Positions 1 to 64,000 of a DNA stretch of 64,000 nt are shown here, one piece after another. Under the pieces are notes generated by a model. That model did no database searches. It was not told the DNA's origin and worked only from the letters and a program-made list of their open reading frames with translations. Numbering within the stretch: the stretch's first letter is position 1; every line of letters starts with the position of its first letter. The translations under genes were made by a program, and so were the position numbers. Origin of the DNA: a virus (Duplodnaviria > Caudoviricetes); the IMG/VR virus record IMGVR_UViG_3300042896_000052, positions 62 through 64,061 of that record; one strand, 5' to 3'.

Positions 1-273
1 AGCAGCATCCCGAGTCATGCCAGCAGCTTCATTGACTGCAATAGCGTCCGTAAGCTTGGTTTCGAGCGCCTTAACATTTGCGGTCAGTGCAGTCTCTACA
101 CCTGCAAGCTTGGTGTTTAGTGCCGCTTCCGTAGTTCCAAGCTGGGCCAGCAAGTCAGCCTTAGTGGTTCCCAAGTTCGTAGCAACGTCTGCAATAGCCT
201 TTTGCGTAGCAGCATCCCGAGTCATGCCAGCAGCTTCATTGACTGCAATAGCGTCCGTAAGCTTGGTTTCGAG
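1..273. repeat. 207-bp (69-aa) coding tandem repeat
   Basis: 1-66 is identical to 208-273; 81-205 is identical to 63876-64000. Unit LETKLTDAIAVNEAAGMTRDAATQKAIADVATNLGTTKADLLAQLGTTEAALNTKLAGVETALT. Confidence 0.95.
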
Positions 274-3200
274 GGTAGCTACGTCCGTTTTAACGCCAGC
301 CACGTCCGTCTTAACGCCAGATACATCAGCACCAAGGCTCTTTAGCTGACTATTGAAGTCTGCCTTGACCAAGTTAATAGCATCGAGTGTCGCTTGATTA
401 GCCCCAACGGAGAGGTTATCTAGCTGTTCAAAGATTGAGTTGTATCGCGCTGCCTCCAGCCCTGCAGTGGCCTTACCCGCAAGCTCAGATTCCGAGTACA
501 CCCCAACAAGTTTGGCAATATCCGCCTGAGTAGGTTTTGCTAGGCCGAGGGCCGCGTACGCAGCTTGAACTTCCCCGGCATCAGTTACCCTAGGGTCGGT
601 ATAGGTTGCGGCTTCTGCTTTAACTGCAGCTTCAGTAACGTCTGCACCGCTACGGACGAACTGGGCGACTTCTTCAGCCGTTGGGTTTGTGTACCCCAGA
701 TCAGTAAGGGTTTGGCGGGCCTCCGCCTCAGTAACCTGCCTAGGGTTTACATAGGCCTCCACTGCGGCCTTAGCATCAGCCTCCGAAATCTTACCCGCCA
801 AGCTTAGGGCCTCGGCGTCGGTCATGTTGTTGTACCCAAGATCCCGCATCATCTGCTGAGCTTCTTGGGTCGTGGTAGCTAGCGGATCGTACTTAGTCGC
901 AACCGCACCTAGCGAGGCTGCTTCATTAGTCTTTCCGATGTACGCATTGACTTCCTCTTGCGTTGGGTCTGTGTACCCGAGGTCTGTCAGCATCTGCCGA
1001 ACTTCTGCCTCATCCGTAACCAGCGGGTCTATAAACGAGTCGATAGCTGCAGGGGCGAAGTTGGGCGGGACGCTGCTGGTAAGTTGTTCTTTTACACCTA
1101 GGGCAGCATCGCTAATCGTTATGTCCCCGAGCTTTAACGGTGTCTCCTTATCGCTAGCAGTCCCAACAACCATATTGGGGTTCAGGGTACTCATGTCCGC
1201 GACTTGCGACCCACTACGTAACCCCCCAAGCGTCAGGTCTTCCCCTGTTGTAGTCCTACCGATAACCGTACTTGGAGCCATGATAGCGCCAGTAGTCCCC
1301 GCGCCGATCATTGCAGAGAACGTAGCCTGTACGTTTGCGGTTCCAATATCTAGTTCGGCGGATGGATCAATGAATTTCTGCTGGATAAGCGTTTGGGTAA
1401 ACGTCTCAATGTACTCGCCAGCCGCACTAGTAGCCACTGCTTTTGTACCCTGAAGTGCAACGTTTGCAGCAGCACCTACCCCCCGTAAGTATGGAACCAG
1501 TATCGCAGCGTTGGCTAGAGCGTTTGCCGGCGCAGTAGTTGCGGCAGATAGCATCCCCCCGGTTACAGCGGCAGCACGAGCATCGGACTCTGAAGCCCCA
1601 GCTTTTATTTTGCCGTCGTAAATCGCTTTACCAGAAGAGCCGAAGACCTCTATACCATCAATAGCAGTTGCAACAACCGTGGCCAATGCAACTCCTGCGG
1701 CTACGGGGGCTCCAAGGACAGTTGCAAGCGCCCCTGCAACTAAAGCCCCCCCGATAGGCAACAATTCCTGCGACCCCTCGCGCCCAAGGTATGCAAAGTA
1801 TGCTGCGGGGTTCTCTTTAACAAGCTGAGCCGTTGCTTTGGCCTGATCGAACATACTACCGGTCTTAGCGATCTCCTTCATTCGCTTCGCTGTTGCATCC
1901 ATCTGCGCGATTACGCTAGCGGGGGTATTAGCGTTACCCCAATCCTGCATAGTCTTGCCGAGGTTTGCGGCAGTATTATTCATGTCCGTGCCGAAGGCAA
2001 GGGAGTACGCGTTCGCCCATGTTTCTACCTGCTGCCCAACACCGGAGGCTAGCGCAGCGGCAATAGGCTTGAGAATATTTGCATTCTCTGGGTCTGCCAT
2101 CGTGGCTACCGCAAATATTTCCGCACGGGATGGCTCAGTAGCGCGAACAGTAATCTCAGTTGCGTCGTACGCGTTTGTATCCGGGTTCCAAATCTTCGGG
2201 GCGGTTGCAGCGTCGGACATGACCCACACCGGGTTACCTTTGTCAGTCAACACCAACTCTGCAGTACCGGCATTAAATTCGTCATTTGTTGCGAGGCGTC
2301 TACCTTCAGGCGTAGTGTATTCAGCCGCAGGGGGTTTATGCCAATCGCCATAAGCGGAACCAACTACTTCAACGCTCCAAGGAGCGCTGCCCGTTGCGAT
2401 TGTGGCGAGGGTTGTTGTGTTGCCGTTGACGATATCCTGTATCGACGCACCCTGCAGTACTTTTAGATTGTTCCCGTATTGGCGATCTACGTAGTCAATT
2501 ATTTTAGATACTTCCTCTGGGGGTGCCGTGGCTATGTCGAGTCCCTTGCTCTCTAGGGCTGCAATTACAAGGCGGGACCGCTCTGCACCAATGGTAGCTT
2601 CTGCGGCTTTAAGGTTCGTAGGGGCCTTTGCGTCCTTACCAGTATTCATCCAATGCGTGTACGGATCTGTCCCCGTAGGGAGGCCATTAATCTCTGCGTA
2701 TTCCTTCGCGTTGAAGTTTGGATCTAGAACCGGAACAAGTTCCCGATTAGCTGTAGCCTCTGCGGCGTCAATCGCGGTTTGAATCGGAGCGGCTGTTTTG
2801 CCTAACCTATCTACCGCATCTGTGTACGTCTGCGCAATGGCGGGCTGTTGCCCCTGCAGGGTACTAACCGTAGCTTGCGCAGCATCGAGGGCCGGTTTGT
2901 ATGTGTTGGTGTAGTCGGTATTAAGCGCCGTTCCGTAAGCATTTGCTGCGGCTGCGGTTGAATTAATAACGGCTACCTGTGCATTTTGTGTTGCGATCGA
3001 CGCCCCGGTAGCTTGCAGTCTAGTTAACTCTGCCCTAGCGGCGGTATCAAGCCCGATAAGCCGGGTCTGCTCCGTTGCGCGAATATCAATTTGCGCCCTT
3101 ATGTTGTTGTAGTCTGCAACAGCGGCTTCCTGCGCAAGCTGGTTATCCTGCAGCTTCGTCCCGGCGGCTTTAGCGGCGGTGTTCGTATCGGAGACACTGC

Positions 3201-4080
3201 CCACTGCAGACTTGAACTCGCTAGTCAGCATATTGCTCAGGGCTTTAGTCCCCGAGGCGGTGAGTGATTTCTCTAGCGCGGCGCTAACGTTCTTCCCCTG
3301 CAACGCTGCGGACGTGGTTGCCATTAACGCATTACCCGCTACCGCTGCCTGCTCTGCGGTTAGCTTAACCCCTGTCGTCTTCTCAAACTCTGCTAACGAT
3401 TTTCCGACAATCTCGCTGGACTGGATGAGCGAGTTAATCAACGATGCGTTTACGTCGCCGTTAGCCAGCTTGGTAGCAACGAGGTTTTGAATGGTGTTGG
3501 CAACCTTCGGATATTCTTTCTGCAGGGTAGCAAACCCATCCACTTTACCTAGTACGACAGGTAACGCAGCGCCGACACCCCCGGTTATAAATGCTTGTAG
3601 CGGGTCACCCCCAGTAACTACCGCACCGGCAGCGGCACCTGCGCCGGCCCCAATGATTTGCCCGGCGGTTTTACCGAATGCTTCGCCAGCAGCTTGACCC
3701 GCAACTTCACCTACCGCAACAGAAACTACTTGCGCTGCGGACGAGATAGCCATCGTCTTTACGACTTCCCCGATATCCTTACCCTTTGCAGCGGCGGCGG
3801 CACCATCAATCAACGGAATAGCCCACGCGTTACCCGTGGCAATCGCGGCTACTTTGGCAATAGCCTTTACCGGATCGTCGGCAATTGCGGCGAGTGTGTC
3901 TTTTACGACCCCACCAACTTGCTCGGCAGCAACGCCTATTGCGTCGTAGACTTGGCTTGTGGCTTCCCGGACGGGAGTAGCGATTGAGCTAGCTACCCCA
4001 CCAACTTGCTCGGCAGCAACGCCTACGGCGTCGTAAATCTGGCTTGCGGCTTCCCGAAAAGGTGTAACAATTGCGCTCAT
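1..4080 (-). CDS. Giant Ala/Gly/Thr-rich internal virion (ejection-type) protein, 5' part; runs off the window edge and probably continues at 64000-63142
   Basis: Not in the ORF track because it has no stop in the window. ATG at 4080 overlaps the upstream TGA (ATGA). Translated by eye: MSAIVTPFREAASQIYDAVGVAAEQVGG..., apparently open for 1360 codons. Has Gly-zipper and hydrophobic segments and internal repeats. Position downstream of the tail nozzle is typical of ejection proteins. Confidence 0.85.
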   Translation of the reverse strand, partial: MSAIVTPFREAASQIYDAVGVAAEQVGGVASSIATPVREATSQVYDAIGVAAEQVGGVVKDTLAAIADDPVKAIAKVAAIATGNAWAIPLIDGAAAAAKGKDIGEVVKTMAISSAAQVVSVAVGEVAGQAAGEAFGKTAGQIIGAGAGAAAGAVVTGGDPLQAFITGGVGAALPVVLGKVDGFATLQKEYPKVANTIQNLVATKLANGDVNASLINSLIQSSEIVGKSLAEFEKTTGVKLTAEQAAVAGNALMATTSAALQGKNVSAALEKSLTASGTKALSNMLTSEFKSAVGSVSDTNTAAKAAGTKLQDNQLAQEAAVADYNNIRAQIDIRATEQTRLIGLDTAARAELTRLQATGASIATQNAQVAVINSTAAAANAYGTALNTDYTNTYKPALDAAQATVSTLQGQQPAIAQTYTDAVDRLGKTAAPIQTAIDAAEATANRELVPVLDPNFNAKEYAEINGLPTGTDPYTHWMNTGKDAKAPTNLKAAEATIGAERSRLVIAALESKGLDIATAPPEEVSKIIDYVDRQYGNNLKVLQGASIQDIVNGNTTTLATIATGSAPWSVEVVGSAYGDWHKPPAAEYTTPEGRRLATNDEFNAGTAELVLTDKGNPVWVMSDAATAPKIWNPDTNAYDATEITVRATEPSRAEIFAVATMADPENANILKPIAAALASGVGQQVETWANAYSLAFGTDMNNTAANLGKTMQDWGNANTPASVIAQMDATAKRMKEIAKTGSMFDQAKATAQLVKENPAAYFAYLGREGSQELLPIGGALVAGALATVLGAPVAAGVALATVVATAIDGIEVFGSSGKAIYDGKIKAGASESDARAAAVTGGMLSAATTAPANALANAAILVPYLRGVGAAANVALQGTKAVATSAAGEYIETFTQTLIQQKFIDPSAELDIGTANVQATFSAMIGAGTTGAIMAPSTVIGRTTTGEDLTLGGLRSGSQVADMSTLNPNMVVGTASDKETPLKLGDITISDAALGVKEQLTSSVPPNFAPAAIDSFIDPLVTDEAEVRQMLTDLGYTDPTQEEVNAYIGKTNEAASLGAVATKYDPLATTTQEAQQMMRDLGYNNMTDAEALSLAGKISEADAKAAVEAYVNPRQVTEAEARQTLTDLGYTNPTAEEVAQFVRSGADVTEAAVKAEAATYTDPRVTDAGEVQAAYAALGLAKPTQADIAKLVGVYSESELAGKATAGLEAARYNSIFEQLDNLSVGANQATLDAINLVKADFNSQLKSLGADVSGVKTDVAGVKTDVATLETKLTDAIAVNEAAGMTRDAATQKAIADVATNLGTTKADLLAQLGTTEAALNTKLAGVETALTANVKALETKLTDAIAVNEAAGMTRDAA

Positions 4081-4544
4081 GCTAGCTCACTTCCAAATGT
4101 AATATGAACTTCGTATGAGCCATCCCCCACGGGGTATATCCTAATGGTCTCGCCTTTAGTTATCGCCTTGCGCCTTTGTGCCTTAAATAGATTTAGAAAC
4201 TTTTCGCCCTCAAACATGGTGTACACATCGGTTATCCCAAGGTTAAAAAGCCGTTTAAAATAGTTGGTCCCGTTGTGTAGTAAATTATGTGCAGTATCTG
4301 CATTAAATGCCCGCATCCATATTCCTTTTGTTTTTGGGGACTCGGGTTTCACCGGGAGAACGTGCCCTAAAAACACAGTATTCCCAAACTGGACGATGTA
4401 CGCATCGTCCATAGCCATCTCCCTAGCTAGCACTAGTAGGGTATCCCGTAGCGAATGTTTCTTTAAATCTTCGGGTGAGATAGAGTTTGCAATGACCGTG
4501 GGGCCATCTAGCTTTTGCTTCCGACTATCAACTATCGTAGCCAT
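4077..4544 (-). CDS. Small alpha/beta protein, possible degenerate GNAT-like acyltransferase
   Basis: ORF 4077..4562; likely start ATG 4544 after GAGGA RBS. Occupies the slot of T7 gp13/P22 gp14-like genes between the nozzle and ejection proteins. Function is inferred from context only. Confidence 0.5.
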   Translation of the reverse strand: MATIVDSRKQKLDGPTVIANSISPEDLKKHSLRDTLLVLAREMAMDDAYIVQFGNTVFLGHVLPVKPESPKTKGIWMRAFNADTAHNLLHNGTNYFKRLFNLGITDVYTMFEGEKFLNLFKAQRRKAITKGETIRIYPVGDGSYEVHITFGSELA

Positions 4545-4545
4545 A

Positions 4546-5652
4546 CTATATCCTCGGGTCAAAAAGTGCTGCAGCGTATACGTTACCCATACCCGCAGCT
4601 AAACTTAAAAAAATCCCGGAAGTAGCAGGGACGTCGTGAGACAGGAACACGTTGTCAATGTCGGTTCGATTCGCTATACCGGGTATGATGCCACGATTCA
4701 AGTCATCTAGCAATAGTCCGGTCTCAAGGAGTCCGCTAGCTGCTAAGGTATGCCCGATTCGTTGTTTATACGAGGTTGCAACAAACTCCGGTAAGACCGA
4801 CAGGATACCCGCTTTCTCAGCATTATTGTTAGTGGCCGTACCAGTTCCGTGTGTCTTTACGATGTTCACTTCGCTAGGCGCTAGCTTGGCCACCATAAGC
4901 GCTCCCTCGATAGCTTTGCGGTATCCTTGCCCGTCAGCGCGTTGTCCCAGCGGGTTTGCAAAATCTTCTGCAGCGACGTATGCCCCAAGAAATTTAGCTC
5001 GCGGAGTATCAACTGGGTTTCTCTCAAAAATAGCGAGGGCCGCACCTTGCCCAATATTAAACCCAGCGTTTATGGGATCAAAGGCGGAAGGTTTTACGTT
5101 GCTCTCGTCCTTAACCAGCAGGCTAGCTTTTGCTTGCCCAAAGAACTCAAGGGTAGAGTTATTCACTGAGTCTTCCATACCGAGCACGATAAACCGATCA
5201 AACCCAAAATTGTCCATCAGGTTCTTCATCTCCATAAGCACTTTTAGGCTCGATGCGCAGGCGCTAGCGTCTGTGGATACGTAGTCAGACACCCCGAACA
5301 TACTGGCAACGCGCCCCGCATAGATGTTGGTTAGGCATACAAGCGGCAGCTTAAAGCGATAGTGCAGGGTTGAGTCCTCAGCATACTCTTTCTTTCCTCG
5401 AACACCCGCCCATCCTTGGGAGCCCCCCGCAAGGATAAAGCCGGTCTTACCCGCCACGGGGTTGTCGCTAACGTATGCAAGAAGTTCTGGCGTGATGACT
5501 TTATTCGCAAGGACGTGCGCCGGATATACCATCCCCGTCTTGGCTCGCTCATAGGTCTCTGGGAACCAATGTACCCGTTGCGGATACGGATGATCTAAGA
5601 TTACGTCAGTGTGTGCGGTAGACGCGGTAGCATAGCGGGACAGGTAAATCAT
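4546..5652 (-). CDS. Beta-ketoacyl-ACP synthase (FabB/FabF-like ketosynthase)
   Basis: Catalytic motifs DASACASS (Cys codon 5257-5259), KTHGTGT (His 4849-4851) and YKQRIGHTLAASG (His 4750-4752); also GFNIGQGA and C-terminal AGMGN (FGFGG equivalent). Confidence 0.93.
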   Translation of the reverse strand: MIYLSRYATASTAHTDVILDHPYPQRVHWFPETYERAKTGMVYPAHVLANKVITPELLAYVSDNPVAGKTGFILAGGSQGWAGVRGKKEYAEDSTLHYRFKLPLVCLTNIYAGRVASMFGVSDYVSTDASACASSLKVLMEMKNLMDNFGFDRFIVLGMEDSVNNSTLEFFGQAKASLLVKDESNVKPSAFDPINAGFNIGQGAALAIFERNPVDTPRAKFLGAYVAAEDFANPLGQRADGQGYRKAIEGALMVAKLAPSEVNIVKTHGTGTATNNNAEKAGILSVLPEFVATSYKQRIGHTLAASGLLETGLLLDDLNRGIIPGIANRTDIDNVFLSHDVPATSGIFLSLAAGMGNVYAAALFDPRI

Positions 5653-5930
5653 TGGATCATCCCCAATGCTTCTTCCGTTGTTACCGGGGACTGTGTTTTA
5701 TGCGCCTGCAAAAGATCATGCAATTCCCGCACAGTTGTGTATTTAAGATCCTGCATAACTGACTCTTCGATGCCGTACACATCCCCAAAGTACATGCTGA
5801 GCATGATGTAGTCTAAGCTATCCAGCCCTAAATTTACAAATTCATCATCTAAGGTATGCGCGAAGCTATCCTCTGCGCTGACAGGTTTAACGAGGGTGAT
5901 AACCCCGTTGAAAAGTTTAATAAAGTCCAT
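5649..5930 (-). CDS. Acyl carrier protein
   Basis: Acidic ~93-aa protein with LGLDSLD phosphopantetheine motif (Ser codon 5817-5819) and TTVRELHD helix IV. Likely start ATG 5930 after GAGGT. ATGA overlap with the ketosynthase. Confidence 0.9.
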   Translation of the reverse strand: MDFIKLFNGVITLVKPVSAEDSFAHTLDDEFVNLGLDSLDYIMLSMYFGDVYGIEESVMQDLKYTTVRELHDLLQAHKTQSPVTTEEALGMIQ

Positions 5931-5991
5931 AAGCACCTCGTATTGAAGGGACTTCATTATGGCGTAAAAGCGAAACTGAATGCCTCGGCAG

Positions 5992-6246
5992 TTAGACTTT
6001 TACTTTGAGCACGTTACCTGCAGTGGTATCGCGGTACACATCCCCCACACGGAGCGTAGCTAGTGAAGCTTCAGTTGGCAGGGTTTTGAGGTCTAAGTTT
6101 AACCCAGCTACGCTCAGTAACTGCACCGCATTTAAATCCACAAAATACAACCGCAAGACGTTAAGTAGTTTGCTCATGTGCCCAGCATCGTACTCCGCAG
6201 GGGCCACCGGTAAGTTGGGTGGGTTGCGGGTGTTGAACATCCCCAT
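5992..6246 (-). CDS. Small virion protein downstream of tail nozzle
   Basis: Likely start MGMFNTRNPPNLPVAPAEYD...LRLYF at 6246; structural operon context. Confidence 0.6.
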   Translation of the reverse strand: MGMFNTRNPPNLPVAPAEYDAGHMSKLLNVLRLYFVDLNAVQLLSVAGLNLDLKTLPTEASLATLRVGDVYRDTTAGNVLKVKV

Positions 6247-6247
6247 A

Positions 6248-8395
6248 TCAACCCCTCCGTCCGTCAGGGCGTATGTCAATCCGGGGTGAACCTAGCTGCC
6301 ACTGAACACCAAGCGCCGTAGAGTTAACCTTAATGGACATTTGCCGGCCGCGCACGCGAACAAATACTTGCCCGGTGAACTGCTCTACGGGAACTGTTGC
6401 CGACCTAACCACCGGAGCCGTGTTCGTACCGCCCACCGAAGTAGGATCGTTGTAGCCCGAGCCAGAGTTTTTAAGTGGTAGCAAGGTCATGGAGATCGCG
6501 GGGTTCTCGGCTGTAGACCCTCTGAATGTGACATCCGGCAGTATGCGGTTGATGAAAGCAAACTGGTGCCCATCCCCGATATCAAACTCTGAAGACGTAA
6601 TCGTGGCTTCGATTGGTAGCAACGCATTGATCCCATAGATACCATCATCCACACCATTCTCATGCTGTACGATATTGTTTGCATATGTTGCAGCTATCGG
6701 GTACTCCGTAATACCGCTGTCCAACCATGCGGTGCGCCCCATAGTCCCGTAGTACCACACATCCTCCACGTAGTTATAGATGACGTATTTGTCAACTACC
6801 GTAGAGTTCGCAGCGCAGTAAAACCACCAAATCTCGTTAAACCCCTCATTGGTTCCCGCAGTTACTTGGTACCGTTGCGTGAAGTTAAGGTCTCCGAACA
6901 CGTACTGGCGCAGGTCACATCGTAGTGTGGAGACCGTACCGTCGTACTTATAGAACTTGTCGATGCCCATCCAATAGGCTACCCCCGAGGCGACAATCGC
7001 ACTATTTGGCCCCATGCTAGACACGTTATCCGCCAAAAGGGTTGAGCCCCATACGACAGGAGCCCCAAGGAACTGCAGGGAGTACATCGCTTGGTCAGTC
7101 CAAACCAGAATCTCCTGCCGCACTTGGATTGCAGTGGATATCTCAGACCCATGCGATAGGCGCAAGTCCCCGGCTTGGTTCAATGCCGTTGGTGTCCAGT
7201 CGGTAATATTCTCTTGATCGCACCAGCGGATTAGCATCGGGTCAAGTACCGCGCTACCGATTGGATTGGCTCCAAATGCAAGGACGAAACGCGATACGTC
7301 CGACACAAGGATGTCCTGCACCGTAGTGGGCACCCCCGTTGCGCCGGGTAGTGACGTGACATTCACGGCCCGAACGGAAGGGCCTGTAGAAGAATACCAG
7401 TAGTACAAGCCACCATAGCGCGGCACAAACACCAAGTCTTCTCCGAAATTCATCTGCGACCACAGACGGAGTTCTGCGTTGCTGACCGTACCCACACCCC
7501 AAGAGCCATAGCCCCAAGGGCCGGCACCCCACCCGCGAGACGGAATTTGATACTCCGGACCCGTATTGATCTGGTAGGCTGCTAGAACAGCAGTGCCGCC
7601 GCCCGTAGCAGTGGATGTAGCTGCGGTAGCCGCAACAAACTCATAGCTGTCCGCATCCACAACCCGCGTTATCTGCTGCTCTTTGTTTATGTCCCCCGCA
7701 GGGACGCCCCCGGTAGCCGTAGCCCCGCTAAAGGTAACGAAGTCGTTGGCAATTGCGCCATGAGCGGTGTGCGTTACCGTGATGGTGTTGGAGGTATTTA
7801 CCGTTGCGAACGGATTAGCACCCAGTGTCTGCGCTTGAATAATGTATGCAGCAGCAACAGCACCACCGCCAGTAGCTACGGATGTAGCGGCAGTTGCGAC
7901 CAAGATATGGTACGTGTTGGCAGCTATCGGGCCAATAATCGTGTGCTGCTGACTCAAGTCAGCGGCTGGAACACCACCTACTACGCCGGAACCCGTGAAA
8001 GTAACTAAGTCCCCTATCTGCGCCCCGTGAGCAGCATCAGTTACCAGAATGTCGGTAGGTGCCCCTAGGTTGGTAGTAAACGGGTTGGTGAGTGCTGCGC
8101 TGTAGTCATACGTGCGGATTGGAGTGATGTCGAAATAGGAGCCACCACGGGCTACATAGAACTTCAAATCCGTACCTAGCCCAAGGTATTTAATGCTGCT
8201 AAGGGTTACCCACTGCCATAAGGAACGGCATACGCCGAGGAACGTGTTAGCGGAGACACGCATCCAACCGCCAATTTTCTCAGGTGTACCTTGGCGAAAG
8301 CGTATTTTGTCGGATTCGTACCACCCACCCTCTGTTGTGTAGCGGGTATTTTCACGGTTTAGGCCACTCTTAAGTGTAATCTTCTGTAATGGCAC
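6248..8395 (-). CDS. Tail nozzle / stabilization protein (P22 gp10 / T7 gp12-like) with two inserted beta domains
   Basis: 715 aa beta-propeller-like pattern (IRWCDQEN, EILVWTD, EIWWFY, RGRQMSIK); duplicated NPF-T...VT-AHGA--GD-VTF insert. Confidence 0.75.
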   Translation of the reverse strand: MPLQKITLKSGLNRENTRYTTEGGWYESDKIRFRQGTPEKIGGWMRVSANTFLGVCRSLWQWVTLSSIKYLGLGTDLKFYVARGGSYFDITPIRTYDYSAALTNPFTTNLGAPTDILVTDAAHGAQIGDLVTFTGSGVVGGVPAADLSQQHTIIGPIAANTYHILVATAATSVATGGGAVAAAYIIQAQTLGANPFATVNTSNTITVTHTAHGAIANDFVTFSGATATGGVPAGDINKEQQITRVVDADSYEFVAATAATSTATGGGTAVLAAYQINTGPEYQIPSRGWGAGPWGYGSWGVGTVSNAELRLWSQMNFGEDLVFVPRYGGLYYWYSSTGPSVRAVNVTSLPGATGVPTTVQDILVSDVSRFVLAFGANPIGSAVLDPMLIRWCDQENITDWTPTALNQAGDLRLSHGSEISTAIQVRQEILVWTDQAMYSLQFLGAPVVWGSTLLADNVSSMGPNSAIVASGVAYWMGIDKFYKYDGTVSTLRCDLRQYVFGDLNFTQRYQVTAGTNEGFNEIWWFYCAANSTVVDKYVIYNYVEDVWYYGTMGRTAWLDSGITEYPIAATYANNIVQHENGVDDGIYGINALLPIEATITSSEFDIGDGHQFAFINRILPDVTFRGSTAENPAISMTLLPLKNSGSGYNDPTSVGGTNTAPVVRSATVPVEQFTGQVFVRVRGRQMSIKVNSTALGVQWQLGSPRIDIRPDGRRG

Positions 8396-8403
8396 GGTTC
8401 ACC

Positions 8404-8916
8404 TCATGCGGTCATGGCAAGGGCTTCATTGTTGACAGCTTCAACGCGTGTCTCCCAGCCTTTGCCAAATGTTGTAAATGTAGGTAGCTCCTTGAGGAAC
8501 GCCAACCTTGCGTCATTGTAGTCCTCAATGAGTTTTTTAAGGTCTTTTCCCGCCAGTATGAGAATGGTCTTGGGCCCGATGAACCCATCCGGCAACGTGC
8601 CCACTAGCTTCTGCAGCACCTTAGCAGCCCGTCCGGGGCCGGAGTTCACCGCGAAATCAAACACGGCATGGTCTAAACCTGCTGGCAGCAGATCACCGGA
8701 CACCTTGTCCCAGTACTTGCGGCGGTACATGGGGTGGATGTTCATCGGCTTCAGGGCACGCATATCCTTCTCAGTCACGGGGTGGCCGACCCACTCTTCC
8801 CATACTGCTTTGGTAACGCCCATGTTTGTCATACCTCCGGGATCGAGCGGATGGTGAACGTACCCCCCTTCATGCGAGAGTAGTGCCGTCATTGCCGTAG
8901 CGAACGTTTCTTTCAT
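8404..8916 (-). CDS. Endolysin, glycoside hydrolase family 108 with peptidoglycan-binding domain
   Basis: HEGGYVHHPLDPGGMTNMGVT, FDFAVNSG, DGFIGPKT, FGKGWETR motifs. Confidence 0.93.
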   Translation of the reverse strand: MKETFATAMTALLSHEGGYVHHPLDPGGMTNMGVTKAVWEEWVGHPVTEKDMRALKPMNIHPMYRRKYWDKVSGDLLPAGLDHAVFDFAVNSGPGRAAKVLQKLVGTLPDGFIGPKTILILAGKDLKKLIEDYNDARLAFLKELPTFTTFGKGWETRVEAVNNEALAMTA

Positions 8917-9371
8917 TTACCGAGTCCATTAAGTAAGTCTGTTTTTTTCTGCGATGACTGGCTGGTGCCGTAGTAGTACCCGAGCACGAACGTGATGAAC
9001 GATACCGCCGCCATACGAACGTCCTGCGCCTGCGACCACCCGAGTAAGATACCGGAGCCAACGACTATAAGCGTAGCCAGCAAGTTCACGAAGTTCTTGG
9101 CGAACCAATCTGACTGCCCCAGCGCGATCTTCTGCATCCCACGAGCATCTGCCACATCAGCTTGGTTCAGCTTGGCATACTCGAAATCAAGTTCCCGGAG
9201 TCGCCTGCCTGCTTCCGGGTCGGCGGTCAGGGCTTGGGTAACCGCCGCAACTGTGTCTTCAACGCCGAACTTCTGAGCGATCATGGAGATAACTGCACCA
9301 CCTGCAGGGCCCACAGCAGCAGTAGCCAGCGCAGGAGCGAAGCCCTTGAGGAGATTGAGTAGTGTTTCCAT
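8913..9371 (-). CDS. Putative holin
   Basis: APALATA..GPAGG N-terminus, two C-terminal TM segments, GYYYGTS motif; coupled to the endolysin. Confidence 0.7.
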   Translation of the reverse strand: METLLNLLKGFAPALATAAVGPAGGAVISMIAQKFGVEDTVAAVTQALTADPEAGRRLRELDFEYAKLNQADVADARGMQKIALGQSDWFAKNFVNLLATLIVVGSGILLGWSQAQDVRMAAVSFITFVLGYYYGTSQSSQKKTDLLNGLGK

Positions 9372-9372
9372 A

Positions 9373-11445
9373 CTAGCTAAACAGTAAGAAGAACGCGGCG
9401 GTCGCTATAGCAACCGCCGTAAATAACCAGCCTGCGTTACCAGATACGTTAGTAGAGTCCACCCCTGCATACCAAGTTGCGCCCCCGGTGGCAATAGAGT
9501 TTGTCAAAGACAGATAACTCGCGCTAACTATGCCGGATGCTTTAGACAAAGTATGCGTAGCTGCCGTAACCGAACGAATGGTTAGTAATTTACCAGCGGT
9601 ACCACTTGCATTCCAGTTTGCAAAGGTGGATGTTGTCCCTGCCGTAAACAAAATAGACGTAGCACTTACAGCCCCGTAAGCGTTTGTGATATCGTTGAAC
9701 GTGTTTGATCCTGTAATAGTCAGCGCACCCGCGCCGCCTTGGTTTAAAGTTGGGTAGTTAGCAAACCCACCACCAGCAAAAGTTTTAGCACTTGCGCTGG
9801 TTAAACTGATAACCCCTGTACCAGTAATTGTCAAGTTTGTTGATGTTGTGGCAGTCCATGCCGCACTTGCACCAGTTAGTATAATACTTCCAGTCCCAAA
9901 CGCAATCTGTCGTATGTTTACGTTATTCGTATTAAGCAGTGCGCAGGTAAGTGTGTAATTACCAGCACCGCCGTTAGTCAAATCTAATGTGCCATACGCA
10001 TGACTCACCGCCCCCACAATTAAAGCCCCATTAATTGCGACAGTTCCCCCAATTGCAAAAATCTGGAGCGTTCCCGGGGTAGTAACTCCGGCGCTAGTAA
10101 TAGTTTGTGTAGTATTCCTTCCAAAAAATTTCCACGCGGTTGCTGCACCCGTTATTGTTAATCCAGCCCCAGATAACCAATTACCCGAAATTAAAAGATC
10201 AGCCGCAAGTGTTAAGGTCATTGCACCAGTTCGCGCAGACGCATTAAACGTACCAATATTCCACGCAAGGTCAACGCGTATTGCACCTGTTACAGACCCC
10301 GCGTTGTTAAATACAGCAATGTCCTGCGCTAGTGGGAAATTACTTATTGACGGAGTGCCTCCTGAAGATGCGGCCCATCCTGTTGCAGACCAGTTTTGGT
10401 TACCTGCAAGATTCCAATACACCGTTTTAGGAGCAGTAAACGTAATGCCTGAATTGCCACCAGCGTCCCCTAAACTAATCTCTGATAAAGGGGCCGCACC
10501 CCCTGAAACTGTAACGTCTTGATAGTCTGCGTAGGGAGAAGATAGTGATGCACAAGTTAATGTACGAGTTATTCCAATTGTATTCGATAAGAAAAATAGC
10601 CTTTGATTATAAGTACCGCCATTTGCGGTAAAAGTACCCGTCACGGTTTGAGAAGCCGTTAACAGAACCCTCATAATAGATATAAACACCGGCCTAATAA
10701 TGCTTAAATTATTAAAAGTATTTTCGCCATTCATTACTACTTGATTAGTCGCACTAAAGCTAACATTGTTATATATTAAGCCCCCACCATCAAACTGAAC
10801 ATTACTAATTCCACCCCAACTAATCGTAGATGTACCCGCATTAAATGTTAACCCTATAACGTCGGTAAAACCCCACGAGTTTGCTGTTGTTATATTAACT
10901 GTTGAACTGCCCAATATAACTGACCTAGTTAATGTTCCAAAAGATTTTAAACCTCCGGTTATATTAAAATTACCGGTATTAAAAGTACCAGTACTTATAG
11001 ACGCATAATTGCTATTGCTAAGAGTAAGTGCACTACCGAGTGTCCACTCACCGCCCACGCCGTTAAGATGAAACCCACCGGGTATAGAAACGCCATTTGT
11101 TGTAATGATGTTCCCGGTGCTTATTGAAGCAAACGTAATATTGCCAGTGTAGGTCCATGTAACACCAGTAGCCGCGAGTGTAAAACTACCGTATACCGAC
11201 CAAGATCCCAAGTCGGATATTGTTACGTTGCCCGCTGCCGGGCCCGCCACTGTTACTGAGCTACAAACTGCGCCATTGACCATTGTCACCGTGTAACCCG
11301 TTGCATTTGATAATGTATTAAATGTTACGGTATCAGCAGAAGTTGGTACTGACGCCCCGCCAGAACCGCCAGATATTGCAGACCAATTTGTTGTTGTGGT
11401 TGTGTTCCAAGTACCCGTACCTCCGACCCAATAACGATCTGCCAT
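9373..11445 (-). CDS. Tail spike / receptor-binding protein (beta-helix-like)
   Basis: 690 aa, Thr/Gly/Asn-rich; two copies of a YW-G--W-----W-SSGG---P---D---FN module; visibly AT-richer codons. Confidence 0.7.
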   Translation of the reverse strand: MADRYWVGGTGTWNTTTTTNWSAISGGSGGASVPTSADTVTFNTLSNATGYTVTMVNGAVCSSVTVAGPAAGNVTISDLGSWSVYGSFTLAATGVTWTYTGNITFASISTGNIITTNGVSIPGGFHLNGVGGEWTLGSALTLSNSNYASISTGTFNTGNFNITGGLKSFGTLTRSVILGSSTVNITTANSWGFTDVIGLTFNAGTSTISWGGISNVQFDGGGLIYNNVSFSATNQVVMNGENTFNNLSIIRPVFISIMRVLLTASQTVTGTFTANGGTYNQRLFFLSNTIGITRTLTCASLSSPYADYQDVTVSGGAAPLSEISLGDAGGNSGITFTAPKTVYWNLAGNQNWSATGWAASSGGTPSISNFPLAQDIAVFNNAGSVTGAIRVDLAWNIGTFNASARTGAMTLTLAADLLISGNWLSGAGLTITGAATAWKFFGRNTTQTITSAGVTTPGTLQIFAIGGTVAINGALIVGAVSHAYGTLDLTNGGAGNYTLTCALLNTNNVNIRQIAFGTGSIILTGASAAWTATTSTNLTITGTGVISLTSASAKTFAGGGFANYPTLNQGGAGALTITGSNTFNDITNAYGAVSATSILFTAGTTSTFANWNASGTAGKLLTIRSVTAATHTLSKASGIVSASYLSLTNSIATGGATWYAGVDSTNVSGNAGWLFTAVAIATAAFFLLFS

Positions 11446-11658
11446 TTAGACCACCCTTGCGTACTGAACGCCGTCGATCTCAATAAAGTCTACTGGAGCC
11501 GCTTCGACCGGAGGAGCAGTTACTACGGCAATCCAGCCATCAACCCGTGCATCTTTCATCAACTGAAGCTCGGCATCAGTAAAAGTATGGTCGTCTGGCA
11601 GGTGCAGAGCATCACGAAACAGGCCGTGAGGTGTATTAAATTCAAAGTCGATTTTCAT
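11446..11658 (-). CDS. Small tail-fibre associated protein
   Basis: 70-aa acidic ORF between two fibre genes. Confidence 0.55.
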   Translation of the reverse strand: MKIDFEFNTPHGLFRDALHLPDDHTFTDAELQLMKDARVDGWIAVVTAPPVEAAPVDFIEIDGVQYARVV

Positions 11659-11667
11659 ATCGGTTCC

Positions 11668-12522
11668 CTATGCTTCTTGTGCTACCGCGACTGCATCCCA
11701 ACGGGTATCAGCCAAATTATAAATACATCCAATGTACATAGTCTTACTGACGACCGTAGTAGTTGGCAACGTAGCGCCCATAGCCCTAAATGACTTTGCT
11801 GTGCCGGTAGTCCAAGTCAATGCTCGCGCAGTGCCGTTATCTTGAAACCTAAAAACAGTCTTTTGGCCATCCGTGGGGGTACCCGCGTCCGCACTAATCG
11901 TGAGCGCGTTAGCGAGTGCGGTGAACTCTTGAGTGTCGTAGCTGTCGCTATTCCAAGCCCAAGGAGAGGCTATAGATGCCGCACTATTTACCCGCTGCGT
12001 AATGCGTTTATTTGTCAGCGTTTCAGCGCCAGCATAGGTCGTAATGGCGGCTGCTGCTAAGGATGCTGCACCCGTGCCGCCAGAAGTTACGGGGAGGGCA
12101 CTACCAAGCGTTAACGAGGACAAGCGGGTGATAGCGTCTACAACATTTGTTCCATCACAGTACAGAGCCGTGACCGCGCCAGAATTGGGAATGGTGATCC
12201 CTGTACCCGCAAGTGTCTTGAATGTCTGCGTGAAGGCTGTGTTGTTCTGGACGAAGTACAGTTTAGATTTGGCAGGGCAGATGACGTTACGCGCAGCACC
12301 GGGCGTGCCACCAAGAGTAATGAACATACTCCGCGCTTCGTCAGTTGCACCGCTGTTGCTGGTCAACGTGTAATCGGCTGCGATCATTGTTATAGCTGCA
12401 GTACCAGCAATGGAGGTATCAACGAGGGTCGTGATACCGTTGTTTACTGTATCCCCCCATGTTCCATCGTCCGTACCAGTTACGGGTAGCGTGAATCGCA
12501 GACTGTTGGTATATGAAGCCAT
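11668..12522 (-). CDS. Tail fibre protein
   Basis: N-terminal GTWGDTVN anchor; LPVTSGGTGA and AETLTNK fibre motifs; C-terminal RWDAVAV. Confidence 0.75.
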   Translation of the reverse strand: MASYTNSLRFTLPVTGTDDGTWGDTVNNGITTLVDTSIAGTAAITMIAADYTLTSNSGATDEARSMFITLGGTPGAARNVICPAKSKLYFVQNNTAFTQTFKTLAGTGITIPNSGAVTALYCDGTNVVDAITRLSSLTLGSALPVTSGGTGAASLAAAAITTYAGAETLTNKRITQRVNSAASIASPWAWNSDSYDTQEFTALANALTISADAGTPTDGQKTVFRFQDNGTARALTWTTGTAKSFRAMGATLPTTTVVSKTMYIGCIYNLADTRWDAVAVAQEA

Positions 12523-12531
12523 CGAAATTCC

Positions 12532-13224
12532 TTATGTGGCAATAGTCTGCCAGTTTGACGCCGCAGCGGTGTTTACATTTTGCCAGTTTGTGGGCTGACT
12601 GTCATTAATTACTTCCCAGCGTAGCCTGATTGTTTCTGCATCTACTATGACCAGTGACTCCACACGAGTTTCGTGGTAGTCCGTTAGAGCTCCAAGGCTT
12701 ACGGCTAGGGTGGCGTTCTCAATAAGGGACTGAACAAACGTAGCGGCTACTTCGTCGAGCGCAGTTATTGCAAGGGTTTCATCTACTTGAAGTCCGGTAT
12801 ACCCAGTAACTGCCGTTTCGTCAGTCGTCGCTGCAGTGGTTTCATCAACTGTTCTGGCAAAGGTAGCGGCTACGCTCTCGGAGTCAGCAGGTGCCACGGT
12901 TTCATCAACTGTTCTGGCAAAGGTAGCGGCTACGCTCTCGGAGTCAGCAGTCGCCACAGTTTCGTCAACTACTTTTGCAAAGGTGGCCACTACAGTCATA
13001 CCCGCATCAATCGCGGTAGTCTCAGCAAGCGCTAGGTTGAAATTAGCCGTGCCGTTACATACTGAAAACAGGACTGCATCTTCTAGTACCGCTACTTCAC
13101 CGTAAGCGGTCGCTGCAACCTCGATGGAGGAGACGAGGTTGGTATCGGAAACAGTAACTCCGTAGGTGGCAATGCCGCCCCACTTGTCAGTGCCCCATGT
13201 ACCAACCCCCCATCCTTGTGCCAT
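12532..13224 (-). CDS. Acidic virion structural protein with 20-aa repeats
   Basis: GWGVGTWG start; repeats of ATFARTVDETVAPADSESVA. Confidence 0.7.
   Translation of the reverse strand: MAQGWGVGTWGTDKWGGIATYGVTVSDTNLVSSIEVAATAYGEVAVLEDAVLFSVCNGTANFNLALAETTAIDAGMTVVATFAKVVDETVATADSESVAATFARTVDETVAPADSESVAATFARTVDETTAATTDETAVTGYTGLQVDETLAITALDEVAATFVQSLIENATLAVSLGALTDYHETRVESLVIVDAETIRLRWEVINDSQPTNWQNVNTAAASNWQTIAT
12835..12990. repeat. 60-bp coding tandem repeat, about 2.5 copies
   Basis: Lines 12841 and 12901 are nearly identical; a third, degenerate copy starts at 12961. Confidence 0.9.
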
Positions 13225-13225
13225 A

Positions 13226-13789
13226 TTAGGTCAATGTAGCTGTGTAAGTCACTGCGATGGTGTCACCGCTAACCACGGCCTTAGAACTAGAGAAGTCCCC
13301 GGCAGAGAACAACACGCCTGCGGTGTCGTCTTTAGTGGCGGACCCACCGATGTTGATGAAGCATCCGGCCACAGTTCCAGTGCTGGTAATAGCGAAACTT
13401 ACGGCTGATGAAGTTGACTTAATGCCAGAAGCTGCGGCGCTGAACGACGGTGTGGGGCGATTGCCTGTGTAGGTTGGGGCGTTAGCCAGCCCAACTTCTA
13501 GCCATGAGCCGTGAGAAGCCTGTGTGTCCGTAATAATCGCAGTTCCCGTACCCTTGAGGCCCATGACAACCGCCCCGGCAGCCGAGTTGCCGAGGATAGA
13601 GTCCAGCGTAGCATCGCGGCCCACGGTGGTCACGATATTCTTGATGCCGGCATCCCACTTTACATTGCCTTGGGCATCGTAACAAACAGCGTGATACACG
13701 CCATTGATGCTCAGGGAGTCTGCAGGGGCCGTGTTGTATTTGCACGACGCTTCTGTAGCGTCTGCCGCAGTAATTTTGTCAATAGTCAT
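13226..13789 (-). CDS. Virion/tail structural protein
   Basis: KNIVTTVG and GVLFSAGDF...VVSGDTIAVTY pattern common in phage tail proteins. Confidence 0.7.
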   Translation of the reverse strand: MTIDKITAADATEASCKYNTAPADSLSINGVYHAVCYDAQGNVKWDAGIKNIVTTVGRDATLDSILGNSAAGAVVMGLKGTGTAIITDTQASHGSWLEVGLANAPTYTGNRPTPSFSAAASGIKSTSSAVSFAITSTGTVAGCFINIGGSATKDDTAGVLFSAGDFSSSKAVVSGDTIAVTYTATLT

Positions 13790-13798
13790 AAGAGCTCC

Positions 13799-14212
13799 TT
13801 ACGGTAAACGAATAAGTGCAGATGTAGCGGTATTGGCTGGCATTGCAACAGTGAAGATAGTTGAAGCCGTTTTATCGGTCCCGAAGTTTAAAACCGCAAC
13901 CGCCTTGTTACCTTTGCTGGCATTATAAATGAGCGCTCCACGCGCCGTAAAGCCCGCCGGGTCCCATACTACATTTGCAAAGTCCACGTAGGCCGTGCTG
14001 CCGGAGACGTTAACCGTAACCCCAGTAAGCGTTTGCCCGGTGGCGGTGTACCCCGTGCCGTCAGTCTCTCCCGAATCTGTGTACTCGGTGGTAGCGGCAG
14101 TTAAGTCAGCACTGGCTACATACAGTGCCATATTGAACGTATCTGTAGAAAAGTCGTGTACCCCCAGCAGTAGCTGCTGTTTGAACGATGTGGTTAGGGT
14201 CTGGGTAATCAT
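13799..14212 (-). CDS. Virion/tail structural protein
   Basis: SFKQQLLLGVHDF, GYTATG, FTARGALIYN, AVLNFG. Confidence 0.7.
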   Translation of the reverse strand: MITQTLTTSFKQQLLLGVHDFSTDTFNMALYVASADLTAATTEYTDSGETDGTGYTATGQTLTGVTVNVSGSTAYVDFANVVWDPAGFTARGALIYNASKGNKAVAVLNFGTDKTASTIFTVAMPANTATSALIRLP

Positions 14213-14880
14213 TGTACAGCCGTTCTAACTTGCCCATCGCGGTACGCATCCATGCGTTGTTTACCGTCACCCAAGTTCTTGAGGAGCGCAATCGACTGCA
14301 GATACATGTCCTGATATAGCTTAACCATATCGGGCTCACCTTTCAGGAACCGAATCGCCTCAACCATTGTGCCGTTCAGGAGCGCAGAGTCGAAGTTATC
14401 ACCCAACCATGTCTCGCCCGCAGTGACGATCGACTCTGGGTAGTAGTAATAATGCAGCTCAACCACGTAGTCGAGATTTGGCGTCGGACCTAAAATAAAC
14501 GACAACTCGTTGGTCACTGTAGGCGGTAGTGTGTTGGTCGTAGTCGGGCCAAAGATAGCGTAATACTTCGGAAGTCCAGTATCCGTCGGGGATGGGTAGG
14601 CTTCACGTATAAAGTTTACGTCCTTGTTAAGCAGATACGAGTACTCTCCGGTAGCGGGGTTAACGACTGCAATGGAGTACGGGGAGAGAAAATCCCCCGG
14701 GCAGGACAGGTACTTCATATTGCTGGAAACCTGCCCTGTGGTGTTCTTCCGGAGGTTGGCAATCTGCACCGTGTTGTAGATGCGCTGCTCTGCCTGCTTC
14801 GTAAAGGTAGCAAAATCTACATCCGTAAACGAGTTTTCGCAGTAGTCGCTTACCGCAACGCGCAACTCCGCGTAGTTCAT
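14209..14880 (-). CDS. Head-tail adaptor / tail tubular protein A-like
   Basis: MNYAEL...AEQRI, GLPKYYA, GPTP, ELHYYY, TWLGDN pattern. Confidence 0.7.
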   Translation of the reverse strand: MNYAELRVAVSDYCENSFTDVDFATFTKQAEQRIYNTVQIANLRKNTTGQVSSNMKYLSCPGDFLSPYSIAVVNPATGEYSYLLNKDVNFIREAYPSPTDTGLPKYYAIFGPTTTNTLPPTVTNELSFILGPTPNLDYVVELHYYYYPESIVTAGETWLGDNFDSALLNGTMVEAIRFLKGEPDMVKLYQDMYLQSIALLKNLGDGKQRMDAYRDGQVRTAVQ

Positions 14881-15143
14881 GCCATTGGACCTCTAGCCAT
14901 CAAACCTTTGGTAGCGCAACCGGTGCCGCGAACTTTAATGCCCGAGGTTTTAGTTGGCTCGTTGCCGGCCGACTTGCTGATTGCCCCTACGCTTACATCG
15001 TAAGTGTCCAGTTTGCTGCGGTTAGCGCCCTTACCGGGGTTTGATTCCACAGTAACTGCCTTACCTGCCATCGTATGTGGCTTGGCGTACAGACTCGCAG
15101 GTCCGACTTCCTTGCCCATCTTTTTCATACTTTGTGTTGCCAT
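14877..15143 (-). CDS. Small basic Lys/Gly-rich virion protein
   Basis: C-terminal GIKVRGTGCATKG...GPMA; coupled to neighbours. Confidence 0.65.
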   Translation of the reverse strand: MATQSMKKMGKEVGPASLYAKPHTMAGKAVTVESNPGKGANRSKLDTYDVSVGAISKSAGNEPTKTSGIKVRGTGCATKGLMARGPMA

Positions 15144-15145
15144 GA

Positions 15146-15334
15146 TTAGCCTCGTTTCTGATTGGCTAGCTTAGCCAAATTGCGACCCAACTTCAACATC
15201 TCTGCATCAGTTTTGCCACCCTTGCTGCCTTTGCCACCGTGCTGGATAGCCTGATTTGGACCATCGCTGGCTAAAACTTTACCGTCCGTCTTGCCTTTTT
15301 GTGCAATTCCGTCTGCTGATCGTGTGTATGCCAT
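15146..15334 (-). CDS. Small basic protein
   Basis: GGAG RBS; ADGIAQKGKT motif shared with neighbours. Confidence 0.65.
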   Translation of the reverse strand: MAYTRSADGIAQKGKTDGKVLASDGPNQAIQHGGKGSKGGKTDAEMLKLGRNLAKLANQKRG

Positions 15335-15344
15335 GATTGGCTCC

Positions 15345-15731
15345 TTAGATAATAACTGTTACTGTACCAAGTTCCGCCAATGAAACCAAGTAGTTTGGCG
15401 TCAAAACGGCATCAAATTGGCTAGCCCCACCTACCGGGTTCCAGCCCCACTGAATTTCTCGACTACCTAGACCCAGCGTACCGGTTGTTGTAGCCCCAGA
15501 TTGAATGTACGTCATATCCCTACGGGGCTCACGCACGGCCTGCGGGTCTTCAACTGGCCACATACCCAATTGTAGTTGGGGTTGGTCTGGGTCCCAACAC
15601 TGCGGGCACACCAGCAGGTTGTACACCTTGGTCTTCTTGACTTCCTTCTTTAGCTGCGTCAGCTTAAAGCGCTGCCCGCATCGGTCGCATTCTGCAATCG
15701 AGTTCTTACCAGAAGCAAACCTATTACCCAT
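15345..15731 (-). CDS. Zn-ribbon-containing virion-associated protein
   Basis: CDRC...CPQC followed by DPDQPQLQLG. Confidence 0.7.
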   Translation of the reverse strand: MGNRFASGKNSIAECDRCGQRFKLTQLKKEVKKTKVYNLLVCPQCWDPDQPQLQLGMWPVEDPQAVREPRRDMTYIQSGATTTGTLGLGSREIQWGWNPVGGASQFDAVLTPNYLVSLAELGTVTVII

Positions 15732-15734
15732 GTG

Positions 15735-16439
15735 TTACCCGATGAAAGATTGGCGCGGCACAAAGCGAACAGCGGCCTTTTCACGATCTTCGCCCGCAGC
15801 TAAGTCAAACTGCTCCATGTACGCCTCTTTAAGCATGGGAACACGCGGCATAAGCTCAGGAACCTTCATTGCAATGTAGTACGCCAGCCCGGCAGTGAGC
15901 GCTGGCAAGAAGCGGAAATTCACGTCTGCAGTCTGAGAACCGGAGCCGGCATCGTCAATACGGCGCAAGCGCCAGTAGCGCAAGATGTAATACGGACTAC
16001 CTACCGTACCCTGATCTGGCACGGGCCATACAGTTACCTTGGGGGCATCGCGCAAGCGCTCAATCCAAATCTGGATCGGCCGGGCTTGGGAAAGCTTGTT
16101 GGGGATAGTCGCGTACGTAGAAACACTGATACGCGTAATGGTCAAATCCGCTTGGGTAGATGCGCTACCCGCCCCTGTGCGAATCACCTGCTCCAAAAGG
16201 TCAATGGTATCGGCGGGAAGCTCATACGAGGCTACGCCCTGTACGAGGTTGATGTAACCTTCTTCCATCGTCCACATGTTGATGCCGCGATTCTGCCACT
16301 CGATAGTCATCAAGTTCATAGACCGACGGGCTGTACGCAGGTCATAGCCAGAACGCATTTCGCGGCCGGCACGCTCCCATGCTTCCTCCGCGATCTCAGC
16401 GAAATCGAGGTTAAAATCCGTTGTGCCAGAGACTGCCAT
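15735..16439 (-). CDS. Head completion / connector protein
   Basis: IAEEAWERAG...ARRSMNLM..EWQNRG..W; structural context. Confidence 0.7.
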   Translation of the reverse strand: MAVSGTTDFNLDFAEIAEEAWERAGREMRSGYDLRTARRSMNLMTIEWQNRGINMWTMEEGYINLVQGVASYELPADTIDLLEQVIRTGAGSASTQADLTITRISVSTYATIPNKLSQARPIQIWIERLRDAPKVTVWPVPDQGTVGSPYYILRYWRLRRIDDAGSGSQTADVNFRFLPALTAGLAYYIAMKVPELMPRVPMLKEAYMEQFDLAAGEDREKAAVRFVPRQSFIG

Positions 16440-16441
16440 GA

Positions 16442-16609
16442 TTAGTCCTTACAAGCGCAAGGCTTGGCTTTTTTAACTTTGCTTACTGCGCTAACCTTAC
16501 CACCTTCCGCGTATTCAGTCACGGAATTGGGATTGTCCTTGCGGGTAATCTTCTTACCTTTGGGCATCTTAGCGGGAGCTATTGCCCCCATTCCGCGACT
16601 GGGCCTCAT
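16442..16609 (-). CDS. Small basic protein with YAEGG motif
   Basis: Likely start ATG 16609 (MRPSRGMG) overlapping the upstream TGA. Confidence 0.6.
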   Translation of the reverse strand: MRPSRGMGAIAPAKMPKGKKITRKDNPNSVTEYAEGGKVSAVSKVKKAKPCACKD

Positions 16610-16818
16610 ACCATTTTTCCACGGGTCTTGCCGCGCTGAGCACAACCGTCAATCTTGCCGCCTTTGGCAAACTTCTTCGTGGGTTCATCCACGGGCACGT
16701 CGCCGGGATAGACTACTGGCTTACTTTTAGCCGGGGCTTTAGCCTTAGCTTTTGGGGCCGATGCGGGAGATGTTGGCTCATCCACTGGGGTTGAGTCTGG
16801 GTATGGGTATTTAGCCAT
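16606..16818 (-). CDS. Small Pro/Lys-rich protein with FAKGG motif
   Basis: Likely start ATG 16818 (TAATG overlap); YP--PVDEPT occurs twice. Confidence 0.6.
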   Translation of the reverse strand: MAKYPYPDSTPVDEPTSPASAPKAKAKAPAKSKPVVYPGDVPVDEPTKKFAKGGKIDGCAQRGKTRGKMV

Positions 16819-17177
16819 TAGCACTTCCCACCTTTCTGCATGGTAACCTGTTTGCCTTTGGTCTTACCCTTGGACTCGATACCGCCACCTTTGGCCATAC
16901 CACCGGCTTTGAGGCCGGCATGTGCTTTGGAAGCAGGTTTAGCTGCGTGCTTGGCCAGAGCGTCAGGCTTAGCGCCTTTCTTCTTTGCCATCATCGCCAT
17001 AAAACCGGGGTTTGTTTTCGTCGCCATCGTATCACCACCTTTTTCAAATTTGCGGCCCTTGTCGGCCTTGTTAAAGTCTTTGCCCACGGACTGTGGGACG
17101 CCTGCTTTCTTGGCAAACGCCGGGCTGTGCGCCACTGCCGCCATGAAATTCCGTTGAGCTTTTGAGGAACTCGGCAT
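16818..17177 (-). CDS. Basic Lys/Gly-rich protein with several xxxGG motifs
   Basis: MPSSSKAQRNFMAAVAH start; FEKGG, LKAGG, MAKGG, MQKGG. Confidence 0.7.
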   Translation of the reverse strand: MPSSSKAQRNFMAAVAHSPAFAKKAGVPQSVGKDFNKADKGRKFEKGGDTMATKTNPGFMAMMAKKKGAKPDALAKHAAKPASKAHAGLKAGGMAKGGGIESKGKTKGKQVTMQKGGKC

Positions 17178-17443
17178 TACTTAGTCCACCAATGTATGAG
17201 TTGCATTGCCCCAGCGCCAACGGTGCCCGCAGCACCACCAATAATCATCAACACTCTCCAGCCCCCTTTGGCTTCGGATAGGGTGACGTTAATATCTGTG
17301 AGCGTTTTCTGCATAGTCTGCATAGTCTCCAACATCTTGTCCATGTCCTCTTGGATATGGCGGATATCAGAAGCGTGCGTGGCTATCTCTCGAACCATAT
17401 CAAGCTCAGCGCGTCGGTCGTTTCCATTGCGGTCGTCAGCCAT
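17177..17443 (-). CDS. Coiled-coil protein with C-terminal TM helix (holin/XhlA-like)
   Basis: Heptad pattern followed by KGGWRVLMIIGGAAG. Confidence 0.6.
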   Translation of the reverse strand: MADDRNGNDRRAELDMVREIATHASDIRHIQEDMDKMLETMQTMQKTLTDINVTLSEAKGGWRVLMIIGGAAGTVGAGAMQLIHWWTK

Positions 17444-17444
17444 T

Positions 17445-17699
17445 TCAGCACTTCCATCTAGCTAGTGACGCAGCTTTGCGTGTTGGTTTACCTTTTTCGT
17501 CCTTCATCGGGCCGGGCATACCGGACATACGAGCGCAGAACGAATCTTTACGAGCGCCACCTTGGGGCTGAGGAGCCTTTAGTTTGCTACCCGTGGCTGC
17601 ATTGTATTTGGCACGGCCTTTGGCGGTCAAACCCGCCCCTTTGGAGACAGGTAACTTCTCGCCACGCCCGACTGCAAGGGAGGGGGTTTTCTTAGCCAT
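17445..17699 (-). CDS. Basic phage protein (RKxSFCARM family, DUF6321-like)
   Basis: GLTAKGR...LKAP...RKDSFCARM...RWKC. Confidence 0.7.
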   Translation of the reverse strand: MAKKTPSLAVGRGEKLPVSKGAGLTAKGRAKYNAATGSKLKAPQPQGGARKDSFCARMSGMPGPMKDEKGKPTRKAASLARWKC

Positions 17700-17973
17700 G
17701 AAATACGTTCACCGTGGTTGCGGCAGAGGTGGTGACGTAGATTCCGTTTGTAGCTAAAACGCCCTCGCCGGGAATAGTTATAGAAATCGTACCAATAACA
17801 GCCAATGCCGTGAAATTAAATAGCCCCGCACCGCCTGCGCCATCTGTAACTACAACAGTTCCGCCAGAAGGATAGCTAATAACAAGCCCTTTTAACCGTG
17901 TCCGACCTGCAAACACAGTTGTAGTTGCACCAGCGGGGCAATAGCCTGACTTTACGTCTGTTTGCATACCCAT
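17692..17973 (-). CDS. Small beta-rich virion protein
   Basis: Likely start ATG 17973 (MGMQTDVKS) after AAGGGGA RBS; IPGEGVL..NGIYV. The longer tracked start (18138) overlaps another gene. Confidence 0.7.
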   Translation of the reverse strand: MGMQTDVKSGYCPAGATTTVFAGRTRLKGLVISYPSGGTVVVTDGAGGAGLFNFTALAVIGTISITIPGEGVLATNGIYVTTSAATTVNVFHG

Positions 17974-17975
17974 AA

Positions 17976-18071
17976 TCAATCCCCTTGAAAATAGGGGCCG
18001 AAGCCCCCTTTGGAGACAGGTAGCTTTTCGCCACGTCCAACGGCAAGAGAGGGGGTTTTCTTGGTTGCCAT
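17976..18071 (-). pseudogene. Truncated duplicate of the 5' end of the 17445..17699 gene
   Basis: Translates MATKKTPSLAVGRGEKLPVSKG then runs into a hairpin and stops after 31 aa. Confidence 0.8.
17993..18006 (-). terminator. GC hairpin with UUCG loop (duplicate of 19253-19266)
   Basis: Minus strand GGGGC-TTCG-GCCCC-TATTTT. Confidence 0.55.
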
Positions 18072-18073
18072 GA

Positions 18074-18673
18074 TTAGCCGACCTGAATAACTGAAAGAAT
18101 AACACCAGCGGCTGCTGGATGGATCGGTGTAACTGCACTTGCAGGAAACGTTACGACATACGCTTCGCCATCAACGTTATGCCAGAAAAACTCAAAGTAT
18201 CCTGCTGCCGCAAACTGGAAGGTGTACTGCACCGCTAAAATTGCGTGACCTTCTCGGTTGCCCTTTTTTACTGGAACAGCGATAACACTTGCCGATCCAA
18301 CAGCAGCTACACCATTGACAACAGGCCACAGCGTAAAGTCATCGTAGTTAGCCGCAGCGTTAGCTAACTGAAGGCTAATAAGTATGCTGTAAACACCAGC
18401 ACTTGTCATGGAAATACGATTACCAACTCTAGTTACACCCTGCGTGAAGTCAGTAGTATTGATACGAAGCTGCGTTACCGCATTTGCCGCAGCGGTTTGG
18501 GCAGCGCCAATGTCTTGGAACGCGCCGTAGTTTTGGAATACATCAATTGCGTACTGCCCAATTGCAGTAATAGTGGATTTAACGTTAGCCCCACCCTGAA
18601 CCAAAGGAACAAGTTCTGCGCCAGTTAACGGCGTGGTAGCCGTTGGCATTGCTGAAATTTTTTGATCCGCCAT
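18074..18673 (-). CDS. Virion protein (head/tail fibre-like)
   Basis: MADQKISAMPTATTPL...VPLVQGG N-terminus and a C1q/BclA-like beta C-terminus. Confidence 0.65.
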   Translation of the reverse strand: MADQKISAMPTATTPLTGAELVPLVQGGANVKSTITAIGQYAIDVFQNYGAFQDIGAAQTAAANAVTQLRINTTDFTQGVTRVGNRISMTSAGVYSILISLQLANAAANYDDFTLWPVVNGVAAVGSASVIAVPVKKGNREGHAILAVQYTFQFAAAGYFEFFWHNVDGEAYVVTFPASAVTPIHPAAAGVILSVIQVG

Positions 18674-18924
18674 TATGAAGACTCCAATATCATTTTGTCG
18701 CCTGACTCTTGCAAGACGTAAGTAGTGACAGGGCCAGCGCCATCTGTCTCATCGGCAATGTACGATTTAACGACTGCGGTAACACCGTACCTGTCTACAA
18801 CACCATCATTACCAACATCATCACCGGGGACGCCACCAATAACATTGGCTGCACTAACGTCCAAAGCAAACCCATCGCTAGTCTGAGCTTGATTTGCAAC
18901 ACCTGTGTAGCCAACGTAAGGCAT
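18673..18924 (-). CDS. Small acidic virion protein
   Basis: C-terminal YVLQESGDKMILE motif; TAATG coupling. Confidence 0.6.
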   Translation of the reverse strand: MPYVGYTGVANQAQTSDGFALDVSAANVIGGVPGDDVGNDGVVDRYGVTAVVKSYIADETDGAGPVTTYVLQESGDKMILESS

Positions 18925-19232
18925 TAAGCAACTCCGGCCTGAATCAGTGTCATCGCAGCAGTGCCCGCACCCGCCGTGACCAAAACCTTAATCGCTGCAA
19001 CTGGGAAAGCGTAGTTGCCATCCTGATTGTCCGACTTAGCTGCAATCGTGGGGTGTGAGAACCACACAGGCGAAGCCACGGTCTGTGGGTTGTCAAAAGT
19101 ATGCTGTACGGTGTACGTTACTGTGCCCGTAGCTACCACACCAAAACCCACATTGAAGGGGCTGATGTACAAATCCATTGGCAGGACGTTACTGGAGCCA
19201 GTACCCGTCTTGGTTGCAATTTGTTGACGCAT
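18924..19232 (-). CDS. Small beta-sandwich virion protein
   Basis: GTVTYTVQHTFD...WF.HP; RBS AAGGGA. Confidence 0.65.
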   Translation of the reverse strand: MRQQIATKTGTGSSNVLPMDLYISPFNVGFGVVATGTVTYTVQHTFDNPQTVASPVWFSHPTIAAKSDNQDGNYAFPVAAIKVLVTAGAGTAAMTLIQAGVA

Positions 19233-19252
19233 GATTAATCCCCTTGAAAATA

Positions 19253-19266
19253 GGGGCCGAAGCCCC
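19253..19266 (-). terminator. GC hairpin with UUCG loop (weak terminator or RNA stabiliser)
   Basis: GGGGC-TTCG-GCCCC-TATTTT just after the stop at 19276. Confidence 0.55.
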
Positions 19267-19275
19267 CGAGATTAA

Positions 19276-19740
19276 TTAGGCAGTTGCTTGTACGCCAGAA
19301 CCACTAGAGTCCCGAACCACGTAAGCAACAAGCACCGTGACCGCACCAGTAACCGAAGTACCAGTAGCAGTGAAAGTGATTGCCGCATCGGTAGAACCGA
19401 CGTTAGCTTGGGTAGGCGTGAAGGTGGCAGCGACGGTCACGGGGTATGTGCCGGCCGCAGTGATGGTGGTAGCAGCAGCTACGTCAACACCCGCAATGGT
19501 AGCTTTGAGCGTTGTAGCTGAAGCAAACAAGGTAGTGGTCAAGAACTGAACCGAAGTAACCAGAGCGCCAGCAGGGATGAAACCCAGTGTGCCAGTCAAA
19601 CCAGCTACTTGTGCAGCGGTCAGATTGAAGGTTTGGGCAACGATAGCTGCACCGGTATTACGGACAGTACCAGCAGTGGTGCCAGTAGTGTTTTTAACAG
19701 TGCCGAGCAGCCAAGGGCCGAGGTGAGTTGCGAATCCCAT
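19276..19740 (-). CDS. Virion decoration-like protein
   Basis: MGFATHLGPW start; Thr/Ala beta-rich; IPAGA motif. Confidence 0.65.
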   Translation of the reverse strand: MGFATHLGPWLLGTVKNTTGTTAGTVRNTGAAIVAQTFNLTAAQVAGLTGTLGFIPAGALVTSVQFLTTTLFASATTLKATIAGVDVAAATTITAAGTYPVTVAATFTPTQANVGSTDAAITFTATGTSVTGAVTVLVAYVVRDSSGSGVQATA

Positions 19741-19749
19741 GATGAGTTC

Positions 19750-19825
19750 CTTACATACAAGATAAGTGCATCAATCGGTATGTCGTCTGCCGGGGACAGT
19801 TTGATGCACCGGAAACCCCGGAGTG
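19750..19825 (-). ncRNA. Candidate structured RNA downstream of capsid gene (possibly Mu-gpT-DE motif)
   Basis: 9-bp stem GTGCATCAA/TTGATGCAC; CCGGGG/CCCCGG and ACATAC/GTATGT potential pseudoknots; located after a Mu gpT-like gene. Confidence 0.55.
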
Positions 19826-19830
19826 GTGTC

Positions 19831-19859
19831 AATATAGCACTATTCTTGGGTACGCGCAA
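19831..19859 (-). promoter_or_regulatory. Sigma70-type promoter
   Basis: TTGCGC-17 bp-TATATT with extended TGn. Confidence 0.55.
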
Positions 19860-19860
19860 T

Positions 19861-19886
19861 AAAAAAGGCTCCCGAAGGAGCCTTTT
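19861..19886 (-). terminator. Intrinsic terminator after major capsid gene (bidirectional)
   Basis: AAAAGGCTCC-TTCG-GGAGCCTTTTTT on the minus strand. Confidence 0.9.
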
Positions 19887-19903
19887 CAGTAAGCTACAAG
19901 AGC

Positions 19904-20815
19904 TTAAGACGAACCGGGTGAACCGAAGATACCCAACGGATCGCTCACTCCAAACGAATAGCGTTCGCGGCTCTTGTATCTCACGTTACCGGTATCAAAA
20001 TCCCCATCCATAGAATTGCTCAAAGGCATACGGGTGAAGTGCTTCAAGCCGTTAGGCACGTCAGTCAACAAGAACCAACCGTTTGTGTCGGTCAAGAAGT
20101 GATTGACGGTGTAACCCTCGGGGATCGAACCGTTGTTCTTCAACGCGTTGATATCGTTGTCGGTAGTGCCAACACGGAGGCTGGTTTCCAACAGACGGGT
20201 AGCAACGAACTGCAGAGCAGGAGGTACAACCAGTTTGCGAGGCTTAGCGGCGATCAACAGACCACGCTCATCAGTCCAAGCAGCGATTTGAATAACAGCG
20301 TTTTCCAACGAAGTTTCGTTCAAGTCAGCGCCGGTAGTTGGGCGATTGCTGTTGGTGCCACCGGACACTAAGGGGTGTGCAGTAGAACAAAGAACAACAC
20401 CGTCACCGTAAGTTGGGCCACCAGTGAACGCGTTGTTCAGGATGTAGGCAGCTTTAACTTGCTTGGTGTAGGACATAGCACGAGCCAAAGACTTCGTGTA
20501 GCGAGCCGAGAGGCTGTCGTACAAGTTATCTTCAACGGCTTCTTCCGTGATGGAGAAGCCCATTGCGATGGTTTCGTGGTTGTAACGAGCGGTCCATGCT
20601 TCTTGTGCATTGTCATAGCTGATGGCAGAGCCTTCATTTTTGACTGGTGCAGCAGAGAAACCAGACAGTTTCGTCTCTTCTTCAAAGGAACGCTCTGAAG
20701 TTTCGGTCTCATAAATCTCTTTATGCTCTTCACCGTAACGGGCGTATTCCATGCCGAAAAGGGCATTGAGTCCGGGGAGAAGTTCTTTAAGTAGTTGTGC
20801 GCGTGAAATAGCCAT
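19904..20815 (-). CDS. Major capsid protein (HK97 fold, Mu gpT-like)
   Basis: MAISRAQLLKELLPGL, KNEG, YGDG..L.STAHP, KLVVPPAL, RERYSFG; followed by a strong terminator. Confidence 0.9.
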   Translation of the reverse strand: MAISRAQLLKELLPGLNALFGMEYARYGEEHKEIYETETSERSFEEETKLSGFSAAPVKNEGSAISYDNAQEAWTARYNHETIAMGFSITEEAVEDNLYDSLSARYTKSLARAMSYTKQVKAAYILNNAFTGGPTYGDGVVLCSTAHPLVSGGTNSNRPTTGADLNETSLENAVIQIAAWTDERGLLIAAKPRKLVVPPALQFVATRLLETSLRVGTTDNDINALKNNGSIPEGYTVNHFLTDTNGWFLLTDVPNGLKHFTRMPLSNSMDGDFDTGNVRYKSRERYSFGVSDPLGIFGSPGSS

Positions 20816-20826
20816 GATCTAGCTCC

Positions 20827-21444
20827 TTAAGCGACGGCCAAGCCGGTAGCGTTGTTGTATTGGTGGATACCGAAATTGATCTTCACAATCACTTCAGAGT
20901 ACGTAGTACCTGATGGTGCGGTTGCGGGAACAACGTCAATAACGCGGACTGGGAACGTAGCGGTCACGGCTGGCGAGGTGCTCAGCACTGAGTAGCTAGA
21001 GTTACCTGTGGCAGTAGAACCGGCAGTAGCCAGAATCGACATGTTGGTGCCGATAGCGTTCTGAGTCACGGTAGCCATTGTGGTGCCAGTGGAACAAACG
21101 GCAACTTGGAACAGGGTATCCGGATCATCAACAACCACGGCGAAGATTTTGGTCCCCGACTTGATAGCTTGACTAGCTGGGTAAAACTGTTGCTGCTGGA
21201 TTTGGCCAGTGGAGCTATTGGTGAAACTAACACCGAGGAACACGCCACAAGGGGTATTAGCCGTTGTGCCAGTATCTTTCTCGATGGTGCCGCCGATAAC
21301 GCGCTTAACGAAATCGCCGTAGAAGATGTTAGCGTTATAACCGCTAGCAATCTCCATCAAACGGGTTGAACCCGCGAATACTTGTCCGCCGATCAAGTTG
21401 ACCGGTTTCAGCCCGTATGGGGCTTCTACAGTAGGATAAGCCAT
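20827..21444 (-). CDS. Capsid cement / minor capsid protein
   Basis: APYGLKPV, IFYGDFV, GVFLG, DDPD.LF pattern immediately upstream of the capsid gene. Confidence 0.7.
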   Translation of the reverse strand: MAYPTVEAPYGLKPVNLIGGQVFAGSTRLMEIASGYNANIFYGDFVKRVIGGTIEKDTGTTANTPCGVFLGVSFTNSSTGQIQQQQFYPASQAIKSGTKIFAVVVDDPDTLFQVAVCSTGTTMATVTQNAIGTNMSILATAGSTATGNSSYSVLSTSPAVTATFPVRVIDVVPATAPSGTTYSEVIVKINFGIHQYNNATGLAVA

Positions 21445-21461
21445 TTAAGACTCCTTAAAAG

Positions 21462-21914
21462 TTAAATACCTTTACCGAAACTAACCTTTGTAGACCGCTC
21501 TTTGAAGAGGGGCATACGCGGATCATTTTCACGCATGAAGCTGTTGTCTACAGATTCCATCTGCGTATTAGCCAAATTACGGTAATGCGCGTCACGTTGC
21601 TCTGTAAACTCCACAGGTGTTTTGCAAAGAAGCAGGCCACCAATCTCAACGCTGTCGGGGAACTGGTTTTTAACAGAACTCATCAAGCGAATCTCTGGGT
21701 GATCTGATGCCTTTACAGGCTCCCAACCCTCACGGAATTTCGATGAAATATTAAGCGCATCGGCGTTGTTCAGAGTACTGAGTCGAATCCAGCGAAACGC
21801 ATACCCCGGTTCCGGACTCGGATCGGGGAGAAGCTGGGGTGGAGTCCACTTTACAGGGCGCTCCATTTTTGCTCGGGTATCAAGTTCTCTTGGGGTACGT
21901 TCAATAGTTGCCAT
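21462..21914 (-). CDS. Conserved head-assembly protein
   Basis: PGYAFRWIR, REGWEPV, IGGLLLCK. Confidence 0.65.
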   Translation of the reverse strand: MATIERTPRELDTRAKMERPVKWTPPQLLPDPSPEPGYAFRWIRLSTLNNADALNISSKFREGWEPVKASDHPEIRLMSSVKNQFPDSVEIGGLLLCKTPVEFTEQRDAHYRNLANTQMESVDNSFMRENDPRMPLFKERSTKVSFGKGI

Positions 21915-21916
21915 AA

Positions 21917-22864
21917 TTATTTCCTCATTTCTTCCGCAACCTTACGAGCATAGAGTTCCAAAGGAACCCCGAGCCGCTTGGCGATGTTCACCTGCGTTTG
22001 TGTCAGTACGACCTTTCGGGGAGCAGTACTTCGCGTTGCCGGTGCAACCACGTTCTGTTTAGCAGTGCGTTGAGATGGAGCATCAACGGTGTCCTCTGAG
22101 TCGAACTTCTCAGGAAACACTTTGCGCATTCGCGCATTCACTTGGTCATAATAACCGTCGGATTTAGGATCGACTCCTGACTTAACCAGTTTGTTGTGAA
22201 GCCCTAGAGCAAAACTGGTCATCTCATCATCATCCCCAAACCACTTATTCTTGGCTTGCCAACTTGTTGCTTTTTCGTCAACAGGTGTGGCTTGCGAAGC
22301 GTTACTGGGTTTTACCACATCTTCGACGGGTTGTACAGCGGCCGGCTTGAAATTTGCTACGCGATCGGACTTTATTTTTGCCGCCGTCATATTTTCTTGC
22401 GCAGTCACTAGCGCGTCGGAGTCTCCAGCCTCGTAGGCTTCCTTGTACTGACGCTTTGCAACTTCCATCTCGCTGGCAACTACCTTCTTAGCCTGCTCCA
22501 ATAGCGCTTGCTGACCTTGATTCAAGGAACCCTGCAGGCGACGGTTCTCTTCTACAACCGTTTGGGCTACGCGGAGAGCTTCTTCCTTCTCGCGCATGGC
22601 AGTTTCTTTAGCACGTCGCTCGTCGTGGTAGCCCTTAGTAAAGTGCTTGATACGCGTGCGGGCGCTTTCGGAGTACGAGTCGAGCTCTTCGGCCGTCGGA
22701 TCGGCCGGGGCGTTAGCGGCCGGCGTACGGTTGCGGTCCCGCTCGGGGGTGTCGTCAACAACCTCAATCTCTGGCTCAGGATCTACAACGCGTCCGCCAG
22801 CCCGTGGGTTCTTGGCTTCAACTTCATCCGGAAACTCAAATTCAGTTTTTTCAAATTCAGCCAT
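21917..22864 (-). CDS. Scaffolding protein
   Basis: Acidic N-terminus, coiled coil, W..KN.WFG, C-terminal IAKRLGVPLELYA. Confidence 0.75.
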   Translation of the reverse strand: MAEFEKTEFEFPDEVEAKNPRAGGRVVDPEPEIEVVDDTPERDRNRTPAANAPADPTAEELDSYSESARTRIKHFTKGYHDERRAKETAMREKEEALRVAQTVVEENRRLQGSLNQGQQALLEQAKKVVASEMEVAKRQYKEAYEAGDSDALVTAQENMTAAKIKSDRVANFKPAAVQPVEDVVKPSNASQATPVDEKATSWQAKNKWFGDDDEMTSFALGLHNKLVKSGVDPKSDGYYDQVNARMRKVFPEKFDSEDTVDAPSQRTAKQNVVAPATRSTAPRKVVLTQTQVNIAKRLGVPLELYARKVAEEMRK

Positions 22865-22874
22865 GATTTTCTCC

Positions 22875-23276
22875 TTAGACGCGGGTCAAGCCGCGAGGAT
22901 CTTCCACAACAGCTTCGATGGAATCATCATTAATGATTCGCATTTCCCGGCCGTGAATCTTGAACCGGGTACCCGAGTTGGGGCGCACGATCACAAAATC
23001 ACCAACAGCACACGACGGTCCGGATGGGAATCGCTTCTCATCTTTGAATGCGTCAGGGCCGATTTTTGCCACAAACAGAATTGGGGAAAGCAATTCTTCG
23101 TAGTTGACGGTGTTACCCGCTTTTAGAATCCCACTCTCGTAGGCTTCATTGGCTTCAGGCAAGATGCACAGGATGTGGTACGTCTTGGGTTCTGGAACCT
23201 GTTTCGCTTTTTCCTCGTCTGATTTATTCAGTACCCCAGAGAGGTCTACCGCAGAAACGTCAAATTTACTCATCAT
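22875..23276 (-). CDS. groES: GroES-like co-chaperonin
   Basis: P..YHIL, ESGIL mobile loop, IGPDAFKD, VGDFV, RIINDDSIEAVV; likely start 23276 or 23273. Confidence 0.85.
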   Translation of the reverse strand: MMSKFDVSAVDLSGVLNKSDEEKAKQVPEPKTYHILCILPEANEAYESGILKAGNTVNYEELLSPILFVAKIGPDAFKDEKRFPSGPSCAVGDFVIVRPNSGTRFKIHGREMRIINDDSIEAVVEDPRGLTRV

Positions 23277-23457
23277 TGAATCTTTCAAGTTTTTGTCGCA
23301 GGTCTTCTAAATCACGTTTTGCGAGGCCGAGACCGTGAATGACCCCGCAAATTCTTTGGTACTCACCAAAGTCCTTACAACTACCACGCGTCAGCGCGGC
23401 AGTCATGCTCATTACATGCTCGTGGTTCTTTTGTTCGAGCAAGTCAATTTCTGTCAT
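23266..23457 (-). CDS. Small conserved protein downstream of portal
   Basis: G..KDFGEYQRICGVIHGL motif. Confidence 0.65.
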   Translation of the reverse strand: MTEIDLLEQKNHEHVMSMTAALTRGSCKDFGEYQRICGVIHGLGLAKRDLEDLRQKLERFNDE

Positions 23458-26030
23458 GGAGTTCCTTTAGCTGCGGTGGATGCAGCAGCCATTGCCTGAC
23501 GTTGTTTCGCTATAGCCGCCTGTTGCGCGTGCGTCAGCTTCTGCGCGTGCGTCTGCTGTTGCTGCGACAGTTCTTGCTGGTGCTTCTGGGCCAACATCTG
23601 CTGTGCGGCCTGCTGCTGGGCAGTCTGCTGCTGGTGTGTAGCTTGTTGCTGTTGCATCTCCTGCGCGTGGCGCTGCGCTAGCATCTGTGGGTTCTCACCC
23701 TGCTTGGACGCCATTTCCTGCGTCTTAAGTTGGAGCTCAGCTTGCTTGATCTGCAGGTCGCCATCAACCTTCTTAGCCTTGGTAGCGGAATCCTGACTCT
23801 TGATCTGGAGCTCAGCTTGTTGCATCTGCACCATCGGGTCCTGTGCAGCTTGTTGGGCCTGCTGTTGCTGGGCCTGACCCTTGCTTTCGGCCAGAACTTG
23901 TTGCGCCGCCTGAGCAACCAGACGTGACAACTGAACTTCGACTTCGCGTGGCAGTTCTTCATCAGGAGCCGGCATAGCCACACCCAGTTGAATCTCTACC
24001 TTGCGGCGATAGGCAAACGCCAAGTGCTCAGAGACGTGGGCCATGATCGCGGCCTGCATTTTCTGTGCTTGTGGGCTCTGACCGATCTGCGCCATGAGCA
24101 GTGGGTCTTGCATCATCGCAGTGTGCACAGCAATGTGGGCATCGTGGTCTTGGTAGATGAATGCCTTCGTTGGTGTACCGTTCAGGAACGCCATATTCTC
24201 GCTAACCGGGTCCCGGGGAGTCATGTCATCTTCGATCGGAACCAGCTTTTCAGCGTTCTTAATGCCCAAAACTTCCAGCATTTGGCGGTGTAATTGGGGC
24301 AAATCGTAGATCTGGGGGGCACCTTGGGCCAACTGAATAGCCGCTTGGTACTGCATAATCCGCTGCGCCATCGTTGCGCTGTTGGGATCGGACACCGGTA
24401 TGACCTCAACCATGTCGTAATCGGTACGTTTAGCCCGGCGGTCAGCACCATTCGGCTCGTAGTCGTACTCATCCGGTGCGTGGTCACGAATAATCTCGGC
24501 CAAAAGCTTGAATTCCTGCTTCATGGACGAGTGAACCCGGGCCTGAACAGCGCTCATGGTCTTCAGTGTGCGTTCCAGCAGCGCCAAAGTGGTCCCAACG
24601 GGTGCATTGCCCGACATGTCAGCGATTTTCATGTCACTGATAGCGCCCAAGCGGCGGGCTTCGTCCGTAATCTGGTTCAGGAGCGCCAGCAGAGTCTGGC
24701 TTGGCTCTTTGTACGGCAGGGGCATGATGTTATCGCGCACGGTACCGCTGGCCACGTCCACATCGCGGAACTCGCCGGGTGCGATTGGGGTATCGTCGCC
24801 CTTAATGCGCAATCCTTTGGCTTTCAAGCCACCGGGGAGGTTGGCAAGGGAGCCTGCGTCGATAAGCTGACGGATCAGGCTGGTGCCGGCCCGGGCATAG
24901 CCGCCGATCAGGTTAATCAGGCCGAAACCATACGCGCCAAAGCCGGGAATGTAGGTGTATTGGACAAAATGCTGGCGGCGAAGCTTCTTGGCGTCGTCTT
25001 CTTCCCAGTTGCGGCGGATGGCCAGCACTTCGTTCGTTCCGCGCTCGATGGTAACCACATAGGGAAGCGCAATACCGTCTTCATCTTCGTAACCGGGCAT
25101 GTCGTAGTCAACGTGGATCTCCATTAACTGGAACCGGTTGTCGTCTGTGACGCTGTAGCCCTGCTCTTCAGCCTTTTTCTTCTCCACGTCCGTCGTAATG
25201 TGCACAGGATCGCCCAAATCCACGTCCCGGTAGAACCCAGCGACCTGCAATTTGCGAATATCGTTCTCTGTCTTGCGCATGATGTGCGTGACACGCTCGG
25301 AAGTCTGTGCACTGCTGGCACCGTAAGGGATGATGACGTCTTCCGCAGGGATAAACATCGAAACCTGCCGGCCGAGTGACGGGTCGAAGTACACTTTCTT
25401 GAACGCAGCACCAGCCAAGCCCAAGTTAAACAGCATCCGCTCGTGCTCAGGGCGATACTCAGGCATCTTCTCCAGAATCTGGTAGTTCATGTCGTCTTGG
25501 ACCCGGGCTGCAGCTTCCTCTTTCAGCTTGTCGATCGCGCCGATGATCTGTGTCTTCACCGGGCCTTGCGCCGGGAACGTCTCCGTCGCCATCTCAGCTT
25601 GGAACCGGATGGCCGCTTCAGTGAGGACTGTGGAATATACGCCACAAGCACCTGTCCACGGCTCTGTACGCTCGTCGTACTTCATACCGAGGACCTCAAG
25701 GCCCTTCACATACGCTTCGACCCAATCTTTGCGGGAGTTAATGTCCGCATCTATCAGTCCCACCAAGTCACTAGCTAGCATGGTGAGCTCGGACGCATCC
25801 ATGATATCGGCCAAGTTCGCCCCAAACTCATCTTCGGCATCTTCACCGGGCATGATCGTAATCTCTACGCTGCCATCGTCAAGGGTGACCATATCGGGAT
25901 TGACGATATCAATCTCCAACTCGCCGTCTGGCATCTCTTCTCCACCAACGTCCTCTGGAGTGAGCGGGTCCGCGCCCTCGTCGATGCCTGCTGGAGCGGG
26001 GTAAAGTGCTTTGCCGATATTTGTAGCCAT
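23454..26030 (-). CDS. Portal protein with Gln-rich C-terminal barrel
   Basis: 858 aa after TerL; SRKDW, GAAFKKVY, YGFGL, RQLIDAG, APVGTTLAL. Confidence 0.9.
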   Translation of the reverse strand: MATNIGKALYPAPAGIDEGADPLTPEDVGGEEMPDGELEIDIVNPDMVTLDDGSVEITIMPGEDAEDEFGANLADIMDASELTMLASDLVGLIDADINSRKDWVEAYVKGLEVLGMKYDERTEPWTGACGVYSTVLTEAAIRFQAEMATETFPAQGPVKTQIIGAIDKLKEEAAARVQDDMNYQILEKMPEYRPEHERMLFNLGLAGAAFKKVYFDPSLGRQVSMFIPAEDVIIPYGASSAQTSERVTHIMRKTENDIRKLQVAGFYRDVDLGDPVHITTDVEKKKAEEQGYSVTDDNRFQLMEIHVDYDMPGYEDEDGIALPYVVTIERGTNEVLAIRRNWEEDDAKKLRRQHFVQYTYIPGFGAYGFGLINLIGGYARAGTSLIRQLIDAGSLANLPGGLKAKGLRIKGDDTPIAPGEFRDVDVASGTVRDNIMPLPYKEPSQTLLALLNQITDEARRLGAISDMKIADMSGNAPVGTTLALLERTLKTMSAVQARVHSSMKQEFKLLAEIIRDHAPDEYDYEPNGADRRAKRTDYDMVEVIPVSDPNSATMAQRIMQYQAAIQLAQGAPQIYDLPQLHRQMLEVLGIKNAEKLVPIEDDMTPRDPVSENMAFLNGTPTKAFIYQDHDAHIAVHTAMMQDPLLMAQIGQSPQAQKMQAAIMAHVSEHLAFAYRRKVEIQLGVAMPAPDEELPREVEVQLSRLVAQAAQQVLAESKGQAQQQQAQQAAQDPMVQMQQAELQIKSQDSATKAKKVDGDLQIKQAELQLKTQEMASKQGENPQMLAQRHAQEMQQQQATHQQQTAQQQAAQQMLAQKHQQELSQQQQTHAQKLTHAQQAAIAKQRQAMAAASTAAKGTP

Positions 26031-26038
26031 TGCGTGCC

Positions 26039-27592
26039 TTAGTAGTATGCAGCGTTACGTGCGCCGCGAAAGGTATCATTATCCTGCACATCCGAGGCAA
26101 GCTTCAAGAGGCCACCTTTGCGAATGCGAATCAGCGCCAACGTCATGGTGTCAACATCATCGTCGTGCTCCCCACTTGGGAACGCCAGTATCTCTTCAAC
26201 CACCTCGGTAGCCCATGCGGTCTCTGGGAACCACACTTGTCCGTTTGTGTACATGTCACTCACCGAGTTCATCCGGGCAATCTTATCTTGGCCCTTGCCG
26301 GGGCTGTAGTCTTGCACGAACAACCCAGACCTGCGCATCTCGTCAATCAGCGGCTGGCCGCTAGCCTTTGCCTCCACAATGATACTGTCTGGCTCCCAGT
26401 CCTGCGCTTGCTGAAACGCCATCTTCTTGAGCTCTGGAAACTCCCACTTGCCCTTGACCCGGTTCATCAGGATCACGTTGTCAACACCGTCCTCGTTCTT
26501 CCACACACCCCATGTCTGGCAGGAGGAATAGTCTGAGCGGGTCTTGGTAGTGAGCGCCGTGTCGAACGCCTGAACGATAAAGTCAACCTGCGGTGGGTCC
26601 TCATGCGGCCACCAGCGGATATCCGAACGCTTGATAATCGCAGCCTCTTGGGCTGTGGGGTTCTGCTGGTACTGTGCGTTCCACTGCCAAGCCGGCATAC
26701 TCGCCTTGGTGCGCAGAAGGGACTCCACACTCCACTGCTCCGGCCAGAGGGACTTGAGGATTACTGCGGGGGCGTCCGGGTCAAAGTTTTCGTTGGTTGT
26801 GTCCGCTAGTGGGTTTGCAAACTCAAGGATCGCGGGGAACTCAAACACTTCATACTGGTCACCGTCCTCGTTCAGGCTGCTGTCTTTAACCAATCGACCA
26901 ATAAGATCACGCTGGTGCCAACGAGTATGTAGTATGCAAATCTTGCCACCGGGCATAAGGCGTGTACGTAGACCGGCACGAAACCATTCGTAAATACCAT
27001 CAAGGCTAGTTGTATTTCCACTTTTGATATCCTGTTCTGAGATCGGATCATCCACCACAATAAGATGGGCCCCCCGGCCGGCAAGTGCTCCACCTACGCC
27101 AGTTGCGTAGACTTCGCCGCCTTTTGTCGTGTTCCATTTACCAGCAGCCTTGGCATCTGCAGCAATCGCAACCCCGGGGAATATCGCTTTGTACTCCGCC
27201 GTCTGCATAAGGTTTCGCACCTTACGAGCCATGTCAACCGCAAGGTCCACTGTGTGGGACGCTACGATAAGTTTATGGTCTGGATGCTTGCCGAGATACC
27301 AAGCTGGGTAGTAGATGGAGATCATCTGGCTCTTACCGAACCGGGGGGCCATCGAAACCGCAATCCGGTCCTTATGACCTTCTTCAACTTCTGACAGCAG
27401 GGCACCCAACCTCTTCAGGTGGGCACCGAACTTATACGCCGGGTCAACAGCCGCAATAAACGCAAGGAAGTCCTGACGGGCCAGCGCGGTGCGCTTGCGC
27501 TCGTCCAACTCATCTAGCAATGCAAGGGTATGCGCCATCTCCTCGTGGGACATGGAACCTAGCTTGGCCAGCAGTTGTTCGACTTCAGTCAT
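26039..27592 (-). CDS. terL: Terminase large subunit
   Basis: Walker A MAPRFGKS, Walker B LIVVDD, TRWH, YQQNP; RNase H domain AFDTA, EAKASG, HDDDVD. Confidence 0.95.
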   Translation of the reverse strand: MTEVEQLLAKLGSMSHEEMAHTLALLDELDERKRTALARQDFLAFIAAVDPAYKFGAHLKRLGALLSEVEEGHKDRIAVSMAPRFGKSQMISIYYPAWYLGKHPDHKLIVASHTVDLAVDMARKVRNLMQTAEYKAIFPGVAIAADAKAAGKWNTTKGGEVYATGVGGALAGRGAHLIVVDDPISEQDIKSGNTTSLDGIYEWFRAGLRTRLMPGGKICILHTRWHQRDLIGRLVKDSSLNEDGDQYEVFEFPAILEFANPLADTTNENFDPDAPAVILKSLWPEQWSVESLLRTKASMPAWQWNAQYQQNPTAQEAAIIKRSDIRWWPHEDPPQVDFIVQAFDTALTTKTRSDYSSCQTWGVWKNEDGVDNVILMNRVKGKWEFPELKKMAFQQAQDWEPDSIIVEAKASGQPLIDEMRRSGLFVQDYSPGKGQDKIARMNSVSDMYTNGQVWFPETAWATEVVEEILAFPSGEHDDDVDTMTLALIRIRKGGLLKLASDVQDNDTFRGARNAAYY

Positions 27593-28112
27593 TAGTTGTT
27601 GGTAAGTTCAGAACCGCGTCGTCCCGCTTGAACTCATCGGGGTCGATGGTCTTCATCAGGCGCTCGCGCAGCAGTTGCTCCAACTCTTCAGTCGGCCGGT
27701 GGCGCATGGTGACCTCTGTCTTGTCGGTAAACAACCCGACGTCGGAAATCTTGCCGAGGAGCTCGTAGCACTTGAGCCGCACGCGTGGGTCTGGATTGGC
27801 AGAATCCACAATCAGCTTGTTGGTGACGTATGTGCGCAGTTGAGCGGCTGACTGCACAACCACCTTGTCGTACTCGTCGAGTAGCGCCTTGATATGCACA
27901 ACCGTACCGGGGCTGGAAAGCAGCACATCGGTGGGGCGGCGGTTACCTGTGAATATGGAGTGGGCAGCAGAGATATCTGCATCAGTGACCTCGACCTCAT
28001 CGGCTATCTCAGCAATGCTATTGAATGCAGCGGCTATACGCGCTTGAAGGTCTTCAAACGTCGGGGGGTATTCCGCATACGGGATGTCCGTGTCGAGTAC
28101 TGGAAATTGCAT
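27585..28112 (-). CDS. Putative terminase small subunit
   Basis: Directly upstream of TerL; RLKCYELLGK...GLFTDKTEV motif. Confidence 0.7.
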   Translation of the reverse strand: MQFPVLDTDIPYAEYPPTFEDLQARIAAAFNSIAEIADEVEVTDADISAAHSIFTGNRRPTDVLLSSPGTVVHIKALLDEYDKVVVQSAAQLRTYVTNKLIVDSANPDPRVRLKCYELLGKISDVGLFTDKTEVTMRHRPTEELEQLLRERLMKTIDPDEFKRDDAVLNLPTTND

Positions 28113-28365
28113 TTAGATTGTCCGCAGCCGTTAGGCGATGCACAGAGTGTACAGGATTTTTAGAAAATTTTGGGAGGCTTGTTTTCTGGAGGTAGGGGGT
28201 GGTCTGGTGGATAGGGTTAGCGTAGCTTTACAGTGTAATGTTAAGTCTTTTGGGGGTCTACGGGAAAGTTGCGCTCAGTGTAAAAGCGCGAGGGACTCCA
28301 AACACCAAAAGGCGGGGCCGGGTGCGGGTGGGTCGCGCTAGGCCGGAACTAATGATTAGAATCAC

Positions 28366-28394
28366 TTGACAATGTTGAGTAGTTGGGGTACATT
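28366..28394 (+). promoter_or_regulatory. Strong sigma70 early promoter
   Basis: TTGACA-17 bp-TACATT; partial palindrome CTAATGATTAGA at 28349-28360 just upstream. Confidence 0.8.
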
Positions 28395-28451
28395 ATAGGT
28401 GTCGGTTGTTCAAGGGTTAGTTCTAACCTACCGCTGACATAGGAATACATT

Positions 28452-29009
28452 ATGAATACGTCCAACAAATCAATCCCATCGTTCACAAAATCAGCCAAGG
28501 CTTTGCTGTCCGCCACTAATGGCTTGGACAATGCCACTGCTAAGTTTTCCGGCGCGTTGTGCACAACGTTGCAACAATACCTCGACGCTTGCGCCATGTC
28601 AGGCATAGAACGTGATCAAAAGGGTTGCGCCACTATCGGGAAAGCCGTGCGGGAAAACGAGGTAATGATTAAGGCTTGGCAATTCGACGGTACATTGTTA
28701 CAAAAGACTGTTACCGAATACGCCCAAGGAATGATGCGTGCATACTTTCACAATGTACCGTTCACGCAGGGTTTAAAGAATAACCCCGATATGATTATTC
28801 CAAAAGCCAACGGCGACACGTCCAAGCCTACCGGGCCAAAGGCAGGTGGCAGGGTGCAAAGCACAACCCGCGCTGAACTGGACAAAACAATCCAAAAGCT
28901 TTTGGTTCAGGCTAGGTTGATGGGACTTAACGAGTTCGCCGCTGATGTTTTGGATGTATGCCTAGACTCTCTCGAGGGTTTCAAAGAAACCCAAGACGCG
29001 CCACTGTAA
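28452..29009 (+). CDS. First early protein, unknown function
   Basis: AGGA RBS, own promoter and terminator. Confidence 0.8.
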   Translation: MNTSNKSIPSFTKSAKALLSATNGLDNATAKFSGALCTTLQQYLDACAMSGIERDQKGCATIGKAVRENEVMIKAWQFDGTLLQKTVTEYAQGMMRAYFHNVPFTQGLKNNPDMIIPKANGDTSKPTGPKAGGRVQSTTRAELDKTIQKLLVQARLMGLNEFAADVLDVCLDSLEGFKETQDAPL

Positions 29010-29015
29010 TTCTCC

Positions 29016-29039
29016 GCCCGGTTCGCCGGGCTTTTCTTT
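29016..29039 (+). terminator. Intrinsic terminator
   Basis: GCCCGG-TTCG-CCGGGC-TTTTCTTT. Confidence 0.85.
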
Positions 29040-29244
29040 GTCCGCGCTTTGCGCGGCTTTCGTCATAGTAGTCCACGGCACGGGAGGGAGAGCGAGCGAG
29101 TGCGAGGCATGGGAGTGAGGGGGCGGCGGCGTTGGCGGCATCTAATGATTAGATGGGCGGCGTTTGCGGGGCAACTATGACGTTTTGGGGGGCCATCTAA
29201 CGATTAGATAGGATAGAGATATAGTTTCGTGGGTCAAATGAGCG

Positions 29245-29722
29245 TTGTAACGCCATTCGTGGGTCGTGTGCGATCACGTTACGTTACAAAGGTACGTGAC
29301 CCATTCTATATTAACTATATCTGTACTATATACCGGTATGGTGAAAATCGCGGGGAATCAGCAATAAGCAGCAATTAAAGGCAGTAGAGTACAGAGAAAA
29401 GAGCGTAACAAAAAGCAAGAGAGAGAGAGAGAGACTATATATATATATAATAATAGAGAGAGAGAGAGTCAGTAACGAGGTGATGCGCCAAAACCGTCAT
29501 CTCGGCTTGCACGAAATTCCGCTATCGACCACTTAGAAAAAGTTTGTTTTGGTATCTTTGAAAAGTTGGGGGAACTTGACTCATCGAGGTCTCTGCCGGG
29601 CGCATAAAGGCCATTTTGCATCACATCGTTACATACCGGTACGAACCTCTTGGAACCCGCATGCCTAGGCCCGTAACGTGTTATGCTCATTTCGCACACC
29701 CCCGCGTTACAGCGCGTTACAA
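29245..29722. other. Candidate replication origin region
   Basis: Non-coding; about 9 GTTAC/GTAAC-cored repeats in both orientations around an AT-rich microsatellite. Confidence 0.45.
29418..29468. repeat. Compound microsatellite (AG)n-(TA)n-(AG)n
   Basis: agagagagagagagagactatatatatatataataatagagagagagagag. Confidence 0.95.
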
Positions 29723-29795
29723 GCTCACGCCACCCACTTTATTCTATCTAATCATTAGATGTGGTACACTGAAGTCTCACTAACTAGGAATTACT

Positions 29796-30647
29796 ATGAC
29801 AACCCTGACCCCTGCCGCTATTACCACTATCTCGCTGAGTCCAGCCTCTAAGAGCATCCGGTTCCAAGCCGACGACCACACCCCTGCTGTTTCCCAGCAC
29901 ATACTATCTATACCTCTATCCGCTGATACCTCACGTTATTTAGTCGCCGTCGGCACCCCTGCTAACTTCCATTTCCATGCCGTGGAGGTAGTGCTGGATT
30001 ACGTGCATCAATACGCAGCCGGGTTAATCCCTTCGGATACTCTATTACCGCCTGTGGAGTACGCGCTGCCAGCGCTATTTGGGCGTAGTGCGTTCATGGA
30101 GCTATTGCTTGGGGGCGATATGCCAACAGTCTGCGCAAACTGGGGTATGACGGAGATCGGCATGGCCACCACCATTGCAGAGTACGCCGGGATACGCATC
30201 CAGCGCGTGACCATGAGCCAGTACTTGCAAGCCACCGCCAAGCCCACGGCCCCAACCCATGAGGCAACTGATGAGGATGATCTCGACCTTGACTTACTTC
30301 TAGGGGAGGCTGACAGCTTGGCTATACCAAAGAGCATCGGGAAACTATCCCCTGCTGTGGTGCTGAACCGAACCAACACAGAGACCGTGGGAGTGGTGCG
30401 CCGACTAACCGATCTGGAGATTGCCACGTTGGAGTCTGTATTAGCCAACAAGAAGCTGAACCCGAACCCCGCAGACCGCCAGAGTTGGGTATTCAAAAGT
30501 ATGCAGGTCTACGAGACGGTGTGTATTGCCTACGAGCGGGCATCTAAGGCACAAGCAGCCGTGCATACGTACAGCCAGCGTACCGGGCGCAAGTTCTCCA
30601 CCAAGCGCAACCACGACAAGTCCCTGCAAGTAACCCGCTTGAGCTAA
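29796..30647 (+). CDS. Early protein with C-terminal small putative DNA-binding domain
   Basis: AGGA RBS; C-terminal FKSMQVYETV...GRKFSTKR...LQVTR pattern. Confidence 0.7.
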   Translation: MTTLTPAAITTISLSPASKSIRFQADDHTPAVSQHILSIPLSADTSRYLVAVGTPANFHFHAVEVVLDYVHQYAAGLIPSDTLLPPVEYALPALFGRSAFMELLLGGDMPTVCANWGMTEIGMATTIAEYAGIRIQRVTMSQYLQATAKPTAPTHEATDEDDLDLDLLLGEADSLAIPKSIGKLSPAVVLNRTNTETVGVVRRLTDLEIATLESVLANKKLNPNPADRQSWVFKSMQVYETVCIAYERASKAQAAVHTYSQRTGRKFSTKRNHDKSLQVTRLS

Positions 30648-30649
30648 CC

Positions 30650-30892
30650 ATGAGAGACACACTACTAGGCTGGCACTCCGTTTCCGTAGCTAAGCCCATT
30701 ACCGCACACACCCTTTGGGGCTACGCAGTCATGAAGCAGACACGCGGCAAACGCCAGCGATACTCTCTCTACTCAACCACCGCAGTGGGCGGGCTGACCT
30801 ACACACGCCTAACCCGTGACCTCACGCGACCGAATGCAGAGAGGATGCTGAAGGTACTGCTGGCCTGTGCCGGCTCCGCATCTAACGATTAG
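30650..30892 (+). CDS. Hypothetical protein
   Basis: Follows the previous gene by 2 nt; its stop lies inside a palindrome copy. Confidence 0.55.
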   Translation: MRDTLLGWHSVSVAKPITAHTLWGYAVMKQTRGKRQRYSLYSTTAVGGLTYTRLTRDLTRPNAERMLKVLLACAGSASND

Positions 30893-30914
30893 ATGCCATA
30901 ACTATGACACCACG

Positions 30915-30935
30915 GCCCCGGAAACGGGGCTTTTT
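30915..30935 (+). terminator. Intrinsic terminator
   Basis: GCCCCG-GAAA-CGGGGC-TTTTT. Confidence 0.85.
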
Positions 30936-30972
30936 AACGTGCAGTTCAAAGCCAAAAACGAGGCTGAAACGC

Positions 30973-31001
30973 TTGACAAAGGTAAGCTTTTAGTGTACAA
31001 T
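30973..31001 (+). promoter_or_regulatory. Strong sigma70 promoter of main early operon
   Basis: TTGACA-17 bp-TACAAT. Confidence 0.85.
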
Positions 31002-31058
31002 AGACCCATCGACTCAGAGATCGCTCTGACGAAGGCCACCACCTACATACCGGGGCCA

Positions 31059-31072
31059 TGTTCTTTAACAAT
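31059..31072 (+). promoter_or_regulatory. rrn-type boxA antitermination element
   Basis: TGTTCTTTAACAAT, one mismatch to E. coli rrn boxA TGCTCTTTAACA, about 50 nt after the promoter. Confidence 0.7.
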
Positions 31073-31119
31073 TCAATTCATGTTTGCGTGTAAGTTATAC
31101 AGCATCTAATCATTAGATG

Positions 31120-31490
31120 GTAGCCACGCAGACAAGCAAGCCGCAGCCGGTATACCGGGTGTGCAGTAATAGGCAGTCAGTAAGTTGCCTCCCCCTGCCA
31201 GAATGCGTTGGGTATAGCCCCGGCTCTATGTGGAGTAATTGCCAACCCCGACTAAACAACGACACACGGGAAGCAATGAAAGTATAGACGCAATGCGAAC
31301 AGATAGTACCTAAATGTGCCGAGGCCGCTGGCGTAATGACCCATGCCTCTCAAGGACGGAACCACTACGGTGGGATATGTCGGACTGAGCAGCACTATCG
31401 TACCGACCGGGGAGACGCCCCGGCAAGAGAAGCAAGATTACAACCCTGACTGTATGGGCAACCCCCGTGCAGTCTCAGATGCAATCCGCA
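31120..31490 (+). ncRNA. Candidate structured leader / ncRNA
   Basis: ORF-free, with many hairpins: CCGG-TATA-CCGG, AGGCA..TGCCT, CCAC-TACG-GTGG, CCGGGG-AGACG-CCCCGG, GACTGTATGGG..CCCGTGCAGTC. Confidence 0.45.
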
Positions 31491-31513
31491 TCTAACCATT
31501 AGATGGAGCGAGT

Positions 31514-31765
31514 ATGGAAACGGAACCAAAAGCAAAAACAATCAACCTCACCTACGACGAACGGCAAGCGTTACAGGTGATACGGAATTTACTCAAGCGC
31601 AAGCCCGAGGCAGCGACACTGCTAGTAAAGGACATGACCAAAGCAAGCGCAGTATCCATGCTGTTGCAGGTTAGGGACGAACTCCAAGCCCTGCAACTCA
31701 TAGCCCGTGCATTCAGCGAAGCCGCTGGTGCCATCGTGCAGTTAGACAAAAAGGAGGCAGCATGA
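31514..31765 (+). CDS. Hypothetical early protein
   Basis: GGAG RBS directly after a palindrome. Confidence 0.7.
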   Translation: METEPKAKTINLTYDERQALQVIRNLLKRKPEAATLLVKDMTKASAVSMLLQVRDELQALQLIARAFSEAAGAIVQLDKKEAA

Positions 31766-31860
31766 AAGGTATGTCAACGTGGCACAAGCTTATGTTCTGG
31801 GTGTACGTCCTGTGCGCCGTGGTCAGCGTGCTTGATTTGTTTTATTGGAGAGCAGGGTGA
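31762..31860 (+). CDS. 32-aa single-TM peptide (not in ORF track)
   Basis: AGGAGG RBS, ATGA overlap; MKGMSTWHKLMFWVYVLCAVVSVLDLFYWRAG. Confidence 0.65.
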   Translation: MKGMSTWHKLMFWVYVLCAVVSVLDLFYWRAG

Positions 31861-31868
31861 GATGGCAG

Positions 31869-32123
31869 ATGTTCTACATCGAGCCGGGCCAATCGTACCG
31901 ACTTGCTACGGCGGTCATCCGACTGCACTATATGCAAGACAACGACACCAGCGTGGGGTTCGTAGAGCAGACGCAAGCCTGTTCGGACCAACGCAGCTTG
32001 ACCATACCCGCTACGTTCCGGGCGTTCATAAACGGCGGTGAGCACGCCACCTTCGATGGTATTGAAGTGCTAGACCTTGAGGCAGGGATGGCGCTAGTAA
32101 AGATTCTCGCAACCAATATCTAA
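31869..32123 (+). CDS. Hypothetical protein
   Basis: ORF 31845..32123; likely ATG at 31869. Confidence 0.55.
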   Translation: MFYIEPGQSYRLATAVIRLHYMQDNDTSVGFVEQTQACSDQRSLTIPATFRAFINGGEHATFDGIEVLDLEAGMALVKILATNI

Positions 32124-32167
32124 CCAATATCTAACCATTAGATGTAACCAACCAAAAGGAAATTAAT

Positions 32168-32884
32168 ATGAGTTCGTACAGCAACATGAAATTGCATTTA
32201 GAGCGTCACGTTTACAAGCGTGGAGCGAACGAGGGAGAAGCGCCAGTAGCGCAACGCGGCAAGAGCCACTTCAGGGTCGTAGAGTCGATGTACAACGAGA
32301 TGTATGTGCGGTTCCACAACGCCAACCTCATTACCGCATACCCAGACGGACGGTTCGTGCTTAACACCAATGGATGGTCAAGCCACAGTACCACCAAGGC
32401 AGCAATGCGAGAGGCAGGTCGGATGTTCTGCAAGCTGTCCATAAGTATCCACAGCCGGGTAATCATGAGCCAGAAGCAGGAAGTCATTCGGATAGGCAAC
32501 AAGACGTACATCTACTATGACCGTATGGAGTTCAGCGCAGAGGGTGCGTTGCTGTCCCCACCAAAGCCGTTCGAGATGCGCCGCATCAACAGGGACGAGG
32601 TAAAAGAATACACGCAGGCCACCAAGGATTCAGGCTTCAAGGCTATGTTCCCCGTGCTGTATGCGACCTGCACCCCAGAGCAAGCCCGACTGTGGCTGCC
32701 CCACCCTGCCGAAGTCATAACAACCCGCGACTACGCAGCGGTGGATTGGCCCACACTGATTGCCAAGCATAAGTACTACGGTAATTGGAAAGAGCGAGAC
32801 ATGAAGACCACATGGTCCAGCCTCATGAAGGATGCCAAGGTCAGCATGTACGACATCCTCCCATCCACCGTCACCGTTCTGTAA
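32168..32884 (+). CDS. Hypothetical early protein
   Basis: AAGGA RBS; LNTNGWSSHSTTK motif of the kind seen in phage early proteins. Confidence 0.75.
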   Translation: MSSYSNMKLHLERHVYKRGANEGEAPVAQRGKSHFRVVESMYNEMYVRFHNANLITAYPDGRFVLNTNGWSSHSTTKAAMREAGRMFCKLSISIHSRVIMSQKQEVIRIGNKTYIYYDRMEFSAEGALLSPPKPFEMRRINRDEVKEYTQATKDSGFKAMFPVLYATCTPEQARLWLPHPAEVITTRDYAAVDWPTLIAKHKYYGNWKERDMKTTWSSLMKDAKVSMYDILPSTVTVL

Positions 32885-32944
32885 CCCTCTCGTAAGTTTC
32901 CGTCAGTAACATAAACATCTAACCATTAGATAAGAAAGAACCAA

Positions 32945-34000
32945 ATGCAAGTAACTCTCAACCAAGCATCGACCCTCATCCGCAACTGTGGCGGCACTAA
33001 TACATTCCTTTTGCAGGGTGCGCCCGGCGTTGGCAAGTCAGCTATCCTCAGTGCCCTGTCCCGTGAGATGCCCGACTACCTGCCCTGCTACATCGACGTA
33101 GCCAATCTCGACCTCGGTGACCTCGGTATGCCCGTGATTGACCGTGACGTGATGACGACCAGCTATGCACCCAACACACGCTTCGGTATCGGCAAGGGGC
33201 AAGATCGTCCGGTACTGCTCATGCTCGACGAGTTGGGTAAGGCGTCACGCCCTGTGCTCAATATGCTGCTGCCCGTTATCCTTGAGCATCGCCTCGGTGA
33301 TGTGCCCCTGCCCACTGGCAGTATCGTGTTCGGTACGACCAACCTGTCCACCGATGGCGTAGGCGACAACGTGCCGGCCCATGCTTACAACCGCATGACT
33401 GTGCTGGACGTGGCCAACCCCACTGTGGACGAGTGGCTGGGCTGGGCGGCATCCAACGACGTAGCCCCCGAGGTGATGGCGTTTGCCCGTGAGTACCCAC
33501 AAGTATTCGAACGCTACGACATGATCGACAAGAAAGAAAAGAACCCGTACATCTTCAGCCCGTTGACGGGTAACACCAAGGCGTTCTGCTCACCCCGCTC
33601 ACTAGAGAAAGCAGGCAACCTTATCAAGCAACGTGATGCGCTGGGTGATGCGCTACTGCCTGCACTGTGCGGTACTGTGGGCGAGGCTGCTGCCCGTGAC
33701 ATGGAAGCTATGGTGATGCTGGCCGATCAGATGCCTCGCTTCGCTGCGATCATCGCCAACCCAGAGAAAGCCAAGCTGCCCGGTGGTGCGGGCGCATACT
33801 TTTTAATGTCGTTTATGCTGGCTGGCCGCGCAGAGGCTTCCAACCTAGACGCTACTATGACGTACATCAACCGCTGGGACTCGTTCGAGGCTAAGACGCT
33901 GTTCATTACGACACTGGCAAGCAACCGAGCCAAGGTAGGCATGGCGTGTGCCAACCGCGAGTTCACCAAAGCCTGCGCCGTTGCGGGTAAATACTTCTGA
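32945..34000 (+). CDS. AAA+ ATPase (MoxR/dynein-related)
   Basis: Walker A GAPGVGKS, Walker B LLMLDE, TTN sensor, NR finger, SPRS. Confidence 0.9.
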   Translation: MQVTLNQASTLIRNCGGTNTFLLQGAPGVGKSAILSALSREMPDYLPCYIDVANLDLGDLGMPVIDRDVMTTSYAPNTRFGIGKGQDRPVLLMLDELGKASRPVLNMLLPVILEHRLGDVPLPTGSIVFGTTNLSTDGVGDNVPAHAYNRMTVLDVANPTVDEWLGWAASNDVAPEVMAFAREYPQVFERYDMIDKKEKNPYIFSPLTGNTKAFCSPRSLEKAGNLIKQRDALGDALLPALCGTVGEAAARDMEAMVMLADQMPRFAAIIANPEKAKLPGGAGAYFLMSFMLAGRAEASNLDATMTYINRWDSFEAKTLFITTLASNRAKVGMACANREFTKACAVAGKYF

Positions 34001-34023
34001 TCTAACCATTAGATGGAGCAAAC

Positions 34024-34260
34024 ATGAACAAAAGAGGAAAGGCCCTGACCGGGCCAGAAGAAGAAAGCTTCAAGCAGAAGCTAAGCCTTGTGATAGGTAT
34101 GTCGGGCAGCACACTGGAGACTTCGCTATCCGTGCTGCTGTATGCGGCGGCTCACGTAGCCATGACAAACGACGTAGAGTTTGCAAGCGTAGTCCGTGCG
34201 TTTGCTGACATATACATGAGCCACCCCCACTATAAAGACGACGAAGAAGGAGATGAATAA
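34024..34260 (+). CDS. Hypothetical protein
   Basis: GGAG RBS after a palindrome. Confidence 0.65.
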   Translation: MNKRGKALTGPEEESFKQKLSLVIGMSGSTLETSLSVLLYAAAHVAMTNDVEFASVVRAFADIYMSHPHYKDDEEGDE

Positions 34261-34349
34261 TGACTGGCAATGTAGTATAATTACGCAACGATAGAGGGTT
34301 GCAGCCCAATACCGTCACTTCCCAACATAACGTATATAAGGTACGCCAC

Positions 34350-34835
34350 ATGAGCATTTTAGATTCTAACCGACTACGCGAAGCACTAGCCTACGATCCG
34401 CATACTGGCGTGTTTACATGGTGTATTCGAGCCTCAAAGAATACGCATATAGGCACTGTAGCGGGCTGTCCCCGCCCTAGCAACGGATACATACGTATTA
34501 CGCTCGATGGAGTTATGCACTACGCACACCGACTGGCGTGGCGCTACGTGCATGGAGTATGGCCCGGTGGTCAGATAGATCACATTAACGGCATACGCGG
34601 GGACAACCGGATACAAAACTTACGAGACGTATCCTCCTCGCTTAATAACCACAACACACATAAAAAACGAATTAACCGTACCGGGTATGTAGGGGTACGG
34701 ACAACCCCAAAGGGTCGGTATATCGCGGCTATATCCAAGCAGCATTTGGGTGTGTTTGATACCCCTGAACAGGCACATGCAGCCTACCTAACCGCCAAAC
34801 AAAAATACGTACCAACTAAGGAATTATTATGCTAA
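34350..34835 (+). CDS. HNH homing endonuclease with AP2-like domain
   Basis: AHRLAW, IDHING...DNRIQNLR, HLGVFDTPEQAHAAY; likely ATG at 34350. Confidence 0.9.
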   Translation: MSILDSNRLREALAYDPHTGVFTWCIRASKNTHIGTVAGCPRPSNGYIRITLDGVMHYAHRLAWRYVHGVWPGGQIDHINGIRGDNRIQNLRDVSSSLNNHNTHKKRINRTGYVGVRTTPKGRYIAAISKQHLGVFDTPEQAHAAYLTAKQKYVPTKELLC

Positions 34836-34987
34836 TTATCGAAACCACATCGAACGGTAGAACCATGACGAAGATAAAAAAAGATTGGAATCCAAGCCGT
34901 ATCGGCATTGCCTACACCCCACCACTGCAACGCATCGTGCCTTCGGCCACTGCGTACCGATTACAAACTGCTTTACTAAGGAAATAA
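34829..34987 (+). CDS. 52-aa hypothetical protein (not in ORF track)
   Basis: AAGGA RBS; MLIIETTSNG...RIGIAYTPP...LLRK. Confidence 0.55.
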   Translation: MLIIETTSNGRTMTKIKKDWNPSRIGIAYTPPLQRIVPSATAYRLQTALLRK

Positions 34988-34988
34988 C

Positions 34989-35531
34989 ATGACAACTTTA
35001 CTTCAGAGCGCCCGTAAGCTGCGCTTACCCGGCGTCGTTGTCACCGCACAGGTAGTCCCGCAACGCATCACTCCACGTATGCGAAGCATGGCCCAGAAGA
35101 TGCTGCGTGCTGGCGTCCTCACGGGCGGCTGGCAGTCACAAGCTAAGCGGTTAGCGGTGGCGCTCATCGAAGCGACAGACCCAACCGTGCCACATATCCG
35201 GGCACATAAGGGCTACGGCTCGACGGTGTTCAACGCCAGCCTCCTCCTGAATTACTCCCGTATGGACGAGTTGATTGAGGCCAGCTACTTGATGGAAGTG
35301 CTTCGCGGCTGTAGCTCAGCGTCTGAGCGGAGGCACGCGGATAACTTTAAGCAGCGCCTTCGGAACTCAAGTATTGAGGGTGAATACATCGGCGTAGGTA
35401 ACTCGGATAACACCCTGTGCGCAGAGTTCGTAGCAGCGTTTACCGATACATACGCCCCGAGTACCAAGGCGCGACATGCGGCACTCGCTGCATTACTTGA
35501 CGGCACTAACCCAATAGCAATCACCATCTAA
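34989..35531 (+). CDS. Hypothetical protein
   Basis: AAGGA RBS; stop inside a palindrome. Confidence 0.7.
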   Translation: MTTLLQSARKLRLPGVVVTAQVVPQRITPRMRSMAQKMLRAGVLTGGWQSQAKRLAVALIEATDPTVPHIRAHKGYGSTVFNASLLLNYSRMDELIEASYLMEVLRGCSSASERRHADNFKQRLRNSSIEGEYIGVGNSDNTLCAEFVAAFTDTYAPSTKARHAALAALLDGTNPIAITI

Positions 35532-35558
35532 CCGTTAGATACAACCAAAGGAAATACC

Positions 35559-36722
35559 ATGAACGCGTCCGATAGAATCAAAAAAGCTCACGTCTCAATC
35601 ATGAGACACAAACAGTTCTGTGCCTACGCTGGCATCCTAGCGTGCGGCAAGGTCATCATGACCACAGACATACCCACGGCATGTACCGATGGGTGGGATG
35701 TATCGTACAACCCCGGCTTCATTGACGGCCTGAGCGACCCCGAGTTGCATCTGCTGGTGCTGCACGAGGCGACACACAAGGCATACCGCCACCTGCATGT
35801 ATGGCAGAAGCTATGGAAAGAAGATGCCCGCTTGGCCAACATTGCAATGGACCACTTCGTGAACCTATCCCTCATGGATACGGACGATGGCGCTGGGTTC
35901 CTCAAGATGCCCAAGGCAGGCGTTCAGCCTGAGCCCAAGTACCGGGGCTGGGCAGTCATTCGCATCTTCGCTGACCTCGTGCAGAATCCCCCACCACCCA
36001 GCCCCAACGGTAGCGGCGACGGTGAGGGTATGGACAGCCATGAGTGGGGCAAGGCCGAGCAGGGTGACCCCGCTGAGGAGGCCAAGCAAGCCGAGGAAGT
36101 GCAGCGTGCTATGCGTCAGGGCGAGATGGTACGCCGCAAGATGCAGGGTAAGGGTACGGGCGGCGATGCTGGTGTGTTCGGTGATCTGCTCACCCCCAAG
36201 GTTGACTGGCGCAAGGTACTGCGCGACTTCATCACCGAGACATGTGCCGGGCGCGACGAGTCATCATGGCGCAAGCCCAACCGTAGGTTCTTGGCAGAGG
36301 ACGTGTACATGCCAAGCATGGTAGGGACTACTATGACGGAGCTGGTGATCGGCTTCGACACATCGGGCTCGTGCTTCTATGGTGACGAGTTGACGCGCTT
36401 CGTATCAGAGATTGCCACCATCATCGGTGACATACGACCAAGCAAGTGCCGCGTGATCTATTGGGATACCCAAGTCACCGGTGAGCAAGTATTTGAAGAC
36501 GGCTCATTCGCTGTGCATACGTTGCAGCCCAAGGGTGGTGGGGGTACAGATGGCTCTGTCCTGTTCGACTACCTGCGTGAGCACCGCATATCACCTGACG
36601 CCATCGTGCAGTTCAGTGACGGGTATGTTGGTGACTGGGGCCGCAGCGACTGGCCCACACTGTGGGCGCTGACCTCAGACCTGCAAGCGCCATACGGCAC
36701 GACGATTCGTCTTGACATCTAA
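35559..36722 (+). CDS. Metallopeptidase + vWA domain protein (DUF2201-like)
   Basis: TACTDG, LHEATH zincin motif, MIDAS DTSGS, GGGGTD, SDG. Confidence 0.88.
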   Translation: MNASDRIKKAHVSIMRHKQFCAYAGILACGKVIMTTDIPTACTDGWDVSYNPGFIDGLSDPELHLLVLHEATHKAYRHLHVWQKLWKEDARLANIAMDHFVNLSLMDTDDGAGFLKMPKAGVQPEPKYRGWAVIRIFADLVQNPPPPSPNGSGDGEGMDSHEWGKAEQGDPAEEAKQAEEVQRAMRQGEMVRRKMQGKGTGGDAGVFGDLLTPKVDWRKVLRDFITETCAGRDESSWRKPNRRFLAEDVYMPSMVGTTMTELVIGFDTSGSCFYGDELTRFVSEIATIIGDIRPSKCRVIYWDTQVTGEQVFEDGSFAVHTLQPKGGGGTDGSVLFDYLREHRISPDAIVQFSDGYVGDWGRSDWPTLWALTSDLQAPYGTTIRLDI

Positions 36723-36741
36723 CCGTTAGATAGGAGCAATC

Positions 36742-37371
36742 ATGGGAACCAAAGAAATTACAGCGGGGATGCTACAAGAGCTCGACCCCCCTCAGTTCGA
36801 GAAAGAGTACTACAAGTGGATGGAGTTTGCGCTTGATTACGAGTGGTACGACTACCTCTACACGCAGTTCAAAGCTGACTGCTTACCCAAGGGCGTGCGG
36901 GTAGATAACATTCACTTCAGCGGGTTCTATAACCAAGGTGATGGTGCTACGTTCGATGGCCAAGTTGATATACCGACGTACATGGAGTTGCAGGGACTGC
37001 ATGAAACTTACCCGGCGCTGTACCTTGCGGTAGTGGATGACGGCAGTCGGATTGGAGTTCGTACAACACATCGGGGCAACATGGAAACCTGCGACTACAA
37101 CATGTATGCCAACCAGACTGCGCCGTCCGGTGTGTTCGAGAACCTCGACCAGCAAGCATGGGAGGAGCTTATTGATGAGCAGGAGCGAGAGGCTGACCTT
37201 GAAGACAACACGCTCAAATTTTGTCAAGAACTTGCGGATGAGTTATACAAGGATTTAGCGGCTGAGTACGAGCACCTTACCAGCGAAGAATCGTTCATTG
37301 AAAGTTGCAATTGCAACGAAGTTTTATTTGATATTGAAATTGAAGGAGAAGAAGATGAAATTTATAGTTGA
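36742..37371 (+). CDS. Acidic hypothetical protein
   Basis: FSGFYNQGDGATF and LAAEYEHLTSEE motifs. Confidence 0.75.
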   Translation: MGTKEITAGMLQELDPPQFEKEYYKWMEFALDYEWYDYLYTQFKADCLPKGVRVDNIHFSGFYNQGDGATFDGQVDIPTYMELQGLHETYPALYLAVVDDGSRIGVRTTHRGNMETCDYNMYANQTAPSGVFENLDQQAWEELIDEQEREADLEDNTLKFCQELADELYKDLAAEYEHLTSEESFIESCNCNEVLFDIEIEGEEDEIYS

Positions 37372-37612
37372 GCTCAACAGCACGAAAATCCTCATGGATG
37401 CAGATCAGATTGAAATCCTGACTAACCTACTGCATGGGACCGAACAGATCACGAACAAGTACATAGGCTCCACGAGCACTACCAAGTCCAACTACCTCAA
37501 GATTATTGACTTGTTCAGTGTTCAAGATACCTTGAAGGTCGGCGCTATGCCCGACGAGGAGTATGACGCTATGGTACTCATCACCAAGTTGCACAATGAA
37601 AGCAACGCGTAA
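37355..37612 (+). CDS. Hypothetical protein
   Basis: Likely ATG 37355 after AGGAG. Confidence 0.65.
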   Translation: MKFIVELNSTKILMDADQIEILTNLLHGTEQITNKYIGSTSTTKSNYLKIIDLFSVQDTLKVGAMPDEEYDAMVLITKLHNESNA

Positions 37613-37659
37613 GTTTCACCCCGTATCATCTAACCATTAGATCAACCAAGAGAATAATC

Positions 37660-38550
37660 ATGACAACAAATACAACCGCTGGCGTAGCCCGTTCAGCCAT
37701 GCTCGTAGACCTCGCCATCTCCACATACAGTGGGCGTAAGCAAGACCGCAAGACACAAGAGGAAGTGACCACTGCCAAGGGCTCAGGCTCTAAGCGTGCC
37801 GCCTCCGTATACAAGTCGCTGTTCGCTGACTGCAAGGAACTGGACGCCATCACCAAGTACCAAGCACAGGCCCGTGCCATGCACTACCGCCTCACACTGC
37901 CGTGGTCAGACAACGGCCAGCGCCTGCTGCCCACCAAGGCATTGCTTGAGTACCAAGACACAATGGGCAAGTGCAAGACTGAGTTTGCATCCCTCGTTGA
38001 TAAGTTCTTGGTCAAGTACGACACGCTCGTTGCCGCCGCTGCGTTCCAGTTGGGCACGCTGTTTGATCGCAGTGAGTACCCACCGAGTGAGCAGGTCGGC
38101 CGCAAGTTCTCCATGTTCTCGTCGTTCACACCCCTGCCTACGTCAGGTGACTTCCGCTTGGACATTGAGAGCAGCGTGCAGCAAGAGTTAGTTGCTCAGT
38201 ACGAGGCCCGGGCCGCTGCGCAGTTGGCACAGGCTAACCAAGAGTCATGGACTCGACTGCATACCGCACTGGCCAAGATTAGCGACCGCCTCAAGGTAGA
38301 CGAGGACGGCAAGAAGAACGTGTTCCACGATACGTTGGTATCCAACGCCGTTGAGTTGTGCGACTTGCTGACCGTCATGAACGTGACTGGTGACAAAGAC
38401 TTGGAGCGTGCACGCCGCCGCCTACAGGACGCACTCGAAGGTGTGACACCCAAGGAACTGCGCGACGAAGACAGCACCCGCATCTTCACCAAGCAGAAGG
38501 TAGACGCCATCCTCGACGCGTTCGACTGGGGTGTGGGTAATGTGGCGTAG
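37660..38550 (+). CDS. Helical phage protein (DUF3150-like)
   Basis: TLPWSDNGQRLLP, FLVKYD, EYP...KFS, PLP.SGDFR. Confidence 0.7.
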   Translation: MTTNTTAGVARSAMLVDLAISTYSGRKQDRKTQEEVTTAKGSGSKRAASVYKSLFADCKELDAITKYQAQARAMHYRLTLPWSDNGQRLLPTKALLEYQDTMGKCKTEFASLVDKFLVKYDTLVAAAAFQLGTLFDRSEYPPSEQVGRKFSMFSSFTPLPTSGDFRLDIESSVQQELVAQYEARAAAQLAQANQESWTRLHTALAKISDRLKVDEDGKKNVFHDTLVSNAVELCDLLTVMNVTGDKDLERARRRLQDALEGVTPKELRDEDSTRIFTKQKVDAILDAFDWGVGNVA

Positions 38551-38591
38551 TCAGTGGGGATTGGAAGATGCAATACGACAGGTAAAACAAA

Positions 38592-38876
38592 ATGACTGAT
38601 ACCAACCGATACGAGTACCGCTACGAAGAACGTAACGGTATGTACTCAACCCGTGCATGGAACAACGGCCGGGAGATAAGCGAACGGAAGCCAACCTTCC
38701 AACGCCCCCAGTGGCTTACCGAAATTATTAATCTTGCGGTGGTGGGGGGACATGCAAAGAAAGTACCGAACCCCCCGCCCGAGTTGATCGTATGGTTCCG
38801 CGTAACCGAACACCGTGAACTCATTGAGTTCATTGACTTCAACAACACACTAGAAGGAAACACAGATGATGTATGA
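38592..38876 (+). CDS. Hypothetical protein
   Basis: In-operon ORF. Confidence 0.6.
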   Translation: MTDTNRYEYRYEERNGMYSTRAWNNGREISERKPTFQRPQWLTEIINLAVVGGHAKKVPNPPPELIVWFRVTEHRELIEFIDFNNTLEGNTDDV

Positions 38877-39354
38877 CAACATGACCGATGCAGAATTAAT
38901 CCAACTGGCCGACAAGCACTACGGTAACTCCCTCATCGTAGCCCTAGCCGAAAGGCTTGATATGCGACAGCAACCGCAGTCGGTGTTCCATGACCAAGCG
39001 CACTTCATGCGTGCATGTGGGCAGACGACTACCACGATCAACAAAGCACAGTCCGACATGTACCTTGCGCTAATCAAAGAAGAAGGTGAGGAGCTAGTCG
39101 TGGCCTTACAGGAGTGCGATGTTGTTGAGGAACTGGACGCCATCATTGACCTACTCGTTGTCATCATCGGGTACGGCTTGTCGCGTGGGTTCCCTATGGT
39201 GGAGGCATGGGACGAGGTGCTGCGCTCCAACATGGCCAAGATTGACCCACTCACGGGCACGGTACTGCGTCGTGCCGATGGCAAGATTCTCAAGCCTGTG
39301 GGGTGGACTGCCCCCGACCTCGACAGCGTGATCCATGCGCACGGCTCCATCTAA
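38866..39354 (+). CDS. MazG-like / PRA-PH NTP pyrophosphohydrolase
   Basis: LIKEEGEEL, DAIIDLLVV, EVLRSNMAK, DGKILKP.GW..P. Confidence 0.88.
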   Translation: MMYDNMTDAELIQLADKHYGNSLIVALAERLDMRQQPQSVFHDQAHFMRACGQTTTTINKAQSDMYLALIKEEGEELVVALQECDVVEELDAIIDLLVVIIGYGLSRGFPMVEAWDEVLRSNMAKIDPLTGTVLRRADGKILKPVGWTAPDLDSVIHAHGSI

Positions 39355-39389
39355 TCATTAGATACTACTATGACAACTAAGGAATCAAA

Positions 39390-39632
39390 ATGAACTTAAA
39401 TATTTTTAAACGTGTACGTGAACTCGAAGCTGCCCTTGTGGTTAGCGAATCCAATGTGCTGCAACTCTACAAAGCATTCAACAACGCGATGCTTCGTGTA
39501 ACTGCCCTTGAGAACAACACACCGAAACGCCTAAGCGAAGCTGAAGTAAAGAAGCGCCTCAAGGCCGCAGCGTACTCGCGCAACTACTACAAGAACAAGA
39601 AAGCAGCATCGGCTGCACGGGATACACCATGA
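39390..39632 (+). CDS. Coiled-coil basic hypothetical protein
   Basis: AAGGA RBS. Confidence 0.65.
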   Translation: MNLNIFKRVRELEAALVVSESNVLQLYKAFNNAMLRVTALENNTPKRLSEAEVKKRLKAAAYSRNYYKNKKAASAARDTP

Positions 39633-39871
39633 CCAAACCAAAAGACAAATCGAAGCTCAGTATTGCGGAACGCACGAAGCAAGTACTGCGTGTGAACCAA
39701 GCCGGCCCTATCCATGTGGTACCTGCTAAGGCTCCAGCAATGGCGACACCACCGCAGAATAATCTGTTCAAGCGAGACGCGTATGTAGTCGGTGACGGTG
39801 AGCGTATGCAGTCAGGTCGGCCCGGTGCCGACGACCATTTGAAAATCAAATCAAGAGGACATTCAGTATGA
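39629..39871 (+). CDS. Hypothetical protein
   Basis: C-terminal RPGADDHLKIKSR motif. Confidence 0.65.
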   Translation: MTKPKDKSKLSIAERTKQVLRVNQAGPIHVVPAKAPAMATPPQNNLFKRDAYVVGDGERMQSGRPGADDHLKIKSRGHSV

Positions 39872-39966
39872 CTACGTTATTTATTGTTATCTGCACCGCC
39901 ATAGCAATCGCCGTTATTGTAGGTTTCGTTTTGTATAAGCTGATGGAGGATGATGATGGCAACTAA
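39868..39966 (+). CDS. 32-aa single-TM peptide (not in ORF track)
   Basis: GAGGA RBS; MTTLFIVICTAIAIAVIVGFVLYKLMEDDDGN. Confidence 0.6.
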   Translation: MTTLFIVICTAIAIAVIVGFVLYKLMEDDDGN

Positions 39967-40132
39967 GCGTATCACCGTGAATGTGAGTCAGGACGTTGAT
40001 CTGATTCGTGAGACATTGGCCCAGAACACGGGTATCAAAATGTCGTACATCCAAATCTTCAACTACTTGATTCACTTCTACATCAAGCACTGCAACGAAC
40101 CACGGACCCGCTGGACGGAGTTAGAGAAATGA
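39950..40132 (+). CDS. Possible ribbon-helix-helix DNA-binding protein
   Basis: KRITVNV beta strand followed by two helices. Confidence 0.5.
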   Translation: MMMATKRITVNVSQDVDLIRETLAQNTGIKMSYIQIFNYLIHFYIKHCNEPRTRWTELEK

Positions 40133-40224
40133 CTTGGCCCTTCCCGTTGACGCTGCCCGTGAAGCAGCCGAATGCACCGCTGCCAAAGTTCAACCCCAAC
40201 AACCATGAGGACGCACCGCTATGA
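40129..40224 (+). CDS. 31-aa Pro-rich peptide (not in ORF track)
   Basis: ATGA overlaps at both ends; MTWPFP...HEDAPL. Confidence 0.55.
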   Translation: MTWPFPLTLPVKQPNAPLPKFNPNNHEDAPL

Positions 40225-40739
40225 ACAACCGCATACAGGACCTTGCTGCGCAGGCTGGATTTACAGTAGCACGAGGTCTCGGTCTAAAAGACACCGTGCC
40301 CAAAGATGTGTTTATCGCCAATACCTGCGTAAGCAATGAGGTAAAAAAGTTCGCTGGGTTAATCATTGCAGAGTGTGCCAAGCTGTGTGAGCCCGCAGCG
40401 CAACCAGAGCGTCCACAGAATTGCGGCTCAGGATTTTGTTCTTGCATTGAGTGCGTGATGGAGCCAGAGCAGAAGCCGGAGCCTGTTGGTCAGTTGCAAG
40501 AAGAAGCATACGGTCGTGGTCAAGTCTTGTGGTTTAAAAACTTGGCAGACCGATCACTGCTTTACGCATCACCCCCTAAGCGTGAGTGGGTTGAGCTTAG
40601 TAAAAAGCAGATAAAAAAATTAGGGGACACGCCAACCTTGTATTCAGATTACGAAGCTGGAAGGTCGTCGTTTGAGTATTTATGCCCCTACAAATTTGCT
40701 CACGCTATTGACGCCAAATTAAAGGAGTTGAACGCATGA
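40221..40739 (+). CDS. Mosaic accessory protein (QPE / REWVxL motifs)
   Basis: Cys cluster CGSGFCSCIEC; ends DAKLKELNA. Confidence 0.7.
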   Translation: MNNRIQDLAAQAGFTVARGLGLKDTVPKDVFIANTCVSNEVKKFAGLIIAECAKLCEPAAQPERPQNCGSGFCSCIECVMEPEQKPEPVGQLQEEAYGRGQVLWFKNLADRSLLYASPPKREWVELSKKQIKKLGDTPTLYSDYEAGRSSFEYLCPYKFAHAIDAKLKELNA

Positions 40740-40933
40740 GAGCCCCAATTAAAGATGAAATGCTGCTTGCAGTTATGTGGGAACGCTTCCCAGAAATTAT
40801 GTCTCGCAAACCTCAACGTACGTGGGTGGGGCTGACACACGAAAAAGCGAGGGAACTTGTGGGGTCATACGGTAATGACCCATACAACTTGGCTTATAAA
40901 ACTGAAGAAGCATTACGGGAGAAGAACACATGA
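40736..40933 (+). CDS. Accessory protein (WVGLT family)
   Basis: RTWVGLT...EEALREKNT. Confidence 0.65.
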   Translation: MRAPIKDEMLLAVMWERFPEIMSRKPQRTWVGLTHEKARELVGSYGNDPYNLAYKTEEALREKNT

Positions 40934-41202
40934 GCAAGCCGTGTGAATACTGTGGATATGATTTGCCAGTAGGTGTTGACAAGAAAACTAGGCAAGTCAG
41001 GTCACACCATTTTGATATTTGTACTGCTAGACCGAAGAAAGATGGCTATGAAGCTGGCAAGCGCGAGTGGGTGGGGCTGAATGACGAGCAAGTTATTAAA
41101 CTTCGACTTGAAACACCCACCCCTGCGACTCAATGGGGTAACACCCTTTCAATAGCAAAAGCGTTATCTGGCAAACTGAAGGAACTCAATCATGAAGTGT
41201 GA
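40930..41202 (+). CDS. Accessory protein with CxxC (WVGL family)
   Basis: CEYC; KREWVGLNDE...KLKELNH. Confidence 0.65.
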   Translation: MSKPCEYCGYDLPVGVDKKTRQVRSHHFDICTARPKKDGYEAGKREWVGLNDEQVIKLRLETPTPATQWGNTLSIAKALSGKLKELNHEV

Positions 41203-42226
41203 TAAATGCGGTTACGACGATAAAGGTACTGGTGATTTTTCGCACTATTGCGGCACAGTTAATTTAAAACTACTAGCGCAACCAGAGCAACCGTCTCAAT
41301 TTGGCTCATCAGAGATGCAGGAATTAATCCTTGCAAAACTTGTGGCGCAACCAAAGCAACCAGAGCAAGACGTTGACTACTGGATCAAGCAGCATACGGA
41401 AGCACGTCAAGCTGAGTTGTCTACAAGGCGCGAGTTGGAGGCTTTGAAGGTGCAACCAGAGCAAGCGCCTGTGGATCTCCGCACTGCATTGGCTAAAGCA
41501 CTGACCAGTGTTTATGTGTGTGGGCGAGTATGGGACGCGTGGAGCGTTGGTACGATGACTGAAGATGATTTCCAACCTGCGTCTGAGTGTGAAGAAGTTT
41601 TGGATTCGCTTATTGAAGCGGTAAGTATTGCCGCCTCACCACTAGCACAACCAGAGCCATTGTTTACGAAACTCATTGCAAAACATGAGGGCTTGGCTGA
41701 TGAGTTGGCGCAACCAGAGGAAGAACCTGACTGTCAAGCTACAGGGGTGTGCGTCCGTTCGGGTTTGTATGTGGCGCAACAAGACCATATCCCTGACGCC
41801 GGGAAATTGGTCACGAAAGAGGTTTCGTTACCAGAGCAAGAGCCTGTGGCTCGTTGCTGCCTACATGATTCAGACTGTTCCGTACACAATATGCCTGCGT
41901 ATCCAGCAGGGCGGTGTGACTGCACGCAACAGTTCAAGTTCTTTTCCGTCACAGGGAAGTATGAACGCCAAGCATTTGTAAGTCTGTCTGGCGCGGAAGC
42001 ATACTGCAAAGGGTTAAACACAACTTATCCAGAGGGTAACTATATTGTCCGACCTTTGCTGGAGGAAGCCGTAGCGCAACCAGAGCAAACACAACCTACA
42101 GGCTGGGACAACGGACTATCTCAAGACTATGACAAGAAATTGGGTGCATGGTTTAGTGAAAAGCCAAATGCGAAACAAGAATTGAGAGTAAGAACCTTTG
42201 ACGACTACGGAAACAAAATAGTATGA
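41192..42226 (+). CDS. Mosaic multi-module accessory protein with AQPEQ linkers
   Basis: Repeated AQPE(Q); Cys/His modules such as HDSDCSVHN.PAYPAG.CDC. Confidence 0.7.
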   Translation: MKCDKCGYDDKGTGDFSHYCGTVNLKLLAQPEQPSQFGSSEMQELILAKLVAQPKQPEQDVDYWIKQHTEARQAELSTRRELEALKVQPEQAPVDLRTALAKALTSVYVCGRVWDAWSVGTMTEDDFQPASECEEVLDSLIEAVSIAASPLAQPEPLFTKLIAKHEGLADELAQPEEEPDCQATGVCVRSGLYVAQQDHIPDAGKLVTKEVSLPEQEPVARCCLHDSDCSVHNMPAYPAGRCDCTQQFKFFSVTGKYERQAFVSLSGAEAYCKGLNTTYPEGNYIVRPLLEEAVAQPEQTQPTGWDNGLSQDYDKKLGAWFSEKPNAKQELRVRTFDDYGNKIV

Positions 42227-42459
42227 AGATGAAACTAGAAATCCAAGATCGCAAGAGCGGCACGGGAAAGAAACTAATAGCGCCGTACATCAATGACTGG
42301 TGCGTGTGGGATATACCTGCCAAAGAGTGGACGCCTGCGGTGCAAGCTGCTGTTGCTCATGCTTATCAAATCGGTGTACAGCACACAATAACCGAGATGT
42401 ATATAAGGTTGGAAGCGCCACCATGTAATTCAAATGATATTTGGGAGAAAAGAGTATGA
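42223..42459 (+). CDS. Hypothetical protein
   Basis: ATGA coupling. Confidence 0.6.
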   Translation: MKMKLEIQDRKSGTGKKLIAPYINDWCVWDIPAKEWTPAVQAAVAHAYQIGVQHTITEMYIRLEAPPCNSNDIWEKRV

Positions 42460-42665
42460 CCGAACACAAAATCACCGCTGACGGTGCTGCCGCTGTAGCC
42501 CCTGCGTGCCACTGGATTCCCGTTGACGACAAGACACCGAGGGGTGCGAGTATGTGGCTGATAAACAAACGCGCCGGTGTCGCACAGAAGGGACACTACG
42601 ACCCGAACGATAAGTTTTTCACCCACTGGTTCCCGTTACCAACTTTCAAGAAGGACACGAAATGA
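42456..42665 (+). CDS. DUF551-like protein
   Basis: HWIPVDDKTP...THWFPLP. Confidence 0.65.
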   Translation: MTEHKITADGAAAVAPACHWIPVDDKTPRGASMWLINKRAGVAQKGHYDPNDKFFTHWFPLPTFKKDTK

Positions 42666-42874
42666 CCAACGACTTTTTGCTTGCAGAGCAAGCAGGTTTT
42701 AGGGTTGGCCCATCAAGGGATGGCCCTGACGATGTGCGGGGTGTGGGCGCGAACCTCGTTCGCTTTGCCGAACTTATCCGGGCTGATGAACGTGAGGCGT
42801 GTTGGCGCTTGGCAGAAAACTACGACGCAGGCTACGAAGCCGCAGAAGCTATCCGAGCAAGGGGTAACCCATGA
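42662..42874 (+). CDS. Accessory protein, tandem paralogue 1
   Basis: MTNDFLLAEQAG...RFAELIR..EREAC...AIRARG. Confidence 0.7.
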   Translation: MTNDFLLAEQAGFRVGPSRDGPDDVRGVGANLVRFAELIRADEREACWRLAENYDAGYEAAEAIRARGNP

Positions 42875-43086
42875 CCAACGACTTTTTGCTTGCAGAGCAA
42901 GCGGGGCTGATTGGCCCGAGTAGTCGTGTCGGTGAGTCACACGCAGCAGTCCAACGCTTTGCTGAACTTATCCGGGACGACGAGCGTAAGGCTTGCGCAA
43001 GATTGTGTATCGACATAGCAAATAATGGTCCCGATCTGTCAGTTAAATTCGCAGCACATGCCATCAGAGCAAGGGGCACCCCGTGA
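42871..43086 (+). CDS. Accessory protein, tandem paralogue 2
   Basis: First 32 nt identical to the previous gene; same C-terminal motif. Confidence 0.7.
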   Translation: MTNDFLLAEQAGLIGPSSRVGESHAAVQRFAELIRDDERKACARLCIDIANNGPDLSVKFAAHAIRARGTP

Positions 43087-43553
43087 AGATGAAAACGTAC
43101 ACCATGTTGGACTCGATGCTTGCCAGTCCCACGGAGCCAATGAACGAGAAGCAAAGGCGGCACCAGTTGACCCGGATGTGGCAGGGTCTGGCGGCACTTG
43201 AGTCGGACCCCAATCCCACGCGAGATGACTGGGCGGTATGCTCCGATGCAGTGAACCTGATGGAGACACTGATTCTGACTGGCAAGGTCGAGGACAGTGG
43301 AGACTTGCTCATGGACGCCATCACCGCACTGGCGCAAGCGGGGCAGCGCAGTTTTGCAGGTGAACCAATTCGCTTAGACGGTGCAGGTACCCAAGCAATA
43401 CGAGCGATACTAGCGGACTACGCGATGGTGCTTGAGTCCCTGCCAGCAAGGACCATGATTCACTGCCACCGCCTGACCGAGCAACGACTCCACAGTATCC
43501 TGCGGGGTCACAAGAAGCCACACGATATTGAAGTAACCAAGGAAACAACATGA
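43083..43553 (+). CDS. Hypothetical protein
   Basis: Helical in-operon ORF (DW..CSDAVNLMETL). Confidence 0.7.
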   Translation: MKMKTYTMLDSMLASPTEPMNEKQRRHQLTRMWQGLAALESDPNPTRDDWAVCSDAVNLMETLILTGKVEDSGDLLMDAITALAQAGQRSFAGEPIRLDGAGTQAIRAILADYAMVLESLPARTMIHCHRLTEQRLHSILRGHKKPHDIEVTKETT

Positions 43554-43906
43554 CACCTCCAATAGGCACCGAGTTGACGGTATGCCAAGACATAACGATG
43601 CGCCAAGCAATGGGGATTGCCAAGTACGGCACCACGGTGCGGGAAAACCCGCTTGACCTGCGGCAGTGGCTGCAACATGCCTACGAAGAATGCTTAGACC
43701 AAGCGGTGTACCTGCGCCGCGCAATTGAGGAGATCGACAATGAAACCACACGCACCAGACCTACCGAACTTCAACGCATGGAGCCTACCGAACTTAACGT
43801 CCTTCTGCACGGAAGCGTACATACGGATGCAAGAACAGGCCGAAGAGTTGGAACAGGCGAGGCTGAATATAAAAGCCGCCTTGGACATGACCCGAAAACT
43901 TATTAA
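43550..43906 (+). CDS. Small MazG-like all-alpha protein
   Basis: R...GIAKYGTT...WLQHAYEECLDQAVYL; C-terminal tail overlaps the next gene. Confidence 0.65.
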   Translation: MTPPIGTELTVCQDITMRQAMGIAKYGTTVRENPLDLRQWLQHAYEECLDQAVYLRRAIEEIDNETTRTRPTELQRMEPTELNVLLHGSVHTDARTGRRVGTGEAEYKSRLGHDPKTY

Positions 43907-43940
43907 GGAGATCAACGATGGCAACAACCCCCGAAGGTAA
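43740..43940 (+). CDS. Hypothetical coiled-coil protein
   Basis: GAGGAG RBS before ATG 43740; PNFNAWS..NL..F..EAY. Confidence 0.6.
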   Translation: MKPHAPDLPNFNAWSLPNLTSFCTEAYIRMQEQAEELEQARLNIKAALDMTRKLIKEINDGNNPRR

Positions 43941-44232
43941 AGTTAAGTCCCAAGTCCGTAAGATGCTTGATGCTGCGGATGTGTACTACTTCTCACCAGC
44001 GGCGAATGGGTACGGCAGGGTCGGCATCCCCGACATTATCTGCTGCTACCGAGGTCTGTTCATTGCCATTGAGTGCAAGGCCGGCAAGGGTAAGACTACG
44101 GCACTGCAAGACCGAGAGATCACCAACATTAGAAACCGGGGCGGGGTCGCACTGGTAATCAACGAAGACAACTATGACGACGTGACCGATGCACTTACCG
44201 CGCTGGACGGCCTCGATTGTGGAGCCTACTGA
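43918..44232 (+). CDS. VRR-NUC nuclease (Holliday junction resolvase-like)
   Basis: TPEGKVK, GIPDII, AIECKA, TALQ. Confidence 0.9.
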   Translation: MATTPEGKVKSQVRKMLDAADVYYFSPAANGYGRVGIPDIICCYRGLFIAIECKAGKGKTTALQDREITNIRNRGGVALVINEDNYDDVTDALTALDGLDCGAY

Positions 44233-44357
44233 ACTCCTACAGGGTATCCTTGAAGGCAAGGTGCCCACCCCAATAAAAGAAGACCTTCGCATAGCAGCAA
44301 AGCGACAGCGTGACCGTGAACGGTACGCAAAACAAACCCATATTGATTGGAAAAAGC

Positions 44358-46262
44358 ATGACGCAATTAGTGACGATCGACCTCGAAACATATTACAGCC
44401 GGGACTTCAGTCTCTCGAAGATTAGCACCGAGGCGTATGTACGTAGCTCACAATTTGAGCCTATCGGCCTGAGCCTGAAGATCAACGATGCCCCGGGCGT
44501 CTGGTACCCCAAGCCTGAAGTGAACGACCTTCTGCGGGATACTGACTGGTCAGACTCGTTCATCATTGCGCAGAACACTGCGTTCGACGGAGCCATTCTC
44601 AACTGGCGCTACGGCGTGAACCCCAAGGGCTGGATGGACACCTTGGGTATGTCCCGTGCCCTGTACCCCCACGAGAAGTCTCATAGCCTTGCAGCACAGG
44701 CTATGCGTCACGGTATCGGGCAGAAGGGCACTGAGGTTATCAATGCGTTGGGCAAGCACTACGACGACTTTGGTACGCATGACTTGGATATGTACGCTCA
44801 GTATTGCATCAACGATGGCGAGTTGACATACAAGTTATTCAAACTGTACATGGGCATGGGCTTCCCCCGGCAGGAGCTTGAGCTTATCGACTTGACCCTG
44901 CGTATGTTTATTGAGCCGGCTCTGGTGCTGGACAAGGGGCTACTGGAGACACACTTAGGCGAGGTGAAGGCACGCAAGCTGACGCTGCTGGAAGACGTAC
45001 GGGACATGATGCTCAAGGACGCTGACCCAGACTTTGTGCACACCGTATTCTCCGAGGGTACGGAAGGTATCAAGAAATTGCTTATGTCCAACGAGAAGTT
45101 TGCTGACGTGCTGCGCAGGTTCAACGTCGAGCCGCCCATGAAGAAGAGCCCCGCCACGGGCAAGATGGCGTATGCGTTTGCCAAGACGGACGAGGGATTC
45201 ACCGCGCTGGCTGAGCATGAGAACTTTGATGTGCAGGGTCTTGTTGCTGCACGCTTGGGTACGAAGACAACGATTGAGGAGAGCCGTACCGAACGCTTCA
45301 TTGAGATGGCTGATCGTGGTTCGTTCCCGGTGCCCCTGCGCTACTACGGCGCGGCGACTGGTCGCTGGTCGGGCCAAGACAAGGTAAACCTGCAGAACCT
45401 CCCGTCACGCGGTAAGAACGCGGGCCGCATCAAGAAGTCTATGCTGGCCCCACCGGGCCATGTGGTTATCGACTGCGACTCGTCGCAGATTGAAGCGCGG
45501 GTACTGGCATGGCTGGCTGGGCAAGACGATCTGGTTGCGGCGTTCGAGCGCAAGGAAGACGTGTACAAGATGATGGCCATGCGTATATACAACGTACCCT
45601 TCGAGGAGATCGACTACACCAAGCGGCAGGTGGGCAAGACCGTGATTCTCGGTGCCGGATACGGCGTTGGCCACGTTAAGTTACAGGCGTTTCTGAAGAC
45701 GCAAGCAGGGGTTGAGGTGACACTGGAGGAAGCCAAGCGCATCATCGACACATACCGGGCGACCTACCACCACATACCCTTGTTCTGGAAGCGTTGTGAG
45801 GCGGCGCTGAGGTCCATGTCGCTGAGCCAGAGTGTTACGGTGGATGCCCCCGGGCTTATCACATCCGTTGCCACTGGTGGGTTTACGCTACCTAACGGGC
45901 TGACTATCCAGTACCCTGACCTGCGCCGTATGGTTATACGTGACAAGAAGACGGACGAGGAGAAGGCGCAGTGGAGCTATATGTCCAAGGGATTGCGGGT
46001 GCATGTGTACGGTGGCAAGGCGGTGGAGAACATCTGCCAAGCCGTGGCCCGTATCGTCATTGGTGAGCAGATGCTGCGCATTGCCAAGCGGTACAAGGTT
46101 GTGCTTACTGTGCACGATGCGATTGCCGTCGTGGTCCCGCAGGGGGAAGCAACGGAGGCCCGGGCGTTCGTAGAGGCGTGCATGTCGTGGCGTCCCAAGT
46201 GGGCACAGGCGCTGCCGCTGGCGTGCGAGTCAGGCATGGGAGCTTCGTATGGAGACTGTTAA
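44358..46262 (+). CDS. polA: DNA polymerase family A with 3'-5' exonuclease
   Basis: Exo I DLET, exo II NTAFD, exo III YCIND; motif A DSSQIEAR, motif B KTVILGAGYG, motif C VHD; likely start 44358. Confidence 0.95.
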   Translation: MTQLVTIDLETYYSRDFSLSKISTEAYVRSSQFEPIGLSLKINDAPGVWYPKPEVNDLLRDTDWSDSFIIAQNTAFDGAILNWRYGVNPKGWMDTLGMSRALYPHEKSHSLAAQAMRHGIGQKGTEVINALGKHYDDFGTHDLDMYAQYCINDGELTYKLFKLYMGMGFPRQELELIDLTLRMFIEPALVLDKGLLETHLGEVKARKLTLLEDVRDMMLKDADPDFVHTVFSEGTEGIKKLLMSNEKFADVLRRFNVEPPMKKSPATGKMAYAFAKTDEGFTALAEHENFDVQGLVAARLGTKTTIEESRTERFIEMADRGSFPVPLRYYGAATGRWSGQDKVNLQNLPSRGKNAGRIKKSMLAPPGHVVIDCDSSQIEARVLAWLAGQDDLVAAFERKEDVYKMMAMRIYNVPFEEIDYTKRQVGKTVILGAGYGVGHVKLQAFLKTQAGVEVTLEEAKRIIDTYRATYHHIPLFWKRCEAALRSMSLSQSVTVDAPGLITSVATGGFTLPNGLTIQYPDLRRMVIRDKKTDEEKAQWSYMSKGLRVHVYGGKAVENICQAVARIVIGEQMLRIAKRYKVVLTVHDAIAVVVPQGEATEARAFVEACMSWRPKWAQALPLACESGMGASYGDC

Positions 46263-46297
46263 AATACAGGCTCAAACAAACTAAACAAAGGTATCTC

Positions 46298-46957
46298 ATG
46301 GCACTCGCATTCTCGTTCTCCGCAATCAAGGACTTTCAGAATTGCCCTCGTAAGTACCATGAGGTTCGCATCCTAAAGAAACACAAGCAAGAAGACACAA
46401 CCGCTACGCTGTACGGCACGGCGGTACACCTTGCGTTCGAGAATTATGTTAAAGACAACATCCCACTTCCAGAAGCTTTTAAAAACTACCAGCACTTCGT
46501 GGAGCCTCTCACCAGACTCACCGGGGAAATCAAGTGCGAGCTCAAGCTCGCTATCCGTAAAGACTTCACCCCTTGCGAGTTCTTTGCGCCCGACGTGTGG
46601 TTCCGGGGACTACCGGATTTACTCGCAATTAATCGCAAGACGGGTGTCGCACGCGTAGTTGATTACAAGACTGGCAAGTCCAGTCGGTATGCCGACACAA
46701 CGCAGCTTGAACTGATGGCAGCAATGGTGATGTGCCACTACCCAGAGATTCATACCGTCAAAGGTGTGTTGCTGTTTGTTGTAGCAAACGATATCATCAA
46801 GGCTGAGTTTACCCGTGCACAACTCCCAACCATACTGTCTAAGTGGGCTGGGTACGCGGGTAATGTTGAAGACGCGCTTGAGCACGGTGTCTGGAACCCG
46901 AAGGCCAGTGGCCTGTGCGGATTCTGCCCCGTCAAGTCATGTGAATACCATAGATAG
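46298..46957 (+). CDS. Cas4/RecB-like PD-(D/E)XK exonuclease
   Basis: SFS...CPR, G..VH, PD, VDYKTG, QL, CGFCPVKSC; likely start 46298. Confidence 0.88.
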   Translation: MALAFSFSAIKDFQNCPRKYHEVRILKKHKQEDTTATLYGTAVHLAFENYVKDNIPLPEAFKNYQHFVEPLTRLTGEIKCELKLAIRKDFTPCEFFAPDVWFRGLPDLLAINRKTGVARVVDYKTGKSSRYADTTQLELMAAMVMCHYPEIHTVKGVLLFVVANDIIKAEFTRAQLPTILSKWAGYAGNVEDALEHGVWNPKASGLCGFCPVKSCEYHR

Positions 46958-46965
46958 GAAACCGT

Positions 46966-47253
46966 ATGGCTACCAAACCCCGCAACTACGCCAACGAGTA
47001 CGCCAAGTACCAAGGCACCCCCAAGCAGTTAGCTGCACAGTCCGAGCGCCACAAGGCACGCCGAGCGTATGAGAAAGCAAACGGGGTACTGCCGGACAAT
47101 GTAGACGTTGACCACAAGAAGGCACTATCCAAGGGCGGCACGTCCAGCGTAGGTAACCTGCAAGCTGCCACACGCGGCACTAACCGTAGCTTCTCGCGTA
47201 CCAAAACAGGTGCGATGAAATCGCAGATAAGTAAGCGCGAAGCGAAGAAGTAG
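46966..47253 (+). CDS. Small HNH-fold protein
   Basis: DVDHKKALSKGG...NL.....NRS. Confidence 0.75.
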   Translation: MATKPRNYANEYAKYQGTPKQLAAQSERHKARRAYEKANGVLPDNVDVDHKKALSKGGTSSVGNLQAATRGTNRSFSRTKTGAMKSQISKREAKK

Positions 47254-47317
47254 AGTAGTATTCAGGGGCCCCCAGTCATGCGGGGGTCTCTTTGGTTGAT
47301 GGTTGATTGATTGGATT

Positions 47318-47347
47318 ACACGATAGTTTCGGCTATCGTGTTTTTTT
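47318..47347 (+). terminator. Intrinsic terminator
   Basis: ACACGATAGT-TTCG-GCTATCGTGT-TTTTTT. Confidence 0.85.
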
Positions 47348-47368
47348 CGTCGTTATAAGGAAAATTCC

Positions 47369-48919
47369 GTGGAAATTGTGGACAACAAAGCGTTGCTATT
47401 TGTAACGCGCAAGGCAGACCAGATCACTGCCTTGATACCCAAAAGTAAGATACTGGAGCGCCTCGGGGACAAAGCCAAAGTGCTCGTCAACTGGGGACAT
47501 GAGGAGACAAAGCTCCTGCGTAACCTGCAGATTAAGGACGTGCCGTTCCCGATCTCTGGCAGATACAGGTGGCCCGGTGTGTACACACCCTTCGCGCATC
47601 AGCGCACCACTGCCGAGTTTCTGGTGGCCAACCACCGTTGCTTAGTGTTGAGCGAAGCGGGCACAGGAAAGACAAGTGCAGCAGCATGGGCGGCAGACTA
47701 TTTGTTTGTGCACAAGGAGATCAAGCGGGTGCTCATCGTCTGCCCGGTGTCGATCATGGATACCGCATGGCGTGCTGACTTGTTCCGTACGGTAATGCAC
47801 CGCACTGTGGCTATCGCCACGGGGGCACGCGAGAAACGAATCCGCATAGTGCAGGGTGACTACGAGTTCATCATCATCAACTTCGACGGTGTTAAGGTTG
47901 TCCGGCCCGAGTTGGAAGCCGCAGGGTTCGATCTGATTATTGTGGACGAAGCCTCTGCTATTAAGTCAGTGAGTACAGACCGCTGGAAGGCGCTGAACAG
48001 CTTGTTGCGCCCAACGACCCGCCTATGGCTGATGACAGGCACCCCGGCCTCGCAGTCCCCGGTGGACGCATACGGTCTGGCCAAGATGGTTAACCCCGCA
48101 GGTGTGCCCCGGTTCTTCGGTGCGTTCCGGGACATGGTGATGTACAAGCAGACGCAGTTCAAGTGGGCACCGAAGCGAGACTCACAGGACACCGTGTACA
48201 AAGTCTTGCAGCCTGCCATTCGGTTCACCAAAGAGGAATGCCTTGACCTGCCGGACATGCTGTACACCACACGGGACGTTCCACTAACTGTGCAGCAACA
48301 GAAATACTACGACCTGATTAAGAAGACGATGGTTGCGTTAGCAGCAGGGGCCGAGATCACGGCAGTCAACGCAGCGGGGCTACTCAACAAGCTCTTGCAG
48401 ATCAGCCAAGGGGCAGCGTACACCACCGAGAAGGAAGTCATTGAGTTCGATATCACAAGCCGGCTCAACGAGCTACTCGACGTTATCAATCAGACCAGCC
48501 ACAAGGTCATCGTATTTGTGAACTTCCGGCATGTACTGGAGACACTGGAGCAAGCACTGGCCAAGGAAGGCATCAGCACTGCATCTATCCACGGTGGGGT
48601 GGCTGCTGGCCAACGGGCCGATATCATCAAACGGTTCCAGACAGAAGATGACCCCCGGGTGTTGCTGCTGATTCCCGCTGCCGCTGCCCACGGCATCACA
48701 CTGACCAAGGCAGACACCGTAGTCTGGTGGGGCCCAACGTCCTCTGCAGAGATGTACATACAGGGCAACGCCCGAGCGCACCGGGCCGGGCAGGTGAACA
48801 AAGTCACGGTAGTCCGACTGCAAGGAAGCCCCGTTGAGCGGCGGCTGTACGCCATGCTAGATGGAAAAGTTGACCTCCATCAGGGCTTAGTTGATTTATA
48901 TCGTCAAGAAATAGCTTGA
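47369..48919 (+). CDS. SNF2-family (SF2) helicase
   Basis: EAGTGKT, IVDEAS, MTGTP, HGITLT, QGNARAHRAGQ. Confidence 0.93.
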   Translation: MEIVDNKALLFVTRKADQITALIPKSKILERLGDKAKVLVNWGHEETKLLRNLQIKDVPFPISGRYRWPGVYTPFAHQRTTAEFLVANHRCLVLSEAGTGKTSAAAWAADYLFVHKEIKRVLIVCPVSIMDTAWRADLFRTVMHRTVAIATGAREKRIRIVQGDYEFIIINFDGVKVVRPELEAAGFDLIIVDEASAIKSVSTDRWKALNSLLRPTTRLWLMTGTPASQSPVDAYGLAKMVNPAGVPRFFGAFRDMVMYKQTQFKWAPKRDSQDTVYKVLQPAIRFTKEECLDLPDMLYTTRDVPLTVQQQKYYDLIKKTMVALAAGAEITAVNAAGLLNKLLQISQGAAYTTEKEVIEFDITSRLNELLDVINQTSHKVIVFVNFRHVLETLEQALAKEGISTASIHGGVAAGQRADIIKRFQTEDDPRVLLLIPAAAAHGITLTKADTVVWWGPTSSAEMYIQGNARAHRAGQVNKVTVVRLQGSPVERRLYAMLDGKVDLHQGLVDLYRQEIA

Positions 48920-48943
48920 CTCAGGTAATTACCTGTGTATAAT
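48916..48943 (+). promoter_or_regulatory. Sigma70 promoter with palindromic operator in spacer
   Basis: TTGACT-16 bp-TATAAT; the spacer holds the perfect palindrome CAGGTAATTACCTG (48922-48935). Confidence 0.75.
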
Positions 48944-48968
48944 AGAGTCACCAACCAAGGAGATATAC

Positions 48969-49379
48969 ATGACCGAAGAAACTACAGTACACCCAGCCGA
49001 CAAGCTGGTTAAGGTGTACATCAAAATACGCGATGCTAAGGCTGCGTTAGTGCGAGAGCATGACACCGCAGTGGCCGGGCTAGATGCCCAACTGAACATG
49101 ATTCAGGACGAACTGCTTACCATCTGCAAGTCCACGGGGCAAGACGGCGGCAAGACTTCACACGGTACGTTTACGCGCACAGTGAAGACCCGCTACGACA
49201 CGACTGATTGGGCTTCTATGCACGCCTTTATCAAAGAGCACGACGCACTGGAGTTGTTGGAACGCCGAGTGTCACAACTCAATATGAAGTCGTTCCTCAC
49301 AGAGAACCCTGATCTGCTACCCGCAGGGCTGAATGTTATGTCCCGCTATGCCATTACTGTACGGAGGCCAACTAAGTAA
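48969..49379 (+). CDS. Conserved replication-module protein
   Basis: AAGGAG RBS; coiled coil followed by T.HGT, DW, LLERRV, LPAG. Confidence 0.75.
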   Translation: MTEETTVHPADKLVKVYIKIRDAKAALVREHDTAVAGLDAQLNMIQDELLTICKSTGQDGGKTSHGTFTRTVKTRYDTTDWASMHAFIKEHDALELLERRVSQLNMKSFLTENPDLLPAGLNVMSRYAITVRRPTK

Positions 49380-49431
49380 TAACCCTACCCTTACCCCAAC
49401 CTGTTTCCCATCTAACCATTAGAAAGACTAT

Positions 49432-50337
49432 ATGTCCGAAATCACATTATTTAAATCCGGCGCTCTCCTCCCTGACTACCTCCGCGAAGGTACTGACGAA
49501 CTGACTAAACGCCTTGCTGGTACATCCGGCGGCAAGTCCATCTCTACCGAAGGCGGCGTGTTCCGCATGATCGTTGGCGGCGATGAGATTGCCAAGAACG
49601 AAGATCGCGGTATGAACGTGGTTATCGTCAACGCAGCGCGTGATGTAGCCCGTGCCTACTACGTGGGTGAGTATGTCAAAGGCGAGTCCAACGGCCCCGT
49701 CTGCGCTTCCGGTGACGGCAAGACTCCTGATGCCAGCATCAAAGAGCCACAGAGCAAGTCCTGCGCTACTTGTGCACAGAATATTGCTGGCTCTGGTAAG
49801 GGTGACTCCCGCGCTTGCCGCTTCAACCAGCGTTTCGCTGTGGTGCTTGAGAACGATCTGGGCGGCAACGTGTACCGCTTGCAACTGCCAGCTACTTCGC
49901 TGTTTGGTAAAGCAGAGGGCAACAAGATGCCAATGCAAGCCTACGCTAAGTTTCTGCAAGGCCACGGTGTGCCGCTGTCCGGCATCGTTACTGAAGCTCG
50001 TTTCGATACGTCAGCCTCGGTTGCTGTGTTGAAGTTCAGCGCAGTGCGCCCACTGACCCGCGACGAGTTGGCTGTGGCCCGTGCCCAAGGCACATCGGAG
50101 GATGCTGCTCAAGCAGTTGAGTTCAAGCTGGCCCCACCAAAGGAAGCCCCGGCGCTGCCAATGTCGTTCTCGAAGCCAGCCGTAGAGGAGTCTGCACCAG
50201 TGCCAAAACTCGTAGCGGAGCCTGTAGATGAGGTTCAGACTCCAGTAAAACGCGCTGCAAAGAAAGAGCCTGTTGCAGTGGTGGCCAGCAAAGACGTGAG
50301 CGCAGTGCTCGACGATTGGGGTTCAGACGATGAGTGA
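49432..50337 (+). CDS. Putative single-stranded DNA-binding protein with Cys4 site
   Basis: PVC.S.DG..P, CATCAQN, RAC; acidic C-terminal tail DDWGSDDE. Confidence 0.7.
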   Translation: MSEITLFKSGALLPDYLREGTDELTKRLAGTSGGKSISTEGGVFRMIVGGDEIAKNEDRGMNVVIVNAARDVARAYYVGEYVKGESNGPVCASGDGKTPDASIKEPQSKSCATCAQNIAGSGKGDSRACRFNQRFAVVLENDLGGNVYRLQLPATSLFGKAEGNKMPMQAYAKFLQGHGVPLSGIVTEARFDTSASVAVLKFSAVRPLTRDELAVARAQGTSEDAAQAVEFKLAPPKEAPALPMSFSKPAVEESAPVPKLVAEPVDEVQTPVKRAAKKEPVAVVASKDVSAVLDDWGSDDE

Positions 50338-50569
50338 TTCCCGAGGGTACTCATATACGATGGTGAAAACCGTTGAGCAGGCAGACCAAAAGCTGCCGGG
50401 AGTACAACTTGGGCTAACTTGCATTAAGCTAGGTGTACCGGCAGCGCAAGTTGCCATACATCTAGGGGTTTCCCGGCAGACTGTGTACTCATGGTTTACT
50501 GGGAGGTTCAAGCCTAAAGCAGAGCAGGTGGTAAAAATACTAAACCTGCATGAGTTGTACTTAGAATAG
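50330..50569 (+). CDS. Cro/XRE-like helix-turn-helix regulator
   Basis: AAQVAIHLGVSRQTVYSWFTG..P. Confidence 0.85.
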   Translation: MSDSRGYSYTMVKTVEQADQKLPGVQLGLTCIKLGVPAAQVAIHLGVSRQTVYSWFTGRFKPKAEQVVKILNLHELYLE

Positions 50570-50645
50570 CCGGATATACTTCCGGCGGGGCTTGAGGAAG
50601 CTGATCCCTTCCTGACGCAGCGGAACACGGGCCGCTGCCCCACCT
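50569..50645 (+). ncRNA. Candidate structured RNA upstream of primase
   Basis: GCCGGA/TCCGGC hairpin, then a three-way junction GGGG[AGGAAG/CTTCCT][CAGCGG/CCGCTG]CCCC. Confidence 0.4.
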
Positions 50646-50677
50646 TTATCATCCGTAATATCAGACCGTGAGATGCC

Positions 50678-53542
50678 GTGAACTACTCTTTTTATACTGC
50701 CGTTCTCCCTGCTGAAGGCCCATACTGCGTAGTAGGGATTAAGGGACAAGCGGTACACCCAACATTCCACCCCACAATTGCTGACGTTGTTACTCAAGGT
50801 GCCCGACTCCGCGCCGACCAGTACAACGTCTTTTTTGCGCTTGCCAGTTTTGTTGAGGCCACGGCCCGTAAGGCCGACAATGTTAAGGCCCTGCGCTGCT
50901 TCTTCATTGATCTGGACTGCGGAGCCGACAAGACTTACGCCTCCCGCGATGACGCAGCAATAGCCCTGCGTAAATTCATAACCGAGGCCAAGCTGCCAGA
51001 ACCCTACGTGGTGAACTCCGGCCGGGGGCTGCACGCATACTGGCCGTTCCATGAAGAACTTACCCTTGCACAGTGGATACCGCTGGCCCGGACGTTCAAG
51101 GCACTGTGCGTCGAGCATCGGCTTGGCATAGACGTGACCGTCACCGCTGATGCAGCCCGTGTTCTGCGTATGGTGGACACCGAGAACCACAAGGTGAGCC
51201 CCGCCCTGCCAGTCCAGTTACTTGCCTCTGGTGTGATATCGGACCTGTCGGTGCTTACTGCCCTACTGCCGGCCCCACCGATGGACTTGAGTGCCGCTAA
51301 GAGTTATGGCATGGACGAGATGACCGCTAACTTGGCCGGGGGTGACTACCCGACTACGGAGTTTGCCCGTATCGTACGCCGCAGCATGAAAGGCACCGGT
51401 TGTGCACAGATTGCCCACGCAGTACAGAACGCTGCTACGCTTGAAGAACCCCTCTGGAGGTCGGCACTGTCGATTGCATGGCGCTGTACCGATGCCGAGA
51501 CGGCTATCCAAATGCTGTCACGCGCACACCCCGGGTACACTGCCGAGAACACACTGCGCAAGGCAGAAGCTACCATCGGGCCTATCACCTGTGACTGGTA
51601 CCGGGAGAACAACAGTGCCCTTTGTACAGGATGTACCCAACGCTGCAGCAGTCCCATTGCCATCGGCCGCAAGGTTGAAGCTACCCAAGCAGTGAACGAC
51701 GTGTATATCGTTGAGCAGCAGTTGAACTCCGACAAGGAGCAGGACGCTGGCCCGGCCACTATCCAAGTTGAAATCCCTGCGTACCCCTTCCCGTACTTCC
51801 GTGGCGTGCACGGCGGCGTCTACCTCAAGACCAAGGATAAGGACGGCGACCCGATTGAGCAGGAGATTTACAAGTACGACCTGTACCTAACCTCTAGGTA
51901 CTATGACGCAGATGAGCACGGCGATGGTGACGGTGAAGTCGTTGGCGTTAACCTGCACACCCCACACGATGGCATCCGCCGCTTCGTTGTTCCCGTAGTT
52001 AGCTTGCTCACAAAAGAAAAAATGCGTGACGTTCTCACCAAGCACGGCGTCATTGCCCTCCCCAAAGAATTGGATTCAATCATGGCTTACCTCGCTTCCT
52101 CAATCCGTAACCTGCAGAAGATGTTCTCTGCTGACCGCACCCGCAACCAAATGGGCTGGACCCCTGATGACAAAGGATTTGTCGTTGGTGAGATCGAATA
52201 CACCGCAGAGGGCGCACGCCTTGCCCCGGCTGGCTCCGCAACTCGGGCTATGGCCCCGGCGCTTACCGCAAAGGGTTCGCTGGAGGAGTGGTCCAAGATT
52301 GCCAACTTCTACAACCGTCCCGGCATGGAGGCCCATGCACTGGCCTTGTTCTTCGGTATGGGTGCGCCCCTGCTGCGCATGATCGGCGGCATGGAGGTAC
52401 GCGGTGCGGCCATCAACCTTATGTCCAACAAGTCCGGCACAGGCAAGACCACCGTCCAGATGGTTATCAACTCCATGTTCGGTCACCCCAGCGCGTTGCT
52501 GATGAAGAAGACAGACACAATGGCTTCCAAGATGCAGTGGCTAGGCACACTGAATACCATTGCCGCCACGATGGACGAGGTGACCAACATCACCGATGCC
52601 GACCTCTCCGAGATGATTTACGATATTCCCCAAGGCCGGGGCAAGCACCGCATGGAATCGCAGAGCAACCGTATGCGGGCAAACACTATCTCATGGATGA
52701 CCTTTGTGATTATGTCGAGCAACTCCTCGTTGTATGACAAGTTGAGCAACCACAAGACAACATCGGATGGCGAGTTGCGGCGTCTGATTGAGCTCCGTAT
52801 TACCCGCCCGGAGAACATCTCTAAGCAAGAATCCGATGCGGTCTTTGGCAAGCTCAGCGAGAACTACGGCATGGCCGGCCCGGTGTTTATGCAGTACGTG
52901 TTGAAGAACCCTGAGAAGGTCCGAGCGCTGCTCAACAAGATCAAGAAGAAGATCGACCTCGACATGAACTTGGACCAGTCTGACCGGTTCTACTCTGTGA
53001 TTCTGGCCTGTGCCTTCGCTGCCGCTACCGTTGCCAAGCAACTCAAGCTCCACGAGATCGACATACCTAGGGTTTACCAGTACGCATTGGTGACCATTGC
53101 CAATATCCGTAACAACATCGTGAAGCCAGCCAGCAACACCACTATGGCGGCACAGGAAACCCTGACTACGTACATCAACGAGAACCTGAACAACGCACTG
53201 ATCGTCAACGCCAAGCGTGGTGGAGTTCCGCAAGCGCCGATACGGGAGCCCCGTGGCCCGTTGCGTATTCGGTATGAACCAGATACCGCAGAGTTATGGA
53301 TTCCCGCCGCTGCCCTGCGCGACTATTTTGTGAGCCGCCAAGTGGACTTCCAGCAAGCCGTGAAAGACCTGACTGGCAAGGGTATCTTCAAGAACGACGG
53401 CTCGGCTACGACCAAGCGTATTGGTTCTGGTGCAGTGGGCAACTTCGAGACGCTTGGGGTGCGCTGCTACTGCATTGACGGAGCCAGTGTTGGCATGGAC
53501 TCCGAGGGCTTTGCTGATGACGCTGCCTCCCCTGCTGCCTGA
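50678..53542 (+). CDS. Primase-helicase (AEP/RepB-like primase + DUF927-like helicase)
   Basis: FFIDLD, NSGRGLHAYW, DAARVLR, Cys cluster, MGW, Walker A SGTGKTT, MDE. Confidence 0.9.
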   Translation: MNYSFYTAVLPAEGPYCVVGIKGQAVHPTFHPTIADVVTQGARLRADQYNVFFALASFVEATARKADNVKALRCFFIDLDCGADKTYASRDDAAIALRKFITEAKLPEPYVVNSGRGLHAYWPFHEELTLAQWIPLARTFKALCVEHRLGIDVTVTADAARVLRMVDTENHKVSPALPVQLLASGVISDLSVLTALLPAPPMDLSAAKSYGMDEMTANLAGGDYPTTEFARIVRRSMKGTGCAQIAHAVQNAATLEEPLWRSALSIAWRCTDAETAIQMLSRAHPGYTAENTLRKAEATIGPITCDWYRENNSALCTGCTQRCSSPIAIGRKVEATQAVNDVYIVEQQLNSDKEQDAGPATIQVEIPAYPFPYFRGVHGGVYLKTKDKDGDPIEQEIYKYDLYLTSRYYDADEHGDGDGEVVGVNLHTPHDGIRRFVVPVVSLLTKEKMRDVLTKHGVIALPKELDSIMAYLASSIRNLQKMFSADRTRNQMGWTPDDKGFVVGEIEYTAEGARLAPAGSATRAMAPALTAKGSLEEWSKIANFYNRPGMEAHALALFFGMGAPLLRMIGGMEVRGAAINLMSNKSGTGKTTVQMVINSMFGHPSALLMKKTDTMASKMQWLGTLNTIAATMDEVTNITDADLSEMIYDIPQGRGKHRMESQSNRMRANTISWMTFVIMSSNSSLYDKLSNHKTTSDGELRRLIELRITRPENISKQESDAVFGKLSENYGMAGPVFMQYVLKNPEKVRALLNKIKKKIDLDMNLDQSDRFYSVILACAFAAATVAKQLKLHEIDIPRVYQYALVTIANIRNNIVKPASNTTMAAQETLTTYINENLNNALIVNAKRGGVPQAPIREPRGPLRIRYEPDTAELWIPAAALRDYFVSRQVDFQQAVKDLTGKGIFKNDGSATTKRIGSGAVGNFETLGVRCYCIDGASVGMDSEGFADDAASPAA

Positions 53543-53756
53543 CTCGGTACGCTTTATAACCCTGTACGGCATCCCGTACTTCATCCCGTGGGAGGACTTC
53601 CTCCCCGGGTATTCCGTCTTCCTCAAGACAAGCACCTGCGCCAGTGAGGTTCAATTAGCGTGCCGGGAGGCCGAGAAGTACCTCCAGATCACACTCCGCG
53701 CCAGACCCCGGTTGGAGTTTGGATATTACGGAGTGCGTATCTGGCGGCTATCTTAG
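53517..53756 (+). CDS. Small putative DNA-binding protein
   Basis: IPWEDFLPGYSVF...GVRIWR; likely ATG at 53517. Confidence 0.55.
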   Translation: MTLPPLLPDSVRFITLYGIPYFIPWEDFLPGYSVFLKTSTCASEVQLACREAEKYLQITLRARPRLEFGYYGVRIWRLS

Positions 53757-56700
53757 ATTTGCCCGGTCAGCTTTGGCTTCCCGCACCCACCCGACGAGTT
53801 CGATTTCCAACTGCTTGATCTCTTTCAGTTCGGCCTCCCGTTCGTCGGCACTCATCTCTTTGGCCCCCTCGACGCTGTTTAAGTACGTACGGTAGGCACG
53901 CGTGCGTTGCAGTTGCTCTAGCGTAGAGTTGATTGCCGACTCCAGCATCAGTTCGTCGGCATGTTCTTCGGCATAGACAACGGCGCGGTCCATGTCGGTC
54001 TGCATGAGGGAGTTGAGCGTTGCGTTTGCCTTGCCCATAGTCTCCCGCTCTTCGTAGAACTCAGTCATGCGGCGCGTGCCCACAGGGTCGTACATGTAGT
54101 TGCTGAGCAACGCCCACTTATGCAGGGGACGATCGACCCGGGTAGGGTTCATCAAGCTATCGGTTACGGATGTAAGGATGGCTGCAGTTGACCCAAAGTA
54201 CCCAAGCAGGGCGTTGTCAACCATGATGGGGGAGACTTCTACGCCCACAACATCTCGGCTAAAAGTAACTATCGCCTTGGCAAGCTCCGAAGTTGTTGCA
54301 GTGACCCGTTCGCTCTTGTCCATCTGCTGCTGGTGGAATCCCTCCAACGCCCGGCCCGTTAAGAACGACTTGTTGGCCCATGCCTCTATCAACGGTTTTG
54401 CAGCCTGTGGAATAGGGGTAACGCGTCCAACGTATTGCTCCATGATGTAGCTTGCGGCCGTACGGACGGCTTCAAAGGCTTCTTGCTCCTCCGGAGTTCC
54501 TTGCCTACGCATGTACTCAACAACGCGCTCGGGAATAACTTTGAATATCGCTCCGAGTTCCCCGGGGACTGCAAGCTTCATGCCGCCGACAATCCAGTTA
54601 CCGTCGCGGGTACGCAAGTCCATGTTCTTGTATTCTTCGTCGTCATCATCCTTGCTCAGTGCATAGAGGGAAGACAGTGCAGTTGCAATGGCTGCACGAC
54701 CCCAGAACATGCGGCGTGCTTGTGCGCGGCCTACGGAGGAGCTAGAGTCCTTGCCCGAGGCTGCACGGTACAGCACATCCATACCCTGTATGTATGCGTT
54801 AAAGAACGGAATGGTGGTAACCATAGCGCCAACAACTTCGTTGTTACCCCGGCGGCGGAAGTTAATAAACTCTCTGGCCCGAGTCTGGGATAGCAGTTGG
54901 TCCCCGGACTCCTTCATGGTCTGGTCGTATATTGCTTTACGCACCGCTAAGTCCGAGGCCCGAGTAATACCGTCAAGTCTATGCAGTAGGGTTCCAACTT
55001 TACCCCGTGGTACGTACCCTAAATCTTTCAGTAGTGACGATGCGGGCTTACCTGCTTGGAAGTCATACTCGCCCGTGAGGCCCATAGCGCCGAACTCCCG
55101 TACGCTGGGGTGCTGTATCCCACGGAGTTCTGCCAATGCTAGTTTCGGGAAGTTAGTCAGCGTCATGCGTAACAATGCGCCGGGGTTCTTCACACCAGAA
55201 GTCATGATGGCACGCTGCACGTCGTCGGTTACCTGCTTCAAAGCAAAGGGAGGTAGTGCGGTGATTGACTTGCGCAGCACATTGGAGAACGCACCCAACT
55301 GCAGCAGCCAGCCGGCCTTCGGTACGTTGAGATCTTTGAACGCCATCACATCGTACTTACTCGGCATTTCCCAGTAGTTCATTACGCCGTTGACATACGC
55401 GCCCACTACGTTGGGTTTGCCTTGATCGCTAAGTCCCAAGGCTTTAGCAGAGGTAACCTTCTCCAAGCTGCGCAGCGTATTTATGGTGGCATCGGTCTTA
55501 ACTACTTGGCCAAGCATCCAGCCCAACGTGTCCATGTAGTTGTTAAAGACGTTACCTACAGGGAGTTCGATTGCACCTTTAAGCTCTGGGAGCTTGCCAA
55601 CTTGCGCCAACCCTTTGCCGCTAACCCGCTTAACCTTGCTGAATGCAGCCAACCCCTCGGGGGATATCCTATCGAACGGCACGTACCCAGCAACTTCACG
55701 CCAGTCTTTACCCTGCTCAGGCGAGAGCCGACCCACGGCCACCATGTGGTCAACCAAGGCGATACGGGCGCTATCCATCAGGTCTGCGATAGCCTGTAGT
55801 TCTGGGTTTGCTTTGAGTTCCGCCAACATATTGTCTATCTGCTGGTCAATAGATAGGTTGGAAGTCTTGTCAATCTTGTGCAGAACAAACCCAGCGCCGG
55901 TTTTGTTGGCGGTACGCATACCGTCTAGACGCACGCCCTCAAGGATTCGGCTACCGACCTCGTTAGCTTCCTCAAAGGACAGTCCGTTTGCTTCGCCCCA
56001 TGTCTTAAGCTTAGCGTACACGTCGGCCGGGGCACCTACACCCGCAACCTTTTTAACTTGCCACAGACCCGTTGTTGGCTCCTTTGCAATGCCGCCCACC
56101 TGCAAAAACTCCAGCAGCATTTTGGTGTAGTCCTGTGCTTGACGGTACAGGCCCATAGGGTTCAGTTCCCCTAAACTATCGCGTACTGCGCCATCAAATT
56201 TAGCAGTCAACCGAGACTCAATCGTTGCAGCAATATCGGCTACCTGTGTGCGGAACTTGGTTACGTAATCCAAGGTAGGGTCAGACTTGACCGCATCTAC
56301 TAGCCGGGTCAACAGCGACTTCTCAAGGGGGGATACCGGACCCGCCCCTGCGACAAGCGCTTTGGTAGTAGTGGAGATCGCAAACTGTTTACCCGTTGCA
56401 GTACTTGCCTCGGATAGAGCGCCCCGCTTTACGCTAGTGAGTTCGCCGCCGACGCGAAGGAGTTCACTCAGTGCGGTATCTGCTTTGGGTTTAAGTCCCA
56501 GCATGTCGCGTACGAGGGTTACAAACTTGCCCCAAGCAGTAGTGCCTTTGTACGGGATGCCCTCCAAGTATGCCTGCATCTCCCTATTGGAGAGTGCCCA
56601 TGTGAGCATTTCGTCGGCATCGGCCAGAGCGTTGTGGCGCTTATCAAAAGCCCGTCGCTCAAAGTCTGTCAGCTTCTCGCCGGATGCTACGCGGGTGTTG

Positions 56701-59519
56701 AAGTGCTGTATCACTGCATTGGTTACAGAGTACAACTCGTCAACAGTCTTGCCAAGCGCGGTGCCACTAGCTGACTTTAGATTCCCCACATAAATAGTTC
56801 CGATCGTAGCCGCGTGAATTAACTCATGCAGTATGACCTCGTTTGACGTACCAGTCTGTTCCCCGTTATTCGGGTGATTAAGCATTATGCGAACACTAGA
56901 CCCGGCCTTTGCAGTTGGCTTGGTGTAGGACGTCACCCCTTTCCCACGAGTGAGGCGGCGATCTGGGGCGGTAACCGTGACCTTACCTAGAGCTACACCC
57001 GCAGCTTCTAACTCTCGAAGCGTAGCAGCCACCCTCTGCGCAATAAGGCGTTGGTCAGGGTCGGCCATGTTTTCCGCAGCCCAATTTGCCACTTCAAGCA
57101 CTGTCTTACCGTCGATTGCTCGCACAGTGGGGTCTTTCTCGCGGCCTTCTGGCACCTCTGCTTCGGTCGTTTCTAGTACGGGTGTTTTCAACGGTGCAGA
57201 GGTGTCGGCTTTTGGCTCAGCTTTTGGAGCTTCGGGCTCAGCTTTTGGCTCAGCTTTTGGAGCTTCGGGCTCGGCTTTTGGCTTTGCGGCAGCAGCTTCG
57301 CGCTTTGCAAGTTCTGCTTCGCGTTTCTCTACGTCTGCTTCGCGCTTGGCTACCGCGTCTGCTTCTTTCTTTGCAATATCTGCTTCGCGCTTGGCCAGAG
57401 ACTCAAGGCGCTTGCGCTCTTTCTCTTGGCGTACTTCGCTAGCTACCGCTGCTTTACCTGCAGAGGCTTCTTCTTTCGTACCGAGGGCCCACTCAGGCGT
57501 CACGTACTCAGGTTTTTCCTTAGCTACCGGTGCTGCTTCCTCAACGAGGTCTGGTGCATCTTGCTTAACTAACTGGTCGAACATCCCGCCGCCAATTTTT
57601 GGCATGGGTGGTAGCTCGGTCTTTTGCACTGCCGGTAGCTCGGGAACCTCAAACTTCATTGCCGGGGCGGGGGCCTCCGCAAGTGGTGTCAGTGCAGTAC
57701 TGACTGCTCCTTTAGGTGTAGCTCGCGGCTTAGCAGGTTTGCTAGTAGGAACCAATCCGAGTCCGACAGGTGCTGCAGGTTGTCCGGGGGTGATGGGTGC
57801 GACAGCAGCGGCGGGGGCTGGTATGCCAGTGGCGGCAGTAGGCTCGATAGGTACGCCCACGCTTGGCTTATCTCCAGTGAGTTCAGGCAACTGCTCAGCA
57901 GCAGGCGTTGGGGGAGTTGTGACACTTGGGGTCTCCTGTGGGGTAGCCGTAGCTATGATTTCTTTAAGCGCAGCAGCTACGCCGGGTTTCTTGGTCAGTA
58001 TAGTTGGGTCTGCGGCAACCATGTCCCGCACTTGCTCGGGTGTCTTACCGGTTACGTTGGCTTCCATCCATGTACGGTTCGCCTGCGACATGGTACCGAA
58101 CTGGCGGACTTCCGTAGCTGTAATGGCTCCGGGAGTCGTGGGCGCAACGGTAGGCGCAACAATAGGCGCAACGGTAGGCGCAACAGTTGGAGCCGCAGTT
58201 GGAGCCGCAGTTGGAGCCGCAGTAGGTGAAGTTGGGCGATCACCTGCGGTTCTACGCAGTGGGAGTTTCTGCTGGCCAGCGGCTTCCAACTCGGCCATAG
58301 TGGGCGCTATACCTGCGTCTTGCAGGACTTCAGTAGTCGCGGGAAGGTCTGCGGAAATTACGTCGGCTAGCCCTTCCGCTGGCGCAGCTTCTGCCTTTGG
58401 CTCGACGGGGGGTCGCACTTCACCAAATAAATCAGGCTCGGATTCCGCAAGCGCAGGGAACCGTTTTACACCTTCTGCCTCTGCCGTGCGGGTTTCCCGC
58501 TCCTCTCGAATTTCTTTTTCACCCCGGGTTTGTAGCTCCTGCCGCATGGCTTTGAGTTGCGTCATCTCTTCCGGCGTTGCTGACCGTGTATCAGCCAACT
58601 GCGAGATACGAGAAACTTCCTTAGCCAACTCTGGGTACGGACGGTCCGCGAGCGGTACGGGTATTGGTTCTGTAGCAGGCGCTTCGGATACTGGCGGTTG
58701 AGCAGGGGCAGGTTGACCAGCACCCCCACGCGCCCGACGGCCGATGGCCATATCAGTAAGCCCTTGGATAAGCGCACCCACACCGCCACCATACGCACCT
58801 GCTTCGCCCACACCCTCCAAAACTTGCTGCTCGGGCTTGTATAGACCTTTGGCAATAAGATTCTGCGCAGCGTTGGACGCGGCTTCTTGTGCAGCTTCGG
58901 CACCGCCCGTGGCTAGGGCCCGGCGTATCTGGCTAGCAATACCGTCGGTAAGGGGTTTGCCTAACGTACTAATGAACTTGAAGACGGGCAGCATCTCCGT
59001 AGCCCCGACTGCAGCACCTAGTGCGGTAGCGCCAGCGCGTTGACCGCCAGTTGCGGTACTCTCTTCGGCACGGGTTCTGGCTTCGCCTGCTCCTGCAGCA
59101 ACGCCCAATGCGCCTGCGGCAACACGTCCGGCTACACCTGCGGGGCCGGCAAGGAAGAATGGAACCGTGGAGCCGAGGGCCTCGCCGCTCTTACGAGCTA
59201 TGGAGTCTTCGTACCCCGGGGCAGCAGCAAAGGGGGCTTTAGCAGCGCCTGCAACGCTCTTGATTCCCGCCCTAGCCGACTTCTCCATCTCCTCGGGGAG
59301 GATAGCCGACGCACCGGTAGCCGCACTTTCAAGCAGTCCGATAGCACCTGCGGGTATACCCTTAGCAACTTCCTTTGCACTTCCGAGGAACGTACGCTCT
59401 GGGGGAGGTGCGGCAGATTGAGCGAGAACTCGTTTGACCGTTGCCTGTACTACACTAGGGTCGGTACCGTCGGGAAATTCTAAAACTCGTCCGTCGGCCA
59501 GTTGCGCTTCAATCGCCAT
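53748..59519 (-). CDS. Large polyvalent internal virion protein (zincin-like motif + LPD38-like C-terminus)
   Basis: 1923 aa; Gly-zipper N-terminus, Pro-rich linker, HELIH (56814-56828), YVPF.R, INF.RRG, IPFFNAYIQG, N.SF.TG. Confidence 0.85.
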   Translation of the reverse strand: MAIEAQLADGRVLEFPDGTDPSVVQATVKRVLAQSAAPPPERTFLGSAKEVAKGIPAGAIGLLESAATGASAILPEEMEKSARAGIKSVAGAAKAPFAAAPGYEDSIARKSGEALGSTVPFFLAGPAGVAGRVAAGALGVAAGAGEARTRAEESTATGGQRAGATALGAAVGATEMLPVFKFISTLGKPLTDGIASQIRRALATGGAEAAQEAASNAAQNLIAKGLYKPEQQVLEGVGEAGAYGGGVGALIQGLTDMAIGRRARGGAGQPAPAQPPVSEAPATEPIPVPLADRPYPELAKEVSRISQLADTRSATPEEMTQLKAMRQELQTRGEKEIREERETRTAEAEGVKRFPALAESEPDLFGEVRPPVEPKAEAAPAEGLADVISADLPATTEVLQDAGIAPTMAELEAAGQQKLPLRRTAGDRPTSPTAAPTAAPTAAPTVAPTVAPIVAPTVAPTTPGAITATEVRQFGTMSQANRTWMEANVTGKTPEQVRDMVAADPTILTKKPGVAAALKEIIATATPQETPSVTTPPTPAAEQLPELTGDKPSVGVPIEPTAATGIPAPAAAVAPITPGQPAAPVGLGLVPTSKPAKPRATPKGAVSTALTPLAEAPAPAMKFEVPELPAVQKTELPPMPKIGGGMFDQLVKQDAPDLVEEAAPVAKEKPEYVTPEWALGTKEEASAGKAAVASEVRQEKERKRLESLAKREADIAKKEADAVAKREADVEKREAELAKREAAAAKPKAEPEAPKAEPKAEPEAPKAEPKADTSAPLKTPVLETTEAEVPEGREKDPTVRAIDGKTVLEVANWAAENMADPDQRLIAQRVAATLRELEAAGVALGKVTVTAPDRRLTRGKGVTSYTKPTAKAGSSVRIMLNHPNNGEQTGTSNEVILHELIHAATIGTIYVGNLKSASGTALGKTVDELYSVTNAVIQHFNTRVASGEKLTDFERRAFDKRHNALADADEMLTWALSNREMQAYLEGIPYKGTTAWGKFVTLVRDMLGLKPKADTALSELLRVGGELTSVKRGALSEASTATGKQFAISTTTKALVAGAGPVSPLEKSLLTRLVDAVKSDPTLDYVTKFRTQVADIAATIESRLTAKFDGAVRDSLGELNPMGLYRQAQDYTKMLLEFLQVGGIAKEPTTGLWQVKKVAGVGAPADVYAKLKTWGEANGLSFEEANEVGSRILEGVRLDGMRTANKTGAGFVLHKIDKTSNLSIDQQIDNMLAELKANPELQAIADLMDSARIALVDHMVAVGRLSPEQGKDWREVAGYVPFDRISPEGLAAFSKVKRVSGKGLAQVGKLPELKGAIELPVGNVFNNYMDTLGWMLGQVVKTDATINTLRSLEKVTSAKALGLSDQGKPNVVGAYVNGVMNYWEMPSKYDVMAFKDLNVPKAGWLLQLGAFSNVLRKSITALPPFALKQVTDDVQRAIMTSGVKNPGALLRMTLTNFPKLALAELRGIQHPSVREFGAMGLTGEYDFQAGKPASSLLKDLGYVPRGKVGTLLHRLDGITRASDLAVRKAIYDQTMKESGDQLLSQTRAREFINFRRRGNNEVVGAMVTTIPFFNAYIQGMDVLYRAASGKDSSSSVGRAQARRMFWGRAAIATALSSLYALSKDDDDEEYKNMDLRTRDGNWIVGGMKLAVPGELGAIFKVIPERVVEYMRRQGTPEEQEAFEAVRTAASYIMEQYVGRVTPIPQAAKPLIEAWANKSFLTGRALEGFHQQQMDKSERVTATTSELAKAIVTFSRDVVGVEVSPIMVDNALLGYFGSTAAILTSVTDSLMNPTRVDRPLHKWALLSNYMYDPVGTRRMTEFYEERETMGKANATLNSLMQTDMDRAVVYAEEHADELMLESAINSTLEQLQRTRAYRTYLNSVEGAKEMSADEREAELKEIKQLEIELVGWVREAKADRANLR
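57207..57285. repeat. 33-bp coding repeat (KAEPEAPKAEP)
   Basis: ggctcagcttttggagcttcgggctc repeated. Confidence 0.85.
58140..58225. repeat. 12-bp coding tandem repeat (TAAP/TVAP x7)
   Basis: ggagccgcagtt and ggcgcaacggta units. Confidence 0.85.
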
Positions 59520-59530
59520 AGATCACCTCA

Positions 59531-61246
59531 TCAGATAGGGTTCCCCTTTGCATCAAACTGCATCCGGGTATTTCCGCCGGGGCTTTTCGCGCCGGGGGCT
59601 GCGGCAATTGTACCGCCGAGCCGCTTAGTTTCCGCATCTACCGCAGCAGCTAGCATCGCAGGGTCCTTATACTTCATCCCGAGGCTTGGGCTCGACTTCA
59701 TCAAGGCCATAATATTGTCGTACGCTTTGTCTCGGATAGAGGCTTGCTGGTCGGGCTTACCCGCGCCTTTAATCTGCCCGATAGTCTCTAAGTAGGCTTG
59801 GCCAGCTTTTGGATCTTTTGCGGACAGTCGCATGTACTCGGTGTACATACGCTCTGTTTCCCCCGGTTTATTTGCAGAGGCGGCTTGTATACGGGCCACA
59901 TCAAGCGTTGTTAGGCGTTGGAGTGCTGCTTCCGCTGCACGCTGCTCTACACCTGCACCTACGCCCAAGGCGGTGAGACGGTTGCGCTCTGTGTCGCTAA
60001 ATGCAGTTTTAGCAGCGGAGAGTCCTTCTGTGCGGCCTTTGTATTCGGAGGTAGCCTCACCTCGACGTGCGTTTTCACCGCCGGACAGCAAGCGGTTCAT
60101 CTCTGCAGCATGGGCAGCATCCGCAGAACGTTCGCCTTGCACAGCACCAAGATACGCAGGGCCAAATCCGCCCATACCACCTTTAGCGCCGCCACCGAGT
60201 ACGGCCAGCATACGCTCAAAGTCACGGTCTTTCTTACTGCCTTGGTACTGCTCTTCCATTGCCGCAGTGCGCTGTTTCAAGCCGGCATCTGCAGGGGTCT
60301 TCAGTTCCTCGGGCATCATCGTAGCGCGTTCGGCCATGATTCCTTCGGGCGTTGGAGCGGTGCCGGGGGTAGCTGTTTCTTTAGCCAGTTGTGCCATCAT
60401 GCCAGTTGGAGCGGCACCGGGCGCAGCACCTGCAACCATTGGAGGTTTTGGCATTGCAGATGGAAGACCCGGACCCGTGGGAGTCGCACCGGGCATAGCC
60501 GGAGGTTTAGGCGCAGCACCGGGCATAGCAGGAGGCATAGCACCTGCGGCTGGCAACGCTCCAAGTCCCGCTGGAGCTTCAGGAACCGTGGGTTCACGTT
60601 GCTCACCGCCGGGAGTCATACGAGGTTTGTAAAAGTCCTGCATCCGTTTCTCTTGCAGGGGGCTCGTAGTAGATGGGCTTTTAAGTCCTGCAGCCCGACC
60701 TAACCCTGCGGCGAGTGCTTTATTCTCTGCAATGATTGCCGCACGCTCTTCCTGTGTCCGGGGGTTGCCGTCTTCATCAAAGTCCGGGTTCTTAGGCTTA
60801 GGCGGCACAATGTCCCCCGCCGCAAACGCAACGACACCACCTTCGGCGTAGTCAGTCATCCGAGAATCCATAGGGAGTTGCGCTATACCGCCAGACGCCA
60901 TCATAGTAGGTTGGGCTTGTGCTTGCGGCTGTGGGGCAGGGATACCTTCTGGCACGGCCTGCGGTGTTTGTTGAGCTTGCTGCGCCATCATCTGCTGAGC
61001 TTGCTGTTGTTTCTGCTGGTCGAGGGCCATAAGACCCGCCTTCTGGTCAACCTGCTCAGCCACGCTTCGTTGTGCGCCTTGGGCAGCACCGCTAGCTAAG
61101 CCAGCCTTCTCGCGGGAGGCCATCTTCTGGTTCAGTACCGCCAGTGCTAAGTAGGCTGGCACGTTAGGGTTCGTACCCTGTGCAAGCTTCTGCAACTCGG
61201 GCACACCCATCATCTCAAGATCATGCTGTTGTTGTACGATATTCAT
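59531..61246 (-). CDS. Internal virion / ejection protein
   Basis: Gln/Pro-rich; MASGG and YAEGG motifs; position among ejection genes. Confidence 0.7.
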   Translation of the reverse strand: MNIVQQQHDLEMMGVPELQKLAQGTNPNVPAYLALAVLNQKMASREKAGLASGAAQGAQRSVAEQVDQKAGLMALDQQKQQQAQQMMAQQAQQTPQAVPEGIPAPQPQAQAQPTMMASGGIAQLPMDSRMTDYAEGGVVAFAAGDIVPPKPKNPDFDEDGNPRTQEERAAIIAENKALAAGLGRAAGLKSPSTTSPLQEKRMQDFYKPRMTPGGEQREPTVPEAPAGLGALPAAGAMPPAMPGAAPKPPAMPGATPTGPGLPSAMPKPPMVAGAAPGAAPTGMMAQLAKETATPGTAPTPEGIMAERATMMPEELKTPADAGLKQRTAAMEEQYQGSKKDRDFERMLAVLGGGAKGGMGGFGPAYLGAVQGERSADAAHAAEMNRLLSGGENARRGEATSEYKGRTEGLSAAKTAFSDTERNRLTALGVGAGVEQRAAEAALQRLTTLDVARIQAASANKPGETERMYTEYMRLSAKDPKAGQAYLETIGQIKGAGKPDQQASIRDKAYDNIMALMKSSPSLGMKYKDPAMLAAAVDAETKRLGGTIAAAPGAKSPGGNTRMQFDAKGNPI

Positions 61247-61255
61247 GGGTGATCC

Positions 61256-63130
61256 TTATGGCGTAGTGGTAGGTGTTTGGCCTAAGCCAGCCAGTGTTTT
61301 ATAGAGCGATTGCAATCCACTAATCTGTGAGGAAAGATCGCTGACCCCTGTGGTATTGGCAGTGGTGGCATTTGTTGTAATCGGCAGGCCGGTCATCAAG
61401 TCCTTCTGGAACTGCGCCATCTTACCGGGGTAATCACGTTGCTCTTCGAACTGTGCTCTATCGGCTGCAATACCTTCGCCTTCAATGCCGCGTTGCGTAG
61501 CGCCCATACCTGCAAGGTCTTGCAAAGACTTCAAACCGTAGTCTGCGCTGTAGGTGCGTGAAGCTTCTGTAGACTTTTCGGCACCCAAGCGACGTTCTTG
61601 GTCCGCGTTGTACTGCGCCATCGCTTTGTCGTATGCAGTCTGGTAGCCAGTTCCCAGCGTCTGGGTCTGTTGCGCCAGTAAGTTCTTGTTACCTTCGGAC
61701 TCCATAACCGCCTGACGGCTACCGCCAAAAGCTCCAGCTTTAGCTAGGCGACCTGCATCCCCCATTCGGGTGATCTCTGCTTGGCGGCTCATTTCCTTCA
61801 TCTGCGGGTCTAGTGCAGACTGGATGTATGGGTTCATGTACTGCTGCGCTTGCTCTTGGCCAAACGTACCACCGGAGAACTGCGTTGGGGTAAACCCTTG
61901 CTGGGCTAATCCGCTGATACCTGCAAAGGCTTGCGCCTGCAATGGGGATGAGCCGGCAGTAAGGGGTCCGCCGTACGATTGATATGGTGCGTTAGCAAAC
62001 GCTTGGCCCTTACCCAAGTAGTCCGTTACGTACTCCCCCGCCCACGGAGATAGTTGCGACGAGGAGGACTGGCCGAGACTAGGTACCGCAGTAGCTGCGG
62101 AGGCAGCGGGGGTTGTTGTCCCCGCACCAGTACCGGTAGCGCCGGGAGTTGTTACCAAGGCACCTTCTGCATACCCTTGCACAGAGCCGCCAGCAGCGTA
62201 GGCTGCAGCAAGACCACCGGGCATAAACTTATCCGGGTCGATTTCTTTACCTTGCTCGGAATTACCAGTACGGGCCTTACGGATGCGGTCCATCATCTGG
62301 TGCAGTTTGTCCGCTCCGGCTTCGGAGTTCCCGTTGCCAAGGTGCGATACAACGTCGGCAGGGATAACAAACTCACCGTGGCTCAGTGCTGCGTCTTGCT
62401 CACCGTCGATGCTGGTCGAAATCTCATCCGCCATTCCGTCGGTATTTCCTGATAAGTACCTACCTTTCGTAACTTCTGTGCTACCGCCCTGCGCAAAACC
62501 AGTGGCTTGCGGTACCGGCATGAGAGAGGCTACGCCAGAAGCTGCAGTGGGGGCCACTTGCGCGGGAGGGGGTGCGGATTCCCAAGGCGTTCGCATGGCG
62601 GGTATTGCGGCGGCAGGCGCTGCGGGTCTAGCGTTGTATGCGGACATAATTCCCTGTGCTTGTGCGCCGGAGGCTGATTGTGCGCCCGCTAGCGCTCCTG
62701 CATCACCGCTGGCAGAGTATTTTGGATCAGTAAAGTATTGACGGCCGGCCGAACCGGGAACCCGGCCAGTATCGGTATACGGCACTTGCTGACGAGTTAA
62801 ATCCAACTTGGGGACTGGCTTGCTGTAACCCCCGGTCTGCACAGTATTACCGCCCATCGCGCCGTAGGCTCCCAATGCCAGCGTACCGAGCTTAGCAAGG
62901 TCAACTTTTCCGTCGGACATGACAGTGCTTTTAAGTAAGGAAACTGCCTTATCCCCAAAACCTGAAAGCAGTTTAGCGATAGTGGGATTTGTGGAGGTTC
63001 CGGACTCGATAGCATCTAGCACATCAGCGTCTGTAGGGGCAGTTTCTGGGTCATACCCACCACTTGCATCGCCGTAGTCTGTATAGAACTGTTCCCAGTC
63101 AAAATCATCCGTTGCGGTAGTCTCATCCAT
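61256..63130 (-). CDS. DNA transfer / ejection protein
   Basis: DGMADEI...LSHGEFVIPADVV domain; QYMNPY and GAFGGSRQAV motifs. Confidence 0.75.
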   Translation of the reverse strand: MDETTATDDFDWEQFYTDYGDASGGYDPETAPTDADVLDAIESGTSTNPTIAKLLSGFGDKAVSLLKSTVMSDGKVDLAKLGTLALGAYGAMGGNTVQTGGYSKPVPKLDLTRQQVPYTDTGRVPGSAGRQYFTDPKYSASGDAGALAGAQSASGAQAQGIMSAYNARPAAPAAAIPAMRTPWESAPPPAQVAPTAASGVASLMPVPQATGFAQGGSTEVTKGRYLSGNTDGMADEISTSIDGEQDAALSHGEFVIPADVVSHLGNGNSEAGADKLHQMMDRIRKARTGNSEQGKEIDPDKFMPGGLAAAYAAGGSVQGYAEGALVTTPGATGTGAGTTTPAASAATAVPSLGQSSSSQLSPWAGEYVTDYLGKGQAFANAPYQSYGGPLTAGSSPLQAQAFAGISGLAQQGFTPTQFSGGTFGQEQAQQYMNPYIQSALDPQMKEMSRQAEITRMGDAGRLAKAGAFGGSRQAVMESEGNKNLLAQQTQTLGTGYQTAYDKAMAQYNADQERRLGAEKSTEASRTYSADYGLKSLQDLAGMGATQRGIEGEGIAADRAQFEEQRDYPGKMAQFQKDLMTGLPITTNATTANTTGVSDLSSQISGLQSLYKTLAGLGQTPTTTP

Positions 63131-63141
63131 ATTAAATCCTT

Positions 63142-64000
63142 TTAGCGTATAGCATCTAACAGGTCGTCGAGGTACCCGCCTGATGCGATTTTAACTGTCC
63201 CTTGCGGGGTCTGTGTAGTATTTGTAGCTTTCTGCTTGGCATAGCCCCCGAAGAAGCCCACGTCTAGCGGCTGTGAGAAGTCAAACTGCGGTCCGGCTTG
63301 CACAACTTCCACCGGCTGGTTAAGCGTTGCGGCTTGCGCCTGTGCCTGCTGCTGTAGTCCACCCATAAGTCCTTGAATCCCCGTCATCATCTGCCCGCGA
63401 AGCTGTCCAGTTTGCGTAGCCTTGAGGTTTGCTGCAGCTTGTGCACGCTGGGCTTCCGCAGTGGCGGCGGCTTGGGCACGCTGGGCCTCCGCAGTGGCGG
63501 CGGCTTGGGCTTGAGCTTTTGCAACGTCGGCTTGTCTAGCGGCTTCAGAAGCATCTAGTTGCCCGTAAAGACCAGTGGACTCCCACTTGAACGGCTGGGT
63601 ATTGACCCCGCTAACGACGTTTGCTAAGAAGTCGTAGTCCGTCTGGTTAACTACACCGTCTTTGTTAGCGTCAAACTTGGGGTCTATCTGCTGGGTACCC
63701 TGCAACTGATTCTGCAGGACGTTGAGATCCGCTTGTGTTACTGGGGAAGCCTTAGTTCCAATAAGCTTGTTTACTTCATTGAACGCTTGTTGAGTTGCTT
63801 CGGCTTGAGTTTTACCTTGGGCAACGAGCTCATCGACCCGGGCGTTCATGGTAGCCGTGGCCCCAGTAATCTGTCCGGTCAGTGCAGTCTCTACACCTGC
63901 AAGCTTGGTGTTTAGTGCCGCTTCCGTAGTTCCAAGCTGGGCCAGCAAGTCAGCCTTAGTGGTTCCCAAGTTCGTAGCAACGTCTGCAATAGCCTTTTGC
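63142..64000 (-). CDS. 3' part of the giant internal virion protein that starts at 4080
   Basis: Frame is open to the window edge and shares the 207-bp repeat; DANKDGVVNQTD Ca-binding-like loop; IASGG near the end. Confidence 0.8.
   Translation of the reverse strand, partial: QKAIADVATNLGTTKADLLAQLGTTEAALNTKLAGVETALTGQITGATATMNARVDELVAQGKTQAEATQQAFNEVNKLIGTKASPVTQADLNVLQNQLQGTQQIDPKFDANKDGVVNQTDYDFLANVVSGVNTQPFKWESTGLYGQLDASEAARQADVAKAQAQAAATAEAQRAQAAATAEAQRAQAAANLKATQTGQLRGQMMTGIQGLMGGLQQQAQAQAATLNQPVEVVQAGPQFDFSQPLDVGFFGGYAKQKATNTTQTPQGTVKIASGGYLDDLLDAIR

Follow-up and report, generated by a model that had tools for sequence, protein, structure and literature searches.

What would a tailed phage do with an acyl carrier protein (ACP) and a ketosynthase (KS) of its own, encoded among the genes for its particle? 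The question is raised by a window of 64,000 nucleotides, the whole stretch of DNA analysed here, which is the complete genome of an uncultured freshwater short-tailed phage with a 59-bp terminal repeat at its ends. The sequence-only reading of this window had noticed the two genes and proposed that they make an acyl chain late in infection, most simply for attachment to a virion protein. The observation is borne out and the interpretation supported in part. Here we established the identities of the genes, their catalytic residues, folds, coupling and conservation, and the pathway genes missing around them. The cassette consists of an ACP, a chain-extending KS and a GNAT-fold gene in the slot of podoviral internal virion protein A (IVP-A), which suggests the making and transfer of an acyl group during assembly.

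The matter is of wider concern because no infectious particles form without IVP-A (T7 gp13), itself not a component of the particle, and in print it is described only as resembling an acetyltransferase. A private carrier and condensing enzyme placed before the IVP-A slot hint at a concrete, testable chemistry, namely acyl transfer from a carrier protein. The family is also common in uncultured viruses: the KS is encoded by 187 stretches in IMG/VR and the GNAT-fold protein by 401, whereas the KS family occurs in 1 of 50,697 GenBank phage records.

Organization of the cassette

All three genes lie on the minus strand, the ACP at 5649-5930, the KS at 4546-5652 and the GNAT-fold gene at 4077-4544. 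Their tight coupling, as first read, is plain in the sequence: an ATGA overlap at 5649-5652 joins ACP and KS, and the KS stop codon TAG (4546-4548) is separated by a 1-base gap from the ATG at 4544 of the next gene. This third gene had been left unnamed; it encodes the GNAT-fold protein, and its TGA in turn overlaps the ATG (4080) of a giant downstream gene.

The carrier protein and the ketosynthase

The ACP (93 aa, pI 4.2) scores 26 bits with the Pfam PP-binding profile, whose cut-off is 20.8. As had been reported from the letters, it carries LGLDSLD, in which D37-S38-L39-D40 are invariant in all 32 aligned relatives; the D-S-L motif is at least 90% conserved across 59 distinct sequences. Ser38 is thus expected, from the motif, to be the phosphopantetheine site. 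The protein falls far short of the AcpP equivalogs, with 16.3 bits against 70.45 for TIGR00517 and 16.8 against 106 for NF002149. Its open reading frame spans 5649-5957, and the ATG at 5930 gives the length usual among relatives; a start at the in-frame ATG farther upstream, at 5957, would lengthen the protein to 102 aa.

The KS (368 aa) scores 59.1 bits with Ketoacyl-synt_C and 38.1 bits with ketoacyl-synt, both above the cut-off of 20.8. Cys132, His268 and Lys296 are invariant in 38 of 38 family members and His301 in 37, the catalytic residues being kept down to about 30% identity within the family, and the four align with the catalytic residue region of Streptococcus pneumoniae FabF (1ox0). 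Both the intact Cys-His-His triad of the first reading and its AGMGN motif, found here in a C-terminus that reads AAGMGNVY, are borne out. By profile, triad, lysine and fold, the protein is predicted to be an elongating beta-ketoacyl-ACP synthase of KAS I/II type. It had also been called short, with a divergent N-terminus. The Pfam N-domain indeed matches only at profile positions 115-248 of 252, but the thiolase fold, though trimmed, appears complete, because the AlphaFold model (pLDDT 94.9) aligns at full length in Foldseek with FabF, KasA and the actinorhodin KS (TM 0.77-0.81, 412-435 columns).

In respect of its origin, the KS stands apart from cellular enzymes. It matches phrog_35856, of 'unknown function', at 2.8e-31, and it reaches neither the named NCBIfam KS families (best 97 bits against 407, PRK09185) nor FabF (91.2 bits against a cut-off of 493.75, TIGR03150). 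Nesting of KS and ACP in host FabF/AcpP clades had been set beforehand as an outcome that would refute a dedicated phage pathway; in our tree the phage KS sequences form instead a single clade (SH-aLRT 100) on a long branch apart from the nearest cellular-type KS. The family is virus-only, with relatives in 4 of 185,579 species genomes, all four on metagenome-bin contigs. Compared with the AcpP, FabF and FabB proteins of type II fatty-acid synthesis, the phage ACP and KS show the same domains, catalytic residues and fold, whereas the KS is about 45 residues shorter than FabF/FabB, its N-terminal part is rebuilt, and AGMGN replaces the glycine-rich motif usual near the C-terminus. The virus-specific pair in the late operon, an ACP and a KS with intact catalytic residues, is real and under selection.

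The GNAT-fold protein and the IVP-A slot

The third protein (155 aa) has a GNAT fold according to its AlphaFold model (pLDDT 92.9, pTM 0.86, from a 32-row alignment): the best 50 PDB matches listed are all GNAT-type acyl- or acetyltransferases, with E from 2.1e-4 and TM 0.33-0.53, and in BFVD the match of rank 12 is an 'Internal virion protein A'. In sequence it matches no Pfam family at E 0.01, acetyltransferase and acyl-ACP-using families included, no PHROG or NCBIfam family, and no PDB sequence at E 1 with the 32-row profile. A glycine-rich pyrophosphate-binding loop after strand 4, a motif of GNAT enzymes, is not seen there; on visual inspection the loop has the sequence F-N-A-D-T-A-x-N, in which D83 and N87 do not vary, and such a loop might suit a donor that is not acyl-CoA. 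Coming after the KS, a protein so modelled is a plausible candidate for the acyl-transfer step that lipidation requires.

The position of the gene is that of IVP-A, represented by T7 gp13, P22 gp14 and SIO1 gp26.2/pc40, after a tail-tube-B-type gene and before large internal proteins; the window's gene order agrees with T7, with SIO1 and with the description in the available part of PMC4819975, its flanking genes being assigned by inference. The two also share a size class, 138-155 aa, and a fold class, GNAT in our model and acetyltransferase or GNAT by HHpred or InterPro for IVP-A in the published text available. As far as that text goes, the IVP-A of T7 and the syntenic genes of other podoviruses match acetyltransferases (PMC4819975, PMC6775973), and morphogenesis requires IVP-A even though the finished T7 virion lacks it (PMC4819975). 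Membership of the window protein in the IVP-A sequence families was tested and is not supported: hhalign gives a probability below 1% with T7 gp13 and SIO1 gp26.2, and neither PF11090 (Phage_T7_Gp13) nor PF11039 (DUF2824) matches the window genome at E 1, the control genomes for PF11090 being cellular and so giving no positive control over the cut-off.

We found no published description of an ACP-KS-GNAT phage cassette, and no IVP-A gene reported to date is preceded by an ACP and a KS. The earlier statement that no characterised system of this kind is known has to be qualified all the same, since a GNAT-like gene in the IVP-A slot has been published as acetyltransferase-like in the accessible portions of PMC4819975 and PMC6775973. 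The novelty is the joining of an ACP-KS pair to it.

Flanking genes and missing pathway enzymes

The cassette had been placed between tail nozzle and ejection-protein genes. Upstream, the gene at 6248-8395 (minus strand) encodes a 715-aa virion structural protein that matches phrog_3287 at 3.7e-64, has a relative in MW202545 annotated 'phage stabilization protein' and aligns with SIO1 gp27 only locally and marginally (E 0.002); we take it as tail-tube-B- or nozzle-like. Downstream, 1-4080 (minus strand) holds the first 1360 residues of an alanine-rich protein of 1646 aa, taken as an ejection or internal virion protein, whose gene crosses the genome ends through the terminal repeat and continues at 63142-63969. 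This protein has two 29-aa N-terminal repeats and one 40-aa hydrophobic stretch (residues 772-813), matches no PHROG family and no Pfam family over the cut-off, and has no lysine in its first 59 residues. Among the giant proteins downstream, the only family matches are an LPD38 domain and a weak match to virion RNA polymerase, both in a protein of 1923 aa. The placement thus holds for a phrog_3287 gene on one side and giant genes on the other, while 'nozzle' and 'ejection protein' are reasonable labels drawn from position and size.

Genes for ACPS/PPTase, FabD, FabA/Z and SDR/FabG/FabI are absent from the complete genome in six-frame family searches with working controls and in Pfam scans of 43 ORFs, which confirms the earlier remark that no PPTase, FabD, FabG, FabZ or FabI was visible. 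Lacking these enzymes, ACP and KS cannot form a self-sufficient lipid pathway, and host enzymes must supply the remaining steps, as had been supposed.

Distribution and synteny in related loci

Regarding the conservation of the pair, we collected 81 KS loci. Of the 79 with sequence upstream of the KS, 74 have there, next to it, an ACP-like ORF that carries a DS motif, and the other five have tblastn hits to the ACP. The ORF downstream, where complete, belongs to the GNAT family in 64 of 75 cases. Surveyed from the GNAT side, ACP and KS lie directly upstream in 48 of 79 loci with room for them, one locus keeps the ACP alone (ACP and GNAT only), and 31 carry this GNAT family in that slot but lack the ACP-KS pair; the link of the pair to the GNAT slot is therefore not obligatory. 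Within the GNAT lineage the pair, when present, always stands directly before the GNAT gene and after variable tail-associated ORFs. Its presence on the GNAT tree needs six changes, at least two of them forced by well-supported branches. Related phages may have inherited the shared position from a common ancestor, and the variable slot resembles accessory-gene insertion sites.

Elsewhere the pair occurs in other surroundings. In ten complete loci and one partial locus of the 81 it belongs to the replication module: primase and SNF2 helicase genes precede it, and a small unrelated ORF takes the place of the GNAT gene. These loci form two clades nested among the others; as the contigs have a completeness of 12-34%, those genomes may hold a GNAT gene outside the sequence covered. 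In a distant clade, three loci place the pair between tail fibre and terminase genes together with a di-iron enzyme. The di-iron neighbour in other phage lineages is ferritin-like with weak similarity to acyl-ACP desaturases, which fits real acyl-ACP chemistry. The description of the cassette as embedded in a morphogenesis operon thus suits the window and the GNAT lineage, not the replication-module and tail fibre-terminase loci.

Proposed function and its alternatives

The reading we prefer, though tentatively and at somewhat short of an even chance, is that ACP, KS and GNAT-fold protein constitute a late acyl-making and acyl-transferring unit of the internal virion protein operon, its chemical steps, donor and acceptor being our inference. 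A host PPTase would turn the phage ACP into its holo form and host FabD would load it with malonate; Cys132 of the KS would receive an acyl chain from the host pool and condense it with malonyl-phage-ACP, giving a 3-oxoacyl chain two carbons longer. The phage ACP is probably separate from the host fatty-acid enzymes, because the carrier is so diverged. The GNAT-fold protein would then move the (3-oxo)acyl group onto an amine of a target on which the assembly or membrane insertion of internal virion proteins depends, the simplest acceptor being the giant protein whose start codon overlaps the GNAT stop. The three coupled genes with a fourth overlap into the giant gene, the frequent ACP-KS-GNAT order in both surveys, and the scores and clade that set ACP and KS apart from AcpP, FabF and cellular KS argue for this unit. 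So do the conserved ACP serine and KS catalytic residues, the thiolase and GNAT folds, the absence of the other pathway genes, the published role of IVP-A and the di-iron neighbour in other lineages. Against it, 31 of 79 loci have the GNAT and no pair, the replication-module loci have the pair beside an unrelated ORF, the slot is variable and its position may be inherited, the GNAT protein has no sequence-family match and only the above TM values to solved GNATs, and the giant protein offers no lysine in its first 59 residues.

Dedicated systems of such design exist in bacteria, and the divergence of ACP and KS from AcpP and FabF is as in these. In rhizobia, NodF, NodE and NodA are a dedicated ACP, a KAS-II-type synthase and an N-acyltransferase that uses the acyl carrier, with the other steps coming from host fatty-acid synthesis. 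The phage cassette would likewise combine private carrier, condensing enzyme and N-acyltransferase, while the phage encodes neither a reductase or dehydratase nor a malonyl transferase or PPTase; it differs in being viral and in a late operon, and NodA is not known to be a GNAT and its acceptor is a chito-oligosaccharide. In rhizobial lipid A synthesis AcpXL with FabF1XL/FabF2XL similarly feeds the acyltransferase LpxXL. HlyC-type toxin-activating acyltransferases carry acyl groups from acyl-ACP to lysines of a pore-forming protein encoded adjacently, and here too a small acyltransferase gene lies directly upstream of the gene for a large, membrane-active substrate. The cassette has no sequence match to the AcpXL/LpxXL and HlyC families and no fold match to them among the best 50 PDB matches listed, and the resemblance is one of design only.

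A serious but rather unlikely alternative is that ACP and KS form a mobile auxiliary metabolic module that redirects or disturbs host fatty-acid or membrane-lipid synthesis in the infected cell and has come to lie in a variable slot of the late operon, the GNAT being an ordinary IVP-A-type factor with a host donor. The replication-module and tail fibre-terminase loci, the GNAT loci lacking the pair, the several gains or losses on the trees and the different ORFs that fill the slot before the GNAT gene in related phages all agree with it. The ACPs of Alteromonas phage R22Y (gp30) and of Rhodobacteraceae prophages have reportedly been regarded as auxiliary metabolic genes. In the available text of PMC11705849 phage ACPs are so classed, as an ACP alone aiding host fatty-acid synthesis, with no KS, GNAT or virion-gene link described there. 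Against such a module, both proteins are too diverged for plain AcpP/FabF supplements and together contribute neither a reduction nor a dehydration; the pair in this lineage sits immediately before the GNAT gene with overlapping codons, not anywhere in the slot, and one locus has ACP and GNAT only. A recently captured host fabF-acpP pair with no special role, or its decaying remnant, is scarcely credible: public records do annotate the KS simply as 3-oxoacyl-ACP synthase, but the scores (KS 91 bits against 494 for FabF, ACP 16 against 70), the conserved catalytic residues, the long-stemmed virus-only clade and the species-genome survey contradict it.

The product may also be a small N-acylated molecule, such as an amine, amino acid, sugar or signal, and not a lipidated protein, made as by dedicated trios of carrier, synthase and N-acyltransferase, which we consider quite improbable. 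Among solved structures, the GNAT is matched best by enzymes whose substrates are small amines (diaminobutyrate, aminoglycosides, spermidine, phosphinothricin, a siderophore hydroxylamine). Other phages have larger clusters around ACP-KS, with a di-iron protein and ORFs of 149 and 122 aa in one (L173), and another locus (L002) has an extra 218-aa ORF between KS and GNAT; such additions resemble small-molecule tailoring. Fold matches at TM of about 0.5 do not fix a substrate, though, the GNAT gene lies in the internal virion protein operon with its stop overlapping the giant-protein start, and the genome scans turned up neither an acceptor-making enzyme nor an exporter. That the three proteins are packaged cargo, ejected with the DNA and acting in the first minutes of infection, is very improbable; they are encoded among giant proteins of the ejected kind, including the LPD38 protein, but their published counterpart IVP-A is, in the available part of PMC4819975, absent from the T7 virion.

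The acyl-transferring unit of our preferred reading would have a broader, unlikely extension, in which podoviral IVP-A proteins (T7 gp13 and its like) act as protein acyltransferases with acyl-ACP as donor; the ejection protein that they lipidate could then be stored in the head and later enter the host envelope. Most phages would use host acyl-ACP, and this widespread freshwater and marine lineage its own carrier and KS for a special, probably 3-oxo, donor. Such an ejection protein would parallel, among bacterial viruses, the myristoylated proteins with which animal viruses enter cells. Should the acceptor of the cassette be an ejection protein, no earlier case would be known of a tailed phage that encodes a lipidation pathway for its own particle; should the product be a lipid or small molecule, the cassette would be a new type of viral metabolic module. 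ACP, KS and GNAT are all small, look soluble and lend themselves to tests in E. coli with no need of the uncultured phage.

A minor observation concerns the variable slot itself. After the tail gene lies a small conserved ORF (5992-6279, minus strand; about 82-95 aa) with no Pfam or PHROG family, and its motif ..NVLRLYF.. is common to the N-termini of the variable ORFs, 64-378 aa long, that occupy the same slot in related phages.

Acyl carrier protein and ketosynthase genes

On the minus strand of the window, three genes form a cassette that is real, conserved and virus-specific: they encode an acyl carrier protein (ACP, 5649-5930, 93 aa from the ATG at 5930), a ketosynthase (KS, 4546-5652, 368 aa) and a 155-aa protein of the GNAT fold (4077-4544, hereafter GNAT). 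Its parts are of known kinds, its arrangement is new, and its function is a proposal. The sequence-only reading had claimed an ACP and a KS with an intact Cys-His-His triad in tight coupling, and this is borne out in each respect. Pfam PP-binding for the ACP and both ketoacyl-synthase Pfam halves for the KS are above their cut-offs, the ACP stop overlaps the KS start in an ATGA, a single base lies between the KS stop and the GNAT ATG, and the GNAT stop in turn overlaps the ATG of the gene for a giant protein of 1646 aa, taken as an ejection or internal virion protein from its position and size. The D-S-L-D of the ACP is unchanged in all 32 relatives compared, and an ACP-like ORF of some 93-110 aa that contains a DS motif is found at the same place in 74 of 79 relatives. 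In the KS, Cys132, His268 and Lys296 are invariant in 38 family members (down to 28% identity) and His301 is conserved in 37 of these; the conserved residues align with active-site stretches of FabF. A decarboxylase-only KS of the chain-length-factor type was dropped, as Cys132 is retained.

It had further been noted that the KS is short with a divergent N-terminus. Short and odd it is, and the predicted structure (pLDDT 94.9) amends the rest: since this confident model superposes over its full length on FabF, KasA and the actinorhodin KS (TM about 0.8), the N-terminus is, as modelled, a trimmed but complete thiolase half. The reading was also right that PPTase, FabD and other Fab partners are absent, for family searches of the whole genome gave none of ACPS, FabD, FabA/Z and SDR, while the same searches were over cut-off in 9 to 13 of 14 control genomes.

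A virus-specific ketosynthase family

With the KS as query, an exhaustive search across 1.84 billion representatives returned 54 proteins with E of 1e-30 or lower, and some 45 of them are KS relatives of 345-390 aa; next after them come multi-domain polyketide synthases and cellular-type KS of 380-430 aa, at 27-32% identity. A quick maximum-likelihood tree with 106 rows (LG+G4, no bootstrap, with long branches) sets the phage KS apart from nine cellular-type or polyketide outgroups by a branch whose SH-aLRT is 100. Nesting of KS and ACP within host FabF and AcpP, the outcome named beforehand as speaking against a dedicated phage pathway, is not what emerged: the phage KS keep to a separate clade, and KS and ACP score far under all curated family cut-offs (KS 91 against 494 for FabF, ACP 16 against 70 for AcpP). 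Judged from sequence, ACP-KS is not a borrowed host gene pair.

The KS is encoded on 187 IMG/VR stretches and in one of 50,697 GenBank phage records, the uncultured MW202545; among 185,579 species genomes its relatives occur at 4 loci, all on metagenome-bin contigs. A set of 5.8 billion has 1445 KS clusters at E 0.001, and the weakest among these are perhaps of cellular origin. A related-locus search with the distant representative P0143 gave nothing beyond one already known contig.

The GNAT-fold protein

No sequence match for GNAT was found in Pfam, PHROG, NCBIfam or PDB. Its AlphaFold model, built from a 32-row alignment, has a pLDDT of 92.9, and every one of the 50 PDB neighbours listed is a GNAT acetyltransferase or acyltransferase (TM 0.33-0.53, E from 2e-4). 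In a comparison with predicted viral structures the top matches were uncharacterised phage proteins, whose TM reaches 0.80, and an entry annotated "Internal virion protein A" ranks twelfth. An atlas look-up gave no named cluster at 0.9, and the GNAT and malonyl-CoA decarboxylase clusters at 0.83-0.85 are leads only. A PPTase role for this gene was dropped, the fold being that of GNAT. The predicted GNAT-ACP complex scored 0.01, against a mark of 0.32, a value that weighs neither for nor against contact of the two proteins.

A comparable gene is known in podoviruses. In the account of Hardies and co-workers, IVP-A, a non-structural assembly protein which does not stay in the virion, opens the T7 internal virion protein operon right after tubular tail B, homologues lie at the same place in P22 and epsilon15, and acetyltransferase matches are given for T7 IVP-A as well as for the small syntenic gene that phiRIO-1-like phages have (PMC4819975). 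In the cobavirus paper the counterpart in SIO1 is named a GNAT and treated as the equivalent of T7 gp13 (PMC6775973). GNAT of the window is like IVP-A in place, size and fold class, whereas the hhalign probability against T7 gp13 and SIO1 gp26.2 is under 1%, a weak test because the templates are single sequences; PF11090 and PF11039 have no match in the genome. As sequence membership failed in these comparisons, GNAT sits like IVP-A and would work like it, yet we do not file it as a member. A tblastn search of GNAT against GenBank phages gave nothing, although MW202545 has a copy of 27% identity.

Gene order in related phages

Gene order was surveyed from the KS at 81 loci (80 of the 187 IMG/VR stretches and MW202545), and from GNAT at 79 loci with enough upstream sequence, out of the best 80 of 401 IMG/VR stretches. 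Most of the 81 loci have the order of upstream structural protein, ACP, KS, GNAT and giant protein, and GNAT comes next after KS in 64 of 75 complete downstream ORFs. Placement in the virion operon, as first claimed, thus holds for most loci and fails for 10, plus one locus cut short, where ACP-KS lies behind primase and SNF2-helicase genes. At these replication-module loci the next gene is an unrelated small ORF without a Pfam match, and their KS make up two clades nested among the other phage KS; in five such records no GNAT turned up elsewhere, but these records are just 12-34% complete. The closest IMG/VR relative, L002 (74% KS identity), is an exception in that an extra 218-aa ORF (L002 9100-9756) stands between KS and GNAT; this ORF has no Pfam or PDB sequence match, and a His-x-Asp ... 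His pattern is seen in it by eye.

Viewed from GNAT, ACP-KS is directly upstream in 48 of the 79 loci, the KS and GNAT genes overlapping by a few bases in 25 of the 48, and the pair is absent in 31, one of which has an ACP alone before GNAT (L158 3578-3889, ACP profile 6.8e-27). On a tree of 76 distinct GNATs, presence of the pair requires 6 changes, at least 2 of these being forced by well-supported branches. Where the pair is missing, the slot holds small beta-rich ORFs with an N-terminal motif common to the window's 95-aa ORF. The slot after the 715-aa tail gene (window 5992-6279, and likewise in the related loci L091, L128 and L142) is occupied by ORFs of 64 to 378 aa, which have the N-terminal motif ..NVLRLYF.. 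in common and differ in their beta-rich C-terminal parts, with weak BclA_C similarity; these may be exchangeable proteins of the tail tip or fibres.

At three loci, which belong to a distant KS clade of T7-like phages, ACP-KS stands between the genes for tail fibre and terminase, and next after it comes a gene for a ferritin-like di-iron protein, which scores 24.2 bits with Rubrerythrin, above cut-off, and 16.6 with the acyl-ACP desaturase family, below cut-off. Ferritin-like di-iron proteins with weak similarity to acyl-ACP desaturase and AurF lie next to ACP-KS in other phage lineages, at L169 5561-6367, L171 6077-6886, L172 6077-6886 and L173 3898-4722. The L173 cluster comprises the di-iron protein, ACP, KS and two further small ORFs of 149 aa and 122 aa; the GNAT profile against the 149-aa ORF, which follows the KS, has an hhalign probability under 1%, again with a single-sequence template. 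We regard such neighbourhoods as small viral biosynthetic clusters.

Possible functions of the cassette

We read ACP-KS as a mobile pair whose product would be built on a private carrier, with PPTase and malonyl transferase coming from the host and no reduction steps contributed by the pair; in the lineage of the window it is coupled through its very codons to GNAT, which heads the putative ejection-protein operon. The simplest mechanism, offered tentatively and at somewhat below an even chance, is a 3-oxoacyl group made by KS and transferred by GNAT: KS would put a host acyl chain, two carbons longer and still 3-oxo, on the phage ACP, and GNAT would pass it to an amine of a target that helps assemble or deploy the internal proteins. 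The cassette design resembles the NodF-NodE-NodA and AcpXL-type systems, and the arrangement of GNAT and giant protein resembles the hlyC-hlyA gene order.

The main rival, in which ACP-KS is an accessory module of metabolism that owes its neighbours to chance in a variable slot, agrees with the presence and absence of the pair and with its other contexts; however, the pair is placed exactly and repeatedly before GNAT and is extremely divergent from housekeeping proteins, and we hold this explanation to be rather unlikely. A small-molecule product would fit the fold neighbours of GNAT and the larger clusters in other phages, and is in our estimate improbable. Full-text searches of the literature brought up no description of an ACP-KS pair within the structural operon of a phage. 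In print, phage ACPs are described as auxiliary metabolic genes (PMC11705849), and the available part of a review of podoviral ejection proteins mentions no acylation (PMC8954989).

Genome organization

The virus record is complete, with 64,061 bp and a 59-bp direct terminal repeat, and the window is all of it but 61 bases. From 27592 down, a long minus-strand block carries small and large terminase, portal, capsid and tail genes, then the cassette, and continues past it with four very large genes, crossing the genome ends. Promoter and terminator scans gave fewer sites than in shuffles and no site that would split the cassette off; metatranscriptome contigs from one dataset cover only 6156-6400, outside the ACP, KS and GNAT genes. 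The replication block is on the plus strand (28138-53542), and its genes in 32000-53542 include a family A DNA polymerase, SNF2 helicase, DUF927 primase, PhoH-like and MazG-like (PRA-PH) proteins, a DUF2201 metallopeptidase/VWA pair and an HNH endonuclease.

A GH108 and PG_binding_3 muramidase (8404-8916, minus strand) is located within the tail gene block and not in a lysis cassette. The giant protein begins with two 29-aa repeats, with no lysine within the repeat; contigs X3 and X4, from two other freshwater or lake studies, skip exactly 87 bases at 3908-3994, and therefore these relatives have a single copy. The 1923-aa protein at 53748-59519 (minus strand), in which LPD38, a "large polyvalent protein" domain, scores 85 bits and the virion RNA polymerase phrog_2206 is matched weakly (1.7e-9), is probably an ejected multi-domain protein.

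Follow-up and report, generated by a model that had tools for sequence, protein, structure and literature searches.

A predicted GNAT-fold protein in the internal virion protein A position of uncultured phages, coupled to a giant ejection-type protein and often to a private acyl carrier protein and ketosynthase

A 155-aa protein encoded in the 64,000-nt stretch of phage DNA analyzed here (hereafter the window) clearly has a GNAT fold according to its high-confidence structural model. In structure and position alike, it corresponds to the podovirus internal virion protein A, whose slot is occupied by gp13 in phage T7. Two points stand out. An acyltransferase fold is predicted for both the T7 gp13 type and the present GNAT family, and more than 75 uncultured phages translationally couple the GNAT gene to a private acyl carrier protein (ACP) and ketosynthase (KS) that both appear intact from their residues. 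This arrangement hints at a lipid tagging of the ejection machinery by the GNAT protein. A pathway leading from ACP and KS via GNAT to the ejection protein is plausible, and we infer its catalysis, its donor, its target and its membrane-anchoring purpose. In the openly accessible literature, we found no paper on an ACP-KS pair beside a GNAT or internal virion protein gene or on an acylated phage ejection protein, and no paper giving a biochemical role to the small gene that short-tailed phages carry ahead of their ejection-protein genes (T7 gp13 and analogues).

The features of the locus are listed in Table 1. In the window and in 123 related loci, the genes follow the order 715-aa virion protein, 95-aa protein, ACP and KS (where present), GNAT and giant protein. 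The GNAT ORF starts with ATG, preceded by GAGGA 6 nt upstream, and is separated by a 1-nt spacer from the KS stop codon (4548..4546); its TGA overlaps the ATG of the giant ORF (4080) as ATGA. Along ACP, KS, GNAT and giant protein, the joins are ATGA, a 1-nt spacer and ATGA, and translation of the GNAT gene, which opens the ejection-protein run, is coupled to that of the giant protein. Both the ~155-aa ORF behind the ketosynthase and the overlap of its stop with the giant-protein ATG had been described in the original prediction and were found as described. Of 127 fetched loci, 123 contain a homologue of the small ORF, in every case directly preceding the giant-protein gene; the ORF is a real gene rather than a chance frame and a core gene of this phage group. 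An exhaustive profile search yielded 462 cluster representatives matching the GNAT profile at E ≤ 1e-3. Against GenBank phages, blastn with the region 3000–6300 gave no match, and tblastn retrieved one record with the GNAT gene, which is metagenome-assembled, and no cultured phage. A scan of 3500–9500 for promoters and terminators revealed none above the shuffled expectation.

Table 1 Features of the locus and of the neighbouring virion genes (positions in the window).
Feature	Position	Strand	Basis
Giant ejection-type protein, N-terminal 1360 aa	1..4080	-	Homologues after GNAT in 114 loci
155-aa GNAT-fold protein	4077..4544	-	ORF, RBS, overlaps, AF2 model, fold matches, family conservation
KS, 368 aa, shortened FabF/FabB-type	4546..5652	-	Pfam ketoacyl-synt N and C; FabF 1OX0 alignment
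Acyl carrier protein	5649..5957	-	PP-binding PF00550 (1.1e-5); alignment A2
95-aa protein, conserved N-terminus, variable C-terminus	5992..6279	-	
715-aa virion structural protein, tail-tube/nozzle position	6248..8395	-	phrog_3287 (3.7e-64); synteny
Three large proteins (624, 571 and 1923 aa) after the giant protein	53748..63130	-	
Giant protein, C-terminal remainder	63142..64000	-	Continuation of the ORF after joining the ends of the circular assembly

The whole record is 64,061 nt long and has the same 59 nt at both ends, and the giant ORF continues across them into the other end of the window. If the record ends are joined, the giant protein has 1646 aa; since these ends lie inside its 207-nt tandem repeat, the copy number of the repeat is uncertain. 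The protein starts with M-S-A-I-V, contains a single strongly hydrophobic stretch (residues 771–815) and carries six D/E versus three K/R among residues 1–60. In 113 of 114 loci, its start lies within -3 to +6 nt of the GNAT end. Throughout the phage group, the N-terminus conforms to M-[G/S/A]-x-[V/I], with residue 2 being G, S or A in 81 and residue 4 being V or I in 71 of the 84 distinct sequences. On the other side, the 715-aa protein marks the upstream edge of the module, and the 95-aa protein is a neighbour outside the ACP-KS cassette, as it also occurs in KS-less relatives. The three large proteins behind the giant protein are presumed to be further internal or ejection proteins; the 1923-aa protein carries an LPD38 domain and weakly matches virion RNA polymerase.

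The AF2 model of the 155-aa protein (pLDDT 93.9) contains the elements H14-21, H24-29, H32-43, E48-53, E56-63, E74-81, H85-101, E106-112, H114-125, E133-140 and E143-149, an order that matches the GNAT fold (helix-helix-strand-strand-strand-helix-strand-helix-strand(-strand)). All 50 matches listed by a VIA structure search against the PDB belong to the GNAT superfamily (Z 8.9–10.6, 113–133 aligned residues), and Foldseek returned 16 matches at E ≤ 1e-3, those listed being GNAT acetyltransferases. The AlphaFold and Foldseek results are thus in agreement with both the alpha/beta character and the GNAT-like fold originally suggested. The listed VIA matches include the N-terminal acetyltransferases RimI and Naa10/50/80 as well as TofI, FeeM and FemA, which are enzymes using no CoA donors.

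On the sequence level, the GNAT protein forms a family of its own. Pfam assigned no family to the window protein at E ≤ 1 and PHROGs likewise gave no family name; among 58 family members, Pfam returned no acetyltransferase family and no match of any kind at E ≤ 1, including PF11090, PF11039 and PF00583. The GNAT profile retrieved five weak chains from all PDB sequences (four of Serpin A12 and one hypothetical protein, E 0.41–1.4), and its language-model neighbours, which serve as leads only, all score below 0.9. The canonical GNAT cofactor loop, Q/R-x-x-G-x-G/A between strand 4 and helix 3, is absent: the segment after strand 4 reads N81-A-D83-T84-A-H-N87, with T84 and a variable residue at the positions of the loop glycines. 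Across 144 diverse members, the conserved polar residues are S7 (97%), E42 (93%), N55 (99%), N81 (98%), D83 (100%), N87 (99%) and N91 (89%). N81 to N91 cover the transition from strand 4 into helix 3, which is where GNATs hold their cofactor. His, Cys, Tyr and Lys are not invariant at any position of the family (H61 reaches 76%), and a purely structural role is conceivable for several invariant residues, namely Gly-Asn in a hairpin and Asn/Asp/Thr before a helix. With a median pI of 8.9, the family is basic.

In T7, the annotated gene order is 12, 13, 14, 15, and both gp13 and the GNAT protein are small proteins (138–160 aa) encoded between a tail-tube/nozzle gene and the ejection proteins. 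We compared the GNAT protein with T7 gp13 (PF11090), the GNAT gene pc40 of SIO1 and the Cobaviruses, and DUF2824 (PF11039) proteins as occupants of this slot. The model of a protein 97% identical to T7 gp13 (pLDDT 93.3) is likewise predicted to be a GNAT fold, with 50 of 50 listed matches from the GNAT superfamily (Z 10.2–12.1), RimJ, RimL and Nat enzymes among them. The two models share 12 of 50 listed structural neighbours from viruses, and two of these entries carry the name internal virion protein A. At the level of sequence profiles, hhalign gave probabilities of 0.2 for the GNAT family against T7 gp13 and 0.1 against a 38-sequence gp13 alignment. The Cobavirus paper equates a GNAT in the gp13 slot with T7 gp13 (PMC6775973). 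The gp13-type model, the Cobavirus GNAT and the named viral neighbours support the original suggestion that this podophage slot holds GNAT-like genes. The window phage also differs from T7 in its neighbouring genes: the annotated gene 11–15 region of T7 contains no ACP or KS, and the following gene encodes a ~1,600-aa protein in the window phage versus the 196-aa gp14 in T7.

The KS matches both Pfam ketoacyl-synt domains (N 1.8e-9, C 5.5e-16), and its Cys/His/His residues align with those of FabF (1OX0), with the ACxSS, HGTxT and GHxL positions matched. Judged by this conserved triad, the enzyme is catalytically intact; 187 KS relatives were found in viral contigs. The ACP reading frame overlaps the KS gene by ATGA, and its conserved start is probably at 5930, giving a protein of 93 aa. 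The PF00550 probe missed all four positive-control phage ACPs, and alignment A2 was used instead; here, D37, S38 and D40 are invariant and the DSL serine is present in 26/26 sequences. The 64 other ORFs of the window revealed neither a thioesterase or acyltransferase nor a PPTase or further Fab enzyme. As no release enzyme was found, the GNAT protein is the only candidate off-loading enzyme beside this otherwise orphan ACP-KS pair. A complex prediction of GNAT (alignment A1) with the phage ACP (A2) scored 0.09, compared with a mark of 0.32, which counts neither for nor against a contact.

The co-occurrence of GNAT with the cassette turned out to be one-way. KS is nearly always accompanied by GNAT, which is the next downstream gene in 76 of 78 informative KS loci, in line with the expected co-occurrence. 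The reverse does not hold: 44 of 123 loci contain GNAT without KS, with 504–1089 nt between the 715-aa gene and GNAT, and a 61.7-kb genome rated 100% complete carries GNAT and neither ACP nor KS (4/4 positive controls matched). KS presence changes at least four times on the tree of the 715-aa protein, and the cassette is therefore dispensable. In addition, a further ten loci place ACP-KS inside a replication module, where no such GNAT adjoins it. Together with the KS-less loci, this weakens the original prediction of one joint pathway. In the sole annotated locus of the ten (L134), a PPTase is encoded near the pair; the ORFs following KS in these loci encode 78–139 aa and look helical or HTH-like by eye, with no Pfam match in L134. 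The GNAT profile matched none of the records of five such loci, which, at 11–34% completeness, are too fragmentary for this to be informative. Altogether, the ACP and KS pair is an optional add-on, and GNAT needs no cassette. The divergence of KS and GNAT is correlated with a Spearman coefficient of 0.81 (3081 pairs), compared to 0.42 for either against the upstream 715-aa gene, but the former value needs no functional link, as neighbouring genes co-inherit anyway. For GNAT alignment columns against KS presence, the four independent contrasts are too few for significance. This one-way relationship limits both the claim of a common pathway and that of an accessory insert.

One possible explanation, which we favour tentatively and consider a good possibility still short of probable, is that the GNAT protein is a transferase whose substrate is the N-terminal part of the giant protein, which is translated directly behind it. 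An acyl thioester would serve as donor. Where the cassette is present, the phage's own ACP and its condensing KS, which looks intact, would produce a dedicated acyl-ACP and pass it on to GNAT; as no reductase or dehydratase is encoded, this donor is probably a 3-oxoacyl-ACP. Where the cassette is absent, the donors would come from the host. The more far-reaching statement, that a large group of uncultured short-tailed phages lipidate their main ejection protein at its N-terminus, with the core GNAT acylating the Gly, Ser or Ala left exposed once Met is removed and many phages using a private ACP and KS for a dedicated (3-oxo)acyl donor, appears unlikely to us at present.

Alternatively, the GNAT protein might lack catalytic activity and serve as an assembly factor or chaperone for loading or holding the ejection proteins, with ACP-KS being an unrelated accessory metabolic insert at the boundary of the tail and ejection modules. 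We regard this as doubtful, though a serious contender. GNAT is a core gene whose six invariant residues are all kept in the KS-less members of alignment A1, and the cassette has been gained or lost at least four times and also resides in replication modules. The lack of a canonical cofactor loop and of an invariant catalytic-type residue fits such a role, as does the gp13-type model, which also shows a GNAT fold while the gp13-type consensus (A3) has no R-x-x-G-x-G loop after strand 4. PF11090 bears the Pfam name 'probable scaffold protein', the GNAT protein is basic and residues 1–60 of the giant protein carry more D/E than K/R, and an article on a phage ACP interprets it as a host-metabolism gene (PMC11705849). 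However, conservation of D83 at 100% and of N81, N87 and N55 at 98–99% among 144 cluster representatives is not obviously expected of a pseudo-enzyme. An ACP-KS pair without a release enzyme is also hard to use, and its coupling to GNAT goes beyond mere nearness, with KS tracking GNAT far better than the gene on its other side.

An active GNAT transferase could also modify another target, such as a host envelope component, a small molecule or another virion protein, and might even be packaged and ejected. Its fold with conserved polar residues is compatible with this reading, and small-molecule and antibiotic acetyltransferases are found among the structural neighbours at Z values equal to those of protein acetyltransferases. 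Nevertheless, the fixed position and the coupling in 113 of 114 loci point to the giant protein and no other operon member varies with GNAT, making a different target rather improbable. Even less probable, in our view, is a role for GNAT ahead of the ACP, in which loading or decarboxylation would prime the phage ACP for KS. Curacin synthase has a GNAT-type loading domain, the genes adjoin, and a viral cluster with a malonyl-CoA decarboxylase GNAT domain is a weak language-model neighbour (0.83, a lead only). GNAT, however, comes after KS rather than before ACP and is unchanged in the 44 KS-less loci and in the complete genome lacking a phage ACP. A true, diverged membership in the RTX toxin-activating acyltransferases (HlyC/CyaC/ApxC) would agree with the similar size, the GNAT-type fold and the adjoining large, presumably membrane-active protein, but we consider it very improbable. 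The 58 family members gave no Pfam match at E ≤ 1, consistent with the original statement that no similarity to HlyC in sequence is claimed, and the PDB profile search returned only the five weak chains of Serpin A12 and a hypothetical protein. HlyC proteins have a conserved catalytic His (and Asp); the GNAT family has no invariant His, and its H61 (76%) and invariant D83 may or may not correspond to these residues. ApxC/HlyC are not among the 50 matches listed in either PDB fold search, which is uninformative as the rows are tied.

If the acylation of the ejection protein proves true, it would represent the first catalytic role for the gene class of T7 gp13 and P22 gp14. Occurring before packaging, it would add a new step to virion maturation and a new viral use of fatty-acid-synthase parts. 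If it is false, ACP-KS would be one more accessory metabolic insert and GNAT a pseudo-enzyme. With the present findings, the vague notion of an "assembly factor" becomes a concrete, testable idea, namely the covalent acylation of an ejection protein prior to packaging.

Several known systems resemble parts of this arrangement. The phage ACP shares the PP-binding domain and the DSL serine with AcpP, and the phage KS shares the Cys-His-His residues and both Pfam KS domains with FabF/FabB, but at 368 aa it is shorter than FabF and only its residues 103–341 align, to FabF 155–395. Unlike in type II fatty-acid synthase, the ACP and KS genes sit in a virion operon, and FabD, FabG, FabZ, FabI and PPTase are not found in the phage genome. 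HlyC, CyaC and ApxC are small GNAT-type proteins that are encoded beside their toxin, use an acyl-ACP donor and lack a canonical CoA loop. The phage GNAT is alike in its size, its large neighbour, its possible acyl-ACP donor and its missing loop; HlyC, however, uses the host ACP, whereas the window phage has a private, optional ACP and KS. The phage protein follows at most an HlyC-like logic and is very probably not a member of the HlyC family. In the rhizobial NodF/NodE/NodA system, a dedicated ACP and KS are found beside an acyltransferase that places a special acyl chain on its target, an arrangement that resembles phage ACP, KS and GNAT by gene layout; NodA is no GNAT and acylates an oligosaccharide. 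The GNAT superfamily also includes N-terminal acyltransferases such as RimI/RimJ/RimL, the NatA type and N-myristoyltransferase. RimI and Naa10/50/80 match the phage model with Z 9.1–10.3, tied with many GNATs within ~1 Z, and the small residue after Met of the giant protein (81/84) resembles the targets of such enzymes, although small residues at position 2 are common in proteins generally. Animal viruses have N-myristoylated entry proteins, and a lipidated ejection protein, if confirmed, would be the bacterial-virus counterpart of their N-myristoylated membrane-penetration proteins.

The 155-aa open reading frame following the ketosynthase (KS) gene encodes a protein with a predicted GNAT fold and lies in a compact run of genes within a region transcribed from one strand. 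The KS gene ends one base ahead of the GNAT start, the GNAT stop codon and the start codon of the following giant ejection-type protein gene overlap as ATGA at 4080, and the acyl carrier protein (ACP) and KS genes overlap in the same way. These overlaps and the one-base spacing indicate that ACP, KS, GNAT and the giant gene form one translationally coupled run, and the original observation of an open reading frame after KS whose stop overlaps the start of the giant gene is confirmed. The overall gene order is a 715-aa virion structural protein, a 95-aa protein, ACP, KS, GNAT, the giant protein, and proteins of 624, 571 and 1923 aa. Homologues of the 95-aa protein, encoded between the 715-aa gene and ACP or GNAT, keep the N-terminus (motif APALP..YD...FN.VLR.YF) and have a variable C-terminus (from absent to about 240 aa); some relatives carry it as two genes, of 63 aa and ~110 aa. 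In this respect the family is reminiscent of an anchor bearing exchangeable tail-fibre-like domains.

Coordinates and annotation of the features discussed (window positions unless a locus is named)
Feature	Position	Strand	Evidence
GNAT, 155 aa	4544..4077	-	ATG start; GAGGA 6 nt before start
KS	5652..4546	-	both Pfam ketosynthase domains
ACP	5957..5649	-	PP-binding domain
95-aa protein	5992-6279	-	
715-aa virion structural protein	6248..8395	-	phrog_3287
Giant protein, residues 7-58	3900-4080	-	two copies of ~28-residue unit
21-nt repeat	277-320		2.1 copies
SU10 adaptor family match	14212-14880	-	2.5e-18
SU10 adaptor family match	15738-16439	-	6.2e-9
137-aa protein, between portal gene and head genes	22878-23288	-	GroES co-chaperonin family phrog_3188, 5.5e-7
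1923-aa protein, end of ejection-protein run	53748-59519	-	LPD38 domain, 8.9e-24
ACP of a KS-less locus	L086:3983-4294		between tail gene and GNAT

The AlphaFold2 model of the GNAT, built on a 58-sequence alignment (mean pLDDT 93.9, pTM 0.87), shows three helices, three strands, a helix, a strand, a helix and two strands, the element order of GNATs. In a Foldseek search of the PDB, GNAT acetyltransferases were recovered (best E 1.6e-4), and in an independent search of 48,161 chains all 50 matches listed belong to the GNAT superfamily (Z 8.9-10.6, 113-133 aligned residues), so that the fold proposed beforehand is confirmed at the level of the model. The matches listed mix small-molecule acetyltransferases, N-terminal protein acetyltransferases (RimI, Naa10/50/80) and TofI, FeeM and FemA, which are GNATs without CoA donors; since matches less than about 1 Z apart count as ties, the fold search does not single out a subfamily. 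Sequence methods give the protein no name: Pfam yielded no family at E<=1, PHROGs only a chance-level match, the family profile matched no PDB sequence, and none of the 58 aligned members matched a Pfam acetyltransferase family. One near-identical protein came from a word-indexed search and relatives in 48 loci from scans of viral contigs, and a profile from these relatives detected a member in 123 of the 127 loci then collected. When 1.84 billion representatives were searched exhaustively with the profile, 462 proteins matched at E<=1e-3, of which 289 reached E<=1e-10. The 150 matches listed are 104-225 aa in length, most of them close to 150 aa, and include no larger fusions. Judged by these searches, the protein is a member of a real family despite being nameless.

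Next, we analyzed the association of the GNAT with the ACP-KS pair (cassette). Among the best 80 of 187 KS relatives in viral contigs, the GNAT is the next downstream gene in 76 loci, within 60 nt in 75 and after 646 nt in one; two loci end at KS itself, and two (L004 and L078) carry ACP-KS in a different setting. Co-occurrence holds from the side of KS but not from that of the GNAT, as KS is absent in 44/123 GNAT loci, a proportion that is no population estimate because these loci were sampled by similarity to the window GNAT. In the KS-less loci, the gap between the 715-aa gene and the GNAT is just 504-1089 nt, insufficient space for KS. The L109 record, rated 100% complete, has neither KS nor ACP by searches that match all four KS-positive complete or near-complete records, and four other KS-less records (45-70% complete) showed no KS either. 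The absence of KS in these phages is real. One KS-less locus, L086, has kept ACP alone; it is sister to the KS-positive L062 on the 715-aa tree, which suggests that KS was lost recently. Using the L004 KS as query, another scan added eight loci of the second setting, and in all ten ACP-KS follows an SNF2 helicase-type gene in the replication module. Their KS sequences form one clade, the ORFs following KS are short and helical-looking by eye, and no family GNAT was found in any of the ten, in records 11-34% complete that may carry one elsewhere. In one of them, a 4'-phosphopantetheinyl transferase (PPTase) lies about 3.6 kb upstream of ACP (L134:2719-3090 and L134:5340-8122). Altogether, the GNAT is a core gene independent of the cassette; the cassette can occur elsewhere, but in nearly all cases it adjoins the GNAT, to which it is coupled.

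The inheritance of these genes was compared using a tree of 77 distinct full-length 715-aa proteins, leaving out truncated copies and the GenBank record. KS presence requires six changes on this tree, at least four of them forced by well-supported branches, and KS-positive phages stand on both sides of its deepest split. The KS tree disagrees with it: placing the two deep 715-aa clades on the KS tree takes 9-10 changes, of which at least 7-8 are forced. KS and GNAT correlate strongly in pairwise identity (Spearman 0.81, 3081 pairs), whereas either of them correlates with the 715-aa protein at only 0.42, indicating that KS and GNAT were for the most part passed on together as a block, with the tail gene being swapped. 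The window itself departs from this pattern: the nearest relatives of its KS are those of L002, L003, L006 and L005 (67-75% identity), but the GNATs of these four loci share only 24-29% identity with the window GNAT, which is closest to those of L013 and L016. Since adjacent genes co-inherit without a functional tie, block inheritance is compatible with a common pathway but does not prove it.

The pathway originally proposed, leading from ACP and KS through the GNAT to an acylated ejection protein, is possible. The GNAT would act as a transferase on the ejection protein, and ACP-KS would be an optional donor supply; we regard this reading as plausible, at somewhat short of an even chance. The active-site residues are in place in both cassette proteins, with the KS Cys-His-His aligned to FabF and an invariant ACP serine. 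Among 64 other ORFs of the genome, no further fatty-acid enzyme and no thioesterase, acyltransferase or PPTase was detected, which leaves an acyl chain on the phage ACP without evident exit except the neighbouring GNAT or host enzymes. A rival explanation, in which the GNAT is a non-catalytic assembly factor and ACP-KS an unrelated insert, carries roughly a third of our belief, and other targets or roles take up the remainder. The pattern of conservation bears on both. Across 144 diverse members (median pI 8.9), S7 (97%), E42 (93%), H61 (76%), R78 (78%, with K in 12%), N81 (98%), D83 (100%), N87 (99%) and N91 (89%) are conserved, as are L12, G54-N55-T56, F58, T84 and G103, and the six invariant residues of the family alignment are also kept in its 15 KS-less rows. 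In the model, N81 to N91 extend from the end of strand 4 into the first turns of helix 3, the cofactor-binding place in GNATs. The GNAT cofactor loop motif, Q/R-x-x-G-x-G/A, is absent there, none of the invariant positions among the 144 members is a His, Cys, Tyr or Lys, and the Asn/Asp/Thr before the helix and the Gly-Asn in the hairpin can be purely structural.

As candidate target, the giant protein begins M-S-A-I-V. Among 84 distinct N-termini from 114 loci, residue 2 is G (38), S (33), A (10), P (2) or I (1), residue 4 is V or I in 71, and subsequent positions are more variable; KS-positive and KS-negative phages do not differ. A small residue 2 favours Met removal, and such N-termini are substrates of N-terminal acyltransferases, but it is also common in proteins generally, and the sequences compared are homologues. 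It is a lead to a possible acylation target. Three KS-less relatives (L111, L095, L100) start with M-G-C-S-S; eukaryotic Gly2-Cys3 is the classic dual-acylation context, a parallel of curiosity value here. The giant gene extends past the window edge and would encode 1646 aa if the record ends are joined (stop at window 63142). The 59-nt ends of the 64,061-nt record are identical and recur at position 208 (207 nt in), so the record ends among tandem repeats of 207 nt (69 aa) in the giant gene, and repeat number and exact length are uncertain. A separate 21-nt repeat lies nearby. The repeat units near the N-terminus, about residues 7-29 and 36-58, were picked out by eye in the translated sequence, and acidic V/G/D-rich repeats of a similar kind occur in relatives. 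The sole strongly hydrophobic stretch covers residues 771-815.

In the literature searched, we found no description of the ACP-KS-GNAT-ejection-protein arrangement, and cultured phages of the GenBank collection contain neither KS nor GNAT. The passages of one paper that mention a phage ACP treat it as a host-metabolism gene (PMC11705849), and a term search of an ejection-protein review retrieved neither acylation nor this GNAT gene class (PMC8954989). The likeness to HlyC, the RTX toxin-activating acyltransferase, is an analogy of logic only. Elsewhere in the genome, the two SU10 adaptor family matches point to an SU10/kuravirus-like rather than T7-like tail architecture, and residues 890-1021 of the 1923-aa protein show a short match to the virion RNA polymerase family phrog_2206 (1.7e-9); N4 virion polymerase is about twice as large as this protein. 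In its gene order, the region around the GNAT follows the podovirus arrangement, in which a small protein lies between tail tube/nozzle and ejection proteins; the T7 counterpart is gene 12, 13, 14, 15. In a passage on SIO1-like phages (Cobaviruses), a GNAT in the same place is equated with T7 gp13 (PMC6775973). We modelled a protein 97% identical to T7 gp13 with 38 homologues in the alignment (pLDDT 93.3): the order of elements is that of the window GNAT, and all 50 PDB matches listed belong to the GNAT superfamily (Z 10.2-12.1). Twelve viral structural neighbours among the 50 listed are common to both models, two of them named internal virion protein A, and a DUF2824 protein is among those listed for the gp13-type model. 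The gp13 alignment consensus also lacks an R-x-x-G-x-G loop after strand 4. Profile-profile comparison gave no sequence relationship between the two families (probability 0.2 and 0.1), and membership of the window GNAT in PF11090, the Pfam family of T7 gp13, was rejected on this basis. With the same fold and the same slot but no sequence relationship, the window GNAT represents a third sequence family at the position of T7 gp13.
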